Shown: positions 1 to 64,000, counted from the stretch's first letter. The stretch: DNA of 64,000 bases from Lysobacterales bacterium (GCA_031364125.1 JANLVT010000045.1:5082-69081), one strand, 5' to 3'. Notes: a model not told the origin generated them from the sequence alone. Numbers and translations: made by a program.

Positions 1-422
1 AGCATCGCGGCACCAGCATCGTTCCGCGCGGTCAAGACATCGCCGTCGTCGGGATACGCTTCGATGCAGAGGTGCAGTACAGCTTCGACGGCATCAGTGT
101 GCATGCACGGCCTGATCGCGCCGCTGCGATGTATCAGTTCCCACTCACCTTCGGCATGAGACAGCAAACCGGCAATCACTGTATCGCCACGCTGGAGCAC
201 CAAAACGGCATCGGCAAGGCGTGTGGCATGTTCGATCTCGCGAGCAGCGACCGCCTCCGGCCGATGCCATCTGATTTGCTCAATGAGTCTCGCTGCCTTT
301 TCCTGGCGTGCCGACTCTCGGGCCTCCCGGTGCCCTGCTTTGCGCTCGCGCCGTGCCGCGATCCGGGCGACCGCTGCCTCATCCAGTGGTTTACGTTTCG
401 GTTTCTTCTTGGCCATCGCCAT
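1..422 (-). CDS. hypothetical protein, partial (ORF continues beyond the left edge)
   Basis: My own minus-strand translation from ATG 422..420 stays open to position 1: MAMAKKKPKRKPLDEAAVARIAARRERKAGHREARESARQEKAARLIEQIRWHRPEAV... No family recognised. Absent from the ORF track because no stop lies in the window. Confidence 0.3.
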   Translation of the reverse strand, partial: MAMAKKKPKRKPLDEAAVARIAARRERKAGHREARESARQEKAARLIEQIRWHRPEAVAAREIEHATRLADAVLVLQRGDTVIAGLLSHAEGEWELIHRSGAIRPCMHTDAVEAVLHLCIEAYPDDGDVLTARNDAGAAM

Positions 423-448
423 TCGTTCCCTGATGTGGGCCGGGCATT

Positions 449-637
449 TTACTGGCTGCCCGATGGGGCCATCAGCGCAGCCGGGGTCACGCCGAGCGTT
501 TCGGCCAGCCGGTAGATGTTGAGCAGGGCGATATTGCGCTGCCCGCGCTCGACCCCGCCGAGATTGAGCTGCCCCGGGAATCTCGGAGGCTCTTTGTTTG
601 AGTCACGCCGCCTGCTTTTGCTCAGCGGCCTTCGCAT
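449..637 (-). pseudogene. XRE (Cro/C1)-family HTH remnant
   Basis: The 62-aa ORF ends ...QLNLGGVERGQRNIALLNIYRLAETLGVTPAALM. This matches the recognition-helix and C-terminal half of XRE HTH domains (..ErG.rn..l.tl..lA..LgV). The N-terminal half of the HTH is only visible in another frame (..GVTQTKSLRD..), suggesting a frameshifted relic. Confidence 0.3.
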
Positions 638-752
638 AGTAAGCCGCTTCCGCTTCCGCTGGCGGGATGTCGCCGATCGACGACACGATTCCGGGGCGTC
701 GCTGCCATCCGGGCCGACAGGATGGAGCGGGAGGCTGGGGCCGACCCGCGGA

Positions 753-1529
753 TCAGAACCCGTAGCGCAGAAACCCGCCGTCGACGGCGATGCATTCGCC
801 GGTGACGTAACTCGATGCCGGCAGACACAGGAACGCGACCGCGGCGGCGACTTCTTCGGGTTCGCCGATGCGGCCCATCGGCGTGCGCAGCAGCACTTCG
901 TCGAGATAATCCGGATCGGCGAGTTTGGTCGAGGTGCGGCGGGTGCGGATGTACCACGGCGCCACCGAATTCACGCGTACGCCGTCTTCGGCCCATTCCA
1001 CCGCGAGGTTGCGGGTCATCTGGTGCATCGCGGCCTTGCTCATGCCGTAGGGCGCGCCGCTGCGCACGTGGGTGATGGCGGAAACGCTGCCGACGTTGAC
1101 GATGCACGAGGCGGCGTGTCTGGTCAGCAGCGGGTAGGCGCTGCGCGCGAGTTCGAAGGCGCTGAACAGGTTGGTCTCGAAGATGCCGCGCCATTCGTCC
1201 TCGCTGTAGTCGACGGCGGCTCTGGTGACGTTGCCGCCGGCGTTGTTGACCAGGATGTTGAGGCCGTCGCCGAGATCCTCGACCCAGTCCAGCAGTTCGC
1301 GGCGCTGTTCGTCGTCGGCCACGTCGGCCACCCGGATGCGGACTTCGCCGTCGGGGAATTCTTCTTCCAGTTCGATGCGTACCGAATCGAGGCCGTTGCT
1401 GTCGCGGGCGGCGATGAGCACGCGGGCGCCGAAGCCCAGCAGTTCGCGCGCGATGGCGCGGCCGATGCCGGCGCTCCCGCCGGTGACCAGCGCGAGTTGT
1501 CCGTCGAGACGCCAGCGGTGAGCGAGCAT
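753..1529 (-). CDS. short-chain dehydrogenase/reductase (classical SDR, tropinone-reductase-like)
   Basis: 258 aa. Cofactor motif [14 protein letters not shown], and catalytic S...YGMSK (YxxxK). Confidence 0.9.
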
Positions 1530-1594
1530 GGGGTGGGCCGTCCGCGATGTGGATGGGCGTAGGATAAGCCGCGACCCCGCCGAGGAGGACCACC

Positions 1595-1858
1595 ATGCGC
1601 CAGGCCTTTGTTTTTCGCGCGATCTTCACGATGTCGTTGCTGGCCGGTGTCGGCGGCCTGACGGGCTGCTCGAAGCCCAAGGTGCCCGATCACGACGATC
1701 CGCCCGAACCGCAGGCCGCGGCTGCGGCTGCGGCGCAACCCACGCAGCTGCGCAAGGCGATGCAGAAGCCGATCGACAAGGCGGAAGCGGCGCAGGGCGA
1801 AGTCGACGCCGCGGCCGAACGGCAGCGCGCGGCCATCGACGCCGCGACCGGCGGCTGA
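1595..1858 (+). CDS. small lipoprotein, unknown function
   Basis: 87 aa. Signal peptide with lipobox (..[11 protein letters not shown]), then an Ala/Pro-rich low-complexity mature part. Confidence 0.55.
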
Positions 1859-1881
1859 AGCGGTCGCGGCGGGACGCAAAC

Positions 1882-1911
1882 GACGACGCCCGGCGTTGGC
1901 CGGGCGTCGTC
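1882..1911. terminator. GC-rich hairpin between convergent genes (possible bidirectional terminator)
   Basis: Perfect 13-bp stem GACGACGCCCGGC / GCCGGGCGTCGTC with loop GTTG, between the lipoprotein stop (1858) and the sppA stop (1946). No clear U-tract. Confidence 0.4.
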
Positions 1912-1945
1912 TCGAGCGGTCGAGCGGAATGCGCTGCCGCAGCGA

Positions 1946-3841
1946 TCAGAACCCGCAGAAGCAGTAGGCGTAGGCTTTGGCCGGGGCGCCGCCGGCGCGC
2001 GGTTCCATCGCGCGTTCCAGCATGCGCAGGTCGCGATCGGCCTGCGGCACCACTTTCGCCAGCATGCCGCGGGCGATGTCGGAATGGCCAAGCAGGGCGC
2101 GACCGGTGACGCTGCCGGCGAAGCCGCTGAACCACTGTTCGAACGGCGTCATCTGCCGCTCGATGTAGCGCACCGGATAGGTGCCGGGCTTGCCGCCGAG
2201 CTTGGCGCGCTTGGCGGCGTCGGCGATCGCGGTCTGCAGGCCGCCGAAGGCGTCCACCAGGCCGCGTTCCTTCGCCTGCGCGCCGCTCCACACGCGGCCG
2301 CGGGCGACGGCGTCGACATCGGCCACCGGCTTCTTGCGCGCTTCGGACACCTTGCCGGTGAAATCGCGATAGCCCTTCTCGATCACGCTCTGCATCACCT
2401 GCGACACGTCCGCCGAAAGCGGGCGGGTCACATCGAATGCGCCAGCGACCTTGGTGGTGGACACGCCGTCGGTGCGGACGCCGATCTTTTCGAGCGTGCG
2501 CGAGAACGTGGGGATCATGCCGAAGATGCCGATGGAGCCGGTGATCGTGGACGGGTCGGCGTAGATGCGATCGGCGTTCATGCTGATCCAGTAACCGCCG
2601 GACGCGGCCAGATCGCCCATCGACACCACCACCGGCTTGCCGGCCTTCTTCAGCGCGACGATCTCGCGGCGGATCTGCTCGGAGGCGAACACTTCGCCGC
2701 CGGGCGAGTCCACGCGCAGCACCAGCGCCTTCACGCTGTCGTCGTCGCGGGCTTCGCGCAGCAGCGCCGCTGTGGATTCGCCGCCGATGGTGCCGGCGGG
2801 CTGTTCGCCGCCGGTGATTTCGCCCTCGGCCACCACCACGGCGATGTGGTTCTGGCTGCCCAGCATCGGCATGGCGCCCTTGAGGTGGGTCAGATAGGTG
2901 TTGAACGACACCTGGCGGAAGCCGCCTTCGGCGTCTTCGTCAGGCGTGCCGCGCTTGGTGAGCAGGGCTTCGACTTCTTCCTGCGTCTTCAGGCCGTCGA
3001 CCCACTTCTGCTTCAGCGCGTACTGGGCCAGATCGCCCTGCACCGCGGTGATGTCCGCCGGCAGCGTGTCGAAGCTGGCGGCCAGCTGCTGCGGATCGAG
3101 TTTGCGCGCCTTGCCGATGTCGCCGAGATACCGCTGCCAGATGTCGTTCATCCAGAACAGGTCGGCTTCCTTGGATTCGGGCGATGCCGCATCCAGCACG
3201 TAGGGCTCGGCCGCGGACTTGAACTCGCCGACCTTGAACAGGTGCACGTCGACGCCGAGCTTGTCCTCCAGGCCTTCGCGGAAGTACTGGCGATAGCGGG
3301 CCAGGCCTTCGATCAGCATGCCGCCCATCGGGTCGAGATAGATTTCGTTCGCCTGCGACGCCAGCAGGTACTGGGCCTGATCGTAGCTTTCGCCGTACGC
3401 GATGATCTGCTTGCCGGAGGCGCGCAGGTCGGCCAGGGCTTCGGCCACTTCGCGGATCGAGGCATAACCGCTGAAGGACATGCCGTCCACACGCAGCAGC
3501 ACGCGTTCGATGCGTTTGTCTGTCTTGGCCGCGTTCAGCACCGCCAGCAGGTCGCGCAGCTGCACTTCGTTGGCCCGCGGATCGTTCAGGGCTTCGGCCA
3601 GCGCGCGGCTGGTGGGGTCGATCGTGTACTGCTCGACCAGCGTGCCTTCCGGCGCGATCACCAGGGTGCTGCGGTCGTCCACCGGCAACACCCGCTTGCT
3701 TCCGCTGCCCAGTACGGCGAGGCAGATCAGCAGGAAACCGAAGAACAGGATGTTGAAGATGAGACGGCGGGTGAAATTCATCGCATCCCAAATACCGACC
3801 AGGATGCTGGCGATGGGGCCGCGGCGGCGCGGTTCGTTCAT
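1946..3841 (-). CDS. sppA: signal peptide peptidase SppA, 67K type (S49)
   Basis: 631 aa. N-terminal TM helix (LIFNILFFGFLLICLAVLG) and two S49/ClpP-like repeats (VLRVDSPGGEVFASE, MGDLAASGGYWISMNAD). Confidence 0.9.
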   Translation of the reverse strand: MNEPRRRGPIASILVGIWDAMNFTRRLIFNILFFGFLLICLAVLGSGSKRVLPVDDRSTLVIAPEGTLVEQYTIDPTSRALAEALNDPRANEVQLRDLLAVLNAAKTDKRIERVLLRVDGMSFSGYASIREVAEALADLRASGKQIIAYGESYDQAQYLLASQANEIYLDPMGGMLIEGLARYRQYFREGLEDKLGVDVHLFKVGEFKSAAEPYVLDAASPESKEADLFWMNDIWQRYLGDIGKARKLDPQQLAASFDTLPADITAVQGDLAQYALKQKWVDGLKTQEEVEALLTKRGTPDEDAEGGFRQVSFNTYLTHLKGAMPMLGSQNHIAVVVAEGEITGGEQPAGTIGGESTAALLREARDDDSVKALVLRVDSPGGEVFASEQIRREIVALKKAGKPVVVSMGDLAASGGYWISMNADRIYADPSTITGSIGIFGMIPTFSRTLEKIGVRTDGVSTTKVAGAFDVTRPLSADVSQVMQSVIEKGYRDFTGKVSEARKKPVADVDAVARGRVWSGAQAKERGLVDAFGGLQTAIADAAKRAKLGGKPGTYPVRYIERQMTPFEQWFSGFAGSVTGRALLGHSDIARGMLAKVVPQADRDLRMLERAMEPRAGGAPAKAYAYCFCGF

Positions 3842-3895
3842 TGGGGAGATCTCCTTGATGTGCTGGCAGCAGTGTGCGGGTCGGCGGCGGTGGCG

Positions 3896-5290
3896 TCATC
3901 CGCCATCGGTCATCCCTACCGATAGCACCACGGGAAGGCGTCGCGACAGCCGCAGGAAGCGCAGCCCCAGCAGCACCGCGGCCACGGTGAGGCCCGCGAT
4001 CAGGCCCACCCACATGCCGCGCGGGCCGTAGGCGGGCACCAGGTCGCCCAGGCCGAGGCCCAGTACCGCGCCCAGCGGCATGCCGATGCCCCAGTAGGCC
4101 ACCGCCGCCAGCAGCATCGGCACGCGGGTGTCCTTCAGGCCGCGCAGGGCGCCGACCGACAGCACCTGGATGCCGTCCGGGAACTGGAACGCCGCCGCCA
4201 GCAACAGCAGCGAAGCGGCCATCGCGACGACCGCGGCATCGGAGGTGTAGATGGCGGCGATGGCCTCGTTGCCCAGCAGCAGCGCGCTGCCGGTCAGCAG
4301 TTGGGTCATCAGCACCAGGACGTAGCCGGCGAACGCGGCGCGGCGCAGGCCGTCGCGGTCGCCGCGACCCACGGCGTGACCCACCCGCACCGTGGTGGTT
4401 TCGGCCAGCGCCATCGGCACCATGAAGCAGAGGCTGGCGACGTTGATCGCGATCTGGTGCGCCGCCGCAGGCACTTCGCCCAGCCGCCCGATCACCAGCG
4501 CGGTCGCCACGAACAGCCCGCCTTCCAGCAGCCAGGTGATGCCGATCGGCAGGCCCACGGTCAGCAGGTCGCGGATCTGCGGCCAGCGCGGCGGGTCGTA
4601 GCGGTTCAACAATTGCAGGTCGCGGAACCGGCGCGCGCGGGCCAGATAGCCGGCCATCGCCAGCGCCTGCAGCCACATCATCAGCGCCGAAGCCAGCCCC
4701 AGCCCGCCCGCGCCCAGCGCTGGCAGCCCGCCCAGGCCGAAGGTCAGGGCATAGCCCATGGGGACCAGCAGCAACAGGCCGCCGAAGCCCAGGACCATGG
4801 TCGGAACGGTGTAGTGCAGGCCGTCGCAGAGGTAGCGCATGCACAGGAACACCGCCAGCGCCGGCACGCCCCAGCGGATGCCGTGGACGAAGGCGGTGGC
4901 GCCCGGGCGGATTTCCTGTGCGATCCCGAAGGCCTCCAGCGCCAGCGGGATCGCGCTGAGGAACAGGAACATCGCCAGCCCCAGCCCCAGCGCCAGCCAC
5001 AGCGCCTGCCGGAACAGCGGGCCGATCTCGTCGCGTCGTCCGGCGCCGTCCAGCTGCGAGACCGACGCCGGCACCGCGATCAGGGTGCCCATCGGCACCA
5101 GCAGCGGCAGCCAGAACAGCGCCGTGCCCACCGACACCGCCGCCAGCGTGGCGGTGCCGTGGTGGCCGGCGATGACCGCATCGACCAGACCGATCAACCC
5201 GGTCGAGACATGGCCGGCGATCAACGGCGCGGCCAGCTGCGCACTGCTGCGCAGCTCGTCGCGAAAACGCGGGATGGGGGGTTCTGACAT
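3896..5290 (-). CDS. MATE family efflux transporter
   Basis: About 464 aa and polytopic (12 predicted TM). Typical MATE N-terminus (..ELRSSAQLAAPLIAGHVSTGLIGLVDAVIAGH). Start chosen at MSEPP (5290); the track ORF extends to 5320. Confidence 0.85.
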   Translation of the reverse strand: MSEPPIPRFRDELRSSAQLAAPLIAGHVSTGLIGLVDAVIAGHHGTATLAAVSVGTALFWLPLLVPMGTLIAVPASVSQLDGAGRRDEIGPLFRQALWLALGLGLAMFLFLSAIPLALEAFGIAQEIRPGATAFVHGIRWGVPALAVFLCMRYLCDGLHYTVPTMVLGFGGLLLLVPMGYALTFGLGGLPALGAGGLGLASALMMWLQALAMAGYLARARRFRDLQLLNRYDPPRWPQIRDLLTVGLPIGITWLLEGGLFVATALVIGRLGEVPAAAHQIAINVASLCFMVPMALAETTTVRVGHAVGRGDRDGLRRAAFAGYVLVLMTQLLTGSALLLGNEAIAAIYTSDAAVVAMAASLLLLAAAFQFPDGIQVLSVGALRGLKDTRVPMLLAAVAYWGIGMPLGAVLGLGLGDLVPAYGPRGMWVGLIAGLTVAAVLLGLRFLRLSRRLPVVLSVGMTDGG

Positions 5291-5398
5291 GACTGCGCCG
5301 GAAGCGGGAAACACCGGCATGGGGCCGGCGCATGGGCTGGTATCTTACGGCACCGCCGATCCGATCCATGTCCGCCATCACGTCAGCCCGGGGGGCGC

Positions 5399-6673
5399 AT
5401 GACCGAACCGCAAGCCCACGCCGCGCCTTCCGCCTGCGAAAACTGTAGCAGCGTGCTGCAGGGCAGTTACTGCCACGTCTGCGGTCAGCACGCGCATAGC
5501 CCGCTGCGCAACTTCGGCCATGCGGTCGAGGACGTGTTCGAGTCGTTCTGGCACCTCGATGGCCGGATCTTCCGCACGGTGCGCGACCTGTTCGTGCCCG
5601 GTCGGGTCGCCGCCGGCTATCTGGCCGGTCACCGCGTCCGCTACGTCGCGCCGCTGCGGCTGTTCGTGATCGTCAGCCTGCTGACGTTCTTCGTCGGCAA
5701 GGCCACGCTGCATATCGACAAGGAAGCGGTGTTCAGCAGCATAGACAGTCCGGCAAAGGTCGAACTCGATGCCGGTCCGGCGCCGGCGTCGCAGACCATG
5801 AAAAGTGCTGCCGGAACCGCAGCCTCTGCGTCCGCACCGTCCACGTCCGCCGATGCCGCAGCCGCGCCCAAGGGCGACCTGACCACCATCGACGCCGTCA
5901 TCGCCGATCGCAATCGTCAACTCGGCGGGTTTCGCCGCGAGGTGCTCGAATCCGAGGGCGGCTGGCTGCTCATGCCGCTGTCGGGCCCGGTGCAGGCCGG
6001 CATCGACGACGAGGCCCGCAGCAGGATGCGCGAACTCGGCGCGTCGGAGGCCGAGATCGCGCTGGCGATCGCCCGCGCCGATATTGAACTGGAACAGGCG
6101 GCCGCCACCAGCAAGACCGCGTCCGCCGAAAAGGCCACCGAAAACGCTACCGAAAACGCCACCGAAAGCGCAGCCGATGCCGGCTTCTTCTCGCGCTGGA
6201 TGAAGAAGCGCGTCGAACGCTTCAAGCTCAACAGCGAGGTGATACGCGAAAATCCCGATGAATTCGTCCGCCTGTTCCTCGGCGCGTTGCCAGGCGCGCT
6301 GTTCCTGCTGGTGCCGCTGTTCGCGCTCTTCCTGAAGGTCATGTACCTCGGTTCCGGACGCGGCTATCTGGAGCATCTGGTGGTGGCGCTGTACAGCCAC
6401 GCATTCCTGCTCGCCGCGTTGCTCCTGTCGTTCTTGCTGACCGGTCTGCTGGCGCTGGCGCCAACGGCGTGGACCTGGCCGAAAGTGACGATGGGGATCG
6501 CCGCGACCGGGCTGCTGTTCGCCGTGCCCGCCTATCTGCTGGTCATGCAGAAACGGGTGTACGCGCAGCGCTGGTGGGTCACCATCGTGAAATTCCTGGT
6601 CATCGGCAACGTCTACACGGTGTTGTTGACCTGCGCACTGCTCTACGCTGTGATCGCCGGACTGAGCAGCTGA
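5399..6673 (+). CDS. DUF3667-like membrane protein with N-terminal zinc ribbon
   Basis: 424 aa. CENCSSVLQGSYCHVCGQH zinc ribbon, conserved block FWHLDGRIFRTVRDLFVPGRVAAGYLAGHRVRYVAPLRLF, and C-terminal TM helices. Confidence 0.7.
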   Translation: MTEPQAHAAPSACENCSSVLQGSYCHVCGQHAHSPLRNFGHAVEDVFESFWHLDGRIFRTVRDLFVPGRVAAGYLAGHRVRYVAPLRLFVIVSLLTFFVGKATLHIDKEAVFSSIDSPAKVELDAGPAPASQTMKSAAGTAASASAPSTSADAAAAPKGDLTTIDAVIADRNRQLGGFRREVLESEGGWLLMPLSGPVQAGIDDEARSRMRELGASEAEIALAIARADIELEQAAATSKTASAEKATENATENATESAADAGFFSRWMKKRVERFKLNSEVIRENPDEFVRLFLGALPGALFLLVPLFALFLKVMYLGSGRGYLEHLVVALYSHAFLLAALLLSFLLTGLLALAPTAWTWPKVTMGIAATGLLFAVPAYLLVMQKRVYAQRWWVTIVKFLVIGNVYTVLLTCALLYAVIAGLSS

Positions 6674-6692
6674 CAGCCATAGTGAGAACCGC

Positions 6693-7010
6693 ATGACCCC
6701 GAAGCGCGTGATCTATGAAGTGAACATCGAGGTCGACGCCGCGGCGCACGACGACTACCGCGTGTGGTTGCACGACCACATCGCCGAGATCCTCGCACTG
6801 CCGGGCTTCACCGGCGCGAAGGTGTTCGCGGTGCTGGAGCCGCCGCCCAGCGCGGGCCGGGTCGGTCTGTGCGTGCAGTACGCGCTGAAAGGTCGCGAGG
6901 CGCTGGACGACTACCTGCGCGACCACGCGCCGCGGCTGCGTGCCGATGGCATCGCCCGGTTCGGCGATCGTTTCCAGGCGACGCGACGGGTACTGCGCGG
7001 GGTGCGCTGA
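6693..7010 (+). CDS. DUF4286-like small protein
   Basis: 105 aa. The pattern VIYEVNIEVDAAAHDDYRVWLHDHIAEILALPGF is the one I associate with DUF4286. Confidence 0.55.
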   Translation: MTPKRVIYEVNIEVDAAAHDDYRVWLHDHIAEILALPGFTGAKVFAVLEPPPSAGRVGLCVQYALKGREALDDYLRDHAPRLRADGIARFGDRFQATRRVLRGVR

Positions 7011-7031
7011 GCGCAGGGGCCGCGCCGACCA

Positions 7032-7721
7032 TCAGCTCGGGACGACGCTAGTCCAGAGCTTGCCCAGCCAGCCCGACTTCGGCGATGCGGATGCGCCGTG
7101 CGCGGCGGACTTCGCCGCAACTTCGCCGGTCTTCGCCGCGACCGCAGCATCGCGCAGACGGGCGATCGCCGCCACCCGCTCCGGCGGCAGCTGTTTCATC
7201 ACGAAGCGCGCTTCGTCGTTGAGCGCCAGCCAGGCTTCGCCGTCCAGGCTGCCGTCGGCGCGCTGCGGCAGGGCGCGCTGCAGCGCCTGCTTGTATTCCA
7301 CCGGGTCGACGCCGAACACCGCCGCCGCCTGGGTGTCGTCCAGCCCCACCACCACCCGCAGCAACAGCACCGCGCGGGTGCCGAAGTCCAGCCGGGCCAA
7401 CGAGGCGAAGTCGCCGTGCCAGTACGGCGCCAGCGGCTCGGCGTTGAGGGCGGGGCTCTGCAGCAGGGTGGTCCAGAACAGCAGCGGCCAATCGTCGGGC
7501 GCGGCGCCCTGCGCCGTTTCGCTGAAGGTCTCGATCGCCGAGGTCAGGGCGCGGTCGCCATGTTGGGCGTCGCCGCACTGCAATTCGGCCAGCAGGGCCG
7601 CCCGTCGTTCCACCCCGCGCAGGAAGCTGACGATGGCCCCGGAAGAGGCGGCAGCGGTATCGAGCGTGTGGTGGGAGGACATATCGGACGATAGATCAAG
7701 TACTTGACGGAGTGGTCGCAT
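7032..7721 (-). CDS. hypothetical protein with sigma-70 region-4-like HTH segment
   Basis: About 229 aa. Segment RAVLLLRVVVGLDDTQAAAVFGVDPVEYKQALQRAL resembles a sigma-70 region 4 / LuxR-type HTH. Start chosen at MRPLRQ because of the upstream GGAAGG; the track ORF extends to 7754. Confidence 0.45.
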   Translation of the reverse strand: MRPLRQVLDLSSDMSSHHTLDTAAASSGAIVSFLRGVERRAALLAELQCGDAQHGDRALTSAIETFSETAQGAAPDDWPLLFWTTLLQSPALNAEPLAPYWHGDFASLARLDFGTRAVLLLRVVVGLDDTQAAAVFGVDPVEYKQALQRALPQRADGSLDGEAWLALNDEARFVMKQLPPERVAAIARLRDAAVAAKTGEVAAKSAAHGASASPKSGWLGKLWTSVVPS

Positions 7722-8008
7722 GATGCCTTCCACGTCCGATCTGCAACTTGACAACCATCACGGAACCGGCTCCCTGAGGCGCCATCAGGGTTGCAGGCCA
7801 ATCGACCGCCCGATCCGGTTGTACACAGCGCTCATCGACGCGCAACAAATCCGGCTTTGCCGGCCGCGCGCGCCGCAGACGCGCGATGTTTCACGGACAA
7901 ACGATTGATTTTCATGAGGTTTCATGGGGTGGCGTTTTTTTAGCCATACATCGCGGAACCCTTGGATTTAGCGCACAAAACTGTTCGCGCATCGAGTCAT
8001 GCACAAAC

Positions 8009-8031
8009 TTATCCACAGCTTGTGTGGATAA
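8009..8031. promoter_or_regulatory. inverted pair of consensus DnaA boxes
   Basis: TTATCCACA (8009-8017), GCTTG, TGTGGATAA (8023-8031). Both arms match the 9-mer DnaA box consensus TTATNCACA exactly. The pair lies about 115 bp upstream of the priA start, in a locally AT-richer intergenic region. Confidence 0.4.
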
Positions 8032-8145
8032 TGCCGAATTCCCTTTGCGATCCGCCACTTGCGGGTCATTCGTGTACCGCCCGGCAGCAATGCGGTGCAA
8101 GTGAGGATCGAAGCCGCCGCGCCGGGACTCGGTAGACTGCCGGCC

Positions 8146-10398
8146 ATGTCCGCCGCCGATTCCATCCTCCGCGTCGCCCTGCCGGTGCCGCTGCCGCGCC
8201 TGTTCGACTACCTGCCCCCGGGTGATCGCTCAAGCGAGGGCCCAGGCGATGGCCCGGCCGAGGTGGGCTGCCGCGTGCGTGTGCCCTTCGGCAGCCGCAG
8301 CGTGGTCGGCGTGGTGGTTGGCGTGGGGCCGCCCGAGCCCGGCGTCGCCGAGCTGCGCCAGGCCGAGGCGGTGCTGGATCCGCAGCCGCTGCTGCAGGGC
8401 GAACTGCTGGACTCGCTGCGCTGGCTGGCGCGCTACAGCCACGCCCCGCTGGGCGAGGTGTTGGCCACCGCGCTGCCCAGCGCCCTGCGTCGCGGCGAAG
8501 CGCTGCCCGACACCCATGCCTGGGCATGGCGGCTGACGGAAGCCGGCGCCACCGGCCTGGCCCGCCTGCGCGGCCGCCCGCGGCAACTGGCTGATCTGCT
8601 GGATGCGGCGCAGCGCCAGGCATTGGACGAAGACCAGCTCGACACCTCGCTGGACGACTGGCGCAGCGCCGCCCGTGCCCTGTTGAAGCGCGGCCTGGCC
8701 GAACGCGTGGCGGTGCCGGCCTCGCAGTGCGCGCCGATGCCGCAGCCCGGCCCGGTACTGAACGACGAACAGGCCGCGGCGCTGGAGACCCTGCGCGCGC
8801 GCGCCGGTTTCGCCGCCTGGCTGCTGGACGGCGTGACCGGCAGCGGCAAGACCGAGGTGTACCTCAACGCCATCGCCGACTGCCTCGCCCGCGGCCGCCA
8901 GGCGCTGGTGCTGGTGCCGGAGATCGGCCTCACCCCGCAGGCCCTGGCCCGCTTCCGCCAGCGGCTGGGCGTGCCGGTGCACGCGCTGCACTCCGGGCTG
9001 GGCGATCCCGAACGCGCCCGGGTCTGGGCGGCCGCCTGGCGCGGCGAGGCGCGGGTCATTGTCGGCACGCGATCCGCCGTGTTCACGCCGCTGCCCCAGG
9101 CGGGGCTGATCGTGATCGACGAGGAACACGACGGCAGCTACAAGCAGCAGGACGGCATCCGCTACCACGCCCGCGATTTCGCGCTGGTGCGCGGCAAGGC
9201 GCTGGACGTGCCGGTGCTGCTGGGCAGCGCCACGCCGTCGCTGGAGACCCTGCACAACGCCCAGGCCGGCCGCTACGCCCACCTGCGCCTGCGCAAGCGC
9301 GCCGGCGACGCCCAGCCGCCCGTGGTGCGGGTGCTGGACGTGCGCAAGCGTCCGCTCGACGCAGGCCTGTCGCCTGAGCTGCTGCACGCGATGCGCGCCG
9401 CGCTGGACGCCGGCGGCCAGGTGCTGGTGTTCAAGAATCGCCGCGGCTATGCGCCGGTGCTGCTGTGTCACGACTGCGGCTGGAGCGCGCAGTGCAAACG
9501 CTGCAGCACGCCGCTGCGCAGCACGCCGATGACCGTCCACGGCGGCGGCCGGCGCCTGCAGTGCCACCACTGCGGCGCGCGGCAGACCCCGCCGCCGGCC
9601 TGCCCCGACTGCGCCAGCCTCGCACTGCAGCCGCAGGGCGTGGGCACCGAGCGCCTGGAGGAACTGCTGGCCGAGAAATTCGCCGACGTGCCGGTGCTGC
9701 GCATCGACAGCGCCAGCACCCGGCGCAAGGACGCGCTGGAGAAACTCTTCATCGAATTCGGGTCGCGCCCCGGCATCCTGGTCGGCACCCAAATGCTGGC
9801 CAAGGGCCACGATCTGCCGAATCTCACATTGGTCGCGGTGGTCGGCATCGACGAAGGCCTGTTCTCGGCCGACTTCCGCGCTGGCGAGAAGCTCGCGCAA
9901 CTGCTCATCCAGGTCGCCGGCCGCGCCGGTCGCGCGCAGAAACGCGGCGAAGTGCTGCTGCAGACCCACCACCCCGAACACGCGCTGCTGCAGACGCTCA
10001 TCCACGGCGGCTACCACGCCTTCGCGGACGGCGAACTCGCCCAGCGCCAGGCCGCCGGTTTCCCGCCGTTCGCGCATCTCGCGCTGCTGCGCGCCGAAGC
10101 GCAGCACGCCGATGCGCCGATGCAGTTCCTGCAGGCCGCCAAAACCCTGCTGATTCCGTGGGTCGCGGCGAAGTCCGCGCGCGCTGCGGCGGCGCTGGAA
10201 GGCTTGACGCTCGACGGCCCGGTCGCCGCGCCGATGCCGCGTCGCGCCGGCATGTATCGCGCGCAACTGCTGCTGTCGTCGCCGACGCGCCGCGATCTGC
10301 ACGTCGCGCTGGAAGCCGCGCTGCCGGCGGTGTACGCCTTGCCCGAAGCGCGGAAGACGCGGTGGTCGCTGGATGTGGATCCGGTGGATCTGTATTGA
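8146..10398 (+). CDS. priA: primosomal replication protein N' (PriA helicase)
   Basis: About 750 aa. Walker A GVTGSGKTEVY, DEEH box (VIDEEHDGSYKQ), Cys-rich zinc region CHDCGW..CKRCS..CHHCG..CPDC. Start at MSAADSILRVALPVPLPRLFDY (ATG 8146). Confidence 0.92.
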   Translation: MSAADSILRVALPVPLPRLFDYLPPGDRSSEGPGDGPAEVGCRVRVPFGSRSVVGVVVGVGPPEPGVAELRQAEAVLDPQPLLQGELLDSLRWLARYSHAPLGEVLATALPSALRRGEALPDTHAWAWRLTEAGATGLARLRGRPRQLADLLDAAQRQALDEDQLDTSLDDWRSAARALLKRGLAERVAVPASQCAPMPQPGPVLNDEQAAALETLRARAGFAAWLLDGVTGSGKTEVYLNAIADCLARGRQALVLVPEIGLTPQALARFRQRLGVPVHALHSGLGDPERARVWAAAWRGEARVIVGTRSAVFTPLPQAGLIVIDEEHDGSYKQQDGIRYHARDFALVRGKALDVPVLLGSATPSLETLHNAQAGRYAHLRLRKRAGDAQPPVVRVLDVRKRPLDAGLSPELLHAMRAALDAGGQVLVFKNRRGYAPVLLCHDCGWSAQCKRCSTPLRSTPMTVHGGGRRLQCHHCGARQTPPPACPDCASLALQPQGVGTERLEELLAEKFADVPVLRIDSASTRRKDALEKLFIEFGSRPGILVGTQMLAKGHDLPNLTLVAVVGIDEGLFSADFRAGEKLAQLLIQVAGRAGRAQKRGEVLLQTHHPEHALLQTLIHGGYHAFADGELAQRQAAGFPPFAHLALLRAEAQHADAPMQFLQAAKTLLIPWVAAKSARAAAALEGLTLDGPVAAPMPRRAGMYRAQLLLSSPTRRDLHVALEAALPAVYALPEARKTRWSLDVDPVDLY

Positions 10399-10499
10399 TC
10401 GATGGCGAGCGTGGCGTAGCGCCCGAACCTGCAGGAGGGCCTTAACCTGTAGGAGGGCCTTCAGGCCCGAGCTCGCTCCTGGCACGGCATCTTTCTGTG

Positions 10500-10860
10500 T
10501 ACGGGTAACGCCTGGAATCTTTTCCGCGCTGGGGCGCGGGCCACTTTCTTTGTCGCACTGCGCCGCCTGCGGCGCGAACGGCGAAGCCGGCCCGAAGAGC
10601 CTGCCCCGTACTTGATACGGGGGCGAACGCCGCAGTTGAGTAGGATGGGTTGAGCGTAGCGATACTCATCAAAGGAGCAACTGCAGAGCTTCCGCGCTGT
10701 CGCGCGGGTTACTTTCTTTGTCGCAAAGAAAGTAACCAAAGAAAACTCTTTGGTGCCGAGGCAAATCTGCCGTCGGAACCATGGCCGGGATTTTTCGATG
10801 CGGCATCCTGCCGCGTCGAAACACGGCGCACATCGTGTGCGCCGCCCTCCGGGTCTTCCA
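10500..10860 (+). repeat. interspersed repeat, family 2 (about 1.3 units)
   Basis: Near-identical to units at 43150-44022 and 45407-45588. Shared blocks include GCAACTGCAGAGCTTCCGCGCT, the 14-bp hairpin GGTTACTTTCTTTG-TC-GCAAAGAAAGTAACC, and GGCCGGGATTTTTCGATGCGGCATCCTGCCGCGTCGAAA. Confidence 0.75.
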
Positions 10861-11100
10861 ACGTTTGAACGTCCTGCGATGCTGCTGAGTTCGACGGATT
10901 GCTGCAGTCAATCGATCATTGTCATCCCGAACACATGTGAGGGACCTGCTGTTCGCTCTCGAATCGCAATAGCAACGCGGGTCTTGTTGGAGATTCGTTC
11001 GCATCCGGGATGACGGCGAATGGGCGTGCCCACCCGCTTACGCATCGGATCGGCGACAATACGCACGCGGCGGTGGCGCCGTAGCGGCTGGAGACGGCAG

Positions 11101-12354
11101 ATGCGTGCGGTGCCCCATGTGGTGGTGGTCGGCGGTGGTTTCGGTGGGTTGTGGGCGGCACGCGCGCTATGCGATGCGCCGGTGCGGATCACGCTGGTGG
11201 ATCGCGGCAACCATCATCTCTTTCAACCGCTGCTGTATCAGGTCGCGACCGCCGGACTTTCGGCGCCGAACATCGCCGCGCCGCTGCGCCACATCCTGCG
11301 CAAGCAGAAGAACGTCACCGTGCTGCTGGGCGAAGTCGACGGCATCGCGCCGGCCGAGAAGCAGGTACGGCTCGCCGATGGCAGAACCCTCGATTACGAC
11401 CACCTGCTGCTGGCCAGCGGCGCGACCCATGCCTATTTCGGTCACGACGACTGGGCCGCGCATGCACCGGGCTTGAAAACACTCGACGATGCGCTGGAAA
11501 TCCGCCGCCGCATCCTCACCGCGTTCGAACGCGCCGAAGCCGAAGACGACGCGGCGAAACGCGAGGCGTGGCTGACCTTCGCCATCGTCGGCGGCGGCCC
11601 GACCGGCGTGGAGTTGGCCGGCACGCTGGCCGAAATCGCGCGGCACACGCTGCACGGCGAATTCCGTCGCGCCGATCCGCGCAGGGCGCGCGTGCTGCTG
11701 CTCGAAGCCGGGCCGCGGGTGCTGTCGAGTTTTCCGGAATCCTTGTCCGAAAAAGCGCGCACGCAGCTGCAGAAACTCGGCGTGGAAGTGCGTACCGGCG
11801 TGCCGGTGGCGGCGATCGACGGCGAGGGCGTGAAGCTCGGGGAAGAACGCATCGCCGCGCGCACGGTGCTGTGGGCCGCGGGCGTGGCGGCGTCGCCGCT
11901 GGCGCGCGATCTCGGCGTGCCGCTGGATCGCGCCGGCCGGGTGATCGTGCAGCCCGACCTCAGCGTCCCCGGGCATCCGGACATCTTCATCGCCGGCGAT
12001 CTCGCGTCGCTGCAATACGACGGCAAACCGGTGCCGGGCGTCGCGCCCGCGGCGAAGCAGATGGGGCGCCACGTCGCACATGCGATCCGCGCGCGGCTGC
12101 AGGGACGCGCGCCGGCAGCGTTCCGTTATCGCGATTTCGGCAACCTCGCCACTATCGGCCGCATGGCCGCGGTGGTCGATCTGCACGGCTTCAAGTTCTC
12201 CGGCCTGATCGCCTGGTGGTTCTGGCTGGCGGCGCACGTGTTTTTCCTGATCGGCTTCCGCAACCGCATGGTGGTGATGATCGACTGGGCGCAGGCGTAC
12301 TGGAGTTACCAGCGCAGCGCGCGGATCATTCTGGGCGCGGACCGCGAGCGGTAG
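11101..12354 (+). CDS. ndh: type II NADH:quinone oxidoreductase (NDH-2)
   Basis: About 417 aa. Two dinucleotide folds (VVVVGGGFGGLW and IVGGGPTGVELAG) and a C-terminal membrane-anchoring helix. Start at MRAVPHVVVVGGG (ATG 11101). Confidence 0.88.
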   Translation: MRAVPHVVVVGGGFGGLWAARALCDAPVRITLVDRGNHHLFQPLLYQVATAGLSAPNIAAPLRHILRKQKNVTVLLGEVDGIAPAEKQVRLADGRTLDYDHLLLASGATHAYFGHDDWAAHAPGLKTLDDALEIRRRILTAFERAEAEDDAAKREAWLTFAIVGGGPTGVELAGTLAEIARHTLHGEFRRADPRRARVLLLEAGPRVLSSFPESLSEKARTQLQKLGVEVRTGVPVAAIDGEGVKLGEERIAARTVLWAAGVAASPLARDLGVPLDRAGRVIVQPDLSVPGHPDIFIAGDLASLQYDGKPVPGVAPAAKQMGRHVAHAIRARLQGRAPAAFRYRDFGNLATIGRMAAVVDLHGFKFSGLIAWWFWLAAHVFFLIGFRNRMVVMIDWAQAYWSYQRSARIILGADRER

Positions 12355-12357
12355 GCC

Positions 12358-12825
12358 TCACGCACGTTCGACCCGGCAGGCGTAACAGCCGGGTTTCGCG
12401 TAGTGGATGTGGATGTACGCACTGCGTTCGATCGCGAACAGGGCTTCGATGGCGGTTTCGACTTCCGTGCCCGGCACGACATCGGCCCACACCATCATCC
12501 CGCGCGGGTCGTAGGCGCGCAGCGACAGCAGGCGCGTTCGCAACAGCGCCGGCACTTCGCCGATCGCCGGCAATGCCTGCGTCGCGGCTTCGCGTACGTA
12601 CAGCGGCCCGGATGCGCGATACGGCGTATCCACGCGGTGATGATCGTAGGGCAGCAGCAACAGGCGTTCGCCTTCGGTCGCATCCTGCAGGCTGACCCGG
12701 CAGGGATACACCGGGCGGTCGTCGGCGACGACGCTGCGGATGTCGCGGGCGCGCAATGCCTGATCGGGCAATGCGAACAGGGGTGCGAAAGTATCGACGG
12801 GCAATGCGTGGATCTGGAAGGACAT
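12358..12825 (-). CDS. DUF1203-like protein
   Basis: 155 aa. YPCRVSLQDA..GE.LLLLPYDHH...PYRASGPLYVRE and LSLRAYD are patterns I associate with DUF1203. Confidence 0.65.
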   Translation of the reverse strand: MSFQIHALPVDTFAPLFALPDQALRARDIRSVVADDRPVYPCRVSLQDATEGERLLLLPYDHHRVDTPYRASGPLYVREAATQALPAIGEVPALLRTRLLSLRAYDPRGMMVWADVVPGTEVETAIEALFAIERSAYIHIHYAKPGCYACRVERA

Positions 12826-12897
12826 GGCGGCGCTCCGTTGTCGGGAGCGCGCATCGTGGCGCGGCGCGCGCGATGACGATATCCGGATCTTGCGGTG

Positions 12898-13668
12898 TCA
12901 GGTCTTGGCCTTCGCTGTTTTTGCAGCTTTCGGCTTGGCGCGGACGGACGGGTGATTGTCCCCGCCGCGTCGGATCTCGAACAGACCGGTCGCCTCGATG
13001 AGTCCGCTGAGTTTCCCGTAGCCGTAATTGCGCGCATCGAACGGCCCGCGGTTGCGGATGTTGGTGCCGACCGCGGAGAGATTCGCCCAGCCGTCGTCCT
13101 CCTTCTCCGCATCCACCGCACCGCGCAGCAGTTTCACCAGCGCGGTGTCCTGGCGGAGCTTCGCGGTGGGCATCGGCGGCACGCGCTCCGGGTTGTCGGC
13201 GGCATCTGCGGTTTCGCCCGCGACCGCGGCGGCGGGGGGTTGTTCGTCGATATAGAGGAACGTCGAACATGCGTTGACGAAGGGTTCCGGGGTTTTCTTC
13301 TCGCCGAAGCCGAACACGCGCATGTCCTGCTGGCGCAGTCGCATCGCGAGCGGCGTGAAGTCGGCGTCGCTGGACACGATCGCGAAAGCATCGAAGCGGC
13401 CGCTGTAGAGCAGATCCATCGCATCGACCACCATCGCCATGTCCGAAGCGTTCTTGCCGCTGCTGTAGGCGAACTGCTGGATCGGCTGGATCGCGTTGGG
13501 ATGCAGCGCCTGCTCCCATTTCTGCAGGGTCGGGCTTTTCCAGTTGCCGTAGGCGCGGCGCACGTTGGCGATGCCGTGGCGGGCGAGTTCGGCCAGCACC
13601 ATGTCGATCTTCGCCGCCGGCGCGTTGTCGGCGTCGATCAGCAGCGCGATCCGCATGCGTTCGTCCAT
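12898..13668 (-). CDS. NYN-domain (LabA/PIN-like) protein with C-terminal OST-HTH/LOTUS domain
   Basis: About 256 aa. RIALLIDADNA...RRAYGNW...NASDMAMVVDAMDLLY...FAIVSSDADFTPLAMRLRQ (NYN acidic residues). C-terminal ..DDGWANLSAVGTNIRNRGPFDARNYGYGKLSGLIEATGLFEI (LOTUS-like) and a Lys/Ala tail. ATG 13668 is preceded by GGGGAGAA. Confidence 0.8.
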   Translation of the reverse strand: MDERMRIALLIDADNAPAAKIDMVLAELARHGIANVRRAYGNWKSPTLQKWEQALHPNAIQPIQQFAYSSGKNASDMAMVVDAMDLLYSGRFDAFAIVSSDADFTPLAMRLRQQDMRVFGFGEKKTPEPFVNACSTFLYIDEQPPAAAVAGETADAADNPERVPPMPTAKLRQDTALVKLLRGAVDAEKEDDGWANLSAVGTNIRNRGPFDARNYGYGKLSGLIEATGLFEIRRGGDNHPSVRAKPKAAKTAKAKT

Positions 13669-13889
13669 GGCGTTCTCCCCGGGTTCTGCGTACAGCTTAG
13701 GCGCGGAGGAGGCGTCCAGTCCATTGCGAAACGGACGGGCCAGTTGCTCGGGTCGTCGCATGCCGCTTCGTGTTGCGCTGCGGATCCGTGGGAGTCGCTC
13801 AGTTCCAGCCGTCCCAGAAATACGCATACGCGTTCAGCGTCACGACCTCGCGTGTCGGCCCTTCGTGCGTCGCACAACAACCGGGGTTG

Positions 13890-15668
13890 TCAGGAAAGCG
13901 TGTCCTGCATGCGTTTCAATGCGACGCGCAGCGCATCGACATCGCCGGCCGGCACTTCCGACCAGCCGTGCAGATCGCCCAGACCGCAAGCCGCGGTCGC
14001 GACGACCGGTATGCCGCGCGCGATCGCGGCGATCGCCACGCGCGGCTCGTGCTCGACCCACGCGGGCATTACCACCGCATCGCAGAACGACAGCGCGGCG
14101 TCGACGCTGTCGATCCTCTGCAGCACGATGCCGTCCCAGCGCGCGGGTTCGCCGCCGTCGCGCATCGGCAGCAGGATCTCCGCGCCCAGACCCGACATCG
14201 CGGCGGAGAGTTCCCGCGCGCCCTTGCGCATCAGGCTCGACGCGGGAAAATAGATGCGCATCGGCCCGGGGCGTCGTTGCGCGCAAGCGGGGTCGACGGT
14301 CGGCAATCGCCAGGACAGCGCATGCGCCTTGTCGCCGGCCAGCGCCAGCATGCCCGCATGCGGGCCGATCCAGCGTTCGGCGCCCGCCAATGCTTCGCGT
14401 TCGGCGCGCAGCAGCGCATCGTCGGCGCGGAAATCGCGCAGGCTGGATTCGTCCGGGTGATGCGCGGCGGCGGTATCGAGTTGCGCATGGATCCAAGCCA
14501 TCGGCAGCGCCCGCATCAGTACGCGGTAGCGCCGTCCGGACAGTGCGCCGCTGCGCCAGAGATACGGCAACCACGATTGATCGACGTAGAGTTCGAGATG
14601 CTCCGGTCGCAAGCGCGCGGCTGCGGCCTCTGCGGATAGCGCGGCCATCGCCGTCGCGCGTCGCGCCGGCGGCGAACGCCGCAGACGATGTTCGATCGCG
14701 AGGATCTTCGCGCGCGCGCGCATCGGCAGCGAAGCGTTTGCGCCGATGCGTTCGCCATGCGCGACTTCCGTCGCCAGAAACTGCGCATGCTCCGGCATCG
14801 GCGCCTGCATCAGGATCGCGACCTTGCCCTGCGCGTCGCGCAGCGTCGGCGCATTGCGGAAACATTCGTGCTGCCCGCAGGTCACGCAGTCGCCGGGCCG
14901 TTGCGACGGCAATGCGCCGACCGACGATTCGAGCGTCGCATCGATCATCCGTCCGGAGACCGGCGTCGCTGGCATCACGCCACGCACCCGTACCGTCAGC
15001 GATTCCGCATCGAGCAGAACCTCGAAGCGCAGGTCGAATGGCGCGCGCAGCCGCAGGTCGACGTAATTCCAGAACACGGTGGCGTCGCGATCGCGCGCCG
15101 CCGCCGAGCCCGGAATGATCTGCGAATGCGGGTGACGTTCGACTACCTCCAGCCCGGCTTTCAGCGCCGCGTCGTAAAGCGCGTTCGACAGCTGGCAGAG
15201 GCCGCCGCCGATGCTCGGAATCAGACAGCCTTCGCGCAGCTCGCGGCCGATCGCGAAGCCGCGGCCGCGCGAGGGACGGCCCAATTGCGCCCAGAAACTC
15301 AACACCTCCCCGCGCGACAGTTCAATGCCGTCGAACGCGCGCCGGGCGATGCGCAGATTCTCGATCTTGCCCAGCACCAGTGCGCTTTCGGCCAGCGCGT
15401 TGTCGCCGGCATCCTTGCCCGGCCACAGCGTCGAGATCGATTCGGCGATCACCGGCGCTTCGCGCAGCCGCGAACCCGCGCGATGCCGGCAATGCCTGCG
15501 ATCGAACAGATTCTTCGCGAAGCGCAGACATCTGAAGCCGTTGGCGCGGAATTCGAACCACAGCGCACCGAACCTGCCGGGCAGGGCGGGCGGCCGCACG
15601 GACGTACTTGACGGTGATGGATCGATGGTCGACATGGAGAAGGCCGTGGTCAGGCAGGCAGTCTGCAC
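13890..15668 (-). CDS. VanW-domain protein fused to a glycosyltransferase (GT-B C-terminal half)-like domain
   Basis: 592 aa. The N-terminal half carries VanW signatures (..GEVLSFWAQLGRPS..GF..GRE...G..IPSIGGGLCQLSNALYDAAL..GLEVVERHPH). The C-terminal part RIYFPASSLMRKG..EL......DAVVMPAWVEHEPRVAIAAIARGIPVVATAACG resembles a GT1 C-terminal domain. The start is uncertain (GTG 15668 or ATG 15635). Confidence 0.7.
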   Translation of the reverse strand: MQTACLTTAFSMSTIDPSPSSTSVRPPALPGRFGALWFEFRANGFRCLRFAKNLFDRRHCRHRAGSRLREAPVIAESISTLWPGKDAGDNALAESALVLGKIENLRIARRAFDGIELSRGEVLSFWAQLGRPSRGRGFAIGRELREGCLIPSIGGGLCQLSNALYDAALKAGLEVVERHPHSQIIPGSAAARDRDATVFWNYVDLRLRAPFDLRFEVLLDAESLTVRVRGVMPATPVSGRMIDATLESSVGALPSQRPGDCVTCGQHECFRNAPTLRDAQGKVAILMQAPMPEHAQFLATEVAHGERIGANASLPMRARAKILAIEHRLRRSPPARRATAMAALSAEAAAARLRPEHLELYVDQSWLPYLWRSGALSGRRYRVLMRALPMAWIHAQLDTAAAHHPDESSLRDFRADDALLRAEREALAGAERWIGPHAGMLALAGDKAHALSWRLPTVDPACAQRRPGPMRIYFPASSLMRKGARELSAAMSGLGAEILLPMRDGGEPARWDGIVLQRIDSVDAALSFCDAVVMPAWVEHEPRVAIAAIARGIPVVATAACGLGDLHGWSEVPAGDVDALRVALKRMQDTLS

Positions 15669-15738
15669 GGCGTGCGCACAAATGAAAACGGCCCGGTTGC
15701 CCGGGCCGTTCGATGGTCGCTGCGCGCGGTTCGCGTGG

Positions 15739-16617
15739 TTACGCGGCGAACAGCGCCTTCATCTTCTTCAATGCGTTGGCTTCGATCTGGCGGATGCGCT
15801 CGGCGGACACACCATATTCGTCGGCCAGTTCCTGGAGCGTGATCTTGCTCTCGGGATCCAGCCAGCGGCGCTTGACGATATCGCGCGAGCGGGCGTCCAG
15901 ACGCGACAGGCCTTCGCGCAGCAGATCCAGCTGGTCGGCTTCGCTGTCGGCGCTTTCGTAGGCCTGCGCCGGGTCTTCGCCTTCCATCATCAGATAGGCC
16001 ACCGGCGCGGGCGGGCCGTGATCTTCGTCGGCATCGTCGGGCGCGTCGAAGCCGATGTCGCGGCCCGAGAGGCGCGACTCCATTTCCAATACTTCGCGCT
16101 CGGAGACGTTCAGATCCTTGGCGACCGCTCGCACTTCCTCGGCATTGAGCCAGCCCAGGCGAGTCTTGCTGCGGCGCAGGTTGAAAAACAGCTTGCGCTG
16201 CGCCTTGGTGGTCGCGACCTTCACGATGCGCCAGTTCTTGATGATGAACTCGTGCATCTCGGCGCGGATCCAGTGCACCGCGAACGACACCAGGCGCACG
16301 CCGACGGTCGGGTCGAAACGCTTCACGGCCTTCATCAGGCCGATGTTGCCTTCCTGGATCAGGTCGGCCAGCTGCAGACCATAGCCGTTGTAGCCGCGGG
16401 CGACATGCACGACGAAACGCAGGTGCGATAGCACCAGCTCGCGCGCGGCCTCCAAGTCGTTCTGTTCCAGGAAACGGCGGGCGAGCGCCTGCTCGTCCTC
16501 GACGGAGAGCACCGGGATCTGGTGGACGGCGCCGACATAGGCCTCGAGCGAACCGAGCGCGGACGGCATCGGCAGGCTGTTCGGGATCAGGGAGGTACTG
16601 GCAGTGGTCTGGTTCAT
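15739..16617 (-). CDS. rpoH: RNA polymerase sigma-32 (heat-shock sigma factor RpoH)
   Basis: About 292 aa. RpoH box QRKLFFNLR, region 2 (LRFVVHVARGYNGYGLQLADLIQEGNIGLMKAVKRFDP), region 4.2 (TLQELADEYGVSAERIRQIEANALKKM). Start at MNQTTAS (ATG 16617). Confidence 0.92.
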   Translation of the reverse strand: MNQTTASTSLIPNSLPMPSALGSLEAYVGAVHQIPVLSVEDEQALARRFLEQNDLEAARELVLSHLRFVVHVARGYNGYGLQLADLIQEGNIGLMKAVKRFDPTVGVRLVSFAVHWIRAEMHEFIIKNWRIVKVATTKAQRKLFFNLRRSKTRLGWLNAEEVRAVAKDLNVSEREVLEMESRLSGRDIGFDAPDDADEDHGPPAPVAYLMMEGEDPAQAYESADSEADQLDLLREGLSRLDARSRDIVKRRWLDPESKITLQELADEYGVSAERIRQIEANALKKMKALFAA

Positions 16618-16643
16618 AGGTGTCGATCTTAGCAGTCGGGCGA

Positions 16644-16671
16644 TTGGAGTGCTAAACCCGGAAAAAGTTCC
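16644..16671 (-). promoter_or_regulatory. candidate sigma-E (RpoE)-type promoter of rpoH
   Basis: The minus strand reads GGAACTT-N16-TCCAA (-35 at 16671..16665, -10 at 16648..16644), matching the GGAACTT-N15/16-TCNAA extracytoplasmic-stress consensus. It lies about 27 nt upstream of the rpoH ATG. Confidence 0.35.
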
Positions 16672-16815
16672 CCAGTGTTCCATTTATGAGACGGGCAGCC
16701 GGGTGATGCGTCTTCGATGCAACAGGTGATGACATTCGTGACGGCAAATACGGGCTTTTCAAGCCAACTCGCGCGAAAGAAAGGTTGGATATCGCCAAAA
16801 CAAGGGGCTTGAGCT

Positions 16816-16969
16816 AATGCCAGTCAGTTAACGCTGACTGGCTTTTTTGTATTCGTGGGATCCTGTTTTTTGCAGAGCGGCCTTCAGGCCGCTGATCGCT
16901 CGCGGCAAGAGCTTCAGCGGCCTGAAGGCCGCTCTACGGACGGCAGATATGGTTTAACTGACCGGCATT
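16816..16969. repeat. nested palindromic (MITE/REP-like) element
   Basis: The outer 16-bp inverted repeats AATGCCAGTCAGTTAA (16816-16831) and TTAACTGACCGGCATT (16954-16969) have 1 mismatch. Inside is a hairpin with the family-1 termini: AGAGCGGCCTTCAGGCCGCTG (16874-16894) and CAGCGGCCTGAAGGCCGCTCT (16915-16935). The left arm also forms a local 9-bp hairpin followed by a T6 tract (16819-16848). Confidence 0.55.
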
Positions 16970-17105
16970 GGGCTTGGGCGGCCTTGGAGTATCGATCCAG
17001 CCTTGTCGACGACATTAGTGAGGCCTGCGAGCCGGGGCATGTGCCAGTCGATGGTGTGCCGTCATCACTTGCGGCGCCGTTCATCGGGGTGCGGTCAGGA
17101 GGAGG

Positions 17106-17154
17106 TTGACAGTATCGAGGAGGCTTGCTGTACTGTTACACATAGTACAGTCAA
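17106..17154 (+). promoter_or_regulatory. candidate promoter with overlapping palindromic operator for the GntR-ABC operon
   Basis: TTGACA (17106-17111), a 17-nt spacer, then TGTACT (17129-17134). A perfect 7-bp inverted repeat CTGTACT-N9-AGTACAG (17128-17150) overlaps the -10 element. An outer imperfect inverted repeat TTGACAGTA/TACAGTCAA is also present. The site lies 14-60 nt upstream of the GntR ATG. Confidence 0.4.
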
Positions 17155-17167
17155 GACGGAGCCCGAT

Positions 17168-17578
17168 ATGGCACGCACCAAGGCCCTGATGATCCAGATC
17201 GCCACCGGCGATTCCCGTTCCATCGGCAAGCAGATCGTCGATGGCATCCGGATGAAGATCGCGACCGGCGAGCTGGCGCCCGGCGACCAGTTGCCCAGCG
17301 TCCGCGGTCTGGCGCAGCAGCTGACGATCAATCCGAACACCGTGGCCAAGGCCTACACCGAGTTGACGACCGAAGGCTGGCTGGATTCCCGCCAGGGCTT
17401 GGGCCTGTACGTCGCGCCGCTGCGCCAGCGGCTGAGCGATGCCGAACGTGAGCGCCGCTTCGACGATGCCGTGCAGCGTTTCGTCCACGACGTGGTGCCC
17501 TTGAACGTCACCGTGGACGAAGTGCAGACGCGCATGGCCGCCGAATTCGACGCGTTGACGCCGCGCAAGACCGCCTGA
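17168..17578 (+). CDS. GntR-family transcriptional regulator (short YtrA-like type)
   Basis: About 136 aa. Winged HTH IVDGIRMKIATGELAPGDQLPSVRGLAQQLTINPNTVAKAYTELTTEGWLDSRQGLGLYV, with a short C-terminal domain. It is followed by an ABC ATPase, as in ytrA-type operons. Confidence 0.85.
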   Translation: MARTKALMIQIATGDSRSIGKQIVDGIRMKIATGELAPGDQLPSVRGLAQQLTINPNTVAKAYTELTTEGWLDSRQGLGLYVAPLRQRLSDAERERRFDDAVQRFVHDVVPLNVTVDEVQTRMAAEFDALTPRKTA

Positions 17579-17588
17579 GACGGATGCC

Positions 17589-18506
17589 ATGTCCACACAC
17601 GACGACCACGTGATCGAAACCCACGGCCTGAGCAGACGCTATGGCCGCAAGCTCGCGCTCGACCATCTCGACCTGCGCATTCCGCGCGGCCGCATCCATG
17701 CCATCGTCGGCGCCAACGGCGCGGGAAAATCCACGCTGTTCCGGATCCTGTTGGGCTTCCTCGCGCCCAGCGCGGGCCGCGCGCGCATCCTCGGCCGCGA
17801 CAGCCAGCAGCTGACGCCCGCGGACCGCGGGCGCATCGGTTTCGTCAACGAGGAACACACGCTGCCCGGCTGGATGCGGGTCTCGGCGATCGCGCGGATG
17901 CACCGCCGCGAATACGCGCGATGGAATCAGCGCGCATACGATGAAGTGATCGGCCATTACCATGTACTGCAGGAACAGAAAGTCGGCCAGCTCTCGCGCG
18001 GCGAGCGCGCCGGTTTCAATCTGGCGCTGGCGTTGGCGCGGTCGCCCGAGTTGTTGATCCTCGACGAACCCACGCTGGGGCTGGACGTGGTCGCCAAGCG
18101 CGCGTTCCTGGAATCGCTGCTGTACAGCAACGCTGCCGACGACTGCACCGTCATCTACTGCTCGCACCAGATGGAGGAGATCGAGCGCGTCGCCGACAAC
18201 CTGATCATCCTCGAACGCGGCCGGCTGATGCACATGTCGGCGCCGGAAGACTTCTGTTCGCGGGTCACGCACTGGGTGGCGGACATTCCATTCAAGGGGC
18301 CGGAGCCGTCGACGGTGCCCGGCCTGCTGGAGCGGCAGCGTCTGGACGGGCTGCACCACTATCTGGTGCTGGATCAGGACGAAGGCTTCGCCGAGTTCCT
18401 GCGCGGCGTCGGCGCGCGTTCGATCCAGAGCATGCCGGTCGGTCTGGATCGGGCGGTGAATGCGTTTCTCGCCAAGAACCACGCCGCGCCCGCGGCCGCC
18501 GCCTGA
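17589..18506 (+). CDS. ABC transporter ATP-binding protein
   Basis: 305 aa. Walker A GANGAGKST, signature LSRGERAG, Walker B LLILDEPT, H-loop CSHQ. Confidence 0.9.
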   Translation: MSTHDDHVIETHGLSRRYGRKLALDHLDLRIPRGRIHAIVGANGAGKSTLFRILLGFLAPSAGRARILGRDSQQLTPADRGRIGFVNEEHTLPGWMRVSAIARMHRREYARWNQRAYDEVIGHYHVLQEQKVGQLSRGERAGFNLALALARSPELLILDEPTLGLDVVAKRAFLESLLYSNAADDCTVIYCSHQMEEIERVADNLIILERGRLMHMSAPEDFCSRVTHWVADIPFKGPEPSTVPGLLERQRLDGLHHYLVLDQDEGFAEFLRGVGARSIQSMPVGLDRAVNAFLAKNHAAPAAAA

Positions 18507-18513
18507 AGGAGCG

Positions 18514-20373
18514 ATGCCGATGTTCGAATTGTTCAAGGCCGAACTGCTGCGTTTCCGCCCGTGGGCGCTGGCATTGGCGGGCGTGCATTTCATCGCGCTG
18601 GCCTTCCTGACCCGCATGGTCGATCTGGCGCAGCAGCCGCTGGTGGTGCACTGGTCGTTCGCCAGTACGTATGCAGCGCTCGGGCTGTTGCTCGGGCTGT
18701 ATCAGATGGGCACGTATCGCAAGCCCAGCGCGTGGCTGAACATGCTGCATAGGCCGCTGTCGTCGCCGCGAATCGCGACGTCGCTGATCCTTGCCGCAGT
18801 GGCGCTGCTGGCGGTGGCGGTGGCGCTGCCGATCGCGCTGATCGCACTGTGGCAGGGCGCGATGACGCCGCGCGTGGTCGATCTGCGTCATTGGCTGTTG
18901 GCGCTTGCGGCGCTGCAGATCGCCGCTGCGGGCTATCTGGTCGGCGCGTACGGCATGCTCGGCGAGCGTCGCTACTCCTTCTCCGGCGTGGTGTTCCTTC
19001 TGCTGTTGATCACCGCCGCCGCCACCGGCTTCGGCGCGCTCGCAGTGCAAGCCTTGGTCGTGCTGTGGTTGATCGTGATGGTGCTGGCGACGTTCAAGCC
19101 CGACCTCGATGCGCCGCCGCGCAGTGCGACGGGCATGATCGCGGTGGCGCTGCCGCTGCAGATGGCGATGTATTCGATGATGCTGCTGGCGTATTCGGGC
19201 GTCGAGATGCTGTGGATCGCGCAGGGCTCGCATCCCAACAACATGCCGACGCCGCCGCGCGGCGGACACAACGAAGCGGAGAAGGCCGACGATCGCACGC
19301 GTATGCGCATGGCGCTGGAGGGCAGCGCCCATCCGGATGCGCCGTTGCTGCGCGAACAGATCGCGCTGTCGGAACCCACCGGCATCGCCTCGCAGCTCAG
19401 GCGGGTGCCGCAGCGTTCCGAACTGGCGAACGTCGCGCCGATGGAATTCGACGACGACGCGCGCGGCGTGCGCTGGGTCTTCAGTCACGACGACATGCGC
19501 CTGCACGGTTATCGCCTGAACGATCGCACGCCGGCGGGCATGCTGGGCGTCGGCGCCGACAACGCCGCATTTCCCGTGCCTGCGCTGCCCGTCGGCGCGA
19601 TGCCGGGCTCCGCAAAAGGCGATGCGCTGTTGATCGCGGGCAACACCGCGTATCACTACGACAGCGAATCCGGACAGGTGCTGCCGCGGATCCGTCTGCC
19701 CGACGATGAGGTGCTGGTCGGCGCGAGACCGGTCGGCGAAACCCTGGGCGTGATCAGCGACCGCGCGCTGTACTTTTTCGACGGCCGCGAAACGGTCGAA
19801 CACCAGCGGGTGATGACGCCGCGACTGCGGGTGCCGATGCCCGGCGCCTATCACGATATCTACGACCTCGACATGATCGAGCTGGTGGATGGTTATCTGA
19901 TCGTCTTCAGCAACAGCTACAACGCACATACCGCGGAAGGCGCCGTGCCGTATCAATACGTGCTGCGGGTGCGCGACGGCGGCGCGATCGAGACCATCGC
20001 GAAGCGGCGGCTCGGCTACGACTACCCCGCCGTCTATCGCTACCGGTCGTTCTGGACCTCGCCCGCGCTGTATGCGCTGTGCGATCACGCGCAGCATCTG
20101 TTCGCGCCGCCCCTGCCGCTGGAGACCAGCGTCGCCGCGCCGACCCCGCGCAGCATGTGGCTGCTGGCCGGGGCGCTGTCGCTGCTGGCGCTGATCGGCG
20201 CGCTGTGGCGGACACGGCGGCTGGCGATGCCGACGCCTGTGCGTGCTGTGTGGATCGCGATTTGCGGCCTGATCGGCCTGCCGGCGCTCGCGGCGCTGTG
20301 GCTGCTGTATCGGCCGCAGGAGATCGTGGCGTCCGATCCGTTGGACGTGCAGTACGCGAACGCCACGGCTTGA
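18514..20373 (+). CDS. membrane protein of the GntR-ABC operon (putative permease component, family not recognised)
   Basis: About 619 aa. AAGGA precedes ATG 18514, and the gap to the ATPase stop is 7 nt. The N-terminal ~250 aa carries multiple hydrophobic helices, followed by a soluble middle region and two terminal TM helices. Confidence 0.6.
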   Translation: MPMFELFKAELLRFRPWALALAGVHFIALAFLTRMVDLAQQPLVVHWSFASTYAALGLLLGLYQMGTYRKPSAWLNMLHRPLSSPRIATSLILAAVALLAVAVALPIALIALWQGAMTPRVVDLRHWLLALAALQIAAAGYLVGAYGMLGERRYSFSGVVFLLLLITAAATGFGALAVQALVVLWLIVMVLATFKPDLDAPPRSATGMIAVALPLQMAMYSMMLLAYSGVEMLWIAQGSHPNNMPTPPRGGHNEAEKADDRTRMRMALEGSAHPDAPLLREQIALSEPTGIASQLRRVPQRSELANVAPMEFDDDARGVRWVFSHDDMRLHGYRLNDRTPAGMLGVGADNAAFPVPALPVGAMPGSAKGDALLIAGNTAYHYDSESGQVLPRIRLPDDEVLVGARPVGETLGVISDRALYFFDGRETVEHQRVMTPRLRVPMPGAYHDIYDLDMIELVDGYLIVFSNSYNAHTAEGAVPYQYVLRVRDGGAIETIAKRRLGYDYPAVYRYRSFWTSPALYALCDHAQHLFAPPLPLETSVAAPTPRSMWLLAGALSLLALIGALWRTRRLAMPTPVRAVWIAICGLIGLPALAALWLLYRPQEIVASDPLDVQYANATA

Positions 20374-20449
20374 TCGCGGACGCCCGATGGCCTGTTCGAA
20401 ACCCCAGTGCTCCTGCGGCCGCAATTGCAAGGAGAACAATCCATCACCC

Positions 20450-20571
20450 GTAGAGCGGCCTTCAGGCCGCTGCTTCCGATACGCAACCGTTTCGTTTTCG
20501 TCGGCCGTGGGCACGGCCCGGATGTCGTCGCCAATCGGGTTCTGCCTGGGCCGGCCTGAAGGCCGCTCTAC
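20450..20571 (+). repeat. MITE-like element, family 1 (122 bp, 20-bp terminal inverted repeats)
   Basis: GTAGAGCGGCCTTCAGGCCG...CGGCCTGAAGGCCGCTCTAC. The interior is more than 90% identical by eye to the reverse complement of the copies at 50194-50298 and 54805-54926. Confidence 0.75.
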
Positions 20572-20677
20572 ACGATGTTGATGCGTAGATTCGGACAGAC
20601 TTTGGGCGTGTCGCATCCCGCAGCACACCCTGCAACACAACGCGGACCGACGCATCGGAGGTCCGCAGGAGAATGCC

Positions 20678-22834
20678 ATGTCGAAGATTGCGAATGCTTT
20701 CGCGATTCGGGCCGCGCTGACCCTTGCGTTGCTGATGGGCGCGGTCGCGCTGCTGTCGCCGCTCTCGTCGATCCGCGCCGCCGAACTGCAGGATGCGCTG
20801 CGCAGCGAACAACAGCGACCGCGCGCGCCGACGCTGCCGCGCAGCGCATTCCTGCAGCGCGCGTCGATCGTTTCGGTGGTGCTGTCGCCGGACGGACGGC
20901 AGGTCGCCTGGTTGAACGAGGCCGGCCGCAATCGCGAAGTCTGGCTGCAGACGACCGGCGGCGGTGAGGCGCGACGGCTGATGGCGCACACGCCCGCGCA
21001 TGAGTTGGCGTGGACGCGCGACAGCCGCTGGCTGCTGCTGGAAACGGCGCAGCATCTGTTCGCGCTGGCCGTCGACGGCCAGTCCGGTTCTGGCATCGTG
21101 ACCACGCTCGGCGGGCGCAGCGGGCGCGCGATGATGCGCGTCGACGACGCCATGCCCGCAGCGGCGATCGTGATCGAACAGGAAGGCCTCACGCCGCAGG
21201 GACAGCCCGCGCGATGGCGGCTGCTGCGCGTGGACATGCGCGGCAAACGCACGCGATTGCACGAAGACAGCCGGCGCATCACGGGTTATGCGCTGGATCC
21301 GCAGGGACGACTCGCATTCGTGCAGCGGGTGGAAGGACTGGAATTGACGATCCAGCGCGTCGAAGCAGGCGGCCGTCTGCGCGAAGTCGCACGCTGCGCG
21401 CGGATGCGGCGCTGCATGCCGCTGGTGACCAGCGCAGACGGACGCGATCTGATCCTGCGCGGCAATTTCGGCGAAGCGACCGGCCCGGAGCTGCATCGAC
21501 TGATGCGACTCGATGCCGACGGCCGCCTCCACGTACTGCATGCCGATCCGCGCGGCGAAGCGGATCTGGATACGCTGATTTTCGATCCGCTGACCCGGCA
21601 GCCGCTGATCGCGGCCTATCGCAGTACCGTCGCCGTCAGTCACGGCCTCGATGCCGACACGCAGCGGCATCTGCGACGTCTTGGAGCGTTGCTGCCGCAG
21701 CGGGACCAGCAGTTGGACCAGCGCATCGAGATCGGCCGCGGACAGGAGGCGCGCTGGCTGGTCGAAACCAGCGCCGGACACCAGCAGGGCAGCCGTTGGC
21801 ATCTGTACGATCCCGCCGTCGGCAGCGTGTCGGTGCTGTTCGACGACCGCCCGCGCGATGCGCGCAGTCAGCGTCCGGCCAAGCGCATCGACGACGCCAC
21901 GCTGGCGCGCAAGATTCCGGTCGACTGGCGCGCATCCGACGGCATGCGCCTGCATGGTTTCGTGTATCTGCCGCCCGGGCGCGCGGCGGCCACCCTGCCG
22001 CTGGTGGTGCTGCCACATGGCGGACCGTGGAATCACTGGCGGCCCGAGTACAACGGCATCAGCCAATTCCTGGTCAATCGCGGTTATGCGGTGTTCGAGC
22101 CGAACTTCCGCAGCTCGACCGGCCATGGCCGCGCCTATACATTCGCCGCGAACGGCGACTTCGGCAACGGCCGCGTGCAGCAGGACATCGTCGACGGCAC
22201 GCGCTACCTGCTCGCATCGGGCATCGGCGATGCGCAGCGCGTCGGCATCGCCGGTGCGTCGTTCGGCGGCTATTCGACGCTGCTCGGCGTCACCTTCCAG
22301 CCGGACCTGTTCAAGGTCGGCGTCGCCTTCGTGCCGCCGCCGGATTTCGCCTGGACGCTGCGCTGGCTGCTGCGCAACCCGGAATCGCTGGAATTCGGCA
22401 ACGTGGTGCCGATGACCGACTGGCTGCGGATGCTGTCGCTGGATGTCGACGACAGGGCGCACATGGCGACACTGCACGCGCAGTCGCCGCTCGCGAACAC
22501 CGCACGCATGCATCGGCCGCTGCTGCTGGTGGCCGGCGGCGAAGACCGCCGCGTCGGCATCGCCGGGGTGATCGAATACGCGGCAAGGCTCAAGCTCGCG
22601 AACAAGGACGTGAGCCTGCTGGTGGATACCGATGCCGGGCACGCCAATCGCGAGCCGATCGCCCGCGAAGCCAATCTCTATCTGCTAGAAGCGATGCTGC
22701 ATCGCCATCTCGACGGCACTGCGCCGGTCCCGCCGGATGCGGCATTGCGCGATTATCTCCGCGAAAATCTTCGCTTGTGCCATCGCGACCTGCAGGCGGT
22801 TTGCGCGAAGCGCGGGAGCGCGGGCACACGTTGA
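20678..22834 (+). CDS. S9 family serine peptidase (prolyl oligopeptidase/dipeptidyl aminopeptidase-like), secreted
   Basis: 718 aa. Signal peptide (..ALLMGAVALLSPLSSIRAAE), N-terminal beta-propeller-like region, nucleophile elbow GASFGGYS, C-terminal D...GH (TDAGHAN). Confidence 0.85.
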   Translation: MSKIANAFAIRAALTLALLMGAVALLSPLSSIRAAELQDALRSEQQRPRAPTLPRSAFLQRASIVSVVLSPDGRQVAWLNEAGRNREVWLQTTGGGEARRLMAHTPAHELAWTRDSRWLLLETAQHLFALAVDGQSGSGIVTTLGGRSGRAMMRVDDAMPAAAIVIEQEGLTPQGQPARWRLLRVDMRGKRTRLHEDSRRITGYALDPQGRLAFVQRVEGLELTIQRVEAGGRLREVARCARMRRCMPLVTSADGRDLILRGNFGEATGPELHRLMRLDADGRLHVLHADPRGEADLDTLIFDPLTRQPLIAAYRSTVAVSHGLDADTQRHLRRLGALLPQRDQQLDQRIEIGRGQEARWLVETSAGHQQGSRWHLYDPAVGSVSVLFDDRPRDARSQRPAKRIDDATLARKIPVDWRASDGMRLHGFVYLPPGRAAATLPLVVLPHGGPWNHWRPEYNGISQFLVNRGYAVFEPNFRSSTGHGRAYTFAANGDFGNGRVQQDIVDGTRYLLASGIGDAQRVGIAGASFGGYSTLLGVTFQPDLFKVGVAFVPPPDFAWTLRWLLRNPESLEFGNVVPMTDWLRMLSLDVDDRAHMATLHAQSPLANTARMHRPLLLVAGGEDRRVGIAGVIEYAARLKLANKDVSLLVDTDAGHANREPIAREANLYLLEAMLHRHLDGTAPVPPDAALRDYLRENLRLCHRDLQAVCAKRGSAGTR

Positions 22835-22946
22835 AATCGACTTGTTTTTCCGGCGGGTTCGGCAAAGACAAGTGGCTGGCGCGGCACTGGCGCAAGCGAC
22901 CCGGAAGATGAGCGGCGGATGGATTTCGCGCCCGGTCGAATGCGTC

Positions 22947-23945
22947 TCACGAAGGGGGATCGCGGAGCGGTCGCGCGGTGCGCATCCCCAGTGCGAGCCT
23001 GAGTTCATCCAACGGAAAATCCGACTGCTTCGCAGGGTCGCCGAAATGCGCGGCGATCGATTCGCTCCAGAGGATCTCCGTCTGGGGCGCGAATCCCAGA
23101 CGGTTGTTCATCATGTGGATCTGGGAATAGAACATGCCGGCGATCGCTCTCGACCGTTCGACCTCGTCGGTGGGCGAACGCGCCTGTATGGGAGATATCA
23201 GCAGGCCATCCTCCGCCATGGCCATGAACGTTCGGTAGGCCTGGCCGACCGCGACGCCCCAGTGCCCGACGAGCGAATCCGCAGGTCGGCCGGACGCCAG
23301 GAAAGCGCGGTGCGCGTCGAAGCGCGAGGCCATGCCGTCCGCGACCAGTGCCTTGCCGACGAAGGCGTCGTCGCCGCCGCCGGTCGGCCCATTGCTCCAG
23401 CCGATGGCATACGTGGAGAAAAAAGCGCTGGGCGACCCGTTGCAGCAGTCCGTCGCGGCCGCGGTCATCAGCATCAGGTCGATCGCCAGGCGGGCGCGCT
23501 TGCGATGATCCGCGACTGTCAGATCGATGGCGCGAACCGCGATCGCGGTGGACAGCCGGAACAGGCGTTCGTTCTCCTTCAGGGCATGCGGCCCCCCGTA
23601 CCGGCGCGTTTCGGGGACGTATTCGACGTCCGCGATCGCGCCGGGCGTGAACAGAGTGCCCTGGCTGTCGGGGTAGCCGATCGACCGGACCCACTCCGAG
23701 ACAGGTACGTTCTCGGCAAGAGCGGCGCATTCGGCCGCCGCTTGCGCGCGGAATGCGTCGTACACAGGATCGATCCGCTGGCCGACGCGGATGCGGAGAT
23801 GCGCGCCGCCCTCGGCGTAACGAATGAAAAACCAGTCGTCGTGAGAGTCGGTCAGGTCGCGCAGGATGCGGGCAGTCGCGATGGCGAGCAGATCCGCATG
23901 CTCCGGTTGGGCGTAGAAAAGATGGAACGAGCGCCATGAATTCAT
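22947..23945 (-). CDS. thiopeptide-type bacteriocin biosynthesis protein (SpaB_C / LanB C-terminal-like fold); glutamate-elimination enzyme or pyridine synthase
   Basis: 332 aa. The N-terminus WRSFHLFYAQPEHADLL....WFFIRYAEGGAHLRIRVG...YVPETRRYGGPHAL..ERLF..S is the hallmark pattern of the SpaB_C/thiopep_ocin domain. It is the last gene of the RiPP operon. Confidence 0.8.
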   Translation of the reverse strand: MNSWRSFHLFYAQPEHADLLAIATARILRDLTDSHDDWFFIRYAEGGAHLRIRVGQRIDPVYDAFRAQAAAECAALAENVPVSEWVRSIGYPDSQGTLFTPGAIADVEYVPETRRYGGPHALKENERLFRLSTAIAVRAIDLTVADHRKRARLAIDLMLMTAAATDCCNGSPSAFFSTYAIGWSNGPTGGGDDAFVGKALVADGMASRFDAHRAFLASGRPADSLVGHWGVAVGQAYRTFMAMAEDGLLISPIQARSPTDEVERSRAIAGMFYSQIHMMNNRLGFAPQTEILWSESIAAHFGDPAKQSDFPLDELRLALGMRTARPLRDPPS

Positions 23946-23952
23946 ATCTTTC

Positions 23953-25464
23953 TCATGCGATCGGAAACGCTGGATTGGGGTGCGGGTCGAAGCCGATCAG
24001 TATCTGCACGAGCGCACGCATCTCCAGCGGCATCAGCAGGTTTTTCAGATCGTCCGGATAGGCCATGAACGGGCGGGCCGTCATGCCGTTGCGTGCCGCA
24101 GCGAGACACATACATTGCGACAGAACGCCGGCGCGTAGATATGCATCGATGAGCGCATGCGCCGCCGCGCCATCGCCCGCCAGATGTCCGTCGGCGCCGA
24201 TCGTGATCAGGATGCCGGTGTTGTAGCGGCACATCTCGCGCGCCACGCGCAAGGTGTCTTCGCCGCACGGCATCGGCGTCATGCGCGAGCGCACGTGATC
24301 GACGTCGAAAATCCGGACAGGCGCTTCCTGCGTTGCTTTCCACACGAGCGTAACGCACAGCGGCAGGGTCCCGACTGCATGCGATCCGCTGCCGCGAACC
24401 AGAATCCGTATGTCGGCCAGCAGCGCGTCCAGAACGGCCGCGTCCATGGCCCTCGTCCAACGGGCGATGCCGTTGCCGATGCCGGATGAACGCCTGTCGG
24501 AAAGATCAAGGACGGAAAACAATTCCGGTGGCGTGTCGTTTGCATCACCGATGGCGCCGTACTCGGTAGCGACGCCCGATGCGGTGCGGATCGGCGCCGT
24601 GGCCGCCAACCGCACGAAATCGCGCATCGACGGATGCGCATCGGCATCGGCATGGTGCGGCCGGGGGCGGATCGTCTCCAGCGGGCGGGCGCTCAGATCC
24701 GATAGCGCAGAGCCTGCGCGGTCGCCCGACAATCGGCAGCTGACCATCGGCGATTCGCTCCAATGCCCGATGCCGACCAGCGTGCGCAAAGCGTCGTCGT
24801 CGTGGCGCGCGCAAGGATGCAGGCGCCAGCCCAGGGCGCGAGCGACGAAGTGGATCTGCGCCTGCAGCATTCCGGCTTCCAGCGCGACCAGCCAGAGAGC
24901 GAGGGCGCCATAGATGCCGACGCATTTGCCGAGATTGCCGACGATGACCAGCGACAGGGCGTCCTCGTCTTCAGACGCCGCATCCTCGGGGACTTCGCGA
25001 CTCTCGAGCAGACACAGATCGCGGGGGCTGCAATAGAGCGCGCGCGGGCCATTGCGCGTCCGTGCGATCAGATAAAGATCCACGGGAAACAGGGCCCCGG
25101 GCGTCGGGACTGCCCGATGCTGTCCGCAACCGTTGAGCGGCTCCCAGCGGATCGGCCATGCGGAATGCTGGAGCAGGACCGATAACTTCTCCGATGCGGT
25201 CAGCCCTGCCGTTGCGGCGCCGTCTTCGGTCGCAGTGGTGTCCGGCGGTTCCGGCAGGACATAGGCCGCGGCCTGATGCTGCTCGAACGTCACGCCCTTT
25301 TCGAACCGCGGATGCAGCCGCGTGCGGTCCATCTCGGGCGCCAGCGGAAATATCGATGATGTGCCGCCCTGCCGCAGCCCCTCCCACCGCGCGCCGCGCA
25401 GTTCGCGCCGACGGTCCGAAGTGGCGACGATGTAATCCTGAACCGGCGTGTTGCTGGCCATCAT
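23953..25464 (-). CDS. SagB-type (tandem nitroreductase-fold) FMN-dependent azoline dehydrogenase
   Basis: 503 aa and about twice nitroreductase length. First half ..AVPTPGALFPVDLYLIAR....LYCSPRDL.., with a second pseudo-repeat. It sits directly downstream of the YcaO gene (4-nt gap), as in TOMM/thiopeptide clusters. Confidence 0.7.
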   Translation of the reverse strand: MMASNTPVQDYIVATSDRRRELRGARWEGLRQGGTSSIFPLAPEMDRTRLHPRFEKGVTFEQHQAAAYVLPEPPDTTATEDGAATAGLTASEKLSVLLQHSAWPIRWEPLNGCGQHRAVPTPGALFPVDLYLIARTRNGPRALYCSPRDLCLLESREVPEDAASEDEDALSLVIVGNLGKCVGIYGALALWLVALEAGMLQAQIHFVARALGWRLHPCARHDDDALRTLVGIGHWSESPMVSCRLSGDRAGSALSDLSARPLETIRPRPHHADADAHPSMRDFVRLAATAPIRTASGVATEYGAIGDANDTPPELFSVLDLSDRRSSGIGNGIARWTRAMDAAVLDALLADIRILVRGSGSHAVGTLPLCVTLVWKATQEAPVRIFDVDHVRSRMTPMPCGEDTLRVAREMCRYNTGILITIGADGHLAGDGAAAHALIDAYLRAGVLSQCMCLAAARNGMTARPFMAYPDDLKNLLMPLEMRALVQILIGFDPHPNPAFPIA

Positions 25465-25468
25465 GCCC

Positions 25469-27343
25469 TCATGGGAAGACGTGGGGATCGTCGCGAAAGC
25501 GGGACACGCCGTCGCGTCCCGTCATCCGCATCAGGCGATCGGTCGAAATGCGCCGGTAGCGGTGACCGAAGGTCATCGGAAGCAGGCCCGGCGCAAGCAC
25601 CTTCGCGCAGTGCAACCCATCGGATCGGAAAGGTTCGAAGCCCTGATCGATGGTGATCACATCGGCTGCAACGCTCAGCGTCGCTTCAACCAGATCCTTC
25701 ATCAATGCGAACGTGGGGATTTCCTGCGCGTCGGCGCAGGTCGGGATCGCCGACAAGGCAAGCTTCGGACCCGAGGCGATTGGGAAGCTGCGCTCGCGCA
25801 ACGCCCTCAATGGCCAGCACTGCAACGAGTGGTCGGCCATGGATCCCACCGCGGCGGGATTGTCGAGCAGGATCTCCGCCTTGCGCATTTTATCTTCCCG
25901 ATCGCGATCATCGTGGCGATGCACGAAGGTCACCGCTTCTGCGAACGCGGCGCGCATGGCCTTGTCGCGATCGAGATGCGCGCCGGCTGCATAAACCGCA
26001 GCGGGGCCGAAGCGCAGGTCGGGATCCGTGATCCTCACCGCGAAGGCCGGGGGCGGCAGTCCGCAACGGATATCGTAGACGTCGACTTCGAGCCCCTCGG
26101 CGCAGAGGCGGGCCAGCATCGCCTGCACGAACGGATCTGCGCAGTCTCGCGCGTCGACCGCGTGGAGCTCACGCCCGGAATACCAGGATGCAAGAAAAGC
26201 GTCGCGCTCGATGATCTCAAGCAGGCCGTGGAGCGTGGCTTCCGCCATGGACGAACCGATCGCGCAGCCATTGGAGATTTCGTAGACGAATCGGCCCCCG
26301 GTCACATGCGTCGTGGATCGGCCGAGGCCGTAATAGGCCAGTTGCAACGGAACCAGTACTTCTGCGCCGCGCCGGAACGAGTATCCCCAGACCCAGTCGT
26401 ACACCGTGTCAGGACTGTATTCGGCGATCGCGAAACCGGGTTCGCCGCGCTGCGCCGGCGCATGCAGGATGAACGACTGCGGATCGATCGCCCGATCCCG
26501 CAGTGCGTTGTAGCTGCCCTTCACCGTGGTCCGCTGGCCGCGGGGCCGCATCCCCGCGAAACGCTCGATGGCTTCCAGCAACGCGATGGTGGCGTCATCG
26601 CCGGCCTTGCCCGACCGGCCGAAGCCTTCTTCGACCGTGGCGAGGTCTTTGAACGGATAGAGCGTCGCCGCATGCATGCCCAGCATCGGTGTCGATGTCC
26701 GGGGCACGATTTGCCGGACCACGCCGGTGCGACCATCCTTCGAATGGGGAAGGATCGCGGACGCGATGTCCCGCAACGATGAGCCGCGCAGACCGGAAGT
26801 CATTCGATCATTGCGGAACATGTCCGCAGCGGTCGTGCGCGTGTTGTCCGGCAGCGGCTCGCACCGCGGGCAGTCCGGATGGCGGATGAAAACGTGTTCG
26901 GACACCGATCTGCGGTCGATGCTGACGAGGCGCGCGCTCCCGGTGGAGCCATCCGTTTCGGGCGGTGGGGCGACGGCCGTCGCTGCGATCATCGCGGCCA
27001 GCCATGCGTCGCCCGCTGGGGAAATGGCGGGAAACTCGTCCGGCTGACAGGCCGTATCCCGGGTAAATCCGACCGTCCATCCATGCAGCCGCCACAGCTG
27101 GAAGCAATGAAAGCAGGGGTCGGAGGCGGCCGCTGCGCTGATCCAGCAGTGTCCTTGCGTCCACAGCACGAGGATCAACGCATGGCGATCAGCGACAGCC
27201 TCGTCGACCGTGCGCGACTGTTCCGCCAAGCGGTAAAGCGGATGAGCGACGATGCCGATGTGGGCGGGTACGCCCGCCGCGATCAGCGCGTCTTCGACCT
27301 GCATCGCCAAGGGGGGCGCGAAACCCAGGATGCGATGCTTCAT
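25469..27343 (-). CDS. YcaO-type cyclodehydratase (azoline-forming, thiopeptide/TOMM type)
   Basis: About 624 aa. YcaO core motifs GFGRSGKAGDDATIALLEAIERFAG, NGCAIGSSMAEATLHGLLEIIERDAF and AGAHLDRDKAMRAAFAEA. The C-terminus is Pro-containing (..DDPHVFP). ATG 27343 overlaps the upstream stop (ATGA). The track ORF (to 27679) is over-extended. Confidence 0.85.
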   Translation of the reverse strand: MKHRILGFAPPLAMQVEDALIAAGVPAHIGIVAHPLYRLAEQSRTVDEAVADRHALILVLWTQGHCWISAAAASDPCFHCFQLWRLHGWTVGFTRDTACQPDEFPAISPAGDAWLAAMIAATAVAPPPETDGSTGSARLVSIDRRSVSEHVFIRHPDCPRCEPLPDNTRTTAADMFRNDRMTSGLRGSSLRDIASAILPHSKDGRTGVVRQIVPRTSTPMLGMHAATLYPFKDLATVEEGFGRSGKAGDDATIALLEAIERFAGMRPRGQRTTVKGSYNALRDRAIDPQSFILHAPAQRGEPGFAIAEYSPDTVYDWVWGYSFRRGAEVLVPLQLAYYGLGRSTTHVTGGRFVYEISNGCAIGSSMAEATLHGLLEIIERDAFLASWYSGRELHAVDARDCADPFVQAMLARLCAEGLEVDVYDIRCGLPPPAFAVRITDPDLRFGPAAVYAAGAHLDRDKAMRAAFAEAVTFVHRHDDRDREDKMRKAEILLDNPAAVGSMADHSLQCWPLRALRERSFPIASGPKLALSAIPTCADAQEIPTFALMKDLVEATLSVAADVITIDQGFEPFRSDGLHCAKVLAPGLLPMTFGHRYRRISTDRLMRMTGRDGVSRFRDDPHVFP

Positions 27344-29166
27344 GCCTCCATCGTCCGCGCATGCCCGACATGCATGCCCACGGGAAGACAGGGATCGGTC
27401 GCCGCCACGTACTGCAGCGCGATGGGCGCTTCGATCGCAGACGCCGATGGTGGATCGTCGCCATCGCCGGCCTCCCGCGGCAAGGCGACACGCCGCAGTT
27501 CCGAGAGCGGCCAGATCATTTGGCGATCCGTCAGCTGTCCGAGTTGAAAGGCGCTCAGGGTTTCGCCCAAGGCCTCGAAAATGACGGACTGGAGATCGGG
27601 GGCGACGGCCACCGCGGTCCAATCCCCGATGTTCGCCCAAGCGATACAGGCGCCAGACTCCGCCGACCCCGATGTCCAAAGGATGGGCAGGCTGCCCGAA
27701 TACAGGCGGATCAGTCGGGCGAGCACCTGCACATCGGGACTGTCGGCGGTCGTGATCGCGCGCGCCTGCGGAGGACGATCGAGGAGAAAATCCGGCAGCG
27801 TCGCGCGTGCGTACGACATGGCCCGGGCGCGCGACGTTTCCTGCGATGCGGATGCGATCAAAAGCGAGACGCCCGGCGCAGCGACGTGTCCCGTGTTGCC
27901 CGCCACGAGTGTTGCGAAGGCCTGCGCCATCAAGCGCTGTTCGGCACCGGCAGGATCCAGGCCCCAGTCGTAAAGCGTTTGCTGGCGCGCCTCGCCTTCA
28001 GGAGAGGCATATGACAGCGCGACCGCCCTGTGCGCGAGAGGATATTCGGGGCCCGGCACCGTCGCATCGCTGAACAGGCCGGCGGCGGGGTCGAAGAAGC
28101 GGGTCAACAATGGATCCGTGGGGGCGACCACAGGTTCATCCGGGACATCGTTGACCAGCGATCGGCCACTGGCCAGGAAAACCCCGCTGTCGTGGCTGCT
28201 GACCGAACCGTCATTGCGCACCACGCGGAATTGCGTCTCGCGCCTCGCGCTTTCCCCGGGATCGTCGGACCATGCCGCGATGCGCTCCTGCATGGCCTCG
28301 AAGGCAAGCAGGGAAGCGAGTACGCGCACTGCCGCTTTGGTGAACGGTTGGGCTTGGCCGCCCACCCGCGTGGTCAAGGCTTGCCATGGCGCCAAGCCGT
28401 TCCGGCAATCCGGACCGACAATGCCGATGTCGCCGAAAACAGCGCCGATCATCGTGACCTCGTGCCTGCTCGCCAGCGCCTCGATCCTGCTCAGGACGTC
28501 TTCGTCCGGCGGTTCGGCGCCGAGATACAGCAGCAGCGATCTCGGCTCGCGCTGTTGGCGTATCGCGGCCGCAAAGCTCAGCACCTCGCATGCCGATGGC
28601 AATCCAAGCGGCGGGTATGTTCCGTTGCTGTGCGGCGGGCCTTGGAGATTCCCCGGATCGATCGTCTGCGCATCGCGGAGCGTTGAATCGACCGTCTCCG
28701 AATCGATGATCGCGACATGGCCGGCCGCCGCCGATACGATCGCGCGGGCCAAGGCAGGAACGAGTTCCCGCGAACCCATCAGGGTGATTCGCGCCTGCGA
28801 CCATTCCTCGAAGCACTCGCGCCACCGTGAGGTCGCGTCTCTGAAGAAATGCAGGGTCGAGGCATGGAGATGCTCTTCCGGAATGGCTTCGGGCGGACCG
28901 CTGGTCAACATCCGTTGGCGGACGAGATGATCCAGAAGCTGGTCCAGAAGCGGCATCACTTTTTCCGGGAGCGCTGAACGGATCTCGTCGAGCGGGCGCG
29001 ACCCATCGAGGCTGTCGAGGATGCGCGACACGATCGGGAAGAGTTTCTCGCCGCGGACGAAGAAGCTGCGCTCGCCGAGCTCGACGTAAGTGCCGGCTTC
29101 GACCTGCGCGTGGAGCACGCCCGACTTGAGCATGGGGGCATCGATGAGTGACGAGGTTAGCGACAT
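27340..29166 (-). CDS. ocin-ThiF-like thiazole-bacteriocin maturation protein with N-terminal RRE (PqqD-like) leader-binding domain
   Basis: 608 aa. The N-terminus GERSFFVRGEKLFPIVSRILDSLDGSRPLDEIRSALPEKVMPLLDQLLDHLVRQRML fits the RiPP recognition element pattern (..L.G...l..ll..LdG.r.l.ei). Size and position (immediately upstream of YcaO, ATGA-coupled) match the TclI-like partner protein. Confidence 0.65.
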   Translation of the reverse strand: MSLTSSLIDAPMLKSGVLHAQVEAGTYVELGERSFFVRGEKLFPIVSRILDSLDGSRPLDEIRSALPEKVMPLLDQLLDHLVRQRMLTSGPPEAIPEEHLHASTLHFFRDATSRWRECFEEWSQARITLMGSRELVPALARAIVSAAAGHVAIIDSETVDSTLRDAQTIDPGNLQGPPHSNGTYPPLGLPSACEVLSFAAAIRQQREPRSLLLYLGAEPPDEDVLSRIEALASRHEVTMIGAVFGDIGIVGPDCRNGLAPWQALTTRVGGQAQPFTKAAVRVLASLLAFEAMQERIAAWSDDPGESARRETQFRVVRNDGSVSSHDSGVFLASGRSLVNDVPDEPVVAPTDPLLTRFFDPAAGLFSDATVPGPEYPLAHRAVALSYASPEGEARQQTLYDWGLDPAGAEQRLMAQAFATLVAGNTGHVAAPGVSLLIASASQETSRARAMSYARATLPDFLLDRPPQARAITTADSPDVQVLARLIRLYSGSLPILWTSGSAESGACIAWANIGDWTAVAVAPDLQSVIFEALGETLSAFQLGQLTDRQMIWPLSELRRVALPREAGDGDDPPSASAIEAPIALQYVAATDPCLPVGMHVGHARTMEA

Positions 29167-30221
29167 AACGCTGCGCCGTGTGAGTACGATCTTGAGAGGA
29201 TGCCCGGAAAATGCGCTTCGAGCATGTCGGTGACGAGATGACAGACGAGGAACCGTTGACTCGCCCCGAAACCGATCGCCGGAAACATGTCGTACAGAGA
29301 GTTCATCAACATGCGATAGGCGAACTGTGTCGGATGATCCATGGCTGCGATCGTCTGGGTGTCGATGCTGTTCATCGTGCCCATCCCCGCCTTGAAGGGG
29401 GCCATGACCTGTGCGTTGACGTTCCTGACGAAATCAGGCTCGGCCGTGTCCAGGAACCGGAGCAGCTGTTCGTATGCGATCTGCAGACGGCAGATCCATG
29501 CGTAACTGTGTGCGGATGCCGCCATTGCGCCGTCGAGCATGCCCTCTTGCCTCACCCGCGCGAGGAGCGCCGGCTGCAATACCGCCAGCCGCGCGGGAAA
29601 TGTCTTGGTGATGCTCGATAAAGCCTTGCTGCTGGCATGCGCCTGTCCCTGCAGCGACAGCGGCCAGAAATTCAATCCATCCCGCCATGCGAGCCGCTCG
29701 AGACAGACGATCCGGAAGGCCAGTTCGACCAGCGCCTCCGATGGCGATCGCAGCCGCAGCTCGACCAGCTCGAAGACGTCTTCGAGGGTCGCCGCCTTGA
29801 AAGCATCCCTCAACGGCGCGAGCGCCATTCGACCTAACGGGTGAGGAACGGCGAAACGGCCGCGTTCGACGCGCCTGTCCGGCCTGATCGAACCCGGCTC
29901 GTAGGGCAAGTCCTCGAGTTCGGCCAGCTTTTTCGCACGCGCGCGGAAAGCAGCCTCGTCCAAGTGCGGTCGCGGCGGCTCATCGTCCAGCCAGCGCTGC
30001 ACGACATCGGCGACGATCGTCCATCGATCCGGGCCATCGTCCGAAGGAATATCCAGCCCGATCAGGAGATGCGGGCCGTCGAGCCAGTGCGGCCGAAGCG
30101 TCGCGCCGATGCCGCCCTCGCGCCATCCGATCACGTGCAGCGCTGGCCGGATCCCATCGAGGATGAGCTGACCGTGGTCCGTCGCGTGATGATTGACGCG
30201 CAGGCCGTACACCATGGTCAT
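29157..30221 (-). CDS. divergent SpaB_C-like protein (candidate second thiopeptide elimination / [4+2] cyclase enzyme)
   Basis: About 354 aa. Start MTMVYGLRV overlaps the LanB stop (ATGA at 30218-30221). ..LILDGIRPALHVIGWREGG..ATLRPHWLDGPHLLIGLD.. parallels the ..FFIRY.dGGPHLRLR.. core of the SpaB_C fold, but it is much more divergent than the 22947-23945 protein. The track ORF (to 30695) is over-extended. Confidence 0.5.
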   Translation of the reverse strand: MTMVYGLRVNHHATDHGQLILDGIRPALHVIGWREGGIGATLRPHWLDGPHLLIGLDIPSDDGPDRWTIVADVVQRWLDDEPPRPHLDEAAFRARAKKLAELEDLPYEPGSIRPDRRVERGRFAVPHPLGRMALAPLRDAFKAATLEDVFELVELRLRSPSEALVELAFRIVCLERLAWRDGLNFWPLSLQGQAHASSKALSSITKTFPARLAVLQPALLARVRQEGMLDGAMAASAHSYAWICRLQIAYEQLLRFLDTAEPDFVRNVNAQVMAPFKAGMGTMNSIDTQTIAAMDHPTQFAYRMLMNSLYDMFPAIGFGASQRFLVCHLVTDMLEAHFPGILSRSYSHGAALCR

Positions 30222-32878
30222 GCGAGTTCCTTGAGCGTCAGCTCGATCCCGAACTCGCCCACCACCGCATGCCCGCCCTGCTCGAAGCAGGTCTGGGTGG
30301 GGTCGGGCAGCGCTTCGGCGAACACCACGTCCAGATCGCCGACGGCGAGGTTCTTCTGGAAGATGCGAACGGCCATGGGGCACGCCGTGTCGAGCGGCAT
30401 GGGTTTCGCATCCTTGCCGGGCAGGGATCTCCAATCCGGCGAATGCATGCCCTCGCCGCGATGCAGGGCGGGAATCGCCGTCCGTTTGCTGAACATCCAG
30501 CGCGGCAGATCGTTGCTGTCGGCCCACGCTGCGAACTGCTCGAAAAAAACGAATTCGTCCAGGGCGGGATCGGGCAGGTCGGCTTTTCTGATTGCCAGCG
30601 AACGGCGGACGAGAACGATGTCGCCCAGGCGCACGCGGGGAATCCTGATGGCGCCGCGGGCGTCCGGCGCGAGAAAATGCGCGAATTGATCGCATAGATC
30701 ATCGACGCGGTCGGAACTGAAGCACAGCGTGCGCACGACCTGATGGCTGCGGGGCATCAACAGCGGCGTCAGGATTCCGGGATAGAAGACGTTCACCACC
30801 TGCCCGTGCTCATCTTCGAAGACCAGATCATCGCGATCGGCGCGATGCCTCAGGCGCAGGGCGTCGAGCGATTTGGCCGTGGCTCTCGATGACACGAAAG
30901 GCGGAATGTCGACGACCTCATCCGACAGAATCGGATGCAGGTTGGCGTTGAAACCGAAGATGCCGCCCAGTTCCACGAATGCGCCGTCTTCCGAAATGTC
31001 CCGGAGATAATTGCTGACCTTGTCCTTGGCGATCTTGTCGTCCGGGATGAATCTCGAAAACATGCAGGATGCGCCAGGGTAGATGTGGTTGATCGCCAAC
31101 CATGGGCCCTCCGGCGTGGCGACAGGCTGCATGAAGAGCATCTTCGATACATCCGGCCGCGGACCCTCTGTTTTCACATGCCGCGAGTACCTGTCCAAGT
31201 GCCCGCCCTCCAGTACGATCTCGCGACTCGTCTTCGCCAGTCCGGCCAGGCGCATGAACATTTTTCTGCGCAGGCGCGCAAGCGCGCGATCCGTGTCTTC
31301 GGATCCGCGCCGCAGACGTTCGGAGTCGCCCGCATGCTGTCCGCTGTCTCCGAAGTGAGCGTCGAATGTATCGGCGCAGGTCTCGATGAAGTCGCGTACG
31401 TCCCGGCAGACGCCACCGCTGCCGTAGCGCTCCCGGAATCTTCGGCAGATCAGTCTTCGGAATCGGCTCAGCGGCGCATTGCCGGTCAGGATCGGAATGA
31501 TCCGCAGCAACGCGACCAGTTCCGGTTCGTATCGGTCCAGGAACTTGCGCGGCAGGCCGAAAGCAGGCGCGGGCAGCGAACAATCTTCGAAAAGGATCGG
31601 CCGGAAGCGTTCGACTGCGATGGAGATGCCGGCGATCGACAGGATCGTCTGGAAATGCCCTTCGACTGTCGCGGTGAACTGGTGATCGAACCGATCGGGC
31701 GACGCGATCGCGGCCATGAACTGCTGCAGCGCCGAAGACATCGCATCGCGCAGAGGTTGCTTCAGGCATGCACAGGCCGTGCTTGCCCAATCGACCGAGT
31801 CCGATCCGGACGCCAGGTCCGGCCGGATAAGCCCGTGCTGCCAAGCGGTGGAAAGCAATTCGTCGGCGCGCGCCGCATCGCCGCCGACCGCCGGTAGAAG
31901 CGCTTCCCGCAGGCGGTACAACGCCAGCGCGCGTCGGGGGCCGGGCGTGTCGAAGATTTTCGACAGCAGTTTTACCAGTGCCGCCCGGCTGCTGTTTTTG
32001 GCGACCCGCGTGCCGCGTGTGCGGGATTCGGGCGGCTCATCGTTCTTGATCCTGCTCCAGGTGTAGTGTCCGTCCTCGGCACGCACACTGGCGTTGAGGA
32101 TCACGAGCGTGCGGTCATCGATGCGTTCGATACTGTTCAACAGTTCGAGAAAAACGTAATCCAGCGCGGCGAAGCGCGGCTGCAGTCTGCGTTCAACCAT
32201 GGTCGTCAAGGCGAAGGCGTTGCCGTCGCCAAACGCTTCCGGCGCCGTATCGTTCCAGCAGCCAAGGGCGACCAGGCCGAATGAGGAGAGCGGGCTGGTC
32301 TTCTGGCCCGACCTCAGAATGTATCGCCCCAAGCTGGTGCAAAGCTGGGCGCGCTGCTTGTTGGGAAACTGTCGCCCCGACAGAAGCTGGAGAACCCTCG
32401 CATGCACTGGCGGATTCGTCAGCGCCAGCGCATGGATCAGGGCGTGCTCCGAAAACAGACGCAGGGCAATATCGTAGGCCTGCTCGACTTCGCCCGCGTA
32501 AGTCGACGCACAGTTCGCCTCCAGACCGGAGATCGCCCGCAGCGAATCGATCAGCGTGCCGACGGCCTCATCGCATTCTCGCGGCAAATGCGGACGGACC
32601 CGCTCCGCCAACGCCTGGGCTGGCAGTCGTTCGTTGAACAGATCGCGCTTGAGTTGGATCAGCACACGCGCGATCGCGGGGTCACGGCCGTAGAGCGTCG
32701 AAACCTCGGCGGCCAAGGCATCGCACAGGATCGCCTTGCTTGTCGAAAATGCCTCGCGCAGCGAGCGCAAGGCCCGGATTTGACCAATGGTACGGCCGGA
32801 CGCGAACGATGTTTCTGCGATCGGAACGCCACCCAGGCGAGCGACCACGAAAGGGTGGGGAACCAGGATGTGGTTCAA
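30218..32878 (-). CDS. lanthipeptide/thiopeptide dehydratase, LanB N-terminal (glutamylation) type
   Basis: 886 aa. The N-terminus ..PFVVARLGGVPI... and ..ILRSGQKTSPLSSFGLVALGCW.. fit Lant_dehydr_N patterns (f.lvRtP.lp; ..TPf.lFa.v..G). No fused C-terminal elimination domain, i.e. the split thiopeptide-type architecture. The apparent start is TTG at 32878, with no in-frame ATG upstream. Confidence 0.85.
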   Translation of the reverse strand: MNHILVPHPFVVARLGGVPIAETSFASGRTIGQIRALRSLREAFSTSKAILCDALAAEVSTLYGRDPAIARVLIQLKRDLFNERLPAQALAERVRPHLPRECDEAVGTLIDSLRAISGLEANCASTYAGEVEQAYDIALRLFSEHALIHALALTNPPVHARVLQLLSGRQFPNKQRAQLCTSLGRYILRSGQKTSPLSSFGLVALGCWNDTAPEAFGDGNAFALTTMVERRLQPRFAALDYVFLELLNSIERIDDRTLVILNASVRAEDGHYTWSRIKNDEPPESRTRGTRVAKNSSRAALVKLLSKIFDTPGPRRALALYRLREALLPAVGGDAARADELLSTAWQHGLIRPDLASGSDSVDWASTACACLKQPLRDAMSSALQQFMAAIASPDRFDHQFTATVEGHFQTILSIAGISIAVERFRPILFEDCSLPAPAFGLPRKFLDRYEPELVALLRIIPILTGNAPLSRFRRLICRRFRERYGSGGVCRDVRDFIETCADTFDAHFGDSGQHAGDSERLRRGSEDTDRALARLRRKMFMRLAGLAKTSREIVLEGGHLDRYSRHVKTEGPRPDVSKMLFMQPVATPEGPWLAINHIYPGASCMFSRFIPDDKIAKDKVSNYLRDISEDGAFVELGGIFGFNANLHPILSDEVVDIPPFVSSRATAKSLDALRLRHRADRDDLVFEDEHGQVVNVFYPGILTPLLMPRSHQVVRTLCFSSDRVDDLCDQFAHFLAPDARGAIRIPRVRLGDIVLVRRSLAIRKADLPDPALDEFVFFEQFAAWADSNDLPRWMFSKRTAIPALHRGEGMHSPDWRSLPGKDAKPMPLDTACPMAVRIFQKNLAVGDLDVVFAEALPDPTQTCFEQGGHAVVGEFGIELTLKELA

Positions 32879-32900
32879 TGTTCATCTCATGGTGCGCGCG

Positions 32901-32928
32901 AAAAACCACCCGTGGTAGGCACGAGTGG
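32901..32928 (-). terminator. intrinsic terminator/attenuator hairpin between precursor gene and lanB-like gene
   Basis: The minus-strand RNA reads CCACUCGUG-ccuac-CACGGGUGG (9-bp stem including one G-U pair) followed by UUUUU. A second, weaker hairpin AUCCGC-N9-GCGGAU plus U6 lies at 32954-32980. Confidence 0.45.
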
Positions 32929-32991
32929 TCTTCGACTGTCGTGGCAAGCAGGCTAAAAAATCCGCCAAGACAGCGCGGATGCCGTCTATGC

Positions 32992-33171
32992 TCAACCGTC
33001 GATCAGGGGCTCTTGAACGCAGCAGCTGCAGCTGCACGAGGCGCAGACGGCGCTGATTCTCGAGGCGCCCATTTCCGGGAACGCGACGGAATCGGAGGAG
33101 TCGAGTACTTCGATATCGAACATGTCGATTTCGGTCAGATCGATGTCGCTGAAATCCAAAGCGTTGTTCAT
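32992..33171 (-). CDS. thiopeptide-type RiPP precursor peptide
   Basis: 59 aa: MNNALDFSDIDLTEIDMFDIEVLDSSDSVAFPEMGA / SRISAVCASCSCSCCVQEPLIDG. The leader is acidic and ends in MGA. The core is Ser/Cys-rich (5 Ser, 5 Cys in 15 residues). A strong RBS AAAAGGAGAGG sits upstream of ATG 33171. The track ORF (to 33249) is over-extended. Confidence 0.8.
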   Translation of the reverse strand: MNNALDFSDIDLTEIDMFDIEVLDSSDSVAFPEMGASRISAVCASCSCSCCVQEPLIDG

Positions 33172-33206
33172 TAACCTCTCCTTTTCCTTGAACGGGTGTT
33201 TATCGG

Positions 33207-33220
33207 TTCCGCGCGCGGAA
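33207..33220. promoter_or_regulatory. 14-bp perfect palindrome upstream of the precursor gene (possible operator or 5'-UTR hairpin)
   Basis: TTCCGCGCGCGGAA, 36-49 nt upstream of the precursor ATG, within the ~240-bp intergenic region that must hold the operon promoter. Confidence 0.2.
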
Positions 33221-33410
33221 TGTAGCACAGTCTTTCTGCGCGAATGCACCCTGCCCGGATGGGCTGGCCGCCATCATGCCGGCCCATCCGAATCCCTGCC
33301 GACGCATGGCGCGCAGCTTCGCATCGACCCGGCTATTCCGATCGTCGCGGTACCGTCGCCACTCGCTCGCCTTGCGCCCGCCGCCCACGGCCGAGCGTCA
33401 TCATCCGCGA

Positions 33411-34835
33411 TTACAGCCTCGCCGCGTCGGCCCGCGCGCGGATTTCTTCCAGCGTCCAATCGCAGATCAGGCGGCCGTTCTCCCACACCGTGACCATCGC
33501 GTCGTCGAAGCCGAGCGGTTTTTCGACCTCGGCCAGCGACGCCGCTTCCGGCGGCACCGGCACGGTGCGGAAGCTGCCGTATTCGCGATGCTGCAGCAGC
33601 GTCATGCGTCCGCGCTTGCTCTGTTTGCCCTTGTCGGTGATCGGATCCTTGAACACGTCGATCCAATGGCCATCGACGCGCGCGGCCGAGCATTTCAGCG
33701 CGAATTTCTGGGTGTCGCGATTGAGCTGCTGCAGCAGCGCGCCGCCCATGCCGAAGGACACGTTGTCGGTGGCGTAACCGGCGCTGGTGACGCGTTCGAG
33801 GATCGCGCGGATGCTGGTGGGGTTGATGCCGTCGCCCTGGATCACGCGCACGTGGTTCAGCACCTTGAAGCCTTTGCTGTTGACGGTGTGTCCGAAGGCC
33901 TCGTCGGCCAGTTCGATGCACTGGTGCACGACCGCGACCGGATCGCCCGAGTCCGGGCGGATCACCACGGTGGCGCCGGAGCGGATCACCTCGTCCTTCA
34001 GGGTCTTGCCCCAGTGTTCGCGGATCGCGTGGTAGATGTCGTAGCTGTCCGACACCACTGCGACGATCGCGCCGGGCTTCGCGAACTGTTTCAGCATGTT
34101 GCGGTAGGCGTCGACTTCGCGGTCGCGGCCCCAGCTGGTGATGGTGCTGTGCTCGGCGGCGGGGATCGAGAACCCGGCCATCGGCGCGTGATAGTAGGCC
34201 TTCGCCGCGAGCAGCCCGGACACGGTGTCGGTGCCGAGGAAATTCACCAGATTCGCGCAGCCGCCGAGCGCCGCGGATTCGGCGCTGGACACGCCGCGCG
34301 CGCCGAAGTCGTGCAGCTTGAACGGCAGCAGCGCGTCGGTGTTGTCGCTGGTGCGTTCGAGGAACTGGCGGAGGGTCTGCTTCACGTGCCAGCTGATGGT
34401 GGCCACCGTGACCGGATACCACAGCCGCAGCAGCAGGGTTTCGATGTACGACGGCACCCAGTACGCCTGCGGGTCGGTCGACTCGATGGTCACCAGCGCC
34501 TGATGGGTCGGCACCACCATGCCTTCGGGCACCGCGCGGATGCGCAGCGGCAGATGGCCGCCGAGGCGATCGACGATATCGCGCCAGCCGGCTTCGTTGA
34601 ACGGCTCGCCGTGCGCGGCGAACAGATCGCGCGCTTCGTCGATGTCGGCGTGGGTCACCGGTTTGGCGAGGTATTCCTTGAGGATCGCCTGCAGCCCGAA
34701 GAACACGGTGCGGTCGTACACGCCGCCGCGCGATTCGATGTAGAAGAACGCCGCGTCGGTGCCGGGCGGATATTGCAGCCAGTGGCTGGCCTTGTAGCTG
34801 TCGGTGTTGAGCAGCAGGTTTTCGAGGATACGCAT
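33411..34835 (-). CDS. nadV: nicotinamide phosphoribosyltransferase (NadV/NAMPT type)
   Basis: About 474 aa. N-terminus MRILENLLLNTDSYKASHWLQYPPGT, ..HDFGARGVSS.., ..VIRPDSGDP... AAGGAG precedes ATG 34835. Confidence 0.88.
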   Translation of the reverse strand: MRILENLLLNTDSYKASHWLQYPPGTDAAFFYIESRGGVYDRTVFFGLQAILKEYLAKPVTHADIDEARDLFAAHGEPFNEAGWRDIVDRLGGHLPLRIRAVPEGMVVPTHQALVTIESTDPQAYWVPSYIETLLLRLWYPVTVATISWHVKQTLRQFLERTSDNTDALLPFKLHDFGARGVSSAESAALGGCANLVNFLGTDTVSGLLAAKAYYHAPMAGFSIPAAEHSTITSWGRDREVDAYRNMLKQFAKPGAIVAVVSDSYDIYHAIREHWGKTLKDEVIRSGATVVIRPDSGDPVAVVHQCIELADEAFGHTVNSKGFKVLNHVRVIQGDGINPTSIRAILERVTSAGYATDNVSFGMGGALLQQLNRDTQKFALKCSAARVDGHWIDVFKDPITDKGKQSKRGRMTLLQHREYGSFRTVPVPPEAASLAEVEKPLGFDDAMVTVWENGRLICDWTLEEIRARADAARL

Positions 34836-34910
34836 GACGGAAGCTCCTTCGCGTCTGGGAAAAACCGGCGGTCTATCCGCCGGATCGGATTGCATCGGGG
34901 AAAAATCGTC

Positions 34911-36014
34911 TCAGCCGCGGCCGAGGAAGAATTCGAGGATGTGCAGATGATCCTCGTACAGCTGCGGGCCCATCTCCAGCGCTTCGCTCACCGGCACCCA
35001 GCGGGCCTTGTCGGCATCGTCGCCGCCGCGCACGTCGGGCAGCTCGCCGTTCGGGAACTCGAAGTGGAAGGCATGGTTGATGGTGCGGCCGCGCAGGCTG
35101 CGATCGGGATGATCGAAGACGTGCCGATGCTTCAGCGAACCCTTCAGCACCGGCGTCGGCAGCCTGAGCCGGGTTTCCTCGCGCAGCTCGCGCAGGCATG
35201 AGGCGAAGATGCTTTCGTCGCGGCCGACGAAGCCGCCCGGCAGCGCCCACAGGCCTTTGCCGGGTTCGGCGCGGCGGCGCACCAGCAGGACGTGGCCGGA
35301 ATGCACCACCACCGCGTCGGTGGTGACGAAGGTCGGCGGATACGGCGCGTCCGCCCAGGCGGCGCGGTATTTCTCGATGAAGTGATACTCGGCGACGAGT
35401 TGCTGGAATACCGGCGAGTTCTTGCGGAAGGCGTCGAGCATGTCGAACACCGGGCCGGGCACGTTGGCGCGGATCAGCATCAGCCCGCCGTGGCTGTCGA
35501 GCCGGTTGGCCTCGAACAGATAGCGGCGCAGTTCCGTGGCCGACAGGGTTTCGGTCTGGCGCACGTCGACCAGCGGCCACTGCGGGAATTCGCGCAGGTA
35601 ATAGCTGGACGCGTCCTTGTCCTGACCGATCAGGCCGATCTTCGCGTTGGGGTTGCCACCGTCTGCGTTGCCTTGATCAGCACGGATCGCTTCCGCCACG
35701 GTGCGCTGCACTGCCGCGATCCACTGGCTTTCGTTGTAGAGGTGATCGTGCAGCGGACGGATCAGCAGACGGTCGGCGTCGTCGGCGAGCGAACTCTGGA
35801 TCATCACCGCACGTTCGGCGACGGTCCATGGGTTCTTGATGGTGCGCGGCATGTCGGCGGAGCCGACCAGGACGATGAGTTTTCGCGCCCGGCTTAGCGC
35901 GTGGCGGGCGACGGCGGCATGGCCGTTGTGGAACGGCTCGAATCGGCCAATGAAAACGAGATAGTCGAAAAGATAGTCCGGCTCGACCGCCGGCAGTGAC
36001 GTCTGCTGTTCCAT
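34911..36014 (-). CDS. nadM: bifunctional nicotinamide-nucleotide adenylyltransferase / Nudix (ADP-ribose) pyrophosphatase NadM
   Basis: 367 aa. Nucleotidyltransferase motif IGRFEPFHNGH and Nudix box GGFVGRDESIFASCLRELREETRL. Co-directional with nadV. Confidence 0.88.
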   Translation of the reverse strand: MEQQTSLPAVEPDYLFDYLVFIGRFEPFHNGHAAVARHALSRARKLIVLVGSADMPRTIKNPWTVAERAVMIQSSLADDADRLLIRPLHDHLYNESQWIAAVQRTVAEAIRADQGNADGGNPNAKIGLIGQDKDASSYYLREFPQWPLVDVRQTETLSATELRRYLFEANRLDSHGGLMLIRANVPGPVFDMLDAFRKNSPVFQQLVAEYHFIEKYRAAWADAPYPPTFVTTDAVVVHSGHVLLVRRRAEPGKGLWALPGGFVGRDESIFASCLRELREETRLRLPTPVLKGSLKHRHVFDHPDRSLRGRTINHAFHFEFPNGELPDVRGGDDADKARWVPVSEALEMGPQLYEDHLHILEFFLGRG

Positions 36015-36099
36015 GAGGCTCCCTCACGGTGGGTTGGATTGGCCGCGGGTCTGTCCCTTGGCCTAACGAAAATGCTACGCCGACCGTTGGCCAAGTCAA

Positions 36100-36131
36100 G
36101 CGCCGCCGACGCGCATCCGCGTCGGCGGCGC
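36100..36131. terminator. GC-rich 14-bp perfect hairpin downstream of the S9 peptidase gene
   Basis: GCGCCGCCGACGCG-CATC-CGCGTCGGCGGCGC, 18 nt beyond the stop at 36149. No clean U-tract, so it may be a REP-like element rather than a terminator. Confidence 0.35.
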
Positions 36132-36148
36132 AGGCGCATTCGGCGGAC

Positions 36149-38617
36149 TTATTTCAGCGTGCGCTCGAACAGTTCGTAAATCCGCCGGTATTCGTCGTAC
36201 CACGCATCCGGATGGGTAAAGCTGTGGCGTTCCAGCGGGTAGCTCGCCAGTTCCCACTTGTCCTTGCGCAGCTCGATGAGTTTCTGCGCCAGCATCACCG
36301 AGTCCTTGTAGAACACGTTGTCGTCGATCATGCCGTGGCAGATCAGCAGGTGATCCTTCAGACCGGCGGCGAGTTCGATCGGCGACGAGCGTTTGTACGC
36401 CTCCGGATCGAGTTCGGGCGTGTTGAGGATGTTGCTGGTGTATTCGTGGTTGTACTGCGACCAGTCGGTGACCGGGCGCAATGCGGCGCCGGCCTTGAAC
36501 ACGCCCGGCTGCTTGAACAGCGCCATGAACGCCATGAAGCCGCCGTAGCTGCCGCCGTAGATGCCGACGCGGTCGCGGTCGCCCTGCCGCTCGGCGACCA
36601 GCCAGTCGATGCCGTCGAGATAATCCTGCAGTTCGGGTTCGCCCATGTGCCGGTAGATCGCGGTGCGCCAGTCGCGGCCGTAACCTTCCGATGCGCGGAA
36701 ATCCAGATCCAGCACGATGTAGCCCTGCTGCACCAGCAGATTGTGGAACATCTGTTCGCGGAAGTAATTCGGATATTTGTCGCTGATGTTCTGCAGATAG
36801 CCGGCGCCGTGGACGAACAGCACCACCGGGTAGCGCTTGCCGGCCTCGCGCATTTTCGGGCCGTAGTACTTGCCCCAGATCGTGCCCGCGCCGTGTTTCG
36901 AAGGCACTTGTACGTATTCCGGCTGCAGCCAGTCGTGGGCCTGGAATTCGGCGGTGCGAGTCTCGGTGAGTGTGCGCGCGTCGCCGCCATCGGCGTCCAC
37001 CACCGCAATCTGCGGCGGCAGGTAGCTGTCGGAATGACGCACCAGCAGTTTGCCGCCGTCGGGCGAAGCGACGAAGTCCTCCACGCCGTCCAGCGCGGTG
37101 AGTTCGCGCACCGCGCCACCGGCCACCGGCACGTCGCAGACTTCGTAATCGCCGGGCCATGCGCGATTGCACACGAACCGGAAGCGCTTGCCGTCGGCCG
37201 ACAGCGCCGGCGACGACGCTTCCCAGCGGCCCGACGTCAGCGCGCGCGGCTTGCCGCCGTCGTTGAGATAGAGGTGCGAATAGCCGCTTTCCTCCGATAG
37301 ATACCACAGCGTTCTGCCGTCGGGCAGCCAGCCGAATTCGTTGTAGTTCCAGTTGATCCATGCGGCATCGGTGAGCCGGTGGCGCGACTGCAGCTTCGCG
37401 CCCGCAAGGTCGACCGTGGCGATCCAGCGATCCTTGTTGTCCACCGCGCGGACCAGCACCGCCACGTTGCGGCCGTCGTCGCTCCAGTGGATCGCCGGGC
37501 CGGTGCCGTCGCCGTCGGTTTCGATCCGCACCGGGCGATTGCCTTTCAGCGGATCCTGTTTCGCCGCCTTGCGCAGCGCCGCCAGCGGATCGTCGCCGAT
37601 GCCCGGCAGCGCGTCGTATTTCAGCTCGCTGGCTTTCGCATTGGCGATGTCGACCAGCCACAGCGCGTGCGGCACGGGTGCGCCGCGACCGACGCGGGTG
37701 CGCACTTCCTCGAATTCCTCGTAGCCCGATTCGGTGACGTACTTGGGCATCTTGCCGCTCTGGCCGGGCTCCGCGCCTTTCGCGGTGACGACCACCAGCA
37801 GCCAGCGGCCGTCGGGCGACAGCGCGCTGTCGGCGATCTCGACGTTCTTGCCCAGATACGCCGGCGCGGGCGCGCGGGTGGCGTCGGCCAGACGCCACGC
37901 TTGTTCCTGCACGCGCGCGGCTTCGCGGCGGTCGCGGTCGTTCTTCAGGGTGTCGATCAGGCGCAGCTGGCGATCGCGCAGATCGTCGGCGACCGGCGCC
38001 TTGCCCGGATCGTCGGCGGCCTGCACGTTCGCGGCCTGCACGACGCCGTTGCCCGTGGTCCAGCGATACCAGTCGTTGCCGGCGCGCCACACCAGCGCGC
38101 CGTCGCGGCTCCACTGCGGGCGCGCGTCCTGCACTTCGGTGCGCGTGAGCTGGGTCAGGGCGCCGTTGCGCAGATCGCGGACGAAGATGTCGCCGCTGCG
38201 CGCAAACGCCATACGCGTGCGCGTGGCGTCGAGCACCGGGCGCGCGGCATCCAGCCCGGCGCGGGCGGCATCGTCCACGCGCCGGGGCGCACCGCCGGCG
38301 ACGGGCACCTGCCACAGGTCGCGAATCGTCGCGCCGTCGCGCTTGCGCTGATACAGCGCCTGGCTGCCGTCCCACGACCACCACGCCTGTTCAATACCAT
38401 TACCGATCCAGTCGGGGTCGGCCATGATCCGGTCCATCGTCAGCGCCTGCGCTGGCTGCGCGGCGGCAGGCAGCGCGGTGGCGACGAGTGCGGCGGTGGA
38501 CAGCATGCACGCGGACAGCATGCACTTGGACAGCATGCAAGCGGCCAGCATGCGTCCGGAAGGCATGTCGGCGGCGAGGACGGAAGGACGGAGCGGAACG
38601 CGGGAACGGAAGGTCAT
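36149..38617 (-). CDS. S9 family peptidase (DPP-IV-like N-terminal propeller plus prolyl-oligopeptidase catalytic domain), secreted
   Basis: About 822 aa. Nucleophile elbow GIYGGSYGGFMAFMA, catalytic ..CHGMIDDNV.. and ..ERHSF... N-terminal signal region with repeated CMLS units. Start uncertain (38617, 38719 or downstream ATGs). Confidence 0.85.
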   Translation of the reverse strand: MTFRSRVPLRPSVLAADMPSGRMLAACMLSKCMLSACMLSTAALVATALPAAAQPAQALTMDRIMADPDWIGNGIEQAWWSWDGSQALYQRKRDGATIRDLWQVPVAGGAPRRVDDAARAGLDAARPVLDATRTRMAFARSGDIFVRDLRNGALTQLTRTEVQDARPQWSRDGALVWRAGNDWYRWTTGNGVVQAANVQAADDPGKAPVADDLRDRQLRLIDTLKNDRDRREAARVQEQAWRLADATRAPAPAYLGKNVEIADSALSPDGRWLLVVVTAKGAEPGQSGKMPKYVTESGYEEFEEVRTRVGRGAPVPHALWLVDIANAKASELKYDALPGIGDDPLAALRKAAKQDPLKGNRPVRIETDGDGTGPAIHWSDDGRNVAVLVRAVDNKDRWIATVDLAGAKLQSRHRLTDAAWINWNYNEFGWLPDGRTLWYLSEESGYSHLYLNDGGKPRALTSGRWEASSPALSADGKRFRFVCNRAWPGDYEVCDVPVAGGAVRELTALDGVEDFVASPDGGKLLVRHSDSYLPPQIAVVDADGGDARTLTETRTAEFQAHDWLQPEYVQVPSKHGAGTIWGKYYGPKMREAGKRYPVVLFVHGAGYLQNISDKYPNYFREQMFHNLLVQQGYIVLDLDFRASEGYGRDWRTAIYRHMGEPELQDYLDGIDWLVAERQGDRDRVGIYGGSYGGFMAFMALFKQPGVFKAGAALRPVTDWSQYNHEYTSNILNTPELDPEAYKRSSPIELAAGLKDHLLICHGMIDDNVFYKDSVMLAQKLIELRKDKWELASYPLERHSFTHPDAWYDEYRRIYELFERTLK
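38498..38572. repeat. 15-nt in-frame tandem repeat (4-5 units) in the signal-peptide region of the S9 peptidase
   Basis: GGACAGCATGCACGC / GGACAGCATGCACTT / GGACAGCATGCAAGC / GGCCAGCATGCGTCC / GGAAGGCATGTCGGC. These encode the repeated CMLS units (..RMLAACMLSKCMLSACMLS..) on the minus strand. Each unit contains an in-frame ATG. Confidence 0.85.
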
Positions 38618-38736
38618 GGCGGTCGTCGCTGAACGGAGTCGGCGAAGCTTACTGCCTGCCCGCACGGGTCGCAGCGGGCCGATGGTCACGGGAATTCGCC
38701 GCATGTCGTGGGCGCGCACCGCCGCTGCGGCGGGCC

Positions 38737-39129
38737 TGGGACGGCAACGAAACCTGGCTGGTGCTGGGCGGCGCCGGGCTGCTGGCGGCGTTTCCGAAGG
38801 TGTACGCGCTGGTGCTGTCGCCGGTGCCGCTGCTGGTGCTGCTGGCGACGTGGCTGCTGTGGCGTGCGATCCCGCGCGACGGCCAGGACGCGCGCACGTT
38901 CGTGCTGAGCCTGTCGCTGTTCCTGCTCGGCTTCGCCGGGCTGCTGCTGGGCATGTGGCCGTACATCGTGCCGCCGTCGCCGACCATCTGGCAGGCCGCC
39001 GCGCCGCCGGCCACGCAGGGCTTCGCGCTGGCCGGGCTGGTGGTGCTGCTGCCGGCGATCCTTGGCTACACGTGGTGGTCGTATTCGGTGTTCAAGGGGA
39101 AGGTCGCGACGGATGCTGGGTATCGCTGA
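38737..39129 (+). pseudogene. cydB: relic of cytochrome bd-type quinol oxidase subunit II (cydB/cioB)
   Basis: WDGNETWLVLGGAGLLAAFPKVYALVL.. matches the conserved WDGN(E/Q)VWL block found near residue 60 of CydB. It runs directly into the C-terminal block ..GMWPYIVPPSPTIWQAAAPPATQ....LLPAILGYTWWSYSVFKGKV..GY. The N-terminal ~55 aa and ~180 central residues are missing, and there is no cydA upstream. Confidence 0.5.
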
Positions 39130-39492
39130 GTCGGATCGAAACCTTCCCCGGCCCGAGGATTTGATTCGTCGGACATGCTTCGGCGCCGATCCTCGGGCCT
39201 GAAGGAATTCCTGCGCGTGAGGCCATCGGGCCTGAAGGCCCGCATACAGGTGAATCGGGCCGTATGTCACCCTAGCCGCAAACCGTGCTTTGGCGCACAA
39301 TTCGCCGGGATTCCCCACGATATCCGGCAGTTGGGCGATACTTGGATGCATACGCCACAAGTCAAGCGCGCAAGCATTTGATTTGACAGGGGCGGGCTTC
39401 GGAAGAAGCCCGTGGCGCCGAGTTCCCCGCGTCCGCCCTTCGGCGGACGTGCCGGTCCGTCCATCCTGTATCCGAGGCACCCCGTTCCGGCC

Positions 39493-39762
39493 ATGCAAGC
39501 GTACGTCTACAAGAGCCAACGGAAGGCCGACACCTATCTCTATCTGGCCGCGCGCGACGATTTCGCGTGCCTGCCGGAACCCGTCCGCGCCCAGCTCGGG
39601 CCGCTGCAGTTCGTCCTCGAAGTCGCACTGACCCCGGAGCGCAAGTTGGCCCGGGTCGATCCTGCCGTGGTCCGCATCAATCTGGCCGCGCAGGGCTTCC
39701 ACCTGCAGTTTCCGCCGACCATGCTTGATCCGATGACCGAGGATTGGGGCACGGATGCCTGA
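39493..39762 (+). CDS. ycgL: YcgL-domain protein
   Basis: About 89 aa. [36 protein letters not shown] is the typical YcgL N-terminal pattern (..vYkS.rk...YLyv...d.f..vPe.L...fG). Confidence 0.8.
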
Positions 39763-42700
39763 GAACGACGTCCTCAACACCGCGCCGCGCCGCCTGGCCT
39801 TCGGCCCGGTGCCGCTGCTTGCCGGGCTGGCGCTGACCGCGCTGGCGGGCGTGGGCGGCGCGATCGTCGGCGGCCCGGCCGGCGCCGCGCTGGCGGCCAT
39901 CGCCGGTCTGCTCGCCCAGCCGGCATTCGCGCTGGCCACCCTCGGCGGCAAGTTCGTTCCCCGCGACGCTGCCCGCGATGCGCGGCCGATCCTGGCGCTG
40001 TGGGCGCTGGCGATGCTGCCGTTCGCGGTGCTGGTCTCCTGGCCGTTCTCGGCCCTGATCCAGGGGCGCTCGCTCGGCGCCGCGGTGACGGTCAGCGCGG
40101 TCTTCGGCGGCGCCCTGATCGGGCTGTGGCGCACCTGGCCGCTGTGGCGCTGGCTGGAGGGCGAAGGCGGGGCGCTGCGCGACCACTGGCGCGCACTGGT
40201 CGATACCGACACCCGCGACTGGCGCGGCCTGGGCGCCGCGCTGCTGCTGGCGCTGCCGCTGATCGGCACGCTGCTGCTGGCGTGGCCCGACCTGATGTCG
40301 TCCACCACGCGCTGGCTGCTGACCGCCGCCTGCGCACTGGCCTGGCCGCTGGCGCATCGCACGCTGCTACGGATGCCGGCGCCGTCCGCGCTCAGCGCCG
40401 ACGCGCTGCTGCAGGAAGCCCTTGCCGGGGAAGACGCCGATGCGGCCGTCGACGACGGCATGGCGCTCAGCGGCCTGGATCTCGACGCCGCGTTGTATGC
40501 CGCCGCCCGCCAGGGCCGGGTGGAGCGCGCGCTGACGCTGCTGGAATCCGGCGCCGACCCGCACGCGCCGCCGCCGGCCGATGCCCGCGACCAGCGCAGC
40601 CTGACGATGCTGGCGGCGGTGCTGCCGGACCTGCGCCTTTTGAGAAGTCTCATCGGCCACGGCATCGACCTCAACGCGACCCACGCCGGCATGACCGCGC
40701 TCACCGCCGCCACCCGCGACAGCTGGCACGGCCGTCCCGAAGCGGTGATGACCCTGCTGACCAACGGTGCCGACCCGCGCATCGCCGACAGCGAGGGCAA
40801 CACGCCGCTGCATCACGCCGCGCGCAGCTCCGATCCCGGCGTGGCCGCGTTGCTGCGCGATGCCGGCGCCGACATCGACCCGCTCAACCGCGACCGCGCC
40901 AGCCCGCTGGCACTGGCCTGCACCGCCGGCAACTGGCGGCTCGCGCGCTTCCTGCTGGAACGCGGCGCCAAGCCCGACCTGCCCGGCGCGGTGCCGGCGC
41001 TGCATGCGGCGGCCGGCGGCGACGAGGACGACCCGGCCGGCGTGCAACTGCTGCTGAAACATCGCGCCAAGGCCGACGCCCGCGACCCGCGCGGCCGCAG
41101 CGCGCTGCACGAAGCCGGCTACGCCGGGCATCCGGAGATCATCGGCATCCTGCTGGGCGCGGGTGCAGACATCCATGCCCGCGACGTCGACCGGCGCACG
41201 CCGTTCCTGGAAGCCGCGCGCGGCGGCCGCCTGCCGGCGCTGCAGGCGCTGATCGACGCGCGTCCCGACGCGCACGCGGTCGATGCCGGCGGCCGTCACG
41301 CCCTGATTCTGGCGTGCATGGCCGACGCCCCGTCGCCGGCACTGATCCGCGCCCTGCTTGACCTGCGCCTCGACCCGCAGCACGCCGACAACGACGGCAA
41401 GCGCGCGATCGACCACGCCGCCGCGGCCGGGCGCTGGGCGCTGGTCTCGGCGATCGATCCGGAATATCAATTGCCGGCCAGCGTCGGCGCCGATGCCGAT
41501 GCGCCGTTGCCGGATCGCGCGCCCATCGCCCTGCTGCGCGATGCGCTGTACGACGGCCAGACCGACCAGTTGCCGCGCCTGCTTCCGCTGGTCTCCGCAC
41601 AGGATCTCGGCGCACTGCTGCGCGACGGCGCGTCGCCGGCCGGGCCGGCGCAGATCGACTGGCTGCTGCGTCACGGCGCGAATCCCGAGGTGCGCGACGA
41701 TGCCGGCGACACGCCGCTGTTCGCGTGGCTGGCGCAGGCGCCTGCTGCCGCGACTTCGATCCATGCCCTGCTGCGTCACGGGGTTTCGCCGGCCGGCGCA
41801 GGCGGCGTGGCGCGCTTTCTCGCCGCCTGCGTGGCCGCCGATCGCGCCGATCGCGGGCTGGAGAAGCTCGCGCTGGATCTGCTGGAACGCGGCGCCGATC
41901 CGTTCGCAAGCGTATCGGGCGATCCGCCGCTGACCCTCGCGGTGCGCCTGGGCTGGACCCAGGTCATCGCGCGTCTGGTCGGCATCGGCGTGGCGCTGGA
42001 CGCGCGCGACCAGCACGGCATGACCGCGCTGCATCTCGCCGCCGCGCTGCGCCGCGAGCCCATCCTCAAACAGCTGATCCTGCACGGCGCCTCGCCCGAC
42101 GTGCGCGCCGCCGACGGCCAGACCCCGCTGGGCGTGGCGCTGTCCAGCGGCCGCCGCGATCTGGCCGACTGGCTGGACTGGCGCATCTGGCCGCTGCCGG
42201 GCCGCGCTCTGCGGCCCACCGATCTGCCGTCCGCCGCGGTGGTCGGCGACGCCGACGCCGTGCGCCGCCTGCTCGATCTGGGCATGCCGATCGACAGCAC
42301 CGACGCGCAGGGCTGCACCGCGCTGCTGCGCGCTTCTGGCGGGGGGCATCGCGCGGTCATCGAACTGCTGCTGACGCGCGGCGCCGATTCGAAACTCGCC
42401 GCGCGTACCGGCGCCACGCCGCTGTCGGCGGCGGTCAGCATGCGTCAGGTCGAGATCGTCGACCGCCTGCTTGCTGCTGGCGCCACGTTGGAGCAACGCT
42501 TGCCCGGCGATGTCACCGTGCTGATGCTCGCCGCCGCGCTGGGCATGCCCGATGCCTGCACGCGACTGCTCGCTGCCGGCGCCAACATCAACGCCGCCGA
42601 TGCCCAGGGCCTTACCCCGCTGCACTGCGCGGCGCTGTATGGGTTCACCACCAGCGACCGTCGTCGTCTGGTCGCGCTGCTCGATGCGCTGCTGCTGGCC

Positions 42701-43078
42701 GGCGCCGACCCGGACACCCGGGCCGCGGGTGGCGTCACGCCATTGCTTCTGCTGCTGGGCGCGCGCGCCGAGCCCGGTACGGCCTGCGAGGAAGACGTGG
42801 TGTTGGCGGGTGTTGCGCGCTTGCTCGACGAGGGCGCCAGCCTGCAGGTGCGCGACCCGCGCGGTTTCGGGCCGCTGCATCTGGCGGCGCTGCACGGTCT
42901 GCTGCGGGTGACGCAGCAGTTGTTGCACGATGGTGCCGATCCCGAAAGCCGCGATGCGCTGAATCGGACGCCGCGGGAGATCGCGGTGATGCGCGGTTTC
43001 GTGGATGTGGCTGCGGAGTTCGGGCCGCAGTCGGGGGCCGTTTCGATGGCGCGGTTCCTGAAGAATCGCGAGGGTTGA
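39755..43078 (+). CDS. large ankyrin-repeat protein with N-terminal multi-TM domain
   Basis: 1107 aa. The first ~200 aa contain about 6 hydrophobic helices. More than 20 ankyrin-like repeats follow (e.g. [68 protein letters not shown]). The start overlaps the ycgL stop by 8 nt. Confidence 0.8.
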
Positions 43079-43149
43079 TGTTTCCTCGGCGTCCTTGATG
43101 CACTGTCATCCCGGCGAAGGCCTGGATCCAGCTTTTCGCTGTGCTTTGA

Positions 43150-44022
43150 TCAAATTGCGTTGAGCGCAGCGATAAGCATTTGAAGCAACTGCAGAGCTTC
43201 CGCGCTAACGCGCGGGTCACTTTCTTTGTCGCACTGCGCCGCCTGCGGCGCGAACGGCGAAGCCGGCCCGAAGGGCGAGCGCCATAGGCGCGAGTCAAGA
43301 AAGTAACCAAAGAAAACTCTCAGTACCTAGGCAAATCTGCCGTCGGAAAGTTGGCCGGGATTTTTCGATGCGGCATCCTGCCGCGTCGAAAAACGGCGCA
43401 CATCCTGTGCGCCGCCCTCCGGGTCTACGATTGCCGAGTGTTCGCCGTCACTTTGCGATACGGCGAAACGAATGCAGGTGCCGACGCCGTATCAGCCGCG
43501 CCGTTCAGTTTAGTAGGATGGGTTGAGCGTAGCGATACCCATCAAAGGAGCAACTGCAGAGCTTCCGCGCTGGCGCGCGGGTCACTTTCTTTGTCGCAAA
43601 GAAAGTAACCAAAGAAAACTCTTTAGTGCCGAGGCAAATCTGCCGTCGGAAAGTTGGCCGGGATTTTTCGATGCGGCATCCTGCCGCGTCGAAAAACGGC
43701 GTACCTCCTGTGCGCCGCCCTCCGGGTCTACGATTGCCGGGTTCTCGCCGTCACTTTGCACTGCGGCGAAACAAATGCATGTGCCGACGCCGTATCAGTT
43801 TAGTAGGATGGGTTGAGCGTAGCGATAACCATCAAAGAAGCAACTGCAGAGCTTCCGCGCTGACGCGCGGGTCACTTTCTTTGTCGCAAAGAAAGTAACC
43901 AAAGAAAACTCTTTGGTGCCGAGGCAAATCTGCCGCCGGTGAGTTGGCCGGGATTTTTCGATGCGGCATCCTGCCGCGTCGAAAAACGGCGCACATCGTG
44001 TGCGCCGCCCTCCGGGTCTACG
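43150..44022 (+). repeat. tandem array of family-2 repeat (3 units; periods about 365 and 290 bp)
   Basis: The anchor GCAACTGCAGAGCTTC recurs at 43185, 43550 and 43840. Units share the AAAGAAAGTAACCAAAGAAAACTCT hairpin block and the CGGCGCACAT..GTGTGCGCCG hairpin. The first unit carries a ~75-bp extra segment that is also present at 10560-10630. Confidence 0.85.
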
Positions 44023-44131
44023 ATTACGGGATGGTTCGCCGCCCCGGGCGGTCATTGGAAAAATTAAATCCCGATCGTAATGTTCATTTAAGATCAAAAA
44101 CATGCGAGCGTCCTGCATCTTGTCTAATAGG

Positions 44132-45304
44132 TTAGAGAGGTAGCAAGTCGCGAATATGTGGGATGGCTCGACCTTCTCGTCGATCGCGTTCGTCCCACGC
44201 TCGCTTGTGAGATTGAAACGTATTCCACTCGACTGAACGGAGGCGTGCAGCGCGAGCATTGTCAACATCACGGTGGCCGAACTCATTGATTGCAAATGCG
44301 CCGCCGTCTTTGTAACCCACAACGGTTGAAGTAGAGAAATTCATGCGTCGCGGATCTGGCATTATCGTGTACGGGCCAACTAGCTTTGGCCACGGCGCTG
44401 ATCCAACCTGTTTCTCCGGGTAAAGATCATTCTCGCAGCCTGAAGCAACATATCGCTTGGCGTGCTTCTTAAGAATGTAATTTAGGGAAATAACATCGCG
44501 TTCTTTAAGTTGTCGCCAAGTCTGAATAGTACGTAGATCGAAAATAGCCGGCTGGAAGTACCTTGGATTTTCGCGAATGCGTAGCGGGTTAACTTTTGGA
44601 TTTCGAACAAACTGAAGGTTGGTTATGACTAAACACAGGTCAAGCCCGAGCGGAAAAATTGTTTGTGTGCCAATTCTTTCCGGCTGGGCCATCCAGCCGC
44701 TAGCCTCCTTCGAGCCAGGATACACACACGGGTTGTAAGTAACCACTGGGCAGTCTGTGACGATGAACTTGGTGTCACTTTCATCGCATCGCATTACCTC
44801 CCAAACGGCATCCGTCCAGATGGTAGCGTACAGCTGGGAAAGTGAATGAAGTTGATTTAAAACTGCTTGGTGTGATGAAGCATCTGTCAGTCGATGCAGA
44901 TATGCCAATCCCTTGGGAGTCCGGAGCAACTGGGCGCATAGATAGTCCAGCAGAGCTTCAAAGGCTTCGTGAGCACCATCCTTCCATCTGTAGTCTTGGA
45001 AGAAATCAACTGCTGAGCATCCCTTTGCGTCGATAGTCCCAAAAAATCTTCGTTCGAGGGCGTCGCTTAGCTGACCATTAAATAAGGTCGTATATAGATG
45101 TTCTTGTTTGAAACAGTTTATAGGGCCGAGCCGACGAAGAGCCTGCCTCCGTAGGCCGGGCTGATTGGGAACTGGGATCGGCTCAGGATTGAGATCTAGA
45201 TAGAAAAGTCGATCACCACCTCGCTTCGGCGTCAGAAAGCGGCGCTGATACCACTGCGGGACATAGTGGTTTCGAACGGTGATGGGCGTAGTCGCAGATG
45301 GCAT
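44132..45304 (-). CDS. DUF4238-family protein on a low-GC island
   Basis: 390 aa. The N-terminal HYVPQWYQRRF matches the DUF4238 signature (HY.Pq.YLr.F). Codon usage and GC are clearly atypical for the window, with AT-rich third positions. Confidence 0.75.
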   Translation of the reverse strand: MPSATTPITVRNHYVPQWYQRRFLTPKRGGDRLFYLDLNPEPIPVPNQPGLRRQALRRLGPINCFKQEHLYTTLFNGQLSDALERRFFGTIDAKGCSAVDFFQDYRWKDGAHEAFEALLDYLCAQLLRTPKGLAYLHRLTDASSHQAVLNQLHSLSQLYATIWTDAVWEVMRCDESDTKFIVTDCPVVTYNPCVYPGSKEASGWMAQPERIGTQTIFPLGLDLCLVITNLQFVRNPKVNPLRIRENPRYFQPAIFDLRTIQTWRQLKERDVISLNYILKKHAKRYVASGCENDLYPEKQVGSAPWPKLVGPYTIMPDPRRMNFSTSTVVGYKDGGAFAINEFGHRDVDNARAARLRSVEWNTFQSHKRAWDERDRREGRAIPHIRDLLPL

Positions 45305-45406
45305 GTGTGCATTCTCAAGTGCGTCGAACTTAATATTGGTTTTAACGGAAAATACTTTGGTTGTCGTCCATCCGAGAGCAAGCCAATCGCGTAGCTCACC
45401 GTTGAT

Positions 45407-45588
45407 CGTAGACCCAAAGGGCGGCGCACAGGATGTGCGCCGTTTTCCGACGCGGCAGGATGCCGCATCGAAAAATCCTGGCCAAGTATCCGATGGCAGA
45501 TTCGCTTCGTCACTGAGAGTTTTCTTTGGTTACTTTCTTTGCGACAAAGAAAGTGACCCGCGCGTCAGCGCGGAAGCTCTGCAGTTGC
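45407..45588 (-). repeat. family-2 repeat, partial unit in inverted orientation
   Basis: Reverse complement of the unit: CGTAGACCC..GGGCGGCGCACAGGATGTGCGCCG...GGTTACTTTCTTTGCGACAAAGAAAGTGACC...GCGGAAGCTCTGCAGTTGC. Confidence 0.8.
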
Positions 45589-45676
45589 TTGTGATAGTTC
45601 ACTGCGTTCACGCCGGAAAAACAGATCCCTCGCTACGCTCGGGATGACAATCGAATTGTCCGGCCCAGAATGAAAA

Positions 45677-46150
45677 TCACCGCCCCAACGGCAAACCCTT
45701 GAATGCCTTCACCGTCCGCAACACGAAACTCGAATTCACATCCGCCACCCCCGTCTGATTCAACAGCCGGTCCAGCAGAAACCGCGAGAAATGCTCGAGA
45801 TCGCGCACCACCACATGCACCAGATAATCCATGTCCCCGGTCAGCGCGTGGCATGCGACCACCTCGTCCCATCCGTTGACGAAACCCGCGAACGCCGCCA
45901 CCGCCTCGGCGTCGTGACGCGCCAACTGCACGCGCACGAAAGCCTGCAGGCCCAGGCCCAGGCGCTCGGGATCCAGCTCGACGCGATAGCCGGCGATCAC
46001 CCCGTCGCGCTCCAGCCGCTGCACCCGGCGCAGGCAGGCCGAGGGCGACAGATGCACGCGCTCGGCCAGTTCGGCATTGGTCTGGCGGCCGGCGCGCTGC
46101 AGCTCGGCCAGCAGCAGCAGGTCGATGCGGTCGAGTTCCACGGCAGGCAT
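45677..46150 (-). CDS. Lrp/AsnC-family transcriptional regulator (divergent from phhA)
   Basis: About 157 aa. HTH LDRIDLLLLAELQRAGRQTNAELAERVHLSPSACLRRVQRLERDGVI plus a C-terminal RAM/AsnC_trans_reg domain. Start at MPAVELD (ATG 46150). Confidence 0.88.
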   Translation of the reverse strand: MPAVELDRIDLLLLAELQRAGRQTNAELAERVHLSPSACLRRVQRLERDGVIAGYRVELDPERLGLGLQAFVRVQLARHDAEAVAAFAGFVNGWDEVVACHALTGDMDYLVHVVVRDLEHFSRFLLDRLLNQTGVADVNSSFVLRTVKAFKGLPLGR

Positions 46151-46282
46151 GATGGATTGCTCCGATTGGGGGAATGACGCAACTTTATTGCAGATCCGGC
46201 CGCGATGCCTGCAATCAAGCAAGCCCGTTGCGCCGAAAGGCGCCTACAGTGAATGTCTCGCCCGCCCCGCACCGGATTCGCC

Positions 46283-47173
46283 ATGAACACCACCCCGCAG
46301 CGCGTCGAACACCAGATGACCGACAAGGGCTACGTGCCGCTTTATGCCACCGGCGTGGTCGAGCAGCCGTGGAGCAGCTATACCCGTACCGATCACGACG
46401 TCTGGGCGACGCTGTTCGAGCGCCAGCAGCAGCTGCTGGTCGGCCGCGCCGGCAGCGAATTCCTGCGCAGCCAGCGCGACATGGGCATGTCGGCGCACGA
46501 GATTCCGAAATTCGACGACCTCAACCGCATGCTGCGCGCCGCCACCGGCTGGGAAATCGTCGGCGTCGAGGGGTTGCTGCCGGAGCTGGTGTTCTTCGAG
46601 CACCTCGCCAACCGCCGCTTTCCCGTCACCTGGTGGATCCGCAAGCCCGAGCAGCTCGACTATCTGGCCGAACCCGACCTGTTCCACGACCTGTTCGGGC
46701 ATGTGCCGCTGCTGATGAACCCGGTATTCGCCGATTACATGGCCGCGTATGGCCGCGGCGGGGTGAAGGCGCATGCGCTTGGCCCGGAGGCGTTGGCCAA
46801 TCTCACCCGGCTGTACTGGTACACGGTCGAATTCGGCCTGATCCGCGAAGCCGACGGTCTGCGCATCTACGGCGCCGGCATCGTCAGTTCCAAGGGCGAA
46901 AGCATCCACTGCCTGGAAAGCGCGTCGCCGAACCGCATCGGTTTCGACCTGGAGCGGATCATGCGCACCCGCTACCGCATCGACAGTTATCAGAAGACCT
47001 ATTTCGTCATCGACAGCTACGAACAGCTGATGGAGGCCACCCGCCCGGACTTCACGCCGATCTACGCGCGGCTGGCCGAGCAGGCATCGATTCCGGCCGG
47101 CGGCGTGCTCGATACCGATACCGTGTTCCACCGCGGCACCGGCGAGGGCTGGCCCACGGATGCGGATGTCTGA
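46283..47173 (+). CDS. phhA: phenylalanine 4-monooxygenase
   Basis: About 296 aa. Iron-binding PDLFHDLFGHVPLL, ..YWYTVEFGL.., ..IYGAGIVSSKGE... Start uncertain (46253 or 46283). Confidence 0.9.
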   Translation: MNTTPQRVEHQMTDKGYVPLYATGVVEQPWSSYTRTDHDVWATLFERQQQLLVGRAGSEFLRSQRDMGMSAHEIPKFDDLNRMLRAATGWEIVGVEGLLPELVFFEHLANRRFPVTWWIRKPEQLDYLAEPDLFHDLFGHVPLLMNPVFADYMAAYGRGGVKAHALGPEALANLTRLYWYTVEFGLIREADGLRIYGAGIVSSKGESIHCLESASPNRIGFDLERIMRTRYRIDSYQKTYFVIDSYEQLMEATRPDFTPIYARLAEQASIPAGGVLDTDTVFHRGTGEGWPTDADV

Positions 47174-47206
47174 GCGCATCGCGCAAGACACATCCGCGTC
47201 CTCGCC

Positions 47207-47228
47207 AAGGCCCGCATCCGCGGGCCTT
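47207..47228 (+). terminator. hairpin downstream of phhA
   Basis: AAGGCCCGC-ATCC-GCGGGCCTT (perfect 9-bp stem) followed by GTGCGTT. It lies 34 nt after the phhA stop. Confidence 0.4.
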
Positions 47229-47326
47229 GTGCGTTCCGGCCTCCGCGAAGTGTCGCCGCAGGTTTGGCGATGGCGCGCCGTGCCGCGATACTGGGCGGCC
47301 TCTAAGCGCGCCCGCGGAACTGATCG

Positions 47327-47785
47327 ATGAACCACACCCTCCAAGTCAGACTGCTCGATGCCCGCTTCGGCGACGCATGGCCGCTGCCGGCCTACGCCAC
47401 CGAGGCCAGCGCCGGGCTGGACTTGCGCGCGGCGCTGGACGCGCCGCTGGACCTGGCGCCCGGCGACGCCGCGCTGGTGCCGTCGGGGCTGGCCATCCAC
47501 ATCGGCGATCCGGGGCTGTGCGCAGTGATCCTGCCGCGTTCGGGGCTGGGCCACAAACACGGCATCGTGCTGGGCAACGGCACCGGCCTGATCGACGCCG
47601 ATTACCAGGGGCCGCTGCTGATCAGCGTCTGGAACCGGGGCCGCGAGCCCTTCGTGATCGCCCCGGGTGACCGGATCGCGCAACTGGTCATACTTCCAGT
47701 GGTGCGCGCGAGCTTCGAGGTCGTGGATACTTTCGTCGACAGCGCCCGGGGAGCGGGTGGCTTCGGTCATACCGGGGTGGCGTGA
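47327..47785 (+). CDS. dut: dUTP diphosphatase
   Basis: 152 aa. Motifs [35 protein letters not shown]-terminal [10 protein letters not shown]. Confidence 0.93.
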
Positions 47786-47893
47786 CGCGCCAAGCACGCC
47801 ACGCAGCGGCGCTGCGAATGCGCCGCCCGACATGTTGAGTACATCCGGCCGTCCGGCGGCCGGCAACCCCAAGACGGCAAAGAGACAGCATCG

Positions 47894-50188
47894 ATGAAAG
47901 ACAGCATCCGCCAGCAGCTGCTCCAACTCCGCCCCGCGATGCGGCCGCTCGCGGTCCTGTGCGCGCTGCTCGCGCTGTGGCTGGGCTGGAGCGGCGTCGC
48001 CCAGTTTCGCGATGGCGACCGGCGCAGCGACCTGGAAGCCACCCGCGACAGCGGCGTGCAACTGGTGCATCAGGCGCTGCTGCAGCACCAGAAACGCTTC
48101 GGCGAAGCGCTGGCCCTGCCCGAAGTGCAGAACGCGCTGTCGACCTCGGATTTCGCCAGCGCCAGCAAGGTCATCAGCGCCGGCTGGCCGAATGTGTCGC
48201 TGGTCCAGGTATTTCCGCCCGACCTGGAAGCCGTCTACGCCGCGCTGCCCAAGGGCGGCTACGGCCGTCTTGCGGTGCTGGAGTCGGCCATGGTCGAGAA
48301 CAAGATCCGCACCTGGGTGATCCGCGACCTCGGCCAACCACGCCTGGCGCTGGCCGCGCCCGCCAAGGCCGGCGACCGTCTTGTGGGCGTGGCCTACATC
48401 CAGCTGCCGTTCACCGAGCTGACCTCGGGCCTGGACACCATCGGCATGGTCGGCGACACCTATCTGGGCCTGCGCCAGGGCGACGTGACGCTGTGGGAAC
48501 GCGGCGATCTGAGCTATGCCGACGGCGCGGAGCGTCTGGCCGCCGCGGTCTCGGAGTCCGGGCTGCGCGTGGTGGCGGCGACTTCGCAGCCGCCGACCCA
48601 GGCGCTGGGCATGAGCGCAGTCGCCTCGCTGATCGCCGCGGTGATCTTCGCGCTTCTTGTGTACGTGACCTGGCGGATCTGGCGCATGCCGGTGGACGTC
48701 GAAGCGGTCGATAGCTCGCCCACGCTGCTCGAAGCGGTGGCCAACGAGGCCAGCGATGCCGCCCAATCGCCGACGCTGGAGATCCGGGAGCAGCCGAAGG
48801 CGAAGCTGGTGCTGATCGACAGCACCATCTTCCGCGCTTACGACATCCGCGGCGTGGTCGGCAGCACCCTGGACCGCAACGTGGCCGAACTGATCGGCCA
48901 TGCGGTGGGTTCGCTGATGCATGAGAAGGATCTGCGCGACATCGTCGTCGGTCGCGACGGCCGCTTGTCCGGTCCGGAGATGGTCGAGGGCCTGGTCGCC
49001 GGCCTGCGCAAGACGGGCGTGAATGTGATCGACATCGGCATGGCGCCGACGCCGGTGATCTACTTCGGCGCCTATCACCTGCGCACCGGTTGCTGCATCT
49101 CGGTCACCGGCAGCCACAACCCGCCGGACTACAACGGCTTCAAGATCGTGGTCGGCGGCGAGACGCTGTACGGCGAGGCGATCACCGACCTGCATGCGCG
49201 CGTCGCCGAGAGCCGCCTGCACGTGGCGGCGCAGCCGGGCAGCCTGAGCGAGACCGACATCAGCGGCGATTACGTCCAGCGGATCGCCTCGGACGTGCAG
49301 CTGGGGCGGCGGTTGAAGGTGGTGGTGGATGCCGGCAACGGCGTCGCCGGCGAGATCGGCCCGCGCGTGCTCGAAGCCATCGGCGCCGAGGTCGAGGAGC
49401 TGTACTGCGAGATCGACGGCACTTTCCCGAACCATCACCCCGATCCCAGCGAGCCGCACAACCTGCAGGATCTGATCAAGATGGTGCAGCGCCTGGATGC
49501 CGACCTGGGCATCGCGTTCGACGGCGACGGCGACCGCCTGGGCGTGGTCACCCGCGACGGCGAGAACATCTACGCCGACCGGCTGCTGATGCTGTTCGCG
49601 GCCGACGTGCTGGAGCGCAACCCGGGCGCGATGATCGTCTACGACGTGAAATGCACCGGCCGCCTGTCGTCGCACATCCTGCGCCACGGCGGCAGCCCGC
49701 TGATGTGGAAGACCGGGCATTCGCTGATCAAGGCCAAGATGCGCGAGACCGGCGCGGAGCTGGCCGGTGAGATGAGCGGCCACTTCTTCTTCGCCGAGCG
49801 CTGGTACGGGTTCGACGACGGCATCTACGCGGCCGCGCGGCTGCTGGAAATCCTGGCGACCGCACCGGAGCTGCCGGACGACGTGCTGCACGCGCTGCCC
49901 AAGGGCGTATCGACGCCCGAAATCAAGGTCGATGCCCCCGGCGGCGATCCGCATGCGTTCGTGGAGCAGTTCCGCGAAGGCGCGCTCTTCGAGGGCGGCC
50001 GGCAATCCACGATCGACGGTCTGCGCGTGGACTGGCCGGATGGCTGGGGTCTGGTGCGGGCGTCCAACACCACGCCGGTGCTGGTGCTGCGTTTCGACGC
50101 CGACAACGCCGAGGCGCTGGCGCGGATCCAGGCGGTGTTCCGCGAGCGTCTGCTGCAGCAGAAGCCGGACCTGGTCCTGCCGTTCTGA
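47894..50188 (+). CDS. algC: phosphomannomutase/phosphoglucomutase with ~310-aa N-terminal membrane-associated extension
   Basis: 764 aa. The C-terminal ~455 aa carry the active-site loop SVTGSHNPPDYNGFK, the Mg site FDGDGDRLG and the sugar loop GEMSGH. The N-terminal part has two TM helices (LAVLCALLALWLGWSGV; VASLIAAVIFALLVYVTWRIW). Confidence 0.88.
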   Translation: MKDSIRQQLLQLRPAMRPLAVLCALLALWLGWSGVAQFRDGDRRSDLEATRDSGVQLVHQALLQHQKRFGEALALPEVQNALSTSDFASASKVISAGWPNVSLVQVFPPDLEAVYAALPKGGYGRLAVLESAMVENKIRTWVIRDLGQPRLALAAPAKAGDRLVGVAYIQLPFTELTSGLDTIGMVGDTYLGLRQGDVTLWERGDLSYADGAERLAAAVSESGLRVVAATSQPPTQALGMSAVASLIAAVIFALLVYVTWRIWRMPVDVEAVDSSPTLLEAVANEASDAAQSPTLEIREQPKAKLVLIDSTIFRAYDIRGVVGSTLDRNVAELIGHAVGSLMHEKDLRDIVVGRDGRLSGPEMVEGLVAGLRKTGVNVIDIGMAPTPVIYFGAYHLRTGCCISVTGSHNPPDYNGFKIVVGGETLYGEAITDLHARVAESRLHVAAQPGSLSETDISGDYVQRIASDVQLGRRLKVVVDAGNGVAGEIGPRVLEAIGAEVEELYCEIDGTFPNHHPDPSEPHNLQDLIKMVQRLDADLGIAFDGDGDRLGVVTRDGENIYADRLLMLFAADVLERNPGAMIVYDVKCTGRLSSHILRHGGSPLMWKTGHSLIKAKMRETGAELAGEMSGHFFFAERWYGFDDGIYAAARLLEILATAPELPDDVLHALPKGVSTPEIKVDAPGGDPHAFVEQFREGALFEGGRQSTIDGLRVDWPDGWGLVRASNTTPVLVLRFDADNAEALARIQAVFRERLLQQKPDLVLPF

Positions 50189-50193
50189 GCATG

Positions 50194-50298
50194 CCGGCCC
50201 AGGCAGAACCCGACCGGCGACGACATCAGGGCCGTGCCCACGGCCGACGAAAACGAAATGGTTGCGTGTCGGAAGCAGCGGCCTGAAGGCCGCTCTAC
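50194..50298 (-). repeat. MITE-like element, family 1, truncated at one terminus
   Basis: ..GCCGGCCCAGGCAGAACCCGACCGGCGACGACATCAGGGCCGTGCCCACGGCCGACGAAAACGAAATGG...CAGCGGCCTGAAGGCCGCTCTAC. It begins 6 nt after the PMM/PGM stop. The left terminal repeat is missing. Confidence 0.7.
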
Positions 50299-50343
50299 GA
50301 GAAGGATGAGGCCGACGAGCGCAACGCGCCCCCGGCGCCCCGA

Positions 50344-51018
50344 TCAGCCGCCGGCGACGGGCGCGGGCGTCGGTGCCGCTGCTGTGCCCTGCTGCGCGCC
50401 CTTGAGCACGCGATAGCGCGACAGCGCACCCTGGAACTCAGCGTTGAGCGCGGCGCGTTCGGCTTCCTGGCGCTGCTTCAACGCCCGCAGCCCCAGCAAC
50501 TCGGCGTGCTGGATCAGGATCTTGTTGCGCAGCACCTTGCCGACCGGTTTGGATTCCAGCTCCAGCGCATTGGCCTGGCGCAGCAGGCTGAGCAGGCTGG
50601 CGTGCAGGTTGATCAACGCTAACTCTGAACCCTTCAGCGACTCCTCGACCAGTTCGAAGCGGTTGCTGAAGGAACGCTTGAGGTCTTCCTCGTTGTCGTA
50701 GGAGACCACCATCGCCATCTCGCGCCGCGCACGCTGGGCCTCGGCCCGGCGCGCCTCGTCTTCGGCGGCGGCGCGTATGCGCTCCTCCGGGGTCATTTCG
50801 CGGGCCATCCGGTTCACGCTGGTGCCGGTCTTCGGGTCGAACTCGGTGCGCTGGCGGCCCACCGCCGACGCCGGCAGTGCGTCGCTGCAGACCCGGCGCC
50901 CGCCTTCGTCCCAGCAGTAGAGTTTCCGTTCCTTGGGTTTCTGCTGGGCGCTCGCGATCGACGCCACGCCCAGCGCAAGGCCGACGGCGAGCAGGGTCAG
51001 GCACCAGCGATTCGACAT
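50344..51018 (-). CDS. DUF4124-like secreted protein with coiled-coil C-terminus
   Basis: About 224 aa. Signal peptide MSNRWCLTLLAVGLALGVASIASAQ, then KLYCWDEGGRRVCSDALP (the DUF4124-type motif as I recall it) and a long charged helical region. Confidence 0.65.
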   Translation of the reverse strand: MSNRWCLTLLAVGLALGVASIASAQQKPKERKLYCWDEGGRRVCSDALPASAVGRQRTEFDPKTGTSVNRMAREMTPEERIRAAAEDEARRAEAQRARREMAMVVSYDNEEDLKRSFSNRFELVEESLKGSELALINLHASLLSLLRQANALELESKPVGKVLRNKILIQHAELLGLRALKQRQEAERAALNAEFQGALSRYRVLKGAQQGTAAAPTPAPVAGG

Positions 51019-51067
51019 CGCGGGCGGCAAGCATCGCGCAGGCATCATTCGCGGAGACATCTCAGGC

Positions 51068-51808
51068 CTACCCCCCGGTCGGCGCGTTCTGGGTGGACGT
51101 GCGGAAACCGTAACGGGCCCGGTAGGCCAACAGTCGCTCGCGCTGGTCGAGAAGTTCGGCGCTTTCGCCCGCGAATGCAAGCAGATCATCCAGACCTGCG
51201 ACCGCGATCACGGGAATTCCCGATTCGGCGGCGACTGCCTGCGCCGCCGACAGCCCAAGCCCGTCGGGCGCGCTGCCGTCGGGTGCGCGGTCGTCGGGCG
51301 CGCGGCCGTCGGGCGTGATGCCCTCGACGGCGATTTCCTGCCGGTCCAGCGCGATCACGATCCCCGCGGGGATGCCGCCGCCTTCGCGGATCAGCGCCAG
51401 CGCCTCGCGGATCGCGGTGCCGGCGGTGATCACGTCGTCCACGATCAGCACCCGCTTGCCCCCCAATGGCGCACCGATCAGGGTGCCGCCCTCGCCGTGG
51501 GTCTTGGCTTCCTTGCGGTTGAACGCCAGCGGCAGGTCGCGGCCGCGCCGGGCGTACTCGCAGGCCAGCGCCGTCGCCAGCGGGATGCCCTTGTACGCTG
51601 GCCCGAACAACAGGTCGAAGCCGTGTCCCGCCGCGTCCACCGCATCGGCATAACAAGCGGCCAGCGTGGACAGCGCGGCGCCGGAGTCGAAGCGTCCGGC
51701 GTTGAAGAAATATGGGCTGATGCGCCCGGATTTGAGCGTGAATTCGCCGAAACGCAGGGCTTCGACGCGCAGCGCGAGCTGCAGGAAACGGGTGCGGTGA
51801 TCGGTCAC
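51068..51808 (-). CDS. pyrE: orotate phosphoribosyltransferase
   Basis: 246 aa counted from GTG at 51808. FLQLALRVEALRFGEFTLKSGRISPYFFNAG, PRPP loop VLIVDDVITAGTA. Contains a repeat-encoded insertion (see the 51260-51319 feature). The 741-aa track ORF is over-extended, running antisense through xth and ampG. Confidence 0.88.
   Translation of the reverse strand: MTDHRTRFLQLALRVEALRFGEFTLKSGRISPYFFNAGRFDSGAALSTLAACYADAVDAAGHGFDLLFGPAYKGIPLATALACEYARRGRDLPLAFNRKEAKTHGEGGTLIGAPLGGKRVLIVDDVITAGTAIREALALIREGGGIPAGIVIALDRQEIAVEGITPDGRAPDDRAPDGSAPDGLGLSAAQAVAAESGIPVIAVAGLDDLLAFAGESAELLDQRERLLAYRARYGFRTSTQNAPTGG
51260..51319. repeat. 15-nt in-frame tandem repeat (4 units) inside pyrE
   Basis: CCCGTCGGGCGCGCT / GCCGTCGGGTGCGCG / GTCGTCGGGCGCGCG / GCCGTCGGGCGTGAT. 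On the minus strand these encode ..TPDGRAPDDRAPDGSAPDGLG... Confidence 0.85.
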
Positions 51809-51949
51809 GGGCGTGCGTCGGGGCGGGGAGGCCGCGATGATAAACCCGTGGTCGCCGGCCGGCCCGGCTGCGCATCCTGCAACCATGCAAGCCGGCGCGA
51901 ATCCGTTACTCTTGCCCCATCCCGTTCCGACACGGCGTCTCCGGTTTTC

Positions 51950-52783
51950 ATGCGCATCATCAGTTTCAACGCCAACGGCCTGCGTTCGGCGGCCACCAAG
52001 GGATTCTTCGACTGGTTCCGCGCGCAGGACGCCGACGTGCTCTGCGTGCAGGAGACGAAGGCGCAGGAGCACCAGCTCCACGTGCCGGAGCTGCTCCCGG
52101 ACGGTTACCAGGCGTTCTTCAAGGACGCCATCACCAAGAAGGGCTACAGCGGCGTCGGCATCTACAGCCGCAAGCCGCCGGACGAGGTGCGTACTTCGCT
52201 GGGCTGGGCGCCGTTCGACGACGAAGGCCGCTACATCGAGGCGCGCTTCGGCAACCTCAGCGTGGTCTCGTTCTACATCCCGTCGGGGTCGTCCGGCGAC
52301 GTGCGTCAGGGCTTCAAGTTCGAAGTGATGGAATGGCTCAGGCCCATCCTCCACGAATGGCTGCGCAGCGGCCGCGATTACGTGCTGTGCGGCGACTGGA
52401 ACATCGTCCGCGCCCGCAACGACATCAAGAACTGGACCTCGAACCAGAAGAACTCCGGCTGCCTGCCCGCGGAACGCGCCTGGCTCAACGGCCAGATCGC
52501 CGATGCCTGCGGCGACGGCACCGCCGCGCCCGAACAGGGCTGGCTGGACAGCTTCCGCGTGCTGCGCCCGGACGCCGCCGACGCATACACATGGTGGTCG
52601 CAGCGCGGCGCCGCCCGCGCCAAGGACGTGGGCTGGCGCATCGACTACCAGTTCATCACCCCGTCGCTGCGCGAGGCGGTGAACGCCTGCGCGATCCACA
52701 AGGATCCGCGCTTCTCCGATCATGCGCCGTACGTCGTGGATTATTCCGGCTATGAGCCAAGACGTATGAGCCATGACGCATGA
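51950..52783 (+). CDS. xthA: exodeoxyribonuclease III (AP endonuclease)
   Basis: 277 aa. MRIISFNANGLRSA, ..DVLCVQETK.., ..LCGDWN.., ..WRIDY.., C-terminal SDHAP. Only the last 277 codons of the 616-aa track ORF are used. Confidence 0.9.
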   Translation: MRIISFNANGLRSAATKGFFDWFRAQDADVLCVQETKAQEHQLHVPELLPDGYQAFFKDAITKKGYSGVGIYSRKPPDEVRTSLGWAPFDDEGRYIEARFGNLSVVSFYIPSGSSGDVRQGFKFEVMEWLRPILHEWLRSGRDYVLCGDWNIVRARNDIKNWTSNQKNSGCLPAERAWLNGQIADACGDGTAAPEQGWLDSFRVLRPDAADAYTWWSQRGAARAKDVGWRIDYQFITPSLREAVNACAIHKDPRFSDHAPYVVDYSGYEPRRMSHDA

Positions 52784-54431
52784 GCCGCGCCGGATGAGCG
52801 ACGCGAAAACGCAATCGATGACTTCGAGCGCCACAGTCTCGACGCCCGGAATCCCGAAGAAGCGCCCCGGCTGGCGAGACGTGCTGCGCGGCCTGCGCCA
52901 GCGCAAGGTCGCGGTAATGCTGTTGCTGGGCCTCTCCGCCGGCCTGCCGTTCATGCTGGTCGGCAACACCATGGGCCTGTGGCTGCGCGAGGGCGGCACC
53001 GAACTGACCGCGATCGGCTTCCTGTCGTGGGTCGGCATCATGTATTCGATGAAGTTCCTGTGGGCGCCGATCATCGACAAGGTCGATGTGCCGGTGTTGG
53101 GAAGACTCCTCGGCCATCGGCGCGGCTGGATGATCCTCGCGCAGGCGGTGGTCGCGATCGGATTGTTCGGCATGGCGATCCTCACCCCGCAGGGCGGATT
53201 GATCGCCTTCGCGGTGCTGGCGCTGGTCGCTGCGTTCGCGTCGGCGACCCAGGACATCGTTATCGACGCGTGGCGGATCGAAAGCGCCGACAACGGCGAG
53301 GAACTGTCGCTGCTCAGTTCGGCCTACCAGCTCGGGTATCGCTTCGCGCTGCTGCTGACCGATGCCTGGATCCTGGTGATCGCGGCCAAGATCGGCTGGG
53401 TCGCGTCGTACGAACTCATCGCCGGTCTGATGGGCCTGGGCATGCTCGCGGTGCTGTTCGCGCGGGAGTCGCGGACCACCGGCAACGACGCAAGCGCGAT
53501 CGATGTGCCGGACCCGCGCGCAGGCAAGCTCGGCGTTTCCGACGCGATGGTGGTGCGCTGGCTGTGCGCCCTGGCGATCGGCGTCGCCGCGATCGCCTAC
53601 ATGATCGTGGCGCACAATTTCTGGAAGAAACCGTGGGGCTGGGACGATGTCGCGTTCGCGGTCGGCGTGCCGGTGGCGATCTGGCTGCTGGTCCGCCGCG
53701 CCAGGGACGCCGCGCCCGTGCGCGAGGCGACCTGGTCGCGGCCGCTGGTGCGGCCGCTGCTGCGTTTCTTCGACGGCGCCGTCGGCCCGCTGATCATGTT
53801 CTTCCGCGATCACGGCAAGGCCGCGCTGCTGATCCTGCTGGCGATCAGCCTCTACCGGCTGCCCGATTTCGTGATGGGCCCGATGGCGAATCCCTTCTAC
53901 ACCGATCTGGGCATCGACAAGGCGGTGGTCGGCACGGTGCGCGGCACGGTCGGCTGGGTCGCGACCACGGTCGGCATCGTCGTCGCCGGTCTGTGCGCCC
54001 TGCGGCTGGGCTTCGTCACCACATTGATGATCGGTGCGGTGGTCGGGCCAGGGTCCAATCTCGCTTTCGCCTATCTCGCCCACCACGGCGCCGATCCGCA
54101 AGTGTTCTCCGCGGTGATGGCGATCGACAATTTCAGCGCCGGCTTCGCGGGCGTGGCGCTGGTCGGCTACATGTCCAGCCTGACCACGCTCGGCTACACC
54201 GCCACGCAGTACGCACTGCTGAGTTCGTTCTATGCGATGCCGGGCAAATTCCTCAAAGGTCTGTCGGGTGCGGCGGTGGATGGTCTGGCCAAATCGCATG
54301 CGCTGCTCGATGCGTATGCGATCTTCTTCGTCGGCACCGCGCTGATCGGCATTCCCGCGCTGCTGCTGTGCTTCTGGCTGGTGCGCAACGCCAATGCCGC
54401 CGCAGAGGCCCCGGCCACGGTATCTTCATGA
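52773..54431 (+). CDS. ampG: AmpG-family muropeptide MFS permease
   Basis: About 552 aa. ..LLLGLSAGLPFMLVGNTMGLWLREGG.......FLWAPIIDKV..P.LG.LGHRRGWM.. is typical of AmpG. 12-14 TM. Start uncertain (52773 or 52794). Confidence 0.85.
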   Translation: MTHEPRRMSDAKTQSMTSSATVSTPGIPKKRPGWRDVLRGLRQRKVAVMLLLGLSAGLPFMLVGNTMGLWLREGGTELTAIGFLSWVGIMYSMKFLWAPIIDKVDVPVLGRLLGHRRGWMILAQAVVAIGLFGMAILTPQGGLIAFAVLALVAAFASATQDIVIDAWRIESADNGEELSLLSSAYQLGYRFALLLTDAWILVIAAKIGWVASYELIAGLMGLGMLAVLFARESRTTGNDASAIDVPDPRAGKLGVSDAMVVRWLCALAIGVAAIAYMIVAHNFWKKPWGWDDVAFAVGVPVAIWLLVRRARDAAPVREATWSRPLVRPLLRFFDGAVGPLIMFFRDHGKAALLILLAISLYRLPDFVMGPMANPFYTDLGIDKAVVGTVRGTVGWVATTVGIVVAGLCALRLGFVTTLMIGAVVGPGSNLAFAYLAHHGADPQVFSAVMAIDNFSAGFAGVALVGYMSSLTTLGYTATQYALLSSFYAMPGKFLKGLSGAAVDGLAKSHALLDAYAIFFVGTALIGIPALLLCFWLVRNANAAAEAPATVSS

Positions 54432-54435
54432 CGCC

Positions 54436-54789
54436 ATGACCGACCTCGCCCTCCGCGATATCGATCCCGTGCTGGCCGAGCGCATCCGCAAGGTCGCGCG
54501 CACCAACGGTTGGGACATGCACGAGACGATCCTGCATCTGATCGAGCGCGGGCTGTACGCCACCGAGGGCGGTGCGCTGCGTTTCGACGGTTCCGAGTCC
54601 GACGTGATGCAGTCGGTGATCGCGGCGCTGGAAACCGTGCCCAACGATCCGGGGTTCTCGCTGATCGGACGGATGGGCGACCGGCTGCCGTCGGAGCCGG
54701 AGCCGTCGCCCGCGCAATTCGATCCGAGCGAGCTGGAGCGTTTTCTGCAGGACGTGCCGGTAGGCAAGAAGCTCGGCGGCCGCGAGTAG
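54436..54789 (+). CDS. hypothetical protein (possible ribbon-helix-helix N-terminus)
   Basis: About 117 aa. MTDLALRDIDPVLAERIRKVARTNGWDMHETILHLIERGL resembles Arc/MetJ-type RHH antitoxin-like N-termini. The rest is acidic. Confidence 0.45.
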   Translation: MTDLALRDIDPVLAERIRKVARTNGWDMHETILHLIERGLYATEGGALRFDGSESDVMQSVIAALETVPNDPGFSLIGRMGDRLPSEPEPSPAQFDPSELERFLQDVPVGKKLGGRE

Positions 54790-54804
54790 GCCGCAAACCC
54801 TCTT

Positions 54805-54926
54805 GTAGAGCGGCCTTCAGGCCGGCCCAGGCAGAACCCGACCGGCGACGACATCAGGGCCGTGCCCACGGCTGACGAAAACGAAACGGTTGCGTATTGG
54901 AAGCAGCCGCCTGAAGGCCGCTCTAC
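54805..54926 (-). repeat. MITE-like element, family 1, complete copy
   Basis: GTAGAGCGGCCTTCAGGCCG...GCCGCCTGAAGGCCGCTCTAC, 122 bp, between convergent genes (stops at 54789 and 54933). Confidence 0.75.
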
Positions 54927-54932
54927 GAGCCG

Positions 54933-56108
54933 CTACGGCGAATGGATCGCGCCCAGCACCCGCGGCCCCGCGGCGCCGGTGACGCCGGGCAGGTTGCCCG
55001 GGCGCCCCAGCACCGTCTGCCGCGCCAGCCAGGCAAAGCCCAGGGCTTCCACCACATCCGGATCGATGCCATGCGCCGCGGTGGATTCCACCGCGATGCC
55101 GGGCAGCGCCTCGGCCAGCGCGCGCATCAGCGCCGGGTTGTGGACGCCGCCACCGCAGCCGATCACCCGCGCGGCGCCGGGCAGGGTGGCGCGCAGCGCG
55201 TCTGCGACGGTGCGCGCTGTCAGCGCCAGCAGCGTCGCCTGCACGTCGGCCGGGGTTTCGGTCCCGCCGAGTTTGGATTCGACCCAACCCAGGTGGAACT
55301 GGTCGCGGCCGGTGGATTTCGGCGGTGGCAGCGTGAACCACGGGTCGTCGAGCAGTCGCGCCAGCAGCGCGTCGTCCACCCGCCCGCCCGCGGCGAACGC
55401 GCCGCCGCGGTCGAAGCCCGCGCCGGTGTGGCGCAGGCACCAGGCGTCCATCAGCCCGTTCGCGGGGCCGGTGTCGAAGCCGCGCACGCCGTGGCCTTCG
55501 GATCCGCCGTGTCGTGCGGGCAACAGGGTGAGATTGGCGATGCCGCCGAGGTTCAGCACAGCGCGGTCTTCCGTCGGTGACGACAGCAGCGCCGCATGCA
55601 GCGCCGGCAGCAGCGGCGCGCCGTGGCCGCCGGCGGCGACATCGCGACGCCGGAAATCGGCGACGGTGCGGAGCCCGGTGGCTTCGGCGATGAGATTGGC
55701 GTCGCCCAGTTGCAGCGTGAAGCGATGCACACCGTCGCCGCGGCGGCCGTCGGGACGATGACGAAGCGTCTGGCCGTGCGAACCGATCGCGGCGATATCC
55801 GCATGCCGCACGCCGCTGTCGCGGATCGCCTGCGCGGCGGCGGCGGCGAAAGCTGCGCCGATGCGCAAGTCCAGTTCGCCGATCTCGTCCAGCGTCAGCT
55901 TCGGCGCATGCTGGCCCAGTTCGATCAACACAGCACGCAGCTCGGCATCCCAAGCATAGGTATGGCCGTACAGCACCTCGGCGCGCGGCGCGCGGTCCGT
56001 CTCGCCGTCGTGGAAGCGGGCGATGGCGACATCGATCCCGTCGGCGCTGGTGCCGGAGATCATGCCCAGGAAGAGGTCTGGATCGGGATTGGGGGTGTCG
56101 GTCGTCAT
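54933..56108 (-). CDS. anmK: anhydro-N-acetylmuramic acid kinase
   Basis: 391 aa. N-terminal [14 protein letters not shown] (family motif G.MSGTS.DG.D), ..NLGGIAN.., ..FDTGPAN... Confidence 0.9.
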
Positions 56109-56182
56109 CGCCGCATGATCGGCGATGACGGCAGCGCTTGCCAGTCGCTGCCGGCAAGCGTGCGGCTATCCGGCGCGCGGAC

Positions 56183-57649
56183 TCAGCCCTTGTTGCGCGG
56201 CTTGCGGCCCGGGGTGGTTTCCAGCGCGATCGCCAGCGCTTTTTCCGGCGTCTGCACAGCGTCCGGGAACACGATGTTCTCGACTGTGCGGATCTTGGTC
56301 ATCGCGCGCTGGGTCTCGCTGCGGAAGCTCGCCAGTTCGGTGCCGCGCAGCGGCTCCGGCGGCGGCATGGTCACGCTCAGTGGGTTGCGATGAACGCCGT
56401 TGATCCGGAATTCGTAGTGCAGGTGCGGGCCGGTGGACATGCCGGTGCTGCCGACGTAACCGATGACCGTGCCCTGCGGGATGCGCTGGCCCTGGCGGAT
56501 GTTGCCGAAGCGCGACATGTGGCCGTAGAGGGTGGTGTAGCCGCGGCCGTGGTCCAGGATCACCGCACGGCCGTAGCCGCCCTGCCAGCCGACCAGCTGC
56601 ACGCGGGCATCGCCGGCCGCCTGGATGGGCGTGCCGGTAGGCGCGGCGTAGTCCACGCCCTTGTGCATGCGGGTCGTGCCCAGCACCGGATGCCGGCGAC
56701 TGCCGAAGCTCGACGACAGACGGGCGTAGGGAATCGGCATGCGGATGAAACTCTTTTTCAGCGGCCGGCCGTCTGCGGTGAAGTATTCGGGTTTGCCGTT
56801 GCGGACGTGGCGGAAGCCGGTGTGCAGCTTGCCGTCGATGGTGAAGGCCGCGGCCAGCACCGCGCCGGTCTTCTCCAGCTGGCCGTCGACCCACATCTGG
56901 TCGACCACCACGCTGAAGAGGTCGTCGGCGTCGAGGTCGGAATCGAAGTCGATGTCGTACTTGAAGATTTCGTCGGTGAGCTGGTCGAGGTGCGCGCCGC
57001 TCAGCCCCAGTTTGCGTGCCGAGCGGAACAGCGAGCCGCCGACCTTGCCGCTGAGCACCACGGTGCGCACGTCGACATCGCGACTCAGCACGGTCTCGCT
57101 CACGCCGTCGTCGGTGAGTTCCAGCTGGATGCGCTGGCCGTCGCCGCGCACGAAGCGCACCGCGCGCAGCTTGCCGTTGATCGGCAGATCCACCGACAGC
57201 TGGGTCTTGGGGGTGACCTGGCCGATCGCGGCCTTTGCGCCCGGATGCGCCAGCACGCGCTCCAGGTCCGCGGCGGGGATGCCCAGTTGTTCGAACAGAT
57301 GCTTGAGCGAGGCGCCGCGGCGCACGGTGACCGCCTGCCAGCTGTCGCCCAGATTGCCCTTCTGCCGCGCCAGCGACAGCGGCGGGAGTTTCAGCGACAG
57401 GGTCTGGATGGGGGTGGCGGCCGAGGGCTGCAGCACGGTGGCGAAGCCGGGCACGATGGCGCCGAGCAGTGCGACCATGGTGGCGACCAGGCTGGCCTGC
57501 GCCCACTGGCGGCGGGTCCAGCGCCCGTTGAAGCCCTGGGCGACGCCGTTTTCGGGCAGGATCTGGTTGGCTTCCTGCTCGGTGGCCTGGCGCAGATTGC
57601 GCAGGCGAACGAGGCGATGACGCAGGGTGCGACTCGACGGTGTTGTCAT
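56183..57649 (-). CDS. M23-family peptidoglycan DD-metalloendopeptidase (MepM-like, OapA/LysM-type N-terminal part)
   Basis: About 488 aa. M23 motifs HKGVDYAAPTGTPI and GSTGMSTGPHLHYEF, with an N-terminal TM anchor. Start uncertain (57649 or 57745). Confidence 0.85.
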   Translation of the reverse strand: MTTPSSRTLRHRLVRLRNLRQATEQEANQILPENGVAQGFNGRWTRRQWAQASLVATMVALLGAIVPGFATVLQPSAATPIQTLSLKLPPLSLARQKGNLGDSWQAVTVRRGASLKHLFEQLGIPAADLERVLAHPGAKAAIGQVTPKTQLSVDLPINGKLRAVRFVRGDGQRIQLELTDDGVSETVLSRDVDVRTVVLSGKVGGSLFRSARKLGLSGAHLDQLTDEIFKYDIDFDSDLDADDLFSVVVDQMWVDGQLEKTGAVLAAAFTIDGKLHTGFRHVRNGKPEYFTADGRPLKKSFIRMPIPYARLSSSFGSRRHPVLGTTRMHKGVDYAAPTGTPIQAAGDARVQLVGWQGGYGRAVILDHGRGYTTLYGHMSRFGNIRQGQRIPQGTVIGYVGSTGMSTGPHLHYEFRINGVHRNPLSVTMPPPEPLRGTELASFRSETQRAMTKIRTVENIVFPDAVQTPEKALAIALETTPGRKPRNKG

Positions 57650-57855
57650 TGAACGGATTCCCCAGTCGGGACGGCCAAGACCGGTACCATAGTTGACTCG
57701 AAAAGAATGCGTCAAATGCTTGACAGGCTTGGTTTTTTTCGACATTTCGGTTTAACTAGACCTTAACGTGCCGTTCATGCTCGCAGCCCCCGAACTGCGG
57801 GCGGCATCACCTTTGCGGCTCCTTCTTCCCCTACAGGTTCACGGTTTGACTTCCC

Positions 57856-59088
57856 ATGCCCATTGACGCCTCCAATCCGGCTTTCGACCTCATTGCGCGC
57901 GGCGCCGACGAAATTCTCAAGCGCGAGGAGCTCGAAACCCGCCTCGCCGCTTGCATGAAAGCCGGCGGCCGCCCGATGCGGATCAAGGCCGGTTTCGACC
58001 CCACCGCGCCCGACCTGCACATCGGCCACACCGTGCTGTTGAACAAGATGCGCCAGTTCCAGGAACTGGGGCATCAGGTGATTTTCCTGATCGGCGACTT
58101 CACCGGGATGATCGGCGACCCCACCGGCAAGAACGTCACCCGCAAGCCGATGACGCGCGAAGACGTCGAAGCCAATGCGAGGACCTACGCCGACCAGGTG
58201 TTCAAGGTGCTCGACCGAGACAAGACCGAGCTTCGCTTCAACATGGAGTGGTTCGGGCAGATGAGCGCCGTCGAGATGACCCGTTTGGCAGGTCTGCTCA
58301 CGGTCGCGCGAATGCTCGAACGCGACGACTTCGCCAAACGCTATGCCGCGCAGCAGCCGATCTCGATCCACGAGTTCCTGTATCCGCTCGCCCAGGGCTA
58401 CGACTCCGTCGCATTGAAATCCGATGTCGAACTCGGCGGCACCGACCAGAAGTTCAACCTGCTGATGGGACGCGCCCTGCAGGAGCACTTCGGCCAGCCG
58501 CCGCAGATCGTGCTGACCATGCCGTTGCTGGAGGGTCTGGACGGTGTGCAGAAGATGTCGAAATCGTTGGGCAACTACATCGGCATCAACGAGCCGGCCA
58601 TCGATATCGTCAACAAGACCATGAAGATCGGCGACGCGCTGATGTGGCGCTGGATCGACCTGCTGAGTTTCGAGATCGGCATCGAAGAAGCCAAGCGCCT
58701 GCGCGCCGATATCGAAAGCGGCCAGCTCAACCCGCGCGACGTGAAGCTGCGCCTCGCCCGCGAACTCGCGGCCCGCTTCCATGATGCCGCGGCGGCCGAA
58801 ACCGCGATCGCCGGTTGGCAGGCTGCCGTGAGCGGCCAGGGCGACATGACCCTGCTGGCGCTGCAGCACGTGACCATCCCGGCCGAAGGCATCCGCATCG
58901 CCGCGCTGCTGACCGCCGCCGGTATCACCCCCAGCAACGCCGAAGCCGGCCGCAAGCTCAAGGAGCGGGCGGTGAAGGTCGACGGCGAGGTGGTCGAAGA
59001 CCCGGCGACGCAGTTTGCGCCGGGGTTCGAAGGCGTGCTGCAGGTGGGCAAGCGCAACTTCGCTCGGGTGCGGTTGGTCGCTGGCTGA
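57856..59088 (+). CDS. tyrS: tyrosine--tRNA ligase (type 2)
   Basis: 410 aa. HIGH motif (DLHIGH), KMSKS, C-terminal S4-like domain. Confidence 0.93.
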
Positions 59089-59156
59089 TCATCGCCGGCC
59101 GACGTCGACCGTCGAACCCGGTGAGTCGAGCCGGCGCGTCGAGCCGATACGCCCGG

Positions 59157-60542
59157 CTACATGATCGAAAAATGATTCTTGTCCGGCCCGTCCTGCGACG
59201 GGCCGCGTGGCGCGATGCCGGTCTGCTGCTGCAGGGTCTCGACCGCCATCGGCGGCGCATGTTTCGGCGTGACGCCGTCCTGATGGGCGACCAGCGAAGG
59301 TTTTCCGCCATCCGGGGTCGCCACTTCGAGGCGCGAGATCGCGGTCAGTCCGCTCTGGCTCGCATGCGAGGCGAGTTCGCGCGCGCTTTCGATGGCCTGC
59401 TGCTCAGTCTTGATGCCCAGCGTCTCGCGCTGCGGGCCCAGCGCATCGAAAGCCTGCTGGTACAGCGATGGCGGGCTGCCGGAAGAGACAGGTGTGCTGA
59501 TCTGCGGCGTGGAGGATTCCGCGACCGACCTGCCTGGCGCGACCGACGCTTCGGCCAGGGGCACGCTTGCGGGCAACAGCTTGACTTGCCTGCCGGTGAC
59601 GCTGAATTCCAGCGATTCCTCGCCTTTGGTGAGTGTGATTTTGTCCTTCGCGGCGTTGGCGGTCAGCGTGAAATCGCCGCTGATGTCGGCCGCGTGCGCC
59701 GCGGTCGCGATCGTGCCGGCGACCGATGCTTTTTGGAAGCTGAAATTGATGCCGGTGCCGTCGAGCTTCGCGCGAACGGCCGCGGTCAGTTCGGCTGGCG
59801 GCCCGACCGGTGCCACGAATTCCGGTTCTGGCAGGGGCGCCACATATCGGGCCCCGGGCGAGTGCGCAACGGCGCCGCCGGCGCGCGGCGCGACTTCGAT
59901 ATCGGCGGGGGCCGGGTTTCCGAGCGAGCACGCGAACGTGCCGTGAGCGAGATGCGGCCTGATCGCTTCGGCCAGATCGGGTCGAAGCTCGGTCAGCGTG
60001 GTGTTGGTATAGCCGCCGACGTAAAGCGCATGGCTGTCCGTCCGCTTCAGATAAAGGTTGTCGGAGGTGATCGTGCAGCCGTTGTCGACGTGGGTGCGGA
60101 TGCGGTCGGCGTGCACCGCGTTGCCCTGGACGAAATGATCCTCGATCAGGCCGGCGAGATTGCGCTCGCGTCCTATCGCGATGGGGTTGCCGTTGTGGAC
60201 CAGATGTACTTCGCGGATGGCGTCGCGGCCGCCGACGCTTTCGATGAAACGGCTGAGATCGCCCTTGTAGTCGTCGAAGCGATCCGTCTTGCCTTGTTCG
60301 CCTTGCACGAACGAGTACGCATCGCTGAAGACGTGGGTGAGCGCGATCCTCTCATCGGTGCGGACCGCCACCGCGACGCAGCCGGACAGACCATCGGTCA
60401 TCAACTCGACGCCGCTGTTGCGACGCACCGTCGCCCATTCGTCCAGGCTCACCTTTACGGTGGTGGGGCCGGCCGGCACGGACGAGGGTGCGGGTGTCGG
60501 CGTGGCGCTCGATGCCGGCTTTGAACCTGAGAAATCTTCCAT
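59157..60542 (-). CDS. hypothetical protein; candidate T4SS effector (XVIPCD-like C-terminus) with N-terminal Cys/His domain
   Basis: About 461 aa from MEDFSGSK (ATG 60542). The Ser/Pro/Thr-rich N-terminus has no signal peptide. GLSGCVAVAVRTDERIALTHV shows Cys..His spacing like CheD/CNF1-type deamidases. The C-terminal ~110 aa SLYQQAFDALG....LA..A...GLTAISRLEV.....G..SLVAHQ........ETLQQQ resemble my recollection of the XVIPCD consensus. Confidence 0.55.
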   Translation of the reverse strand: MEDFSGSKPASSATPTPAPSSVPAGPTTVKVSLDEWATVRRNSGVELMTDGLSGCVAVAVRTDERIALTHVFSDAYSFVQGEQGKTDRFDDYKGDLSRFIESVGGRDAIREVHLVHNGNPIAIGRERNLAGLIEDHFVQGNAVHADRIRTHVDNGCTITSDNLYLKRTDSHALYVGGYTNTTLTELRPDLAEAIRPHLAHGTFACSLGNPAPADIEVAPRAGGAVAHSPGARYVAPLPEPEFVAPVGPPAELTAAVRAKLDGTGINFSFQKASVAGTIATAAHAADISGDFTLTANAAKDKITLTKGEESLEFSVTGRQVKLLPASVPLAEASVAPGRSVAESSTPQISTPVSSGSPPSLYQQAFDALGPQRETLGIKTEQQAIESARELASHASQSGLTAISRLEVATPDGGKPSLVAHQDGVTPKHAPPMAVETLQQQTGIAPRGPSQDGPDKNHFSIM

Positions 60543-60833
60543 CGCGTCTTGCCTTTCGTTGGGCGACCCGTGGCGCGCCGCGATGCTTCGTGCTGGTCGG
60601 CGATCGACGCCGTAAGCGCGACGACATCCTTGCTTGTCGTGTGTCTGCGGTGCCGGCACGTGCCTAAACCGGCCGCAGCGGCGCTTTCCGGCGAGCGCCT
60701 ACGATAACAGCCGCGATGCTGTCGTCGATATCGGCCGCCACACCAGCCAGGGCCACATTTCGTGGCGCCCCGCAGGCTTGGACTTCTGGGATACTGGCAA
60801 GCTCCCGCCGCTCCGGCTCTGCGGATCCTCTGC

Positions 60834-62996
60834 ATGTCATCCCTCCGAATCCTTGTGCTCGCCATCGCCATGACCTCGACCATTCCCTTGACCACCCTCT
60901 CCGCCGACCTGCCCACCCCGCCCGACGCCGCCAAAAAGCCGCATACCGTCAAGGCGCCGCACGGCGCGACGCGCAGCGACGAGTATTACTGGCTGCGCGA
61001 CGACAAGCGCGAGGACAAGGCGATGCTGGGCTATCTCAACGCCGAGAACGCCTATGCCGATCAGGTGATGGCGCCGCTCAAGCCGCTGCAGGAGACGCTG
61101 TACAACGAGATCGTCGGCCGCATCAAGCAGGACGACGATTCGGTGCCGTACCGCGAGCGCGGCTGGTGGTATTTCAGCCGCTTCCAGGCCGGCAAGGATT
61201 ATCCGGTCCATCTGCGCGCCAAGGCCACTGCCGACGGCAGTCGGGGCAAGGACGAGCAGGTAATGCTCGACCTGAACGTGCTGGCCAAGGACAAGAACTA
61301 TTACAGCGTCGGCGACATGGCCGTCAGCCAGGACAATACCGTTCTGGCCTACGCCGAAGACGACAACGGCCGCCGCCAGTACACGGTGCGCTTCAAGAAC
61401 CTGGAGACCGGCGAGCTGTACCCGGACGAGATCAAGGGCGTGTCGGCGAATCTGGTCTGGGCCGACGACAACAAGACCCTGTTCTACATCGAGAACGATC
61501 CCGAAACCCTGCTCACCGTGCGCGTGAAGAAGCACGTGCTGGGCACGCCGGTCAGCGCCGACGTACTGGTCTACGAGGAAAAGGACGACAGCTTCTACAT
61601 GGGCATCGGCCGTACCCGCGACGACGGCTACATCTGCATCACCGTGGATAGCACGGTGTCCAGCGAAATGCGCTGCGCGCCGGCGGCCGACCCGAAGACC
61701 TTCACCGTGCTCGCCGCGCGCGAACGCGATGTCGAATACGACGCCGAGCATCTCGGCGGACGCTGGGTGATCCACACCAACGCGCCCGGCGCCGACGGCA
61801 AGCCCGCGGCCAACTACAAACTCATGACCGCCGACAGCGGCGCGACCTCGCGCCGCGAGTGGCAGGAATGGGTGGCGCATCGCGACGACGTGTTCATCGA
61901 CGGCTTCGAGCTGTTCGACGGCTTCACCGCGATCGCCGAACGGTCCGAGGGCCTGGAGCGCATCCGCCTGCTCAAGCCCGACGGCGAGGAATACGTGAAG
62001 GCCGACGAGCCGGCGTATTCGATGGGCTTTTCAACCAATTCCGAAGCCGACACGCCGTGGCTGCGCTACGGCTATACCTCGCTGACCACGCCGTCCACCA
62101 CCTACGAACTCAACGTCGTCACCGGCGAGCGCCGGGTGCTCAAGCAGCAGCCGGTGATCGGTTATGACGCATCGAAGTACACGACCGAGCGCGTCTGGGC
62201 GACCGCCCGCGACGGCGTGAAGGTGCCGGTGTCGCTGGTCTACAAAAAGGGCTTCGAGCGCAACGGCAGCGCGGCGATGCTGCAGTACTCCTACGGCAGC
62301 TACGGCATCTCCAGCGATCCGGGCTTCAGCGTCACCAACGTCAGCCTGCTCGATCGCGGCATGGTCTACGCCATCGCCCACATCCGCGGCGGCCAGGAAA
62401 TGGGCCGCAAGTGGTACGACGACGGCAAGCTGTTCAACAAGAAGAACACCTTCACCGATTTCATCGACGTCACCGATGATCTTGTCGCCAAGGGCTACGC
62501 CGCCAAGGACCGCGTCGCGGCCTACGGCGGCAGCGCCGGCGGGCTGCTGATGGGCGCGATCTCCAACATGGCGCCCGACAAATACCGGGCGATCCTGTCG
62601 CAGGTGCCGTTCGTCGACGTGGTCACCACCATGCTCGATCCGACCATCCCGCTGACCACCAACGAATACGACGAGTGGGGCAACCCGGAAAAGAAGAAGT
62701 ACTACGACTACATGCTGTCGTACTCGCCTTACGACAATCTGTCGAAGCAGGCCTATCCGGCGATGTTCGTCGGCACCGGGCTGTGGGATTCGCAGGTGCA
62801 GTACTGGGAGCCGGCGAAGTACGTCGCCCGCCTGCGCGACCTCAATAGCTCGCAGTATCCGGTGGTGTTCCGCACGAATATGGACGCCGGCCACGGCGGT
62901 AAATCGGGACGCTTCCGCCGCTACCGCGAGCAGGCTGAGATGTACGCCTTTATGCTCGACCAGCTGGGCGTGACCGCGCCCAAGGCCGCCGAGTAA
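60834..62996 (+). CDS. ptrB: oligopeptidase B (protease II, S9A)
   Basis: About 720 aa. Signal/lipoprotein-like N-terminus, DEYYWLRDD, ..AYGGSAGGLLMGA.. nucleophile, ..MDAGHGG... Start at MSSLRIL (ATG 60834). Confidence 0.88.
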   Translation: MSSLRILVLAIAMTSTIPLTTLSADLPTPPDAAKKPHTVKAPHGATRSDEYYWLRDDKREDKAMLGYLNAENAYADQVMAPLKPLQETLYNEIVGRIKQDDDSVPYRERGWWYFSRFQAGKDYPVHLRAKATADGSRGKDEQVMLDLNVLAKDKNYYSVGDMAVSQDNTVLAYAEDDNGRRQYTVRFKNLETGELYPDEIKGVSANLVWADDNKTLFYIENDPETLLTVRVKKHVLGTPVSADVLVYEEKDDSFYMGIGRTRDDGYICITVDSTVSSEMRCAPAADPKTFTVLAARERDVEYDAEHLGGRWVIHTNAPGADGKPAANYKLMTADSGATSRREWQEWVAHRDDVFIDGFELFDGFTAIAERSEGLERIRLLKPDGEEYVKADEPAYSMGFSTNSEADTPWLRYGYTSLTTPSTTYELNVVTGERRVLKQQPVIGYDASKYTTERVWATARDGVKVPVSLVYKKGFERNGSAAMLQYSYGSYGISSDPGFSVTNVSLLDRGMVYAIAHIRGGQEMGRKWYDDGKLFNKKNTFTDFIDVTDDLVAKGYAAKDRVAAYGGSAGGLLMGAISNMAPDKYRAILSQVPFVDVVTTMLDPTIPLTTNEYDEWGNPEKKKYYDYMLSYSPYDNLSKQAYPAMFVGTGLWDSQVQYWEPAKYVARLRDLNSSQYPVVFRTNMDAGHGGKSGRFRRYREQAEMYAFMLDQLGVTAPKAAE

Positions 62997-63036
62997 ATCT
63001 CTTCGCCTGCCCGTTCGCGGGCAGGCGTCGCCGCAC

Positions 63037-63441
63037 ATGCCGTCGTCACTGCAGCAGCCACCGCAACAGGCGCCGCGACGCACGCGCTGGCTGTGGTGGC
63101 TGTTGGCCTACGCCAGTCTGGCGCTGGGCGTGATCGGCATCGTCGTGCCGGGGCTGCCCACGGTGCCGTTCGTGTTGTTGTCGGCCTTCGCCGCCGCGCG
63201 CGGCTCGCAGCGGCTGCATGCGCGGCTGCTCGCGGATCGCCGGTTCGGGCCGATGATCCGCGACTGGCAGGCGCAGGGTGCGGTAGGCCGGCGCGCGAAA
63301 TGGCTGGCGACCACGATGATGAGCGCCTGCGCGGCGCTGATGTTCCTCACCGCGCCGAAACTGTGGATGGCCGCTACCGGCACCGGGATCATGATGCTGG
63401 TCGCCACCTGGCTGTGGCTGCGCCCCGAACCCTCCGCCTGA
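63037..63441 (+). CDS. ybaN: YbaN-family (DUF454) inner-membrane protein
   Basis: 134 aa. LALGVIGIVVPGLPTVPFVLLSAFAAARGS.RLH..LL....FGP.IRDW. Confidence 0.75.
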   Translation: MPSSLQQPPQQAPRRTRWLWWLLAYASLALGVIGIVVPGLPTVPFVLLSAFAAARGSQRLHARLLADRRFGPMIRDWQAQGAVGRRAKWLATTMMSACAALMFLTAPKLWMAATGTGIMMLVATWLWLRPEPSA

Positions 63442-63522
63442 ACCGCCGGCCCGAATGCGGACGTCTTGCGGACGTCTTGCGTCCGCATTCCGTCCGGCGG
63501 CCACGGCGGCTACACTACGCGC

Positions 63523-63750
63523 ATGAACAAACGCCACGTTTTCGTTTCCGCCGCCTTCGCGCTCGCGCTCCCGTTCGCCCTGTCCGGCTGCGGCAACAAG
63601 GGTCCGCTGGTGCTGACCGACGACCCGCCCGCCGAGCCTGCTGTCGAAGTGCCCTCCGTCGAAGCGCCCGCGCCCGCGGTTGAGACTGCGCCGACGCCCG
63701 CAGCGGACGCCGCCACGCCGCCGCCCGCCGACGGTACGCCCTGCCATTGA
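63523..63750 (+). CDS. lptM: LPS-assembly lipoprotein LptM (YifL-like)
   Basis: 75 aa. Lipobox plus family motif ALSGCGNKGPLVL, Pro/Ala-rich tail. It holds the conserved position immediately upstream of dapF. Confidence 0.6.
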   Translation: MNKRHVFVSAAFALALPFALSGCGNKGPLVLTDDPPAEPAVEVPSVEAPAPAVETAPTPAADAATPPPADGTPCH

Positions 63751-63799
63751 AATGAACACCGCGTCGAAATGAACACAGCATCGAAATGAACATAGCGTT
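63749..63799 (+). repeat. 17-nt tandem repeat (3 units) spanning the lptM stop and dapF start
   Basis: GAAATGAACACCGCGTC / GAAATGAACACAGCATC / GAAATGAACATAGCGTT. Each unit carries an ATG (63752, 63769, 63786). Confidence 0.85.
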
Positions 63800-64000
63800 G
63801 CGCGTGCTGCTGCGCTTCACCAAGATGCACGGCGCCGGCAACGATTTCGTGGTGCTCGACCTGCGTCGCGCTCCCGTGCCGCCGACGCCCGAACTCTGTC
63901 GCGCCCTGGCCGACCGCCACACCGGCGTCGGCTGCGACCAGATCCTGACCATTGAGCCGGCGCGCAGCCCGACCGCCGCCGCCTCGTATCGCATCTGGAA
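63786..64000 (+). CDS. dapF: diaminopimelate epimerase, N-terminal part (runs off the right edge)
   Basis: Own translation: [62 protein letters not shown]... The FTKMHG.GNDFVV.D and G.G.DQ motifs are diagnostic. Confidence 0.85.

What the first reader, a model, noticed from the sequence alone, without database searches (positions are those of the whole stretch)
22947..33171. Complete thiopeptide (pyritide)-type RiPP gene cluster in a Xanthomonadales-like chromosome
Seven co-directional minus-strand genes are packed as one operon, with ATGA overlaps at 30218-30221 and 27340-27343, a 10-nt overlap at 29157-29166, and gaps of 4 and 7 nt. The genes are: a 59-aa Ser/Cys-rich precursor; a split LanB-type dehydratase (glutamylation domain only, 886 aa); a divergent SpaB_C-like protein (354 aa); an ocin-ThiF-like protein with an RRE-like N-terminus (608 aa); a YcaO cyclodehydratase (624 aa); a tandem-nitroreductase SagB-type dehydrogenase (503 aa); and a canonical SpaB_C/thiopeptide-type protein (332 aa; WRSFHLFY...WFFIRYAEGGAHLRIRV). 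This is the minimal enzyme set established for thiocillin-type thiopeptides (TclI/J/K/L/M/N equivalents): azole formation, Ser/Thr dehydration, and a [4+2] pyridine synthase. As far as I know, characterised thiopeptides come from Actinobacteria and Firmicutes, so a product from a Gram-negative Xanthomonadales-like host would probably be undescribed. The cluster looks somewhat less GC-rich than its flanks by eye. It sits between an S9 peptidase gene and nadV-nadM, with no integrase or tRNA nearby.
Basis: partly seen in the sequence, partly recalled or inferred. Interest (0 to 1): 0.9.

Follow-up and report, generated by a model that had tools for sequence, protein, structure and literature searches.

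The report
Thiopeptide antibiotic gene cluster, Gram-negative host
This is a real, intact seven-gene cluster for making a thiopeptide (a sulfur-rich ring-shaped peptide of a well-known antibiotic class), and what is unusual is its host, a Xanthomonas-family Gram-negative bacterium, where no product of this class has yet been characterised.

Summary
Window 22947-33171 holds seven co-directional minus-strand genes, with the stated overlaps and gaps.

- **Precursor (59 aa):** passes the curated thiopeptide-precursor models.
- **886-aa protein:** a TbtB-like LanB glutamylation enzyme.
- **354-aa protein:** a distant but full-length homologue of the pyridine synthases TbtD/PbtD (profile E 1.5e-24; model TM 0.70/0.80).
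- **608-aa protein:** no family-model hit, but it has a PbtF-like RRE and an E1/ThiF-like fold.
- **624-aa protein:** a SagD-type YcaO ending in PHVFP.
- **503-aa protein:** a weak SagB-type dehydrogenase match.
- **332-aa protein:** the LanB elimination domain.

The same seven-gene cassette, in the same order and with unrelated flanks, occurs in a few Gamma- and Alphaproteobacteria MAGs. Its genes are under purifying selection. The core SRISAVCASCSCSCC is invariant across lineages whose enzymes have diverged to 55% identity.

The host is Xanthomonadaceae-like (TyrS 84-86% to Lysobacter, Pseudoxanthomonas and Thermomonas). Cluster GC3 is lower than in the flanks. The closest relatives (nadV 99%) carry a different 2.2-kb cargo at the same nadV|S9 junction.

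Verdict: an uncharacterised proteobacterial clade of a known RiPP class. It is a new member of that class, not a new kind. Ring size (29 or 35 atoms), the fate of the tail and the activity are unknown.

The parts
32992..33171 (-). Precursor peptide gene (59 aa): leader MNNALDFSDIDLTEIDMFDIEVLDSSDSVAFPEMGA, then core SRISAVCASCSCSCC plus a variable acidic tail VQEPLIDG.
   Evidence: PF19409 Thiopep_pre 31.5 bits (cut-off 23.5) and NF033400 30.9 bits (cut-off 30). Strong SD. The core is invariant in L005, L006, L012 and L013 while the tail varies. dN/dS is 0.09-0.19.
32905..32935 (-). Hairpin followed by a U-run in the 113-nt spacer between the precursor and the first enzyme gene. Candidate attenuator or mRNA-stabilising stem.
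   Evidence: The centroid structure is a 13-bp stem followed by UUUUU. The equivalent stem in L012/L013 carries a compensatory change, and L010 has a strong hairpin plus T-run at the same place. A window-wide terminator scan is not enriched over shuffles, so this is suggestive only.
30218..32878 (-). Split LanB dehydratase, glutamylation component (886 aa; TbtB/LazB/TclK equivalent). TTG start.
   Evidence: PF04738, E 3.4e-19. The ortholog profile hits 6ec7/6ec8 (deposited as 'Lantibiotic dehydratase domain protein'; I recall it as TbtB) at E 2.6e-27 and the goadsporin protein 9jhq at E 1.1e-24.
29157..30221 (-). [4+2] pyridine synthase candidate (354 aa; TbtD/PbtD/TclM/LazC equivalent).
   Evidence: NF045556, E 1e-25 over its full length but 90.8 bits against the equivalog cut-off of 325. 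The family profile hits TbtD 5wa3 at E 1.5e-24 and PbtD at E 5e-12. The AF2 model has pLDDT 88.8. Foldseek top hits are TbtD (TM 0.70/0.80) and PbtD (0.67/0.77), while LanB elimination domains reach only 0.41. Y310 is invariant in the family and aligns with the Tyr of the TbtD 'NCTYLHL' and PbtD 'NLTYLQM' motifs.
27340..29166 (-). Leader-binding partner of the YcaO (608 aa; TbtF/PbtF/TclI/LazD equivalent): N-terminal RRE plus an E1/ThiF-like domain.
   Evidence: No Pfam or NCBIfam hit, even at E 10 for NCBIfam. The ortholog profile hits the PbtF RRE 8t19 at E 8.6e-7 over residues 10-83. The model (pLDDT 68.6) matches LynD/TruD at E 3e-12, MccB, PaaA and ThiF/MoeB.
25469..27343 (-). YcaO cyclodehydratase (624 aa; TbtG/TclJ/LazE equivalent) with an N-terminal TOMM docking-type domain.
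   Evidence: PF02624 E 1.7e-66, TIGR03604 258.7 bits (cut-off 219.25), TIGR03882 38.2 bits (cut-off 36.9) at residues 72-209. The C-terminus is PH[V/I/P]FP* in all orthologs.
23953..25464 (-). Azoline dehydrogenase candidate (503 aa; TbtE/TclN equivalent), SagB/nitroreductase-type.
   Evidence: TIGR03605, E 5e-10 (39.1 bits, below the cut-off of 78.4). All 6 orthologs hit the same model. The profile weakly hits BmdC thiazoline oxidase (E 0.002) in the N-half, and McbC and a tandem nitroreductase (E 0.2) in the C-half.
22947..23945 (-). Split LanB dehydratase, glutamate-elimination component (332 aa; TbtC/TclL equivalent).
   Evidence: PF14028 E 2.9e-29, TIGR03891 76.5 bits (cut-off 48.45). The profile hits the elimination domains of MibB (E 1.2e-6) and NisB.
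22810..33414 (.). Variable segment of the chromosome: the cluster plus its two intergenic borders. Closest relatives have this replaced by an unrelated 2.2-kb cargo.
   Evidence: Homology to L014/L015 (91-94% DNA identity; nadV 99% aa) stops at 33415 and resumes at 22809. Their 2.2-kb segment encodes a CxxxCxxC protein and an N6_N4 DNA-methylase-like protein. No flanking repeats were found.

Best explanation
Window 22947-33171 is a functional, self-contained biosynthetic operon for a thiopeptide (pyritide-type RiPP). It belongs to a small clade of such cassettes found so far only in Proteobacteria.

**Inferred pathway, by homology to the thiomuracin/GE2270, thiocillin and lactazole systems:**
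1. The 59-aa precursor is bound through its acidic leader (DFSDIDLxEIDxFDxEVL...GA) by the RRE of the 608-aa protein.
2. That protein presents the precursor to the YcaO, which uses ATP to cyclise the six core Cys residues to thiazolines.
3. The 503-aa flavoprotein oxidises the thiazolines to thiazoles.
4. The 886-aa enzyme glutamylates core Ser residues using Glu-tRNA(Glu), and the 332-aa protein eliminates glutamate to give dehydroalanines.
5. The 354-aa TbtD-like enzyme joins Dha1 (the first residue after ...GA) to a distal Dha that follows a thiazole (Ser11 or Ser13) in a formal aza-[4+2] cycloaddition. Loss of water and of the leader then gives a pyridine-bridged macrocycle of 29 or 35 atoms.

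**Shown here:** gene organisation, family and fold assignments, conservation of the cassette and core, purifying selection, host taxonomy, and presence/absence at the locus.

**Inferred:** every chemical step, the ring size, whether the acidic tail after Cys15 is kept, and the biological activity.
For: **Precursor.** It passes two curated thiopeptide-precursor models.

**Enzymes.**
- Five of the six enzymes match the expected families.
- The sixth (F) has a PbtF-like RRE and a LynD/MccB/ThiF-like fold.
- The hallmark enzyme D is closest, in both sequence and predicted structure, to the solved pyridine synthases TbtD and PbtD. It is clearly separated from LanB elimination domains.
- B is closest to 6ec7/6ec8, which I recall as TbtB.
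- The YcaO passes TIGR03604 and ends in the PxxFP-type C-terminus in all orthologs.

**Conservation.**
- The seven genes keep the same order (A-B-D-F-G-E-C) in independent assemblies from two Gammaproteobacteria MAG lineages, a JGI 743-kb contig and Allosphingosinicella and other Alphaproteobacteria MAGs. The flanks are unrelated.
- dN/dS is 0.15-0.36 for the enzymes and 0.09-0.19 for the precursor.
- The 15-residue core is invariant while the enzymes diverge to 55% identity.
- All precursor variants keep Ser directly after GA and an SCSCS motif, which gives a Cys-Ser(-Cys) site for the pyridine.

**Operon features.** Translational coupling (ATGA overlaps), a strong SD on the precursor and a hairpin after the precursor gene all fit a RiPP operon.
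Against: - No chemistry was observed. The source appears to be a metagenome-assembled contig, so no strain is in hand.
- D scores far below the NCBIfam equivalog cut-off (90.8 vs 325 bits) and shares only about 25% identity with TbtD, so catalytic equivalence is unproven.
- E is below its family cut-off.
- F matches no curated family model, and its structure model is only medium confidence (pLDDT 68.6, pTM 0.41).
- The cassette has no conserved exporter, immunity gene or leader/tail peptidase. That is awkward for a ribosome- or EF-Tu-targeting product made inside a Gram-negative cell.
- Residue 2 is Arg rather than the usual Cys, so the pyridine would lack one of its usual thiazole substituents. 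Lactazole is a precedent.
Confidence: 0.8

Rival explanations
1. The cluster makes a linear azole- and dehydroalanine-containing peptide of the goadsporin or 'dehydrazole' type, not a macrocycle. On this reading the 354-aa protein is a non-catalytic or differently acting SpaB_C-fold paralogue, for example a second elimination or scaffolding protein.
For: - D is only a distant homologue of TbtD (90.8 bits vs the cut-off of 325; about 25% identity).
- B also matches the goadsporin dehydratase 9jhq at E 1.1e-24.
- Dehydrazole-type clusters combine LanB and YcaO enzymes without a cyclase (PMC10676384, abstract seen).
Against: - D's nearest solved relatives, over its full length, are pyridine synthases. 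The 12 best Foldseek hits are TbtD or PbtD, while elimination domains drop to TM 0.41 and E about 0.08.
- A profile-profile comparison of D with the cluster's own elimination protein C finds no relation. D is therefore not a recent duplicate of C.
- The precursor matches thiopeptide-precursor models.
- All variants conserve Ser1 directly after the GA leader end, plus a distal Cys-Ser site.
Confidence: 0.1
2. The cluster is a horizontally acquired, silent or decaying relic that makes no product in this host.
For: - GC3 is lower and codon usage is atypical relative to the flanks.
- Close relatives lack the cluster at the same site.
- The simple scan found no sigma-70 consensus promoter.
- No exporter or immunity gene is present.
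Against: - All seven ORFs are intact and tightly coupled.
- dN/dS is 0.15-0.33 against L013, with dS similar to the flanking genes. The cluster has therefore been co-inherited and kept under selection in this lineage.
- At least 28 near-identical copies were recovered from independent metagenome assemblies.
- The core peptide is invariant across deep divergence.
Confidence: 0.07
3. The association with a Xanthomonadaceae chromosome is a metagenome assembly or binning artefact, and the cluster really belongs to a Gram-positive organism.
For: The window matches a 71.5-kb contig that appears to come from a metagenome. All relatives are MAGs or metagenome contigs.
Against: - The cluster is contiguous with the same Xanthomonadaceae-type neighbours (nadM-nadV on one side, S9-permease-ABC-GntR on the other) in four independent assemblies: the window, L001, L012 (a 637-kb contig) and L013.
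- GC content (63-66%) is close to the host's.
- dS of the cluster genes equals that of the flanks.
- The more distant copies also sit in proteobacterial contexts.
Confidence: 0.02

Closest known systems
Thiomuracin / GE2270 clusters (tbtA-G, pbt) of Thermobispora and Planobispora (Actinobacteria)
   Same: - The same six enzyme roles are encoded as separate genes.
- The closest solved homologues of D (TbtD, PbtD), B (6ec7/6ec8, which I recall as TbtB) and the F RRE (PbtF) all come from these two systems.
- The leader has the same acidic D-L-x-x-[IL]-D-x-F-[DE]-[LIV] architecture and ends in GA|S. The comparison with TbtA is from my own knowledge.
- The 15-residue core can be overlaid on TbtA's SCNCFCYICCSCSSA with C10-S11-C12-S13 identical, which would give a 29-membered ring.
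   Different: - Only about 25% identity at D. F is unrecognised by curated models.
- The gene order here is A-B-D-F-G-E-C.
- Residue 2 is Arg, not Cys.
- There is an 8-residue acidic tail after the core.
- There are no tailoring, resistance (EF-Tu) or transport genes.
- The host is proteobacterial.
Lactazole cluster (lazA-F) of Streptomyces lactacystinaeus
   Same: - A minimal, roughly 10-kb cluster holding only scaffold enzymes.
- The gene order precursor, glutamylation enzyme, pyridine synthase, RRE protein, YcaO is shared.
- Residue 2 is unmodified and non-azole. One Allosphingosinicella variant even starts SW like LazA.
- No immunity gene. Lactazole has no known antibacterial activity (PMC7210931).
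   Different: - LazF fuses the elimination domain (N-terminal) to the dehydrogenase, whereas here they are two genes in the opposite order (E then C).
- The core here is Cys-rich (6 Cys in 15 residues), unlike the low Cys/Ser/Thr content of lactazole.
Thiocillin/micrococcin cluster (tclE-N) of Bacillus cereus
   Same: The minimal enzyme set TclI/J/K/L/M/N maps one-to-one onto F/G/B/C/D/E. Multiple tandem precursor copies occur in some relatives (3 in L006 and L010), as with tclE-H.
   Different: - The tcl cluster carries L11 immunity genes (tclQ/T) and tailoring genes.
- Its ring is 26-membered, from the core SCTTCVCTCSCCTT.
- Its host is a Firmicute. (All tcl details are from my own knowledge.)
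Goadsporin / dehydrazole-type linear azole-Dha peptides
   Same: A split LanB dehydratase is combined with YcaO and dehydrogenase. B hits the goadsporin dehydratase structure.
   Different: Those clusters lack a TbtD-like protein and a thiopeptide-type precursor. This cluster has both.

Membership tests
Thiopeptide (pyritide) RiPP biosynthetic gene cluster | Precursor with a thiopeptide-type leader and a Ser/Cys-rich core | tested here: met
   PF19409 31.5 bits (cut-off 23.5) and NF033400 30.9 bits (cut-off 30). The core is SRISAVCASCSCSCC.
Thiopeptide (pyritide) RiPP biosynthetic gene cluster | Dedicated [4+2] cycloaddition enzyme (TclM/TbtD/LazC type), in addition to the LanB elimination domain | tested here: met
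   Met at the level of homology and fold: profile E 1.5e-24 to TbtD, and model TM 0.70/0.80 to TbtD against 0.41 to LanB elimination domains. Catalysis itself was not testable.
Thiopeptide (pyritide) RiPP biosynthetic gene cluster | Split class-I lanthipeptide-type dehydratase (glutamylation plus elimination proteins) | tested here: met
   PF04738 68.9 bits (cut-off 28); 6ec7 (recalled as TbtB) E 2.6e-27; PF14028 103.4 bits (cut-off 24.4); TIGR03891 76.5 bits (cut-off 48.45).
Thiopeptide (pyritide) RiPP biosynthetic gene cluster | Azoline-forming YcaO cyclodehydratase | tested here: met
   TIGR03604 258.7 bits (cut-off 219.25); PF02624 E 1.7e-66; C-terminal PHxFP in all orthologs.
Thiopeptide (pyritide) RiPP biosynthetic gene cluster | RRE-containing ocin-ThiF-like (F-type) partner protein | tested here: inconclusive
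   No Pfam or NCBIfam model matches. The profile hits the PbtF RRE at E 8.6e-7. The medium-confidence model matches LynD/TruD, MccB and ThiF/MoeB folds. The evidence is consistent, but family-level membership is not demonstrated.
Thiopeptide (pyritide) RiPP biosynthetic gene cluster | FMN-dependent azoline dehydrogenase (SagB/McbC type) | tested here: inconclusive
   TIGR03605 E 5e-10 but 39.1 bits, below the cut-off of 78.4. All 6 orthologs hit it. There are weak profile hits to BmdC and McbC.
Thiopeptide (pyritide) RiPP biosynthetic gene cluster | Two Ser residues placed to give the six-membered N-heterocycle: Ser1 at the leader junction and a distal Ser preceded by an azole-forming residue | tested here: met
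   Ser37 (core Ser1) directly follows GA. Cys10-Ser11 and Cys12-Ser13 are both available. The pattern is conserved in all 12 distinct precursor variants.
Thiopeptide (pyritide) RiPP biosynthetic gene cluster | The product contains a pyridine/piperidine-centred macrocycle | not testable with these tools
   Needs MS/NMR of an expressed product.
NCBIfam NF045556 TbtD_PbtD_pyrid (equivalog) | Whole-protein score at or above the curated equivalog cut-off (325 bits) | tested here: not met
   90.8 bits. D is a distant homologue, not an equivalog. An exhaustive search shows only 4 cluster representatives above 400 bits, then a continuum down to canonical-type sequences.
Lactazole-like thiopeptide clusters | Fused elimination-dehydrogenase protein (LazF) | tested here: not met
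   The dehydrogenase (23953-25464) and elimination protein (22947-23945) are separate genes, in dehydrogenase-then-elimination order. LazF architecture is taken from PMC7210931.
Lactazole-like thiopeptide clusters | Non-azole residue at core position 2, and a minimal cluster without tailoring or immunity genes | tested here: met
   Arg2 is present. There are only seven genes, and the flanks are unrelated across loci.

The most novel reading that the evidence does not exclude
This cassette defines a thiopeptide lineage native to Gram-negative bacteria, whose product differs structurally from all characterised series. For example, it could be a 35- or 29-membered pyridine macrocycle with Arg at position 2 and a retained acidic C-terminal tail. 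The product might have a role other than classical anti-Gram-positive ribosome or EF-Tu inhibition, given that no immunity or export genes travel with the cassette. Its LanB-type enzyme would work with gammaproteobacterial tRNA(Glu), so the whole pathway could run natively in E. coli-like hosts.
Probability: 0.35. Interest if true: 0.7.

Novelty: new member of a known kind. Interest (0 to 1): 0.5.

Why it matters
- **Host range.** Characterised thiopeptides come from Gram-positive producers. The accessible literature says 'most' (bioRxiv 10.1101/2020.04.23.057471), and proteobacterial examples are only in silico predictions (PMC8120280). A bona fide, compact seven-gene pathway that is conserved and under selection in Xanthomonadaceae and Sphingomonadaceae-type bacteria extends the class to Gram-negative producers and offers an undescribed core sequence.
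- **Practical value.** LanB-type dehydratases are tRNA(Glu)-specific. LazB rejects E. coli tRNA(Glu)/GluRS (PMC7210931). A proteobacterial pathway is therefore a plausible route to thiopeptide production and engineering in E. coli without imported tRNA. This is an inference.
- **Self-protection.** The lack of co-travelling immunity or export genes raises the question of how a Gram-negative producer tolerates or uses such a molecule.
- **Limits.** This is not a new biochemical principle. Every enzyme belongs to a known family.

Tried and rejected
- **S9 peptidase as a cluster member** (leader or tail protease; several tails contain Pro). Rejected: it is adjacent only in the close syntenic relatives L012 and L013, it is absent from L005, L006, L008 and L010, and it is still present in the cluster-less L014 and L015.
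- **GntR-ABC-permease genes (16958-20373) as exporter or immunity.** Rejected for the same reason.
- **Mobile-element signatures.** There is no tRNA in the window, no integrase among the Pfam-scanned flanking genes and no direct or inverted repeats at the cluster borders.
- **F as a degenerate paralogue of the YcaO protein.** hhalign of A3 against A7 found nothing.
- **D as a duplicate of the elimination protein C.** hhalign of A1 against A6 found nothing.
- **Rfam scan of the window.** No hits.
- **Promoter scan.** No sigma-70 consensus was found. Terminator-like sites are not enriched over shuffles.
- **Literature.** Schwalen et al. 2018 (PMC6070396) and Cogan et al. 2017 (PMC5724283) are not held. 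The phylum breakdown of known thiopeptide BGCs and the published catalytic residues of TbtD/PbtD could therefore not be checked. One literature search was badly designed and uninformative.
- **Ring size.** No single positional rule applied to the SCSCS motif can be chosen from sequence alone:
  - The second Ser gives 29/26/20/23 atoms across the four core types.
  - The third Ser gives 35/32/26/29.
  - The last Cys-Ser-Cys gives 35/26/26/29.

Full report
**1. Observation.**

ORF listing and translation show seven co-directional minus-strand genes between 22947 and 33171. I checked the junctions base by base:

- ATGA overlaps at 30221-30218 and 27343-27340.
- A 10-nt overlap, ATGTCGCTAA, at 29166-29157.
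- Gaps of 4 nt (25465-25468) and 7 nt (23946-23952).
- The 886-aa gene can only start at TTG 32878, because a TGA lies two codons upstream.
- The precursor ATG (33171) is preceded by AAGGAGAGG.

**2. What the genes are.**

*Precursor.* The 59-aa peptide passes Pfam Thiopep_pre (31.5 bits, cut-off 23.5) and NCBIfam thiazolyl_B (30.9 bits, cut-off 30).

*886-aa protein (B).* It carries Lant_dehydr_N (E 3.4e-19). A profile of its orthologs hits 6ec7/6ec8 at E 2.6e-27, an entry I recall as TbtB, and a goadsporin dehydratase at E 1.1e-24.

*332-aa protein (C).* This is the elimination partner: Lant_dehydr_C at E 2.9e-29, TIGR03891 above its cut-off, and profile hits to the MibB and NisB elimination domains.

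*354-aa protein (D).* It has no Pfam hit but matches NCBIfam TbtD_PbtD_pyrid over its full length at E 1e-25. That is 90.8 bits, far below the equivalog cut-off of 325.

- A 12-sequence family profile hits TbtD (5wa3) at E 1.5e-24 and PbtD at about 1e-11.
- An AlphaFold model (pLDDT 88.8, pTM 0.88) has TbtD and PbtD as its 12 best Foldseek matches (TM 0.62-0.71 by query, 0.71-0.80 by target). Next comes 7cww (0.57).
- LanB elimination domains reach only TM 0.41 at E about 0.08.
- A Tyr that is invariant in the family (Y310) aligns with the Tyr of the TbtD/PbtD N-x-T-Y-L motif. PDB entries 8ejy/8ejz, described as 'Y293F' and 'F293A' variants, suggest this residue is functionally important in PbtD. 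The numbering correspondence is my inference.
- D and C are not detectably related at profile level.

*624-aa protein (G).* A SagD-type YcaO: PF02624 at E 1.7e-66 and TIGR03604 at 258.7 bits against a cut-off of 219. It has an N-terminal TIGR03882 docking-type domain. All orthologs end in PH[V/I/P]FP. From memory, this is the PxPxP-type terminus of azoline-forming YcaOs.

*503-aa protein (E).* It gives only a sub-threshold SagB match (E 5e-10). All six orthologs hit the same model. The profile touches BmdC oxidase in the N-half, and McbC and a tandem nitroreductase in the C-half.

*608-aa protein (F).* It matches no Pfam or NCBIfam model, even at E 10 for NCBIfam.

- Its ortholog profile hits the solved RRE domain of PbtF at E 8.6e-7 over residues 10-83.
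- Its medium-confidence model (pLDDT 68.6) matches LynD/TruD heterocyclases (E 3e-12), MccB, PaaA and ThiF/MoeB.
- 'Ocin-ThiF-like with an RRE' is therefore a reasonable label, but it is not a family-model result.

**3. Relatives and conservation.**

The D and F families are rare. The word-indexed search of 5.8 billion proteins returned 11-12 clusters each. An exhaustive HMMER search with the D profile over 1.84 billion representatives found 421 hits at E <= 1e-3. Only four representatives scored above 400 bits, and below them a continuum runs towards canonical sequences.

Named members are MAGs of Gammaproteobacteria, Allosphingosinicella and 'Alphaproteobacteria bacterium'.

In every locus recovered, the seven genes occur in the same order: precursor(s), B, D, F, G, E, C. 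The loci are L001-L013. The flanking genes are unrelated from locus to locus, and no transporter, peptidase or immunity gene is conserved.

Some loci have two or three tandem precursor genes.

- The leader is strongly conserved (DFSDIDLxEIDxFDxEVLxxSDSxAxPExGA).
- The core always begins with Ser directly after GA and contains an SCSCS motif.
- In the window, L005, L006, L012 and L013 the 15-residue core SRISAVCASCSCSCC is identical, although the enzymes have diverged to 55-64% identity. The residues after Cys15 vary: VQEPLIDG, VQEDIIDG, IQDDIIDG, VEEQR, VEEF.

Nei-Gojobori estimates give dN/dS of 0.15-0.33 against L013 and 0.23-0.36 against L005 for the enzymes, and 0.09-0.19 for the precursor. 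dS of the cluster genes (0.16-0.32) equals that of nadV, nadM and the S9 gene (0.22-0.32). The cluster is therefore functional and has been co-inherited with its flanks since the window/L013 split.

**4. Host and genomic context.**

TyrS from the window is 84-86% identical to proteins named Lysobacter sp., Pseudoxanthomonas sp., Thermomonas sp. and Xanthomonadaceae bacterium. This supports 'Xanthomonadales-like'.

The window corresponds to a 71.5-kb contig held by NCBI, and near-identical cluster proteins occur in at least 28 metagenome assemblies. The source is probably a MAG.

An assembly chimera is unlikely. The same nadM-nadV | cluster | S9-permease-ABC-GntR arrangement is found in four independent assemblies, including a 637-kb contig.

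Cluster genes have lower GC3 (0.776 vs 0.852, p = 2e-5) and shifted codon usage.

A scan for NadV relatives found two contigs, L014 and L015, with NadV 99% identical and flank DNA 91-94% identical. In these, homology to the window stops at 33415 and resumes at 22809. The intervening 2.2 kb encodes a CxxxCxxC protein and an N6_N4 DNA-methylase-like protein instead of the cluster.

A more distant relative, L006, shares the window's DUF3667-DUF4286-PriA...sigma70-NYN neighbourhood but carries its cluster between priA and the sigma-factor gene.

The cassette is thus a movable unit sitting in a variable chromosomal spot. I found no tRNA, integrase or border repeats.

**5. Mechanism.**

By homology with thiomuracin, thiocillin and lactazole biosynthesis (PMC7210931, PMC7327761 and my own knowledge), the steps would be:

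1. F (RRE) and G (YcaO) convert Cys to thiazolines.
2. E oxidises the thiazolines to thiazoles.
3. B and C dehydrate Ser through glutamylation and elimination.
4. D joins Dha1 to a distal Dha, with loss of water and of the leader, to give the pyridine.

A hairpin with a U-run between the precursor gene and B is conserved with a compensatory change in L012/L013, and L010 has a strong equivalent. It may set the precursor-to-enzyme ratio. This is suggestive only, because terminator-like sites are not enriched overall.

Ring size cannot be read from the sequence.

- Overlaying the core on TbtA (C10-S11-C12-S13 identical) suggests Ser1/Ser11 and 29 atoms.
- Using the last Cys-Ser-Cys gives Ser1/Ser13 and 35 atoms.
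- Across the four core types, the 'third Ser' or 'last CSC' rules give only known sizes (26-35), whereas the 'second Ser' rule gives 20 and 23 for the Allosphingosinicella variants.

Predicted masses are 2104.762 Da with the tail and 1253.323 Da without it.

**6. Comparison and novelty.**

The closest systems are tbt/pbt, which supply the nearest solved homologues of D, B and the F RRE, and laz. The laz cluster shares the minimal cassette, the gene order through the YcaO and a non-azole residue 2. However, LazF is a fusion, and here the two activities are separate genes in the opposite order.

The cluster meets the defining features of a thiopeptide BGC at sequence and fold level. It fails the NF045556 equivalog threshold, so D is a distant family member rather than a TbtD ortholog.

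On prior knowledge:

- The accessible literature states that most thiopeptides come from Gram-positive producers.
- It also notes Gram-negative BGC predictions, and proteobacterial thiopeptide-like precursors have been reported in silico (PMC8120280).
- JGI already annotates these very precursors as 'Thiopeptide-type bacteriocin precursor'.
- I found no characterised product from such a host, but the key survey (Schwalen 2018) was not available to me.

**7. Verdict.**

This is a genuine, intact and conserved thiopeptide cluster in a Xanthomonadaceae-like chromosome. It is a new, uncharacterised member of a known class, in an unusual host phylum.

It is interesting for natural-product discovery and possibly for E. 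coli-compatible thiopeptide engineering. It is not mechanistically new. Interest is 0.5.

Noticed in passing
window 43183-45590: A low-GC segment (0.50-0.58, against about 0.68 elsewhere). Three tandem repeats of about 290 nt (43202-44030) and an inverted copy (45405-45590; arms 88-100% complementary) bracket a DUF4238 gene (44132-45304, minus strand). It looks like a repeat-bounded inserted cassette.
   Followed up: partly
window 39755-43078 (+): An 1107-aa protein with hydrophobic N-terminal segments and more than nine ankyrin repeats (Ank_2 E 5e-83). This is unusual for a free-living gammaproteobacterium.
   Followed up: no
L014 11429-13625 and L015, same position (equivalent to window 22810-33414): The closest relatives (NadV 99% aa) carry a different cargo at the nadV|S9 junction: a 373-aa protein with a CSARCRFC (CxxxCxxC) motif and no Pfam hit, plus an N6_N4 DNA-methylase-like protein. 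The junction is therefore a variable spot with alternative cargo.
   Followed up: partly
window 36106-36148 vs L012 1087-2907, L013 1215-3041, L014 about 6760-8727: Relatives have an EptA-like phosphoethanolamine-transferase/sulfatase gene between the second S9 peptidase and nadM. The window has only about 40 bp there.
   Followed up: no
L006 1-21062 vs window 5288-16683: A more distant cluster-bearing relative shares the DUF3667-DUF4286-x-PriA and sigma70-NYN/OST-HTH neighbourhood with the window, but holds its thiopeptide cluster between priA and the sigma-factor gene. That is a different insertion site in a syntenic background.
   Followed up: partly
window 20678-22834, 36149-38719, 60708-62996: Three S9-family (prolyl-oligopeptidase/DPP-IV type) peptidase genes lie in one 64-kb window. 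None is conserved with the cluster in other lineages.
   Followed up: partly
proteins P0222, P0225, P0228, P0232, P0239: Proteins of about 1260-1300 aa in the representative library carry the pyridine-synthase-like domain at their C-terminus (residues about 900-1260). They may be fusions with a LanB N-terminal domain. Their origin is unknown.
   Followed up: no
L008 4719-5888 and L010 4569-5430: In two unrelated loci the cassette lies next to ribosomal-protein genes (S6-S18-L9; L21-L27). This is probably coincidence, since none of them is the L11 associated with thiopeptide resistance.
   Followed up: no

What the first reader, a model, noticed from the sequence alone, without database searches (positions are those of the whole stretch)
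32992..33171. Precursor peptide: thiocillin-like leader junction but an unusual core with Arg in the ring region and a long acidic C-terminal tail
The leader MNNALDFSDIDLTEIDMFDIEVLDSSDSVAFPEMGA is acidic and ends in ..EMGA directly before Ser. As I recall, the Bacillus cereus thiocillin precursor has the same type of junction (..EIMGA/SCTTCVCTCSCCTT). The predicted core is S1-R-I-S4-A-V-C7-A-S9-C10-S11-C12-S13-C14-C15-V-Q-E-P-L-I-D-G23. The C10-S11-C12-S13 arrangement resembles the ..CCSCS.. segment of thiomuracin/GE2270-type cores. In those cores Ser1 and Ser11 form the pyridine, giving a 29-membered ring. Ser1/Ser13 would instead give a 35-membered ring. Three features are atypical: only two Cys inside the putative macrocycle, a cationic Arg2, and an 8-residue acidic tail (VQEPLIDG) after the last Cys, with no tail-processing enzyme in the operon.
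Basis: partly seen in the sequence, partly recalled or inferred. Interest (0 to 1): 0.8.

Follow-up and report, generated by a model that had tools for sequence, protein, structure and literature searches.

The report
Thiopeptide precursor gene, gammaproteobacterial cluster
This is a real 59-codon gene for the precursor of a thiopeptide (a ribosomal peptide cyclised around a pyridine ring), followed by the six enzymes needed to mature it; its 'odd' features are normal for its own little-studied family from uncultured Gram-negative bacteria, and no product of that family appears in the literature I could search.

Summary
It passes the curated cut-offs of Pfam Thiopep_pre and NCBIfam thiazolyl_B and has a strong ribosome-binding site. 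It heads a translationally coupled operon: LanB-type glutamylase, TbtD-like pyridine synthase, RRE-containing partner protein, YcaO, azoline dehydrogenase and glutamate eliminase. Homologous small ORFs sit in the same position in every related cluster I recovered, all from metagenomes or genomes assembled from them; the two with organism titles are Gammaproteobacteria. They are under purifying selection. The invariant parts are the leader, Ser1-Arg2 and S-C-S-C-S-C-C. The ring middle varies, and the tail varies most.

The GA|S junction is generic, and the nearest characterised leader is lactazole's LazA, not thiocillin's. A non-azole residue 2, few Cys in the ring and a long acidic tail are usual in this wider precursor family. 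No protease is conserved with the cluster. Ring size is unresolved: I favour Ser1/Ser11 (29-membered) over Ser1/Ser13 because the pyridine synthase is closest to TbtD.

Sister loci that lack the ring segment also lack the pyridine synthase gene. Verdict: a new, uncharacterised member of a known kind, of moderate interest.

The parts
32992..33171 (-). Precursor peptide gene (A), 59 codons plus TGA stop
   Evidence: Translation. Pfam Thiopep_pre and NCBIfam thiazolyl_B both above cut-off. Conserved homologues.
33064..33171 (-). Leader region, residues 1-36 (MNNALDFSDIDLTEIDMFDIEVLDSSDSVAFPEMGA), net charge -10
   Evidence: Invariant DFSDxDL..F..VLD..FP..G(A/G) motif. Homology to the LazA leader.
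32995..33063 (-). Core plus tail, residues 37-59. S1-R2 and S9-C10-S11-C12-S13-C14-C15 are invariant. I3-A8 is the variable ring segment. V16-G23 is the hypervariable acidic tail.
   Evidence: Alignments and variant lists.
33175..33183 (-). Shine-Dalgarno sequence AAGGAGAGG, 3 nt before the ATG
   Evidence: Read from the sequence.
32955..32987 (-). First terminator-like hairpin after the precursor stop, followed by a U6 run
   Evidence: Function as a leaky terminator is inferred, not shown.
32897..32933 (-). Second terminator-like hairpin (13-bp stem plus U5) just before the LanB-type gene
   Evidence: Comparable hairpins with U-runs follow the precursors in L003 and L004.
30218..32878 (-). 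B: LanB-type dehydratase N-terminal (glutamylation) protein, 886 aa, TTG start
   Evidence: Pfam Lant_dehydr_N 68.9 bits, cut-off 28. Orthologue present in all related loci long enough to show the cluster.
29157..30221 (-). C: pyridine synthase ([4+2] cyclase) homologue, 354 aa, start overlapping B's stop (ATGA)
   Evidence: Full-length match to TbtD, PDB 5wa3: E 8e-12 for the single sequence and E 5e-22 for the orthologue profile, which hits only TbtD and PbtD in the PDB. NCBIfam TbtD_PbtD_pyrid 1e-25, below the equivalog cut-off.
27340..29166 (-). D: 608-aa partner protein with an N-terminal RRE (leader-binding) domain
   Evidence: Orthologue profile matches the PbtF RRE domain, PDB 8t19, E 1e-5. 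No Pfam or NCBIfam family.
25469..27343 (-). E: YcaO cyclodehydratase with an N-terminal TOMM leader-binding/E1-like domain, start overlapping D's stop (ATGA)
   Evidence: Pfam YcaO 225 bits. TIGR03604 at 258.7 bits (cut-off 219). TIGR03882 at 38.2 bits (cut-off 36.9).
23953..25464 (-). F: azoline dehydrogenase (SagB-type), 503 aa
   Evidence: TIGR03605 5e-10, below cut-off. 29% identity to the dehydrogenase half of LazF, E 3e-5. Weak profile hits to the BmdC and McbC oxidases.
22947..23945 (-). G: LanB C-terminal-type glutamate-elimination protein, 332 aa
   Evidence: Pfam Lant_dehydr_C 103 bits and TIGR03891 at 76.5 bits, both above cut-off. 33% identity to the eliminase half of LazF, E 5e-18.

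Best explanation
The ORF is the structural gene of a thiopeptide (pyritide-class RiPP). It heads a minimal, self-contained seven-gene cluster in a gammaproteobacterium-like genome.

Proposed mechanism; the steps are inferred from homology and none is shown here:
1. The acidic 36-residue leader docks on the RRE domain of protein D.
2. D and the YcaO protein E cyclodehydrate Cys7, 10, 12, 14 and 15. F oxidises the azolines to thiazoles.
3. B (Glu-tRNA-dependent glutamylation) and G (elimination) convert Ser1, Ser9, Ser11, Ser13 and possibly Ser4 to dehydroalanine.
4. The TbtD-like protein C joins Dha1 to a Dha in the invariant SCSCSCC block in a formal [4+2] reaction. This expels the leader as a carboxamide and forms a pyridine-bridged macrocycle that carries Arg2.

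I favour Ser11 as the partner, at roughly 55-60%. That gives a 29-membered ring with the thiomuracin/GE2270 register C10-S11-C12-S13 and leaves Thz12-Dha13-Thz14-Thz15-VQEPLIDG as the exocyclic tail. Ser13 (35-membered) is second, at about 30%.

No cluster enzyme processes the tail. It is either retained or trimmed by unlinked host peptidases.

Two terminator-like hairpins between the precursor gene and B probably give excess precursor transcript.
For: Gene reality and family membership.

Complete enzyme set with tight coupling.

Same architecture A(n)-B-C-D-E-F-G in L001/L009/L011, L002, L003/L010, L015 and L016.

Natural deletion experiment: loci L004-L007 and L013 lack exactly the variable ring segment (core SRSCSCSCC...) and also lack gene C, while B, D, E, F and G stay intact at 54-63% identity. 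This ties C to the ring segment, as expected for a macrocyclase.

Ser1 is the only conserved N-terminal Ser. Ser4 and Cys7 are absent in P0009 and P0010.

Register argument for Ser11:
- C is much closer to TbtD (48 bits single sequence, 81.9 bits profile) than to PbtD (27 bits) or LazC (23 bits).
- TbtD's substrate, as I recall it (SCNCFCYICCSCSSA), has the same C10-S11-C12-S13.
- In lactazole the essential block Ser10-Ser11(azole)-Ser12(pyridine)-Cys13 (PMC7210931) maps onto S9-C10-S11-C12.

No conserved protease.

LazC-type systems tolerate C-terminal extensions of up to 15 residues (PMC7210931).
Against: No product has been observed, so every chemical step is inferred from homology.

C, F and D score below the curated cut-offs of the nearest NCBIfam models or match none.

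The register cannot be read from the sequence. The end of the block, C12-S13-C14-C15 plus tail, equally fits the thiocillin-type C-S-C-C pattern. Relatives such as P0094 (..TSCSCC) and P0080 (STYIHSCSCSV, where the middle Ser would give only a 20-membered ring) fit a 'last Ser' rule better.

The TbtA and GE2270 core sequences are from memory.

The tail shows a non-random C-terminal Gly and a recurring [DE]-hydrophobic-hydrophobic-x-G pattern across distant subfamilies. My model does not explain this.
Confidence: 0.75

Rival explanations
1. Same pathway, but the pyridine forms between Ser1 and Ser13. This gives a 35-membered ring (berninamycin size) with three thiazoles inside, and a thiocillin-like exocyclic bis-thiazole (Cys14-Cys15) carrying the VQEPLIDG tail.
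For: The invariant end of the block, C12-S13-C14-C15, reproduces the C-S-C-C pattern around the pyridine Ser of thiocillin (from memory). Relatives with only one possible register point to the Ser that precedes the last Cys(s): P0094 ..S-C-S-C-C, P0075 ..S-C-S-C-C, and P0080, where the middle Ser would give a 20-membered ring. CC is invariant in all Arg2-type members.
Against: In P0010 it would require a 38-membered ring, larger than any natural thiopeptide (26 to 35 per PMC7210931). The pyridine synthase is closest to TbtD, which makes a 29-membered ring. L002's distant core SCRTVIYSCSCSVSPT gives a canonical 26-membered ring only with the middle Ser.
Confidence: 0.3
2. The tail is removed by the neighbouring secreted S9 (prolyl-oligopeptidase family) peptidase at 20678..22834 (+), which would then be an unrecognised cluster member cutting after Pro19.
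For: It is convergent with, and 112 nt from, the last biosynthetic gene. It has a signal-peptide-like N-terminus. It shows Peptidase_S9 and weak similarity to the Atxe2 lasso-peptide isopeptidase. An orthologue also abuts the cluster in L004-L007. The window's tail contains Pro.
Against: Its orthologues are 82-83% identical while the cluster proteins are only 54-63% identical. With the other flanks (78-83%) this marks it as conserved chromosomal context. It is absent next to the cluster in L010 (kinase), L011 (sigma factor), L013 (glyoxalase), L014, L015 and L016. Most tails of close relatives have no Pro, for example VQEDIIDG and IQDDIIDG.
Confidence: 0.08
3. In this window the product is a linear azole/dehydroalanine peptide (goadsporin-like) and gene C is not a working macrocyclase.
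For: Sister loci with the same enzymes but without C exist and look functional. C is below the NCBIfam equivalog cut-off.
Against: C is intact and full length. It is conserved at 43-63% identity across seven loci, including the C-terminal AYR..N..Y....G....RF.VCHL block shared with TbtD. It is lost only together with the ring segment of the core.
Confidence: 0.05
4. The small ORF is a chance open frame in GC-rich DNA.
For: Many spurious ORFs overlap real genes in this 66% GC window.
Against: Curated-model hits above cut-off, a ribosome-binding site, conserved position and purifying selection.
Confidence: 0.01

Closest known systems
Lactazole A system (lazA-F, Streptomyces lactacystinaeus)
   Same: The leader is homologous..DLDLSE....D(S/T)VA(F/L)PE(M/N)GA|S, BLASTP E 5e-7. 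It is also a minimal cluster with no tailoring, transport or immunity genes, in the order A-B-C-D-E-F. Residue 2 is non-azole, the macrocycle is Cys-poor, and a peptide tail follows the last azole. G matches the eliminase half and F the dehydrogenase half of LazF.
   Different: The eliminase and dehydrogenase are separate genes here but fused in LazF. The pyridine synthase and the RRE protein show no significant similarity to LazC and LazD (E 0.05 and 0.75). The core motif is S-C-S-C-S-C-C rather than S-S-S-C. Residue 2 is Arg rather than Trp. The host is Gram-negative-like rather than Streptomyces. The ring is probably 29- or 35-membered, not 32.
Thiomuracin / GE2270 systems (tbt, pbt/tpd; 29-membered series-d thiopeptides)
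   Same: The same six-protein core set is present as separate genes: glutamylase, eliminase, pyridine synthase, dehydrogenase, RRE/ocin-ThiF-like protein and YcaO. The pyridine synthase is closest to TbtD (E 5e-22 with the profile). The RRE is closest to PbtF's. The core positions C10-S11-C12-S13 coincide with those of the TbtA and GE2270 cores as I recall them.
   Different: The leader is only marginally similar to TbtA's (E 0.002 against my recalled TbtA sequence). Positions 2, 4, 6 and 9 are not Cys. Arg2 and an 8-residue acidic tail have no counterpart. No EF-Tu or other immunity gene, and no tailoring genes, were found among the predicted genes that I scanned against Pfam. C is below NCBIfam's equivalog cut-off for TbtD/PbtD (90.5 against 325 bits).
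Thiocillin / micrococcin (tcl, Bacillus cereus)
   Same: It has a ..MGA|S junction and a C-S-C-C motif before a short tail.
   Different: There is no significant leader similarity (E 8.4). Its ring is 26-membered, its core is Cys-rich, and thiazole 2 is present.
Goadsporin-type linear azole/dehydroalanine peptides
   Same: This is relevant only to the sister loci L004-L007 and L013. They combine YcaO, dehydrogenase and a split LanB dehydratase with no pyridine synthase and a short Ser/Cys core.
   Different: The window itself keeps the pyridine synthase and the ring segment. I did not test sequence similarity to the goadsporin genes.

Membership tests
Thiopeptide / pyritide RiPPs | Short precursor with an N-terminal leader and a Ser/Cys-rich core beginning with Ser | tested here: met
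   PF19409 at 31.5 bits (cut-off 23.5) and NF033400 at 30.9 bits (cut-off 30). G(A/G)|S is invariant.
Thiopeptide / pyritide RiPPs | Class-defining [4+2] pyridine synthase encoded in the cluster | tested here: met
   Gene C matches TbtD over its full length: E 8e-12 for the single sequence and E 5e-22 for the profile. The only PDB hits are TbtD and PbtD. It is below the NCBIfam equivalog cut-off, so it is a homologue, not a proven isofunctional orthologue. Catalytic residues were not examined.
Thiopeptide / pyritide RiPPs | YcaO cyclodehydratase with an RRE-containing partner | tested here: met
   TIGR03604 and PF02624 are above cut-off. The N-terminus of D matches the PbtF RRE at E 1e-5 with the profile.
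Thiopeptide / pyritide RiPPs | FMN-dependent azoline dehydrogenase | tested here: inconclusive
   TIGR03605 at 5e-10 but below cut-off. 29% identity to the LazF dehydrogenase half, E 3e-5. Weak matches to BmdC and McbC. FMN-binding residues were not checked.
Thiopeptide / pyritide RiPPs | Split LanB dehydratase (glutamylation plus elimination) | tested here: met
   PF04738, PF14028 and TIGR03891 are above cut-off. G matches the LazF N-terminal half at E 5e-18.
Thiopeptide / pyritide RiPPs | Mature product contains a six-membered nitrogen heterocycle within a macrocycle | not testable with these tools
   This needs MS or NMR of the product. Predicted masses are given.
Lactazole-like thiopeptides | LazA-type leader | tested here: met
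   BLASTP E 5e-7 and hhalign probability 96% against the verified LazA sequence.
Lactazole-like thiopeptides | LazC-type pyridine synthase and LazD-type partner | tested here: not met
   C against LazC: E 0.05, 22.7 bits. D against LazD: E 0.75. C is clearly nearer to TbtD.
Lactazole-like thiopeptides | Fused eliminase-dehydrogenase (LazF) | tested here: not met
   F and G are separate genes, 7 nt apart.
Lactazole-like thiopeptides | 32-membered ring (Ser1/Ser12) with the S-S-S-C block | tested here: not met
   The core has S-C-S-C-S-C-C, and Ser sits at positions 9, 11 and 13, not 12. The actual ring size is not testable here.
29-membered thiomuracin/GE2270-type thiopeptides | Pyridine from Ser1/Ser11 flanked by Cys10 and Cys12 | tested here: inconclusive
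   The residues are present at the right positions and the synthase is TbtD-like. The alternative register Ser13 is equally encoded. The comparison cores are from memory.
29-membered thiomuracin/GE2270-type thiopeptides | Thiazole at residue 2 and a Cys-rich ring | tested here: not met
   Residue 2 is Arg, and only Cys7 and Cys10 lie inside a Ser1/Ser11 ring.

The most novel reading that the evidence does not exclude
This family may be a structurally new subclass of thiopeptides made by Gram-negative (gammaproteobacterial) hosts. It would have three distinguishing traits:
- A Cys-poor macrocycle with an obligatory cationic Arg next to the pyridine.
- A retained acidic peptide tail whose recurrent C-terminal [D/E]-hydrophobic-hydrophobic-x-Gly(Gly) ending is a functional 'follower' signal, for export, recognition or self-protection, rather than junk.
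- Natural sister clusters that turn the same scaffold into a linear azole/Dha peptide by losing the pyridine synthase and the ring segment together. In these the leader end changes from GA to GG, which hints at a different leader-removal route.
Probability: 0.25. Interest if true: 0.65.

Novelty: new member of a known kind. Interest (0 to 1): 0.45.

Why it matters
Characterised thiopeptides come almost entirely from Actinomycetota and Bacillota (PMC11622008), and the large lactazole-like half of predicted clusters is essentially unexplored (PMC7210931).

This locus offers three things:
- A compact seven-gene cluster of about 10.3 kb that could be refactored, from a Gram-negative-type genome. 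It may express more readily in proteobacterial hosts.
- A core whose constant parts (Ser1-Arg2 and SCSCSCC) and freely variable parts (six ring residues and the tail) are already mapped by natural variation. That is useful for engineering.
- A natural paired comparison, with and without the pyridine synthase, that links the enzyme to the ring segment.

The charged product (Arg plus an acidic tail) might address the poor solubility noted for thiopeptides (PMC11406533 abstract). None of this overturns current understanding.

Tried and rejected
1. S9 peptidase next door as the tail or leader protease. Rejected as a cluster member. It is more conserved than the cluster (82-83% against 54-63%) and absent beside the cluster in six other host contexts.
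2. GntR, ABC ATPase and 637-aa membrane protein (17003..20373) as an export or immunity module. They are not found next to the cluster in any other locus. Left as unproven.
3. Immunity genes (extra L11 or EF-Tu). None found among the predicted genes that I scanned against Pfam.
4. Rfam scan of the whole window: no hits.
5. Identifying the source organism. The genome-collection scan gave only two related MAGs, both titled 'Gammaproteobacteria bacterium'. The window's PriA and sigma factor are 80% and 86% identical to one of them. I could not get beyond that.
6. Literature. No paper in the held library describes a gammaproteobacterial thiopeptide or the SCSCSCC motif. The key survey (Schwalen 2018), the lactazole discovery paper and the thiomuracin papers are not held. 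The phylum distribution of predicted clusters, the native LazA C-terminus and the TbtA core therefore rest on memory.
7. Deciding ring size from the distance between Ser1 and the SCSCS block across relatives. The distances vary too much. The implied rings run from 20 to 47 atoms depending on the rule, so nothing is discriminated.
8. Finding the precursor or a TbtA peptide in the PDB: nothing.

Full report
**Observation.** The feature is real and lies on the minus strand. Window 33171..32992 reads ATG ... An AAGGAGAGG ribosome-binding site lies 3 nt upstream. The peptide scores above the curated cut-offs of Pfam Thiopep_pre (31.5 bits against 23.5) and NCBIfam thiazolyl_B (30.9 against 30).

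**Surroundings.** Six genes follow on the same strand.

| Gene | Window coordinates | Assignment | Evidence |
|---|---|---|---|
| B | 30218..32878 | Lant_dehydr_N glutamylase | |
| C | 29157..30221 | Pyridine synthase homologue | full-length match to TbtD, PDB 5wa3: E 8e-12 alone, E 5e-22 as a seven-orthologue profile that hits only TbtD and PbtD |
| D | 27340..29166 | Partner protein with N-terminal RRE | profile matches the PbtF RRE, E 1e-5 |
| E | 25469..27343 | YcaO plus TOMM leader-binding domain | both above cut-off |
| F | 23953..25464 | SagB-type dehydrogenase | TIGR03605 5e-10; 29% identity to the LazF dehydrogenase half |
| G | 22947..23945 | Lant_dehydr_C / thiopep_ocin eliminase | above cut-off; 33% identity to the LazF eliminase half, E 5e-18 |

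B/C and D/E overlap by ATGA, and the other junctions are 4-10 nt. The 113-nt gap between the precursor gene and B holds two terminator-like hairpins with U-runs. Comparable hairpins with U-runs follow the precursors in L003 and L004. This fits the common RiPP arrangement of excess precursor transcript, which is an inference. The cluster genes have lower third-position GC (0.76-0.81) than most flanking genes, which are mainly 0.82-0.92.

**Conservation.**
- A search of 5.8 billion proteins found 11 homologous 90%-identity clusters. The window's own cluster holds further variants.
- Scans of genome and metagenome collections, and look-ups by protein, gave 16 loci.
- Wherever the contig is long enough, the small ORF (one to three tandem copies) sits directly upstream of the same enzymes in the same order.
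- Invariant positions are the leader motif DFSDxDL..F..VLD..FP..G(A/G), then Ser1-Arg2, then S-C-S-C-S-C-C.
- The six residues between them vary (ISAVCA, ISNPCA, ISSVCA, HDGLLG, YYGGLLG) or are missing.
- Codon comparisons show strong purifying selection on the leader and core.
The ORF stands.

**Host.** The two related genomes in the species-representative collection are MAGs titled 'Gammaproteobacteria bacterium'.
- One of them (L001, about 97% identical to L009 and L011) shares the chromosomal neighbourhood with the window: PriA at 80%, a sigma factor at 86% and an NYN protein at 59% amino-acid identity. The cluster proteins are only 41-55% identical.
- Loci L004-L007 share flanks at 78-83% against 54-63% for cluster proteins.
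- A more distant locus is followed by a TonB-dependent receptor.
- The cluster therefore appears long resident, and fast evolving, in a group of uncultured Gram-negative bacteria.
- I found no paper on a gammaproteobacterial thiopeptide or on this core motif. The main bioinformatic survey is not in the held library.

A profile of the precursors, searched against 1.84 billion representative proteins, retrieved 43 representatives. All have ..P-E-x-G-A|S, a core ending in an SCSC-type block, and a tail. Some have leaders resembling that of actinobacterial LazA.
- Among 55 unique cores, residue 2 is Cys in only 11.
- The stretch after the last Cys averages 7.5 residues and is net acidic.
- Lactazole is known for an unmodified residue 2, low Cys/Ser/Thr content and a minimal cluster. 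Its enzymes accept tails extended by up to 15 residues (PMC7210931).
- The window's leader is significantly similar to LazA, whose sequence I verified in that paper's supplement. It is not similar to the thiocillin precursor as I recall it.
- These features are therefore family-typical. Only the invariant Arg2 is special to this subfamily.

**Enzyme affinities are mixed.** I translated the Laz genes from the paper's supplement. G and F match the two halves of LazF. C matches LazC at only 22.7 bits, against 48 bits for TbtD. D does not match LazD. The enzyme set, six separate proteins, is that of thiomuracin, while the leader is lactazole-like. I therefore do not file it as 'lactazole-like' in the strict sense, because three defining features were tested and not met.

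**The tail.** It is the most variable part.
- Strains with identical leader and core carry VQEPLIDG, VQEDIIDG, VQDDIIDG or IQDDIIDG.
- One species carries three tandem precursor genes with the same core but tails VEEQR, VQEEPL and VEEF or VEEY.
- Tail lengths after the last Cys range from 1 to 16 residues across the 55 cores (4-10 in the Arg2 subfamily).
- No protease is conserved with the cluster. The gene after G is an S9 peptidase here and in L004-L007, a kinase in L010, a sigma factor in L011, a glyoxalase in L013, GlmS-like in L014, a permease in L015 and a retropepsin-like protein in L016.
- The S9 peptidase is part of the conserved flank, not of the cluster.
- Yet the tail is not random. 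27 of 58 tails end in Gly or Gly-[D/E], against 6.1 ± 2.2 in within-tail shuffles. Among the 50%-identity representatives the count is 15 of 40, against 3.5 ± 1.6 with a maximum of 10 in 5000 shuffles.
- A [D/E]-hydrophobic-hydrophobic-x-G(G) ending recurs in distant subfamilies..PLIDG..DDIIGGG..EDLLGGG..TDIIG..NEILGG. I defined that pattern after seeing the data. I cannot explain it.

**A natural experiment.** Loci L004-L007 and L013 sit at the same chromosomal site as the window's cluster. Their cores are SRSCSCSCCVQQPT or ..VQQTHT, which lack exactly the variable ring segment. They have no gene C. B, D, E, F and G are intact, and their leader ends in GG instead of GA. The joint loss of ring segment and pyridine synthase is the best evidence here that C cyclises through that segment. 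It also suggests those loci make a linear azole/Dha peptide.

**Mechanism and ring size.** The proposed pathway is given under Best explanation, and all of its steps are inferred from homology.
- For the ring I favour Ser1/Ser11 (29-membered). The reasons are TbtD-likeness, the shared C10-S11-C12-S13 register, the mapping onto lactazole's essential S10-S11-S12-C13 block, and ring sizes of 26, 29 and 32 across L002, the window and P0010.
- Ser1/Ser13 (35-membered, thiocillin-type C-S-C-C end) remains a serious alternative. It is supported by relatives with a single possible register.
- Sequence alone cannot decide.

**Verdict.** This is a genuine, conserved and uncharacterised thiopeptide precursor in a complete minimal cluster from a gammaproteobacterium-like genome. 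It is a new member of a known kind, not a new kind. Interest is moderate, for three reasons: the uncommon host group, natural variation that maps the constant and variable parts of the core, the paired loci with and without the macrocyclase, and an unexplained C-terminal Gly motif.

Noticed in passing
L004:7235-16614, L005, L006, L007, L013:1843-11002: Sister clusters at the same chromosomal site have a shortened core (SRSCSCSCCVQQPT / ..VQQTHT) and no pyridine synthase gene, while the other five enzymes are intact. Their leader ends in K-G-G instead of T/M-G-A. They probably make a linear azole/dehydroalanine peptide with a different leader-removal route.
   Followed up: partly
L001:9683-10490 (also L009, L011:1-430); L003:10001-10617: Precursor genes occur in tandem. 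One species has three copies with identical cores but different tails (VEEQR, VQEEPL, VEEF/VEEY). Another has two copies with different ring segments (ISAVCA and HDGLLG).
   Followed up: partly
window 32995-33018 (tail codons) and the tails of P0068, P0086, L014:2530-2721, L015:566-748, L016:511-702: Tails across distant subfamilies end in Gly, Gly-Gly or Gly-Gly-Gly far more often than within-tail shuffles predict (27 of 58 against 6.1 ± 2.2). Many share a [D/E]-hydrophobic-hydrophobic-x-G ending. The function is unknown.
   Followed up: partly
L014:2530-10918: A related cluster (precursor core SCAYVIWSCSCSLTDRQLEDLLGGG) has B, C, D, E and G, but no dehydrogenase gene is called between the YcaO and eliminase genes.
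   Followed up: no
window 44001-46000 (ORF 44132-45304, minus strand): GC drops sharply to 52.8%, against about 66% elsewhere. The region contains a DUF4238 protein gene and is probably a small foreign insertion.
   Followed up: no
window 39755-43078 (+): A 1107-residue protein made almost entirely of ankyrin repeats, preceded by predicted membrane segments. This is unusual for a bacterium, and it is 80% conserved in the L004 relative.
   Followed up: no
window 20678-22834 (+) and 36149-38719 (-): Two S9-family peptidases bracket the cluster region, one prolyl-oligopeptidase-like with a signal peptide and one DPP-IV-like. Both are conserved flank genes (78-83% identical in relatives) rather than cluster genes.
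   Followed up: yes
window 17003-20373 (+): A GntR regulator, an ABC ATPase and a 637-aa multi-pass membrane protein with no family match lie beside the cluster. They could act in export or immunity but are not found next to the cluster in other hosts.
   Followed up: partly
window 22947-32878 compared with the flanks: The biosynthetic genes have lower third-codon-position GC (0.76-0.81) than most neighbouring genes (mainly 0.82-0.92). They also diverge much faster between relatives than the flanks do.
   Followed up: partly
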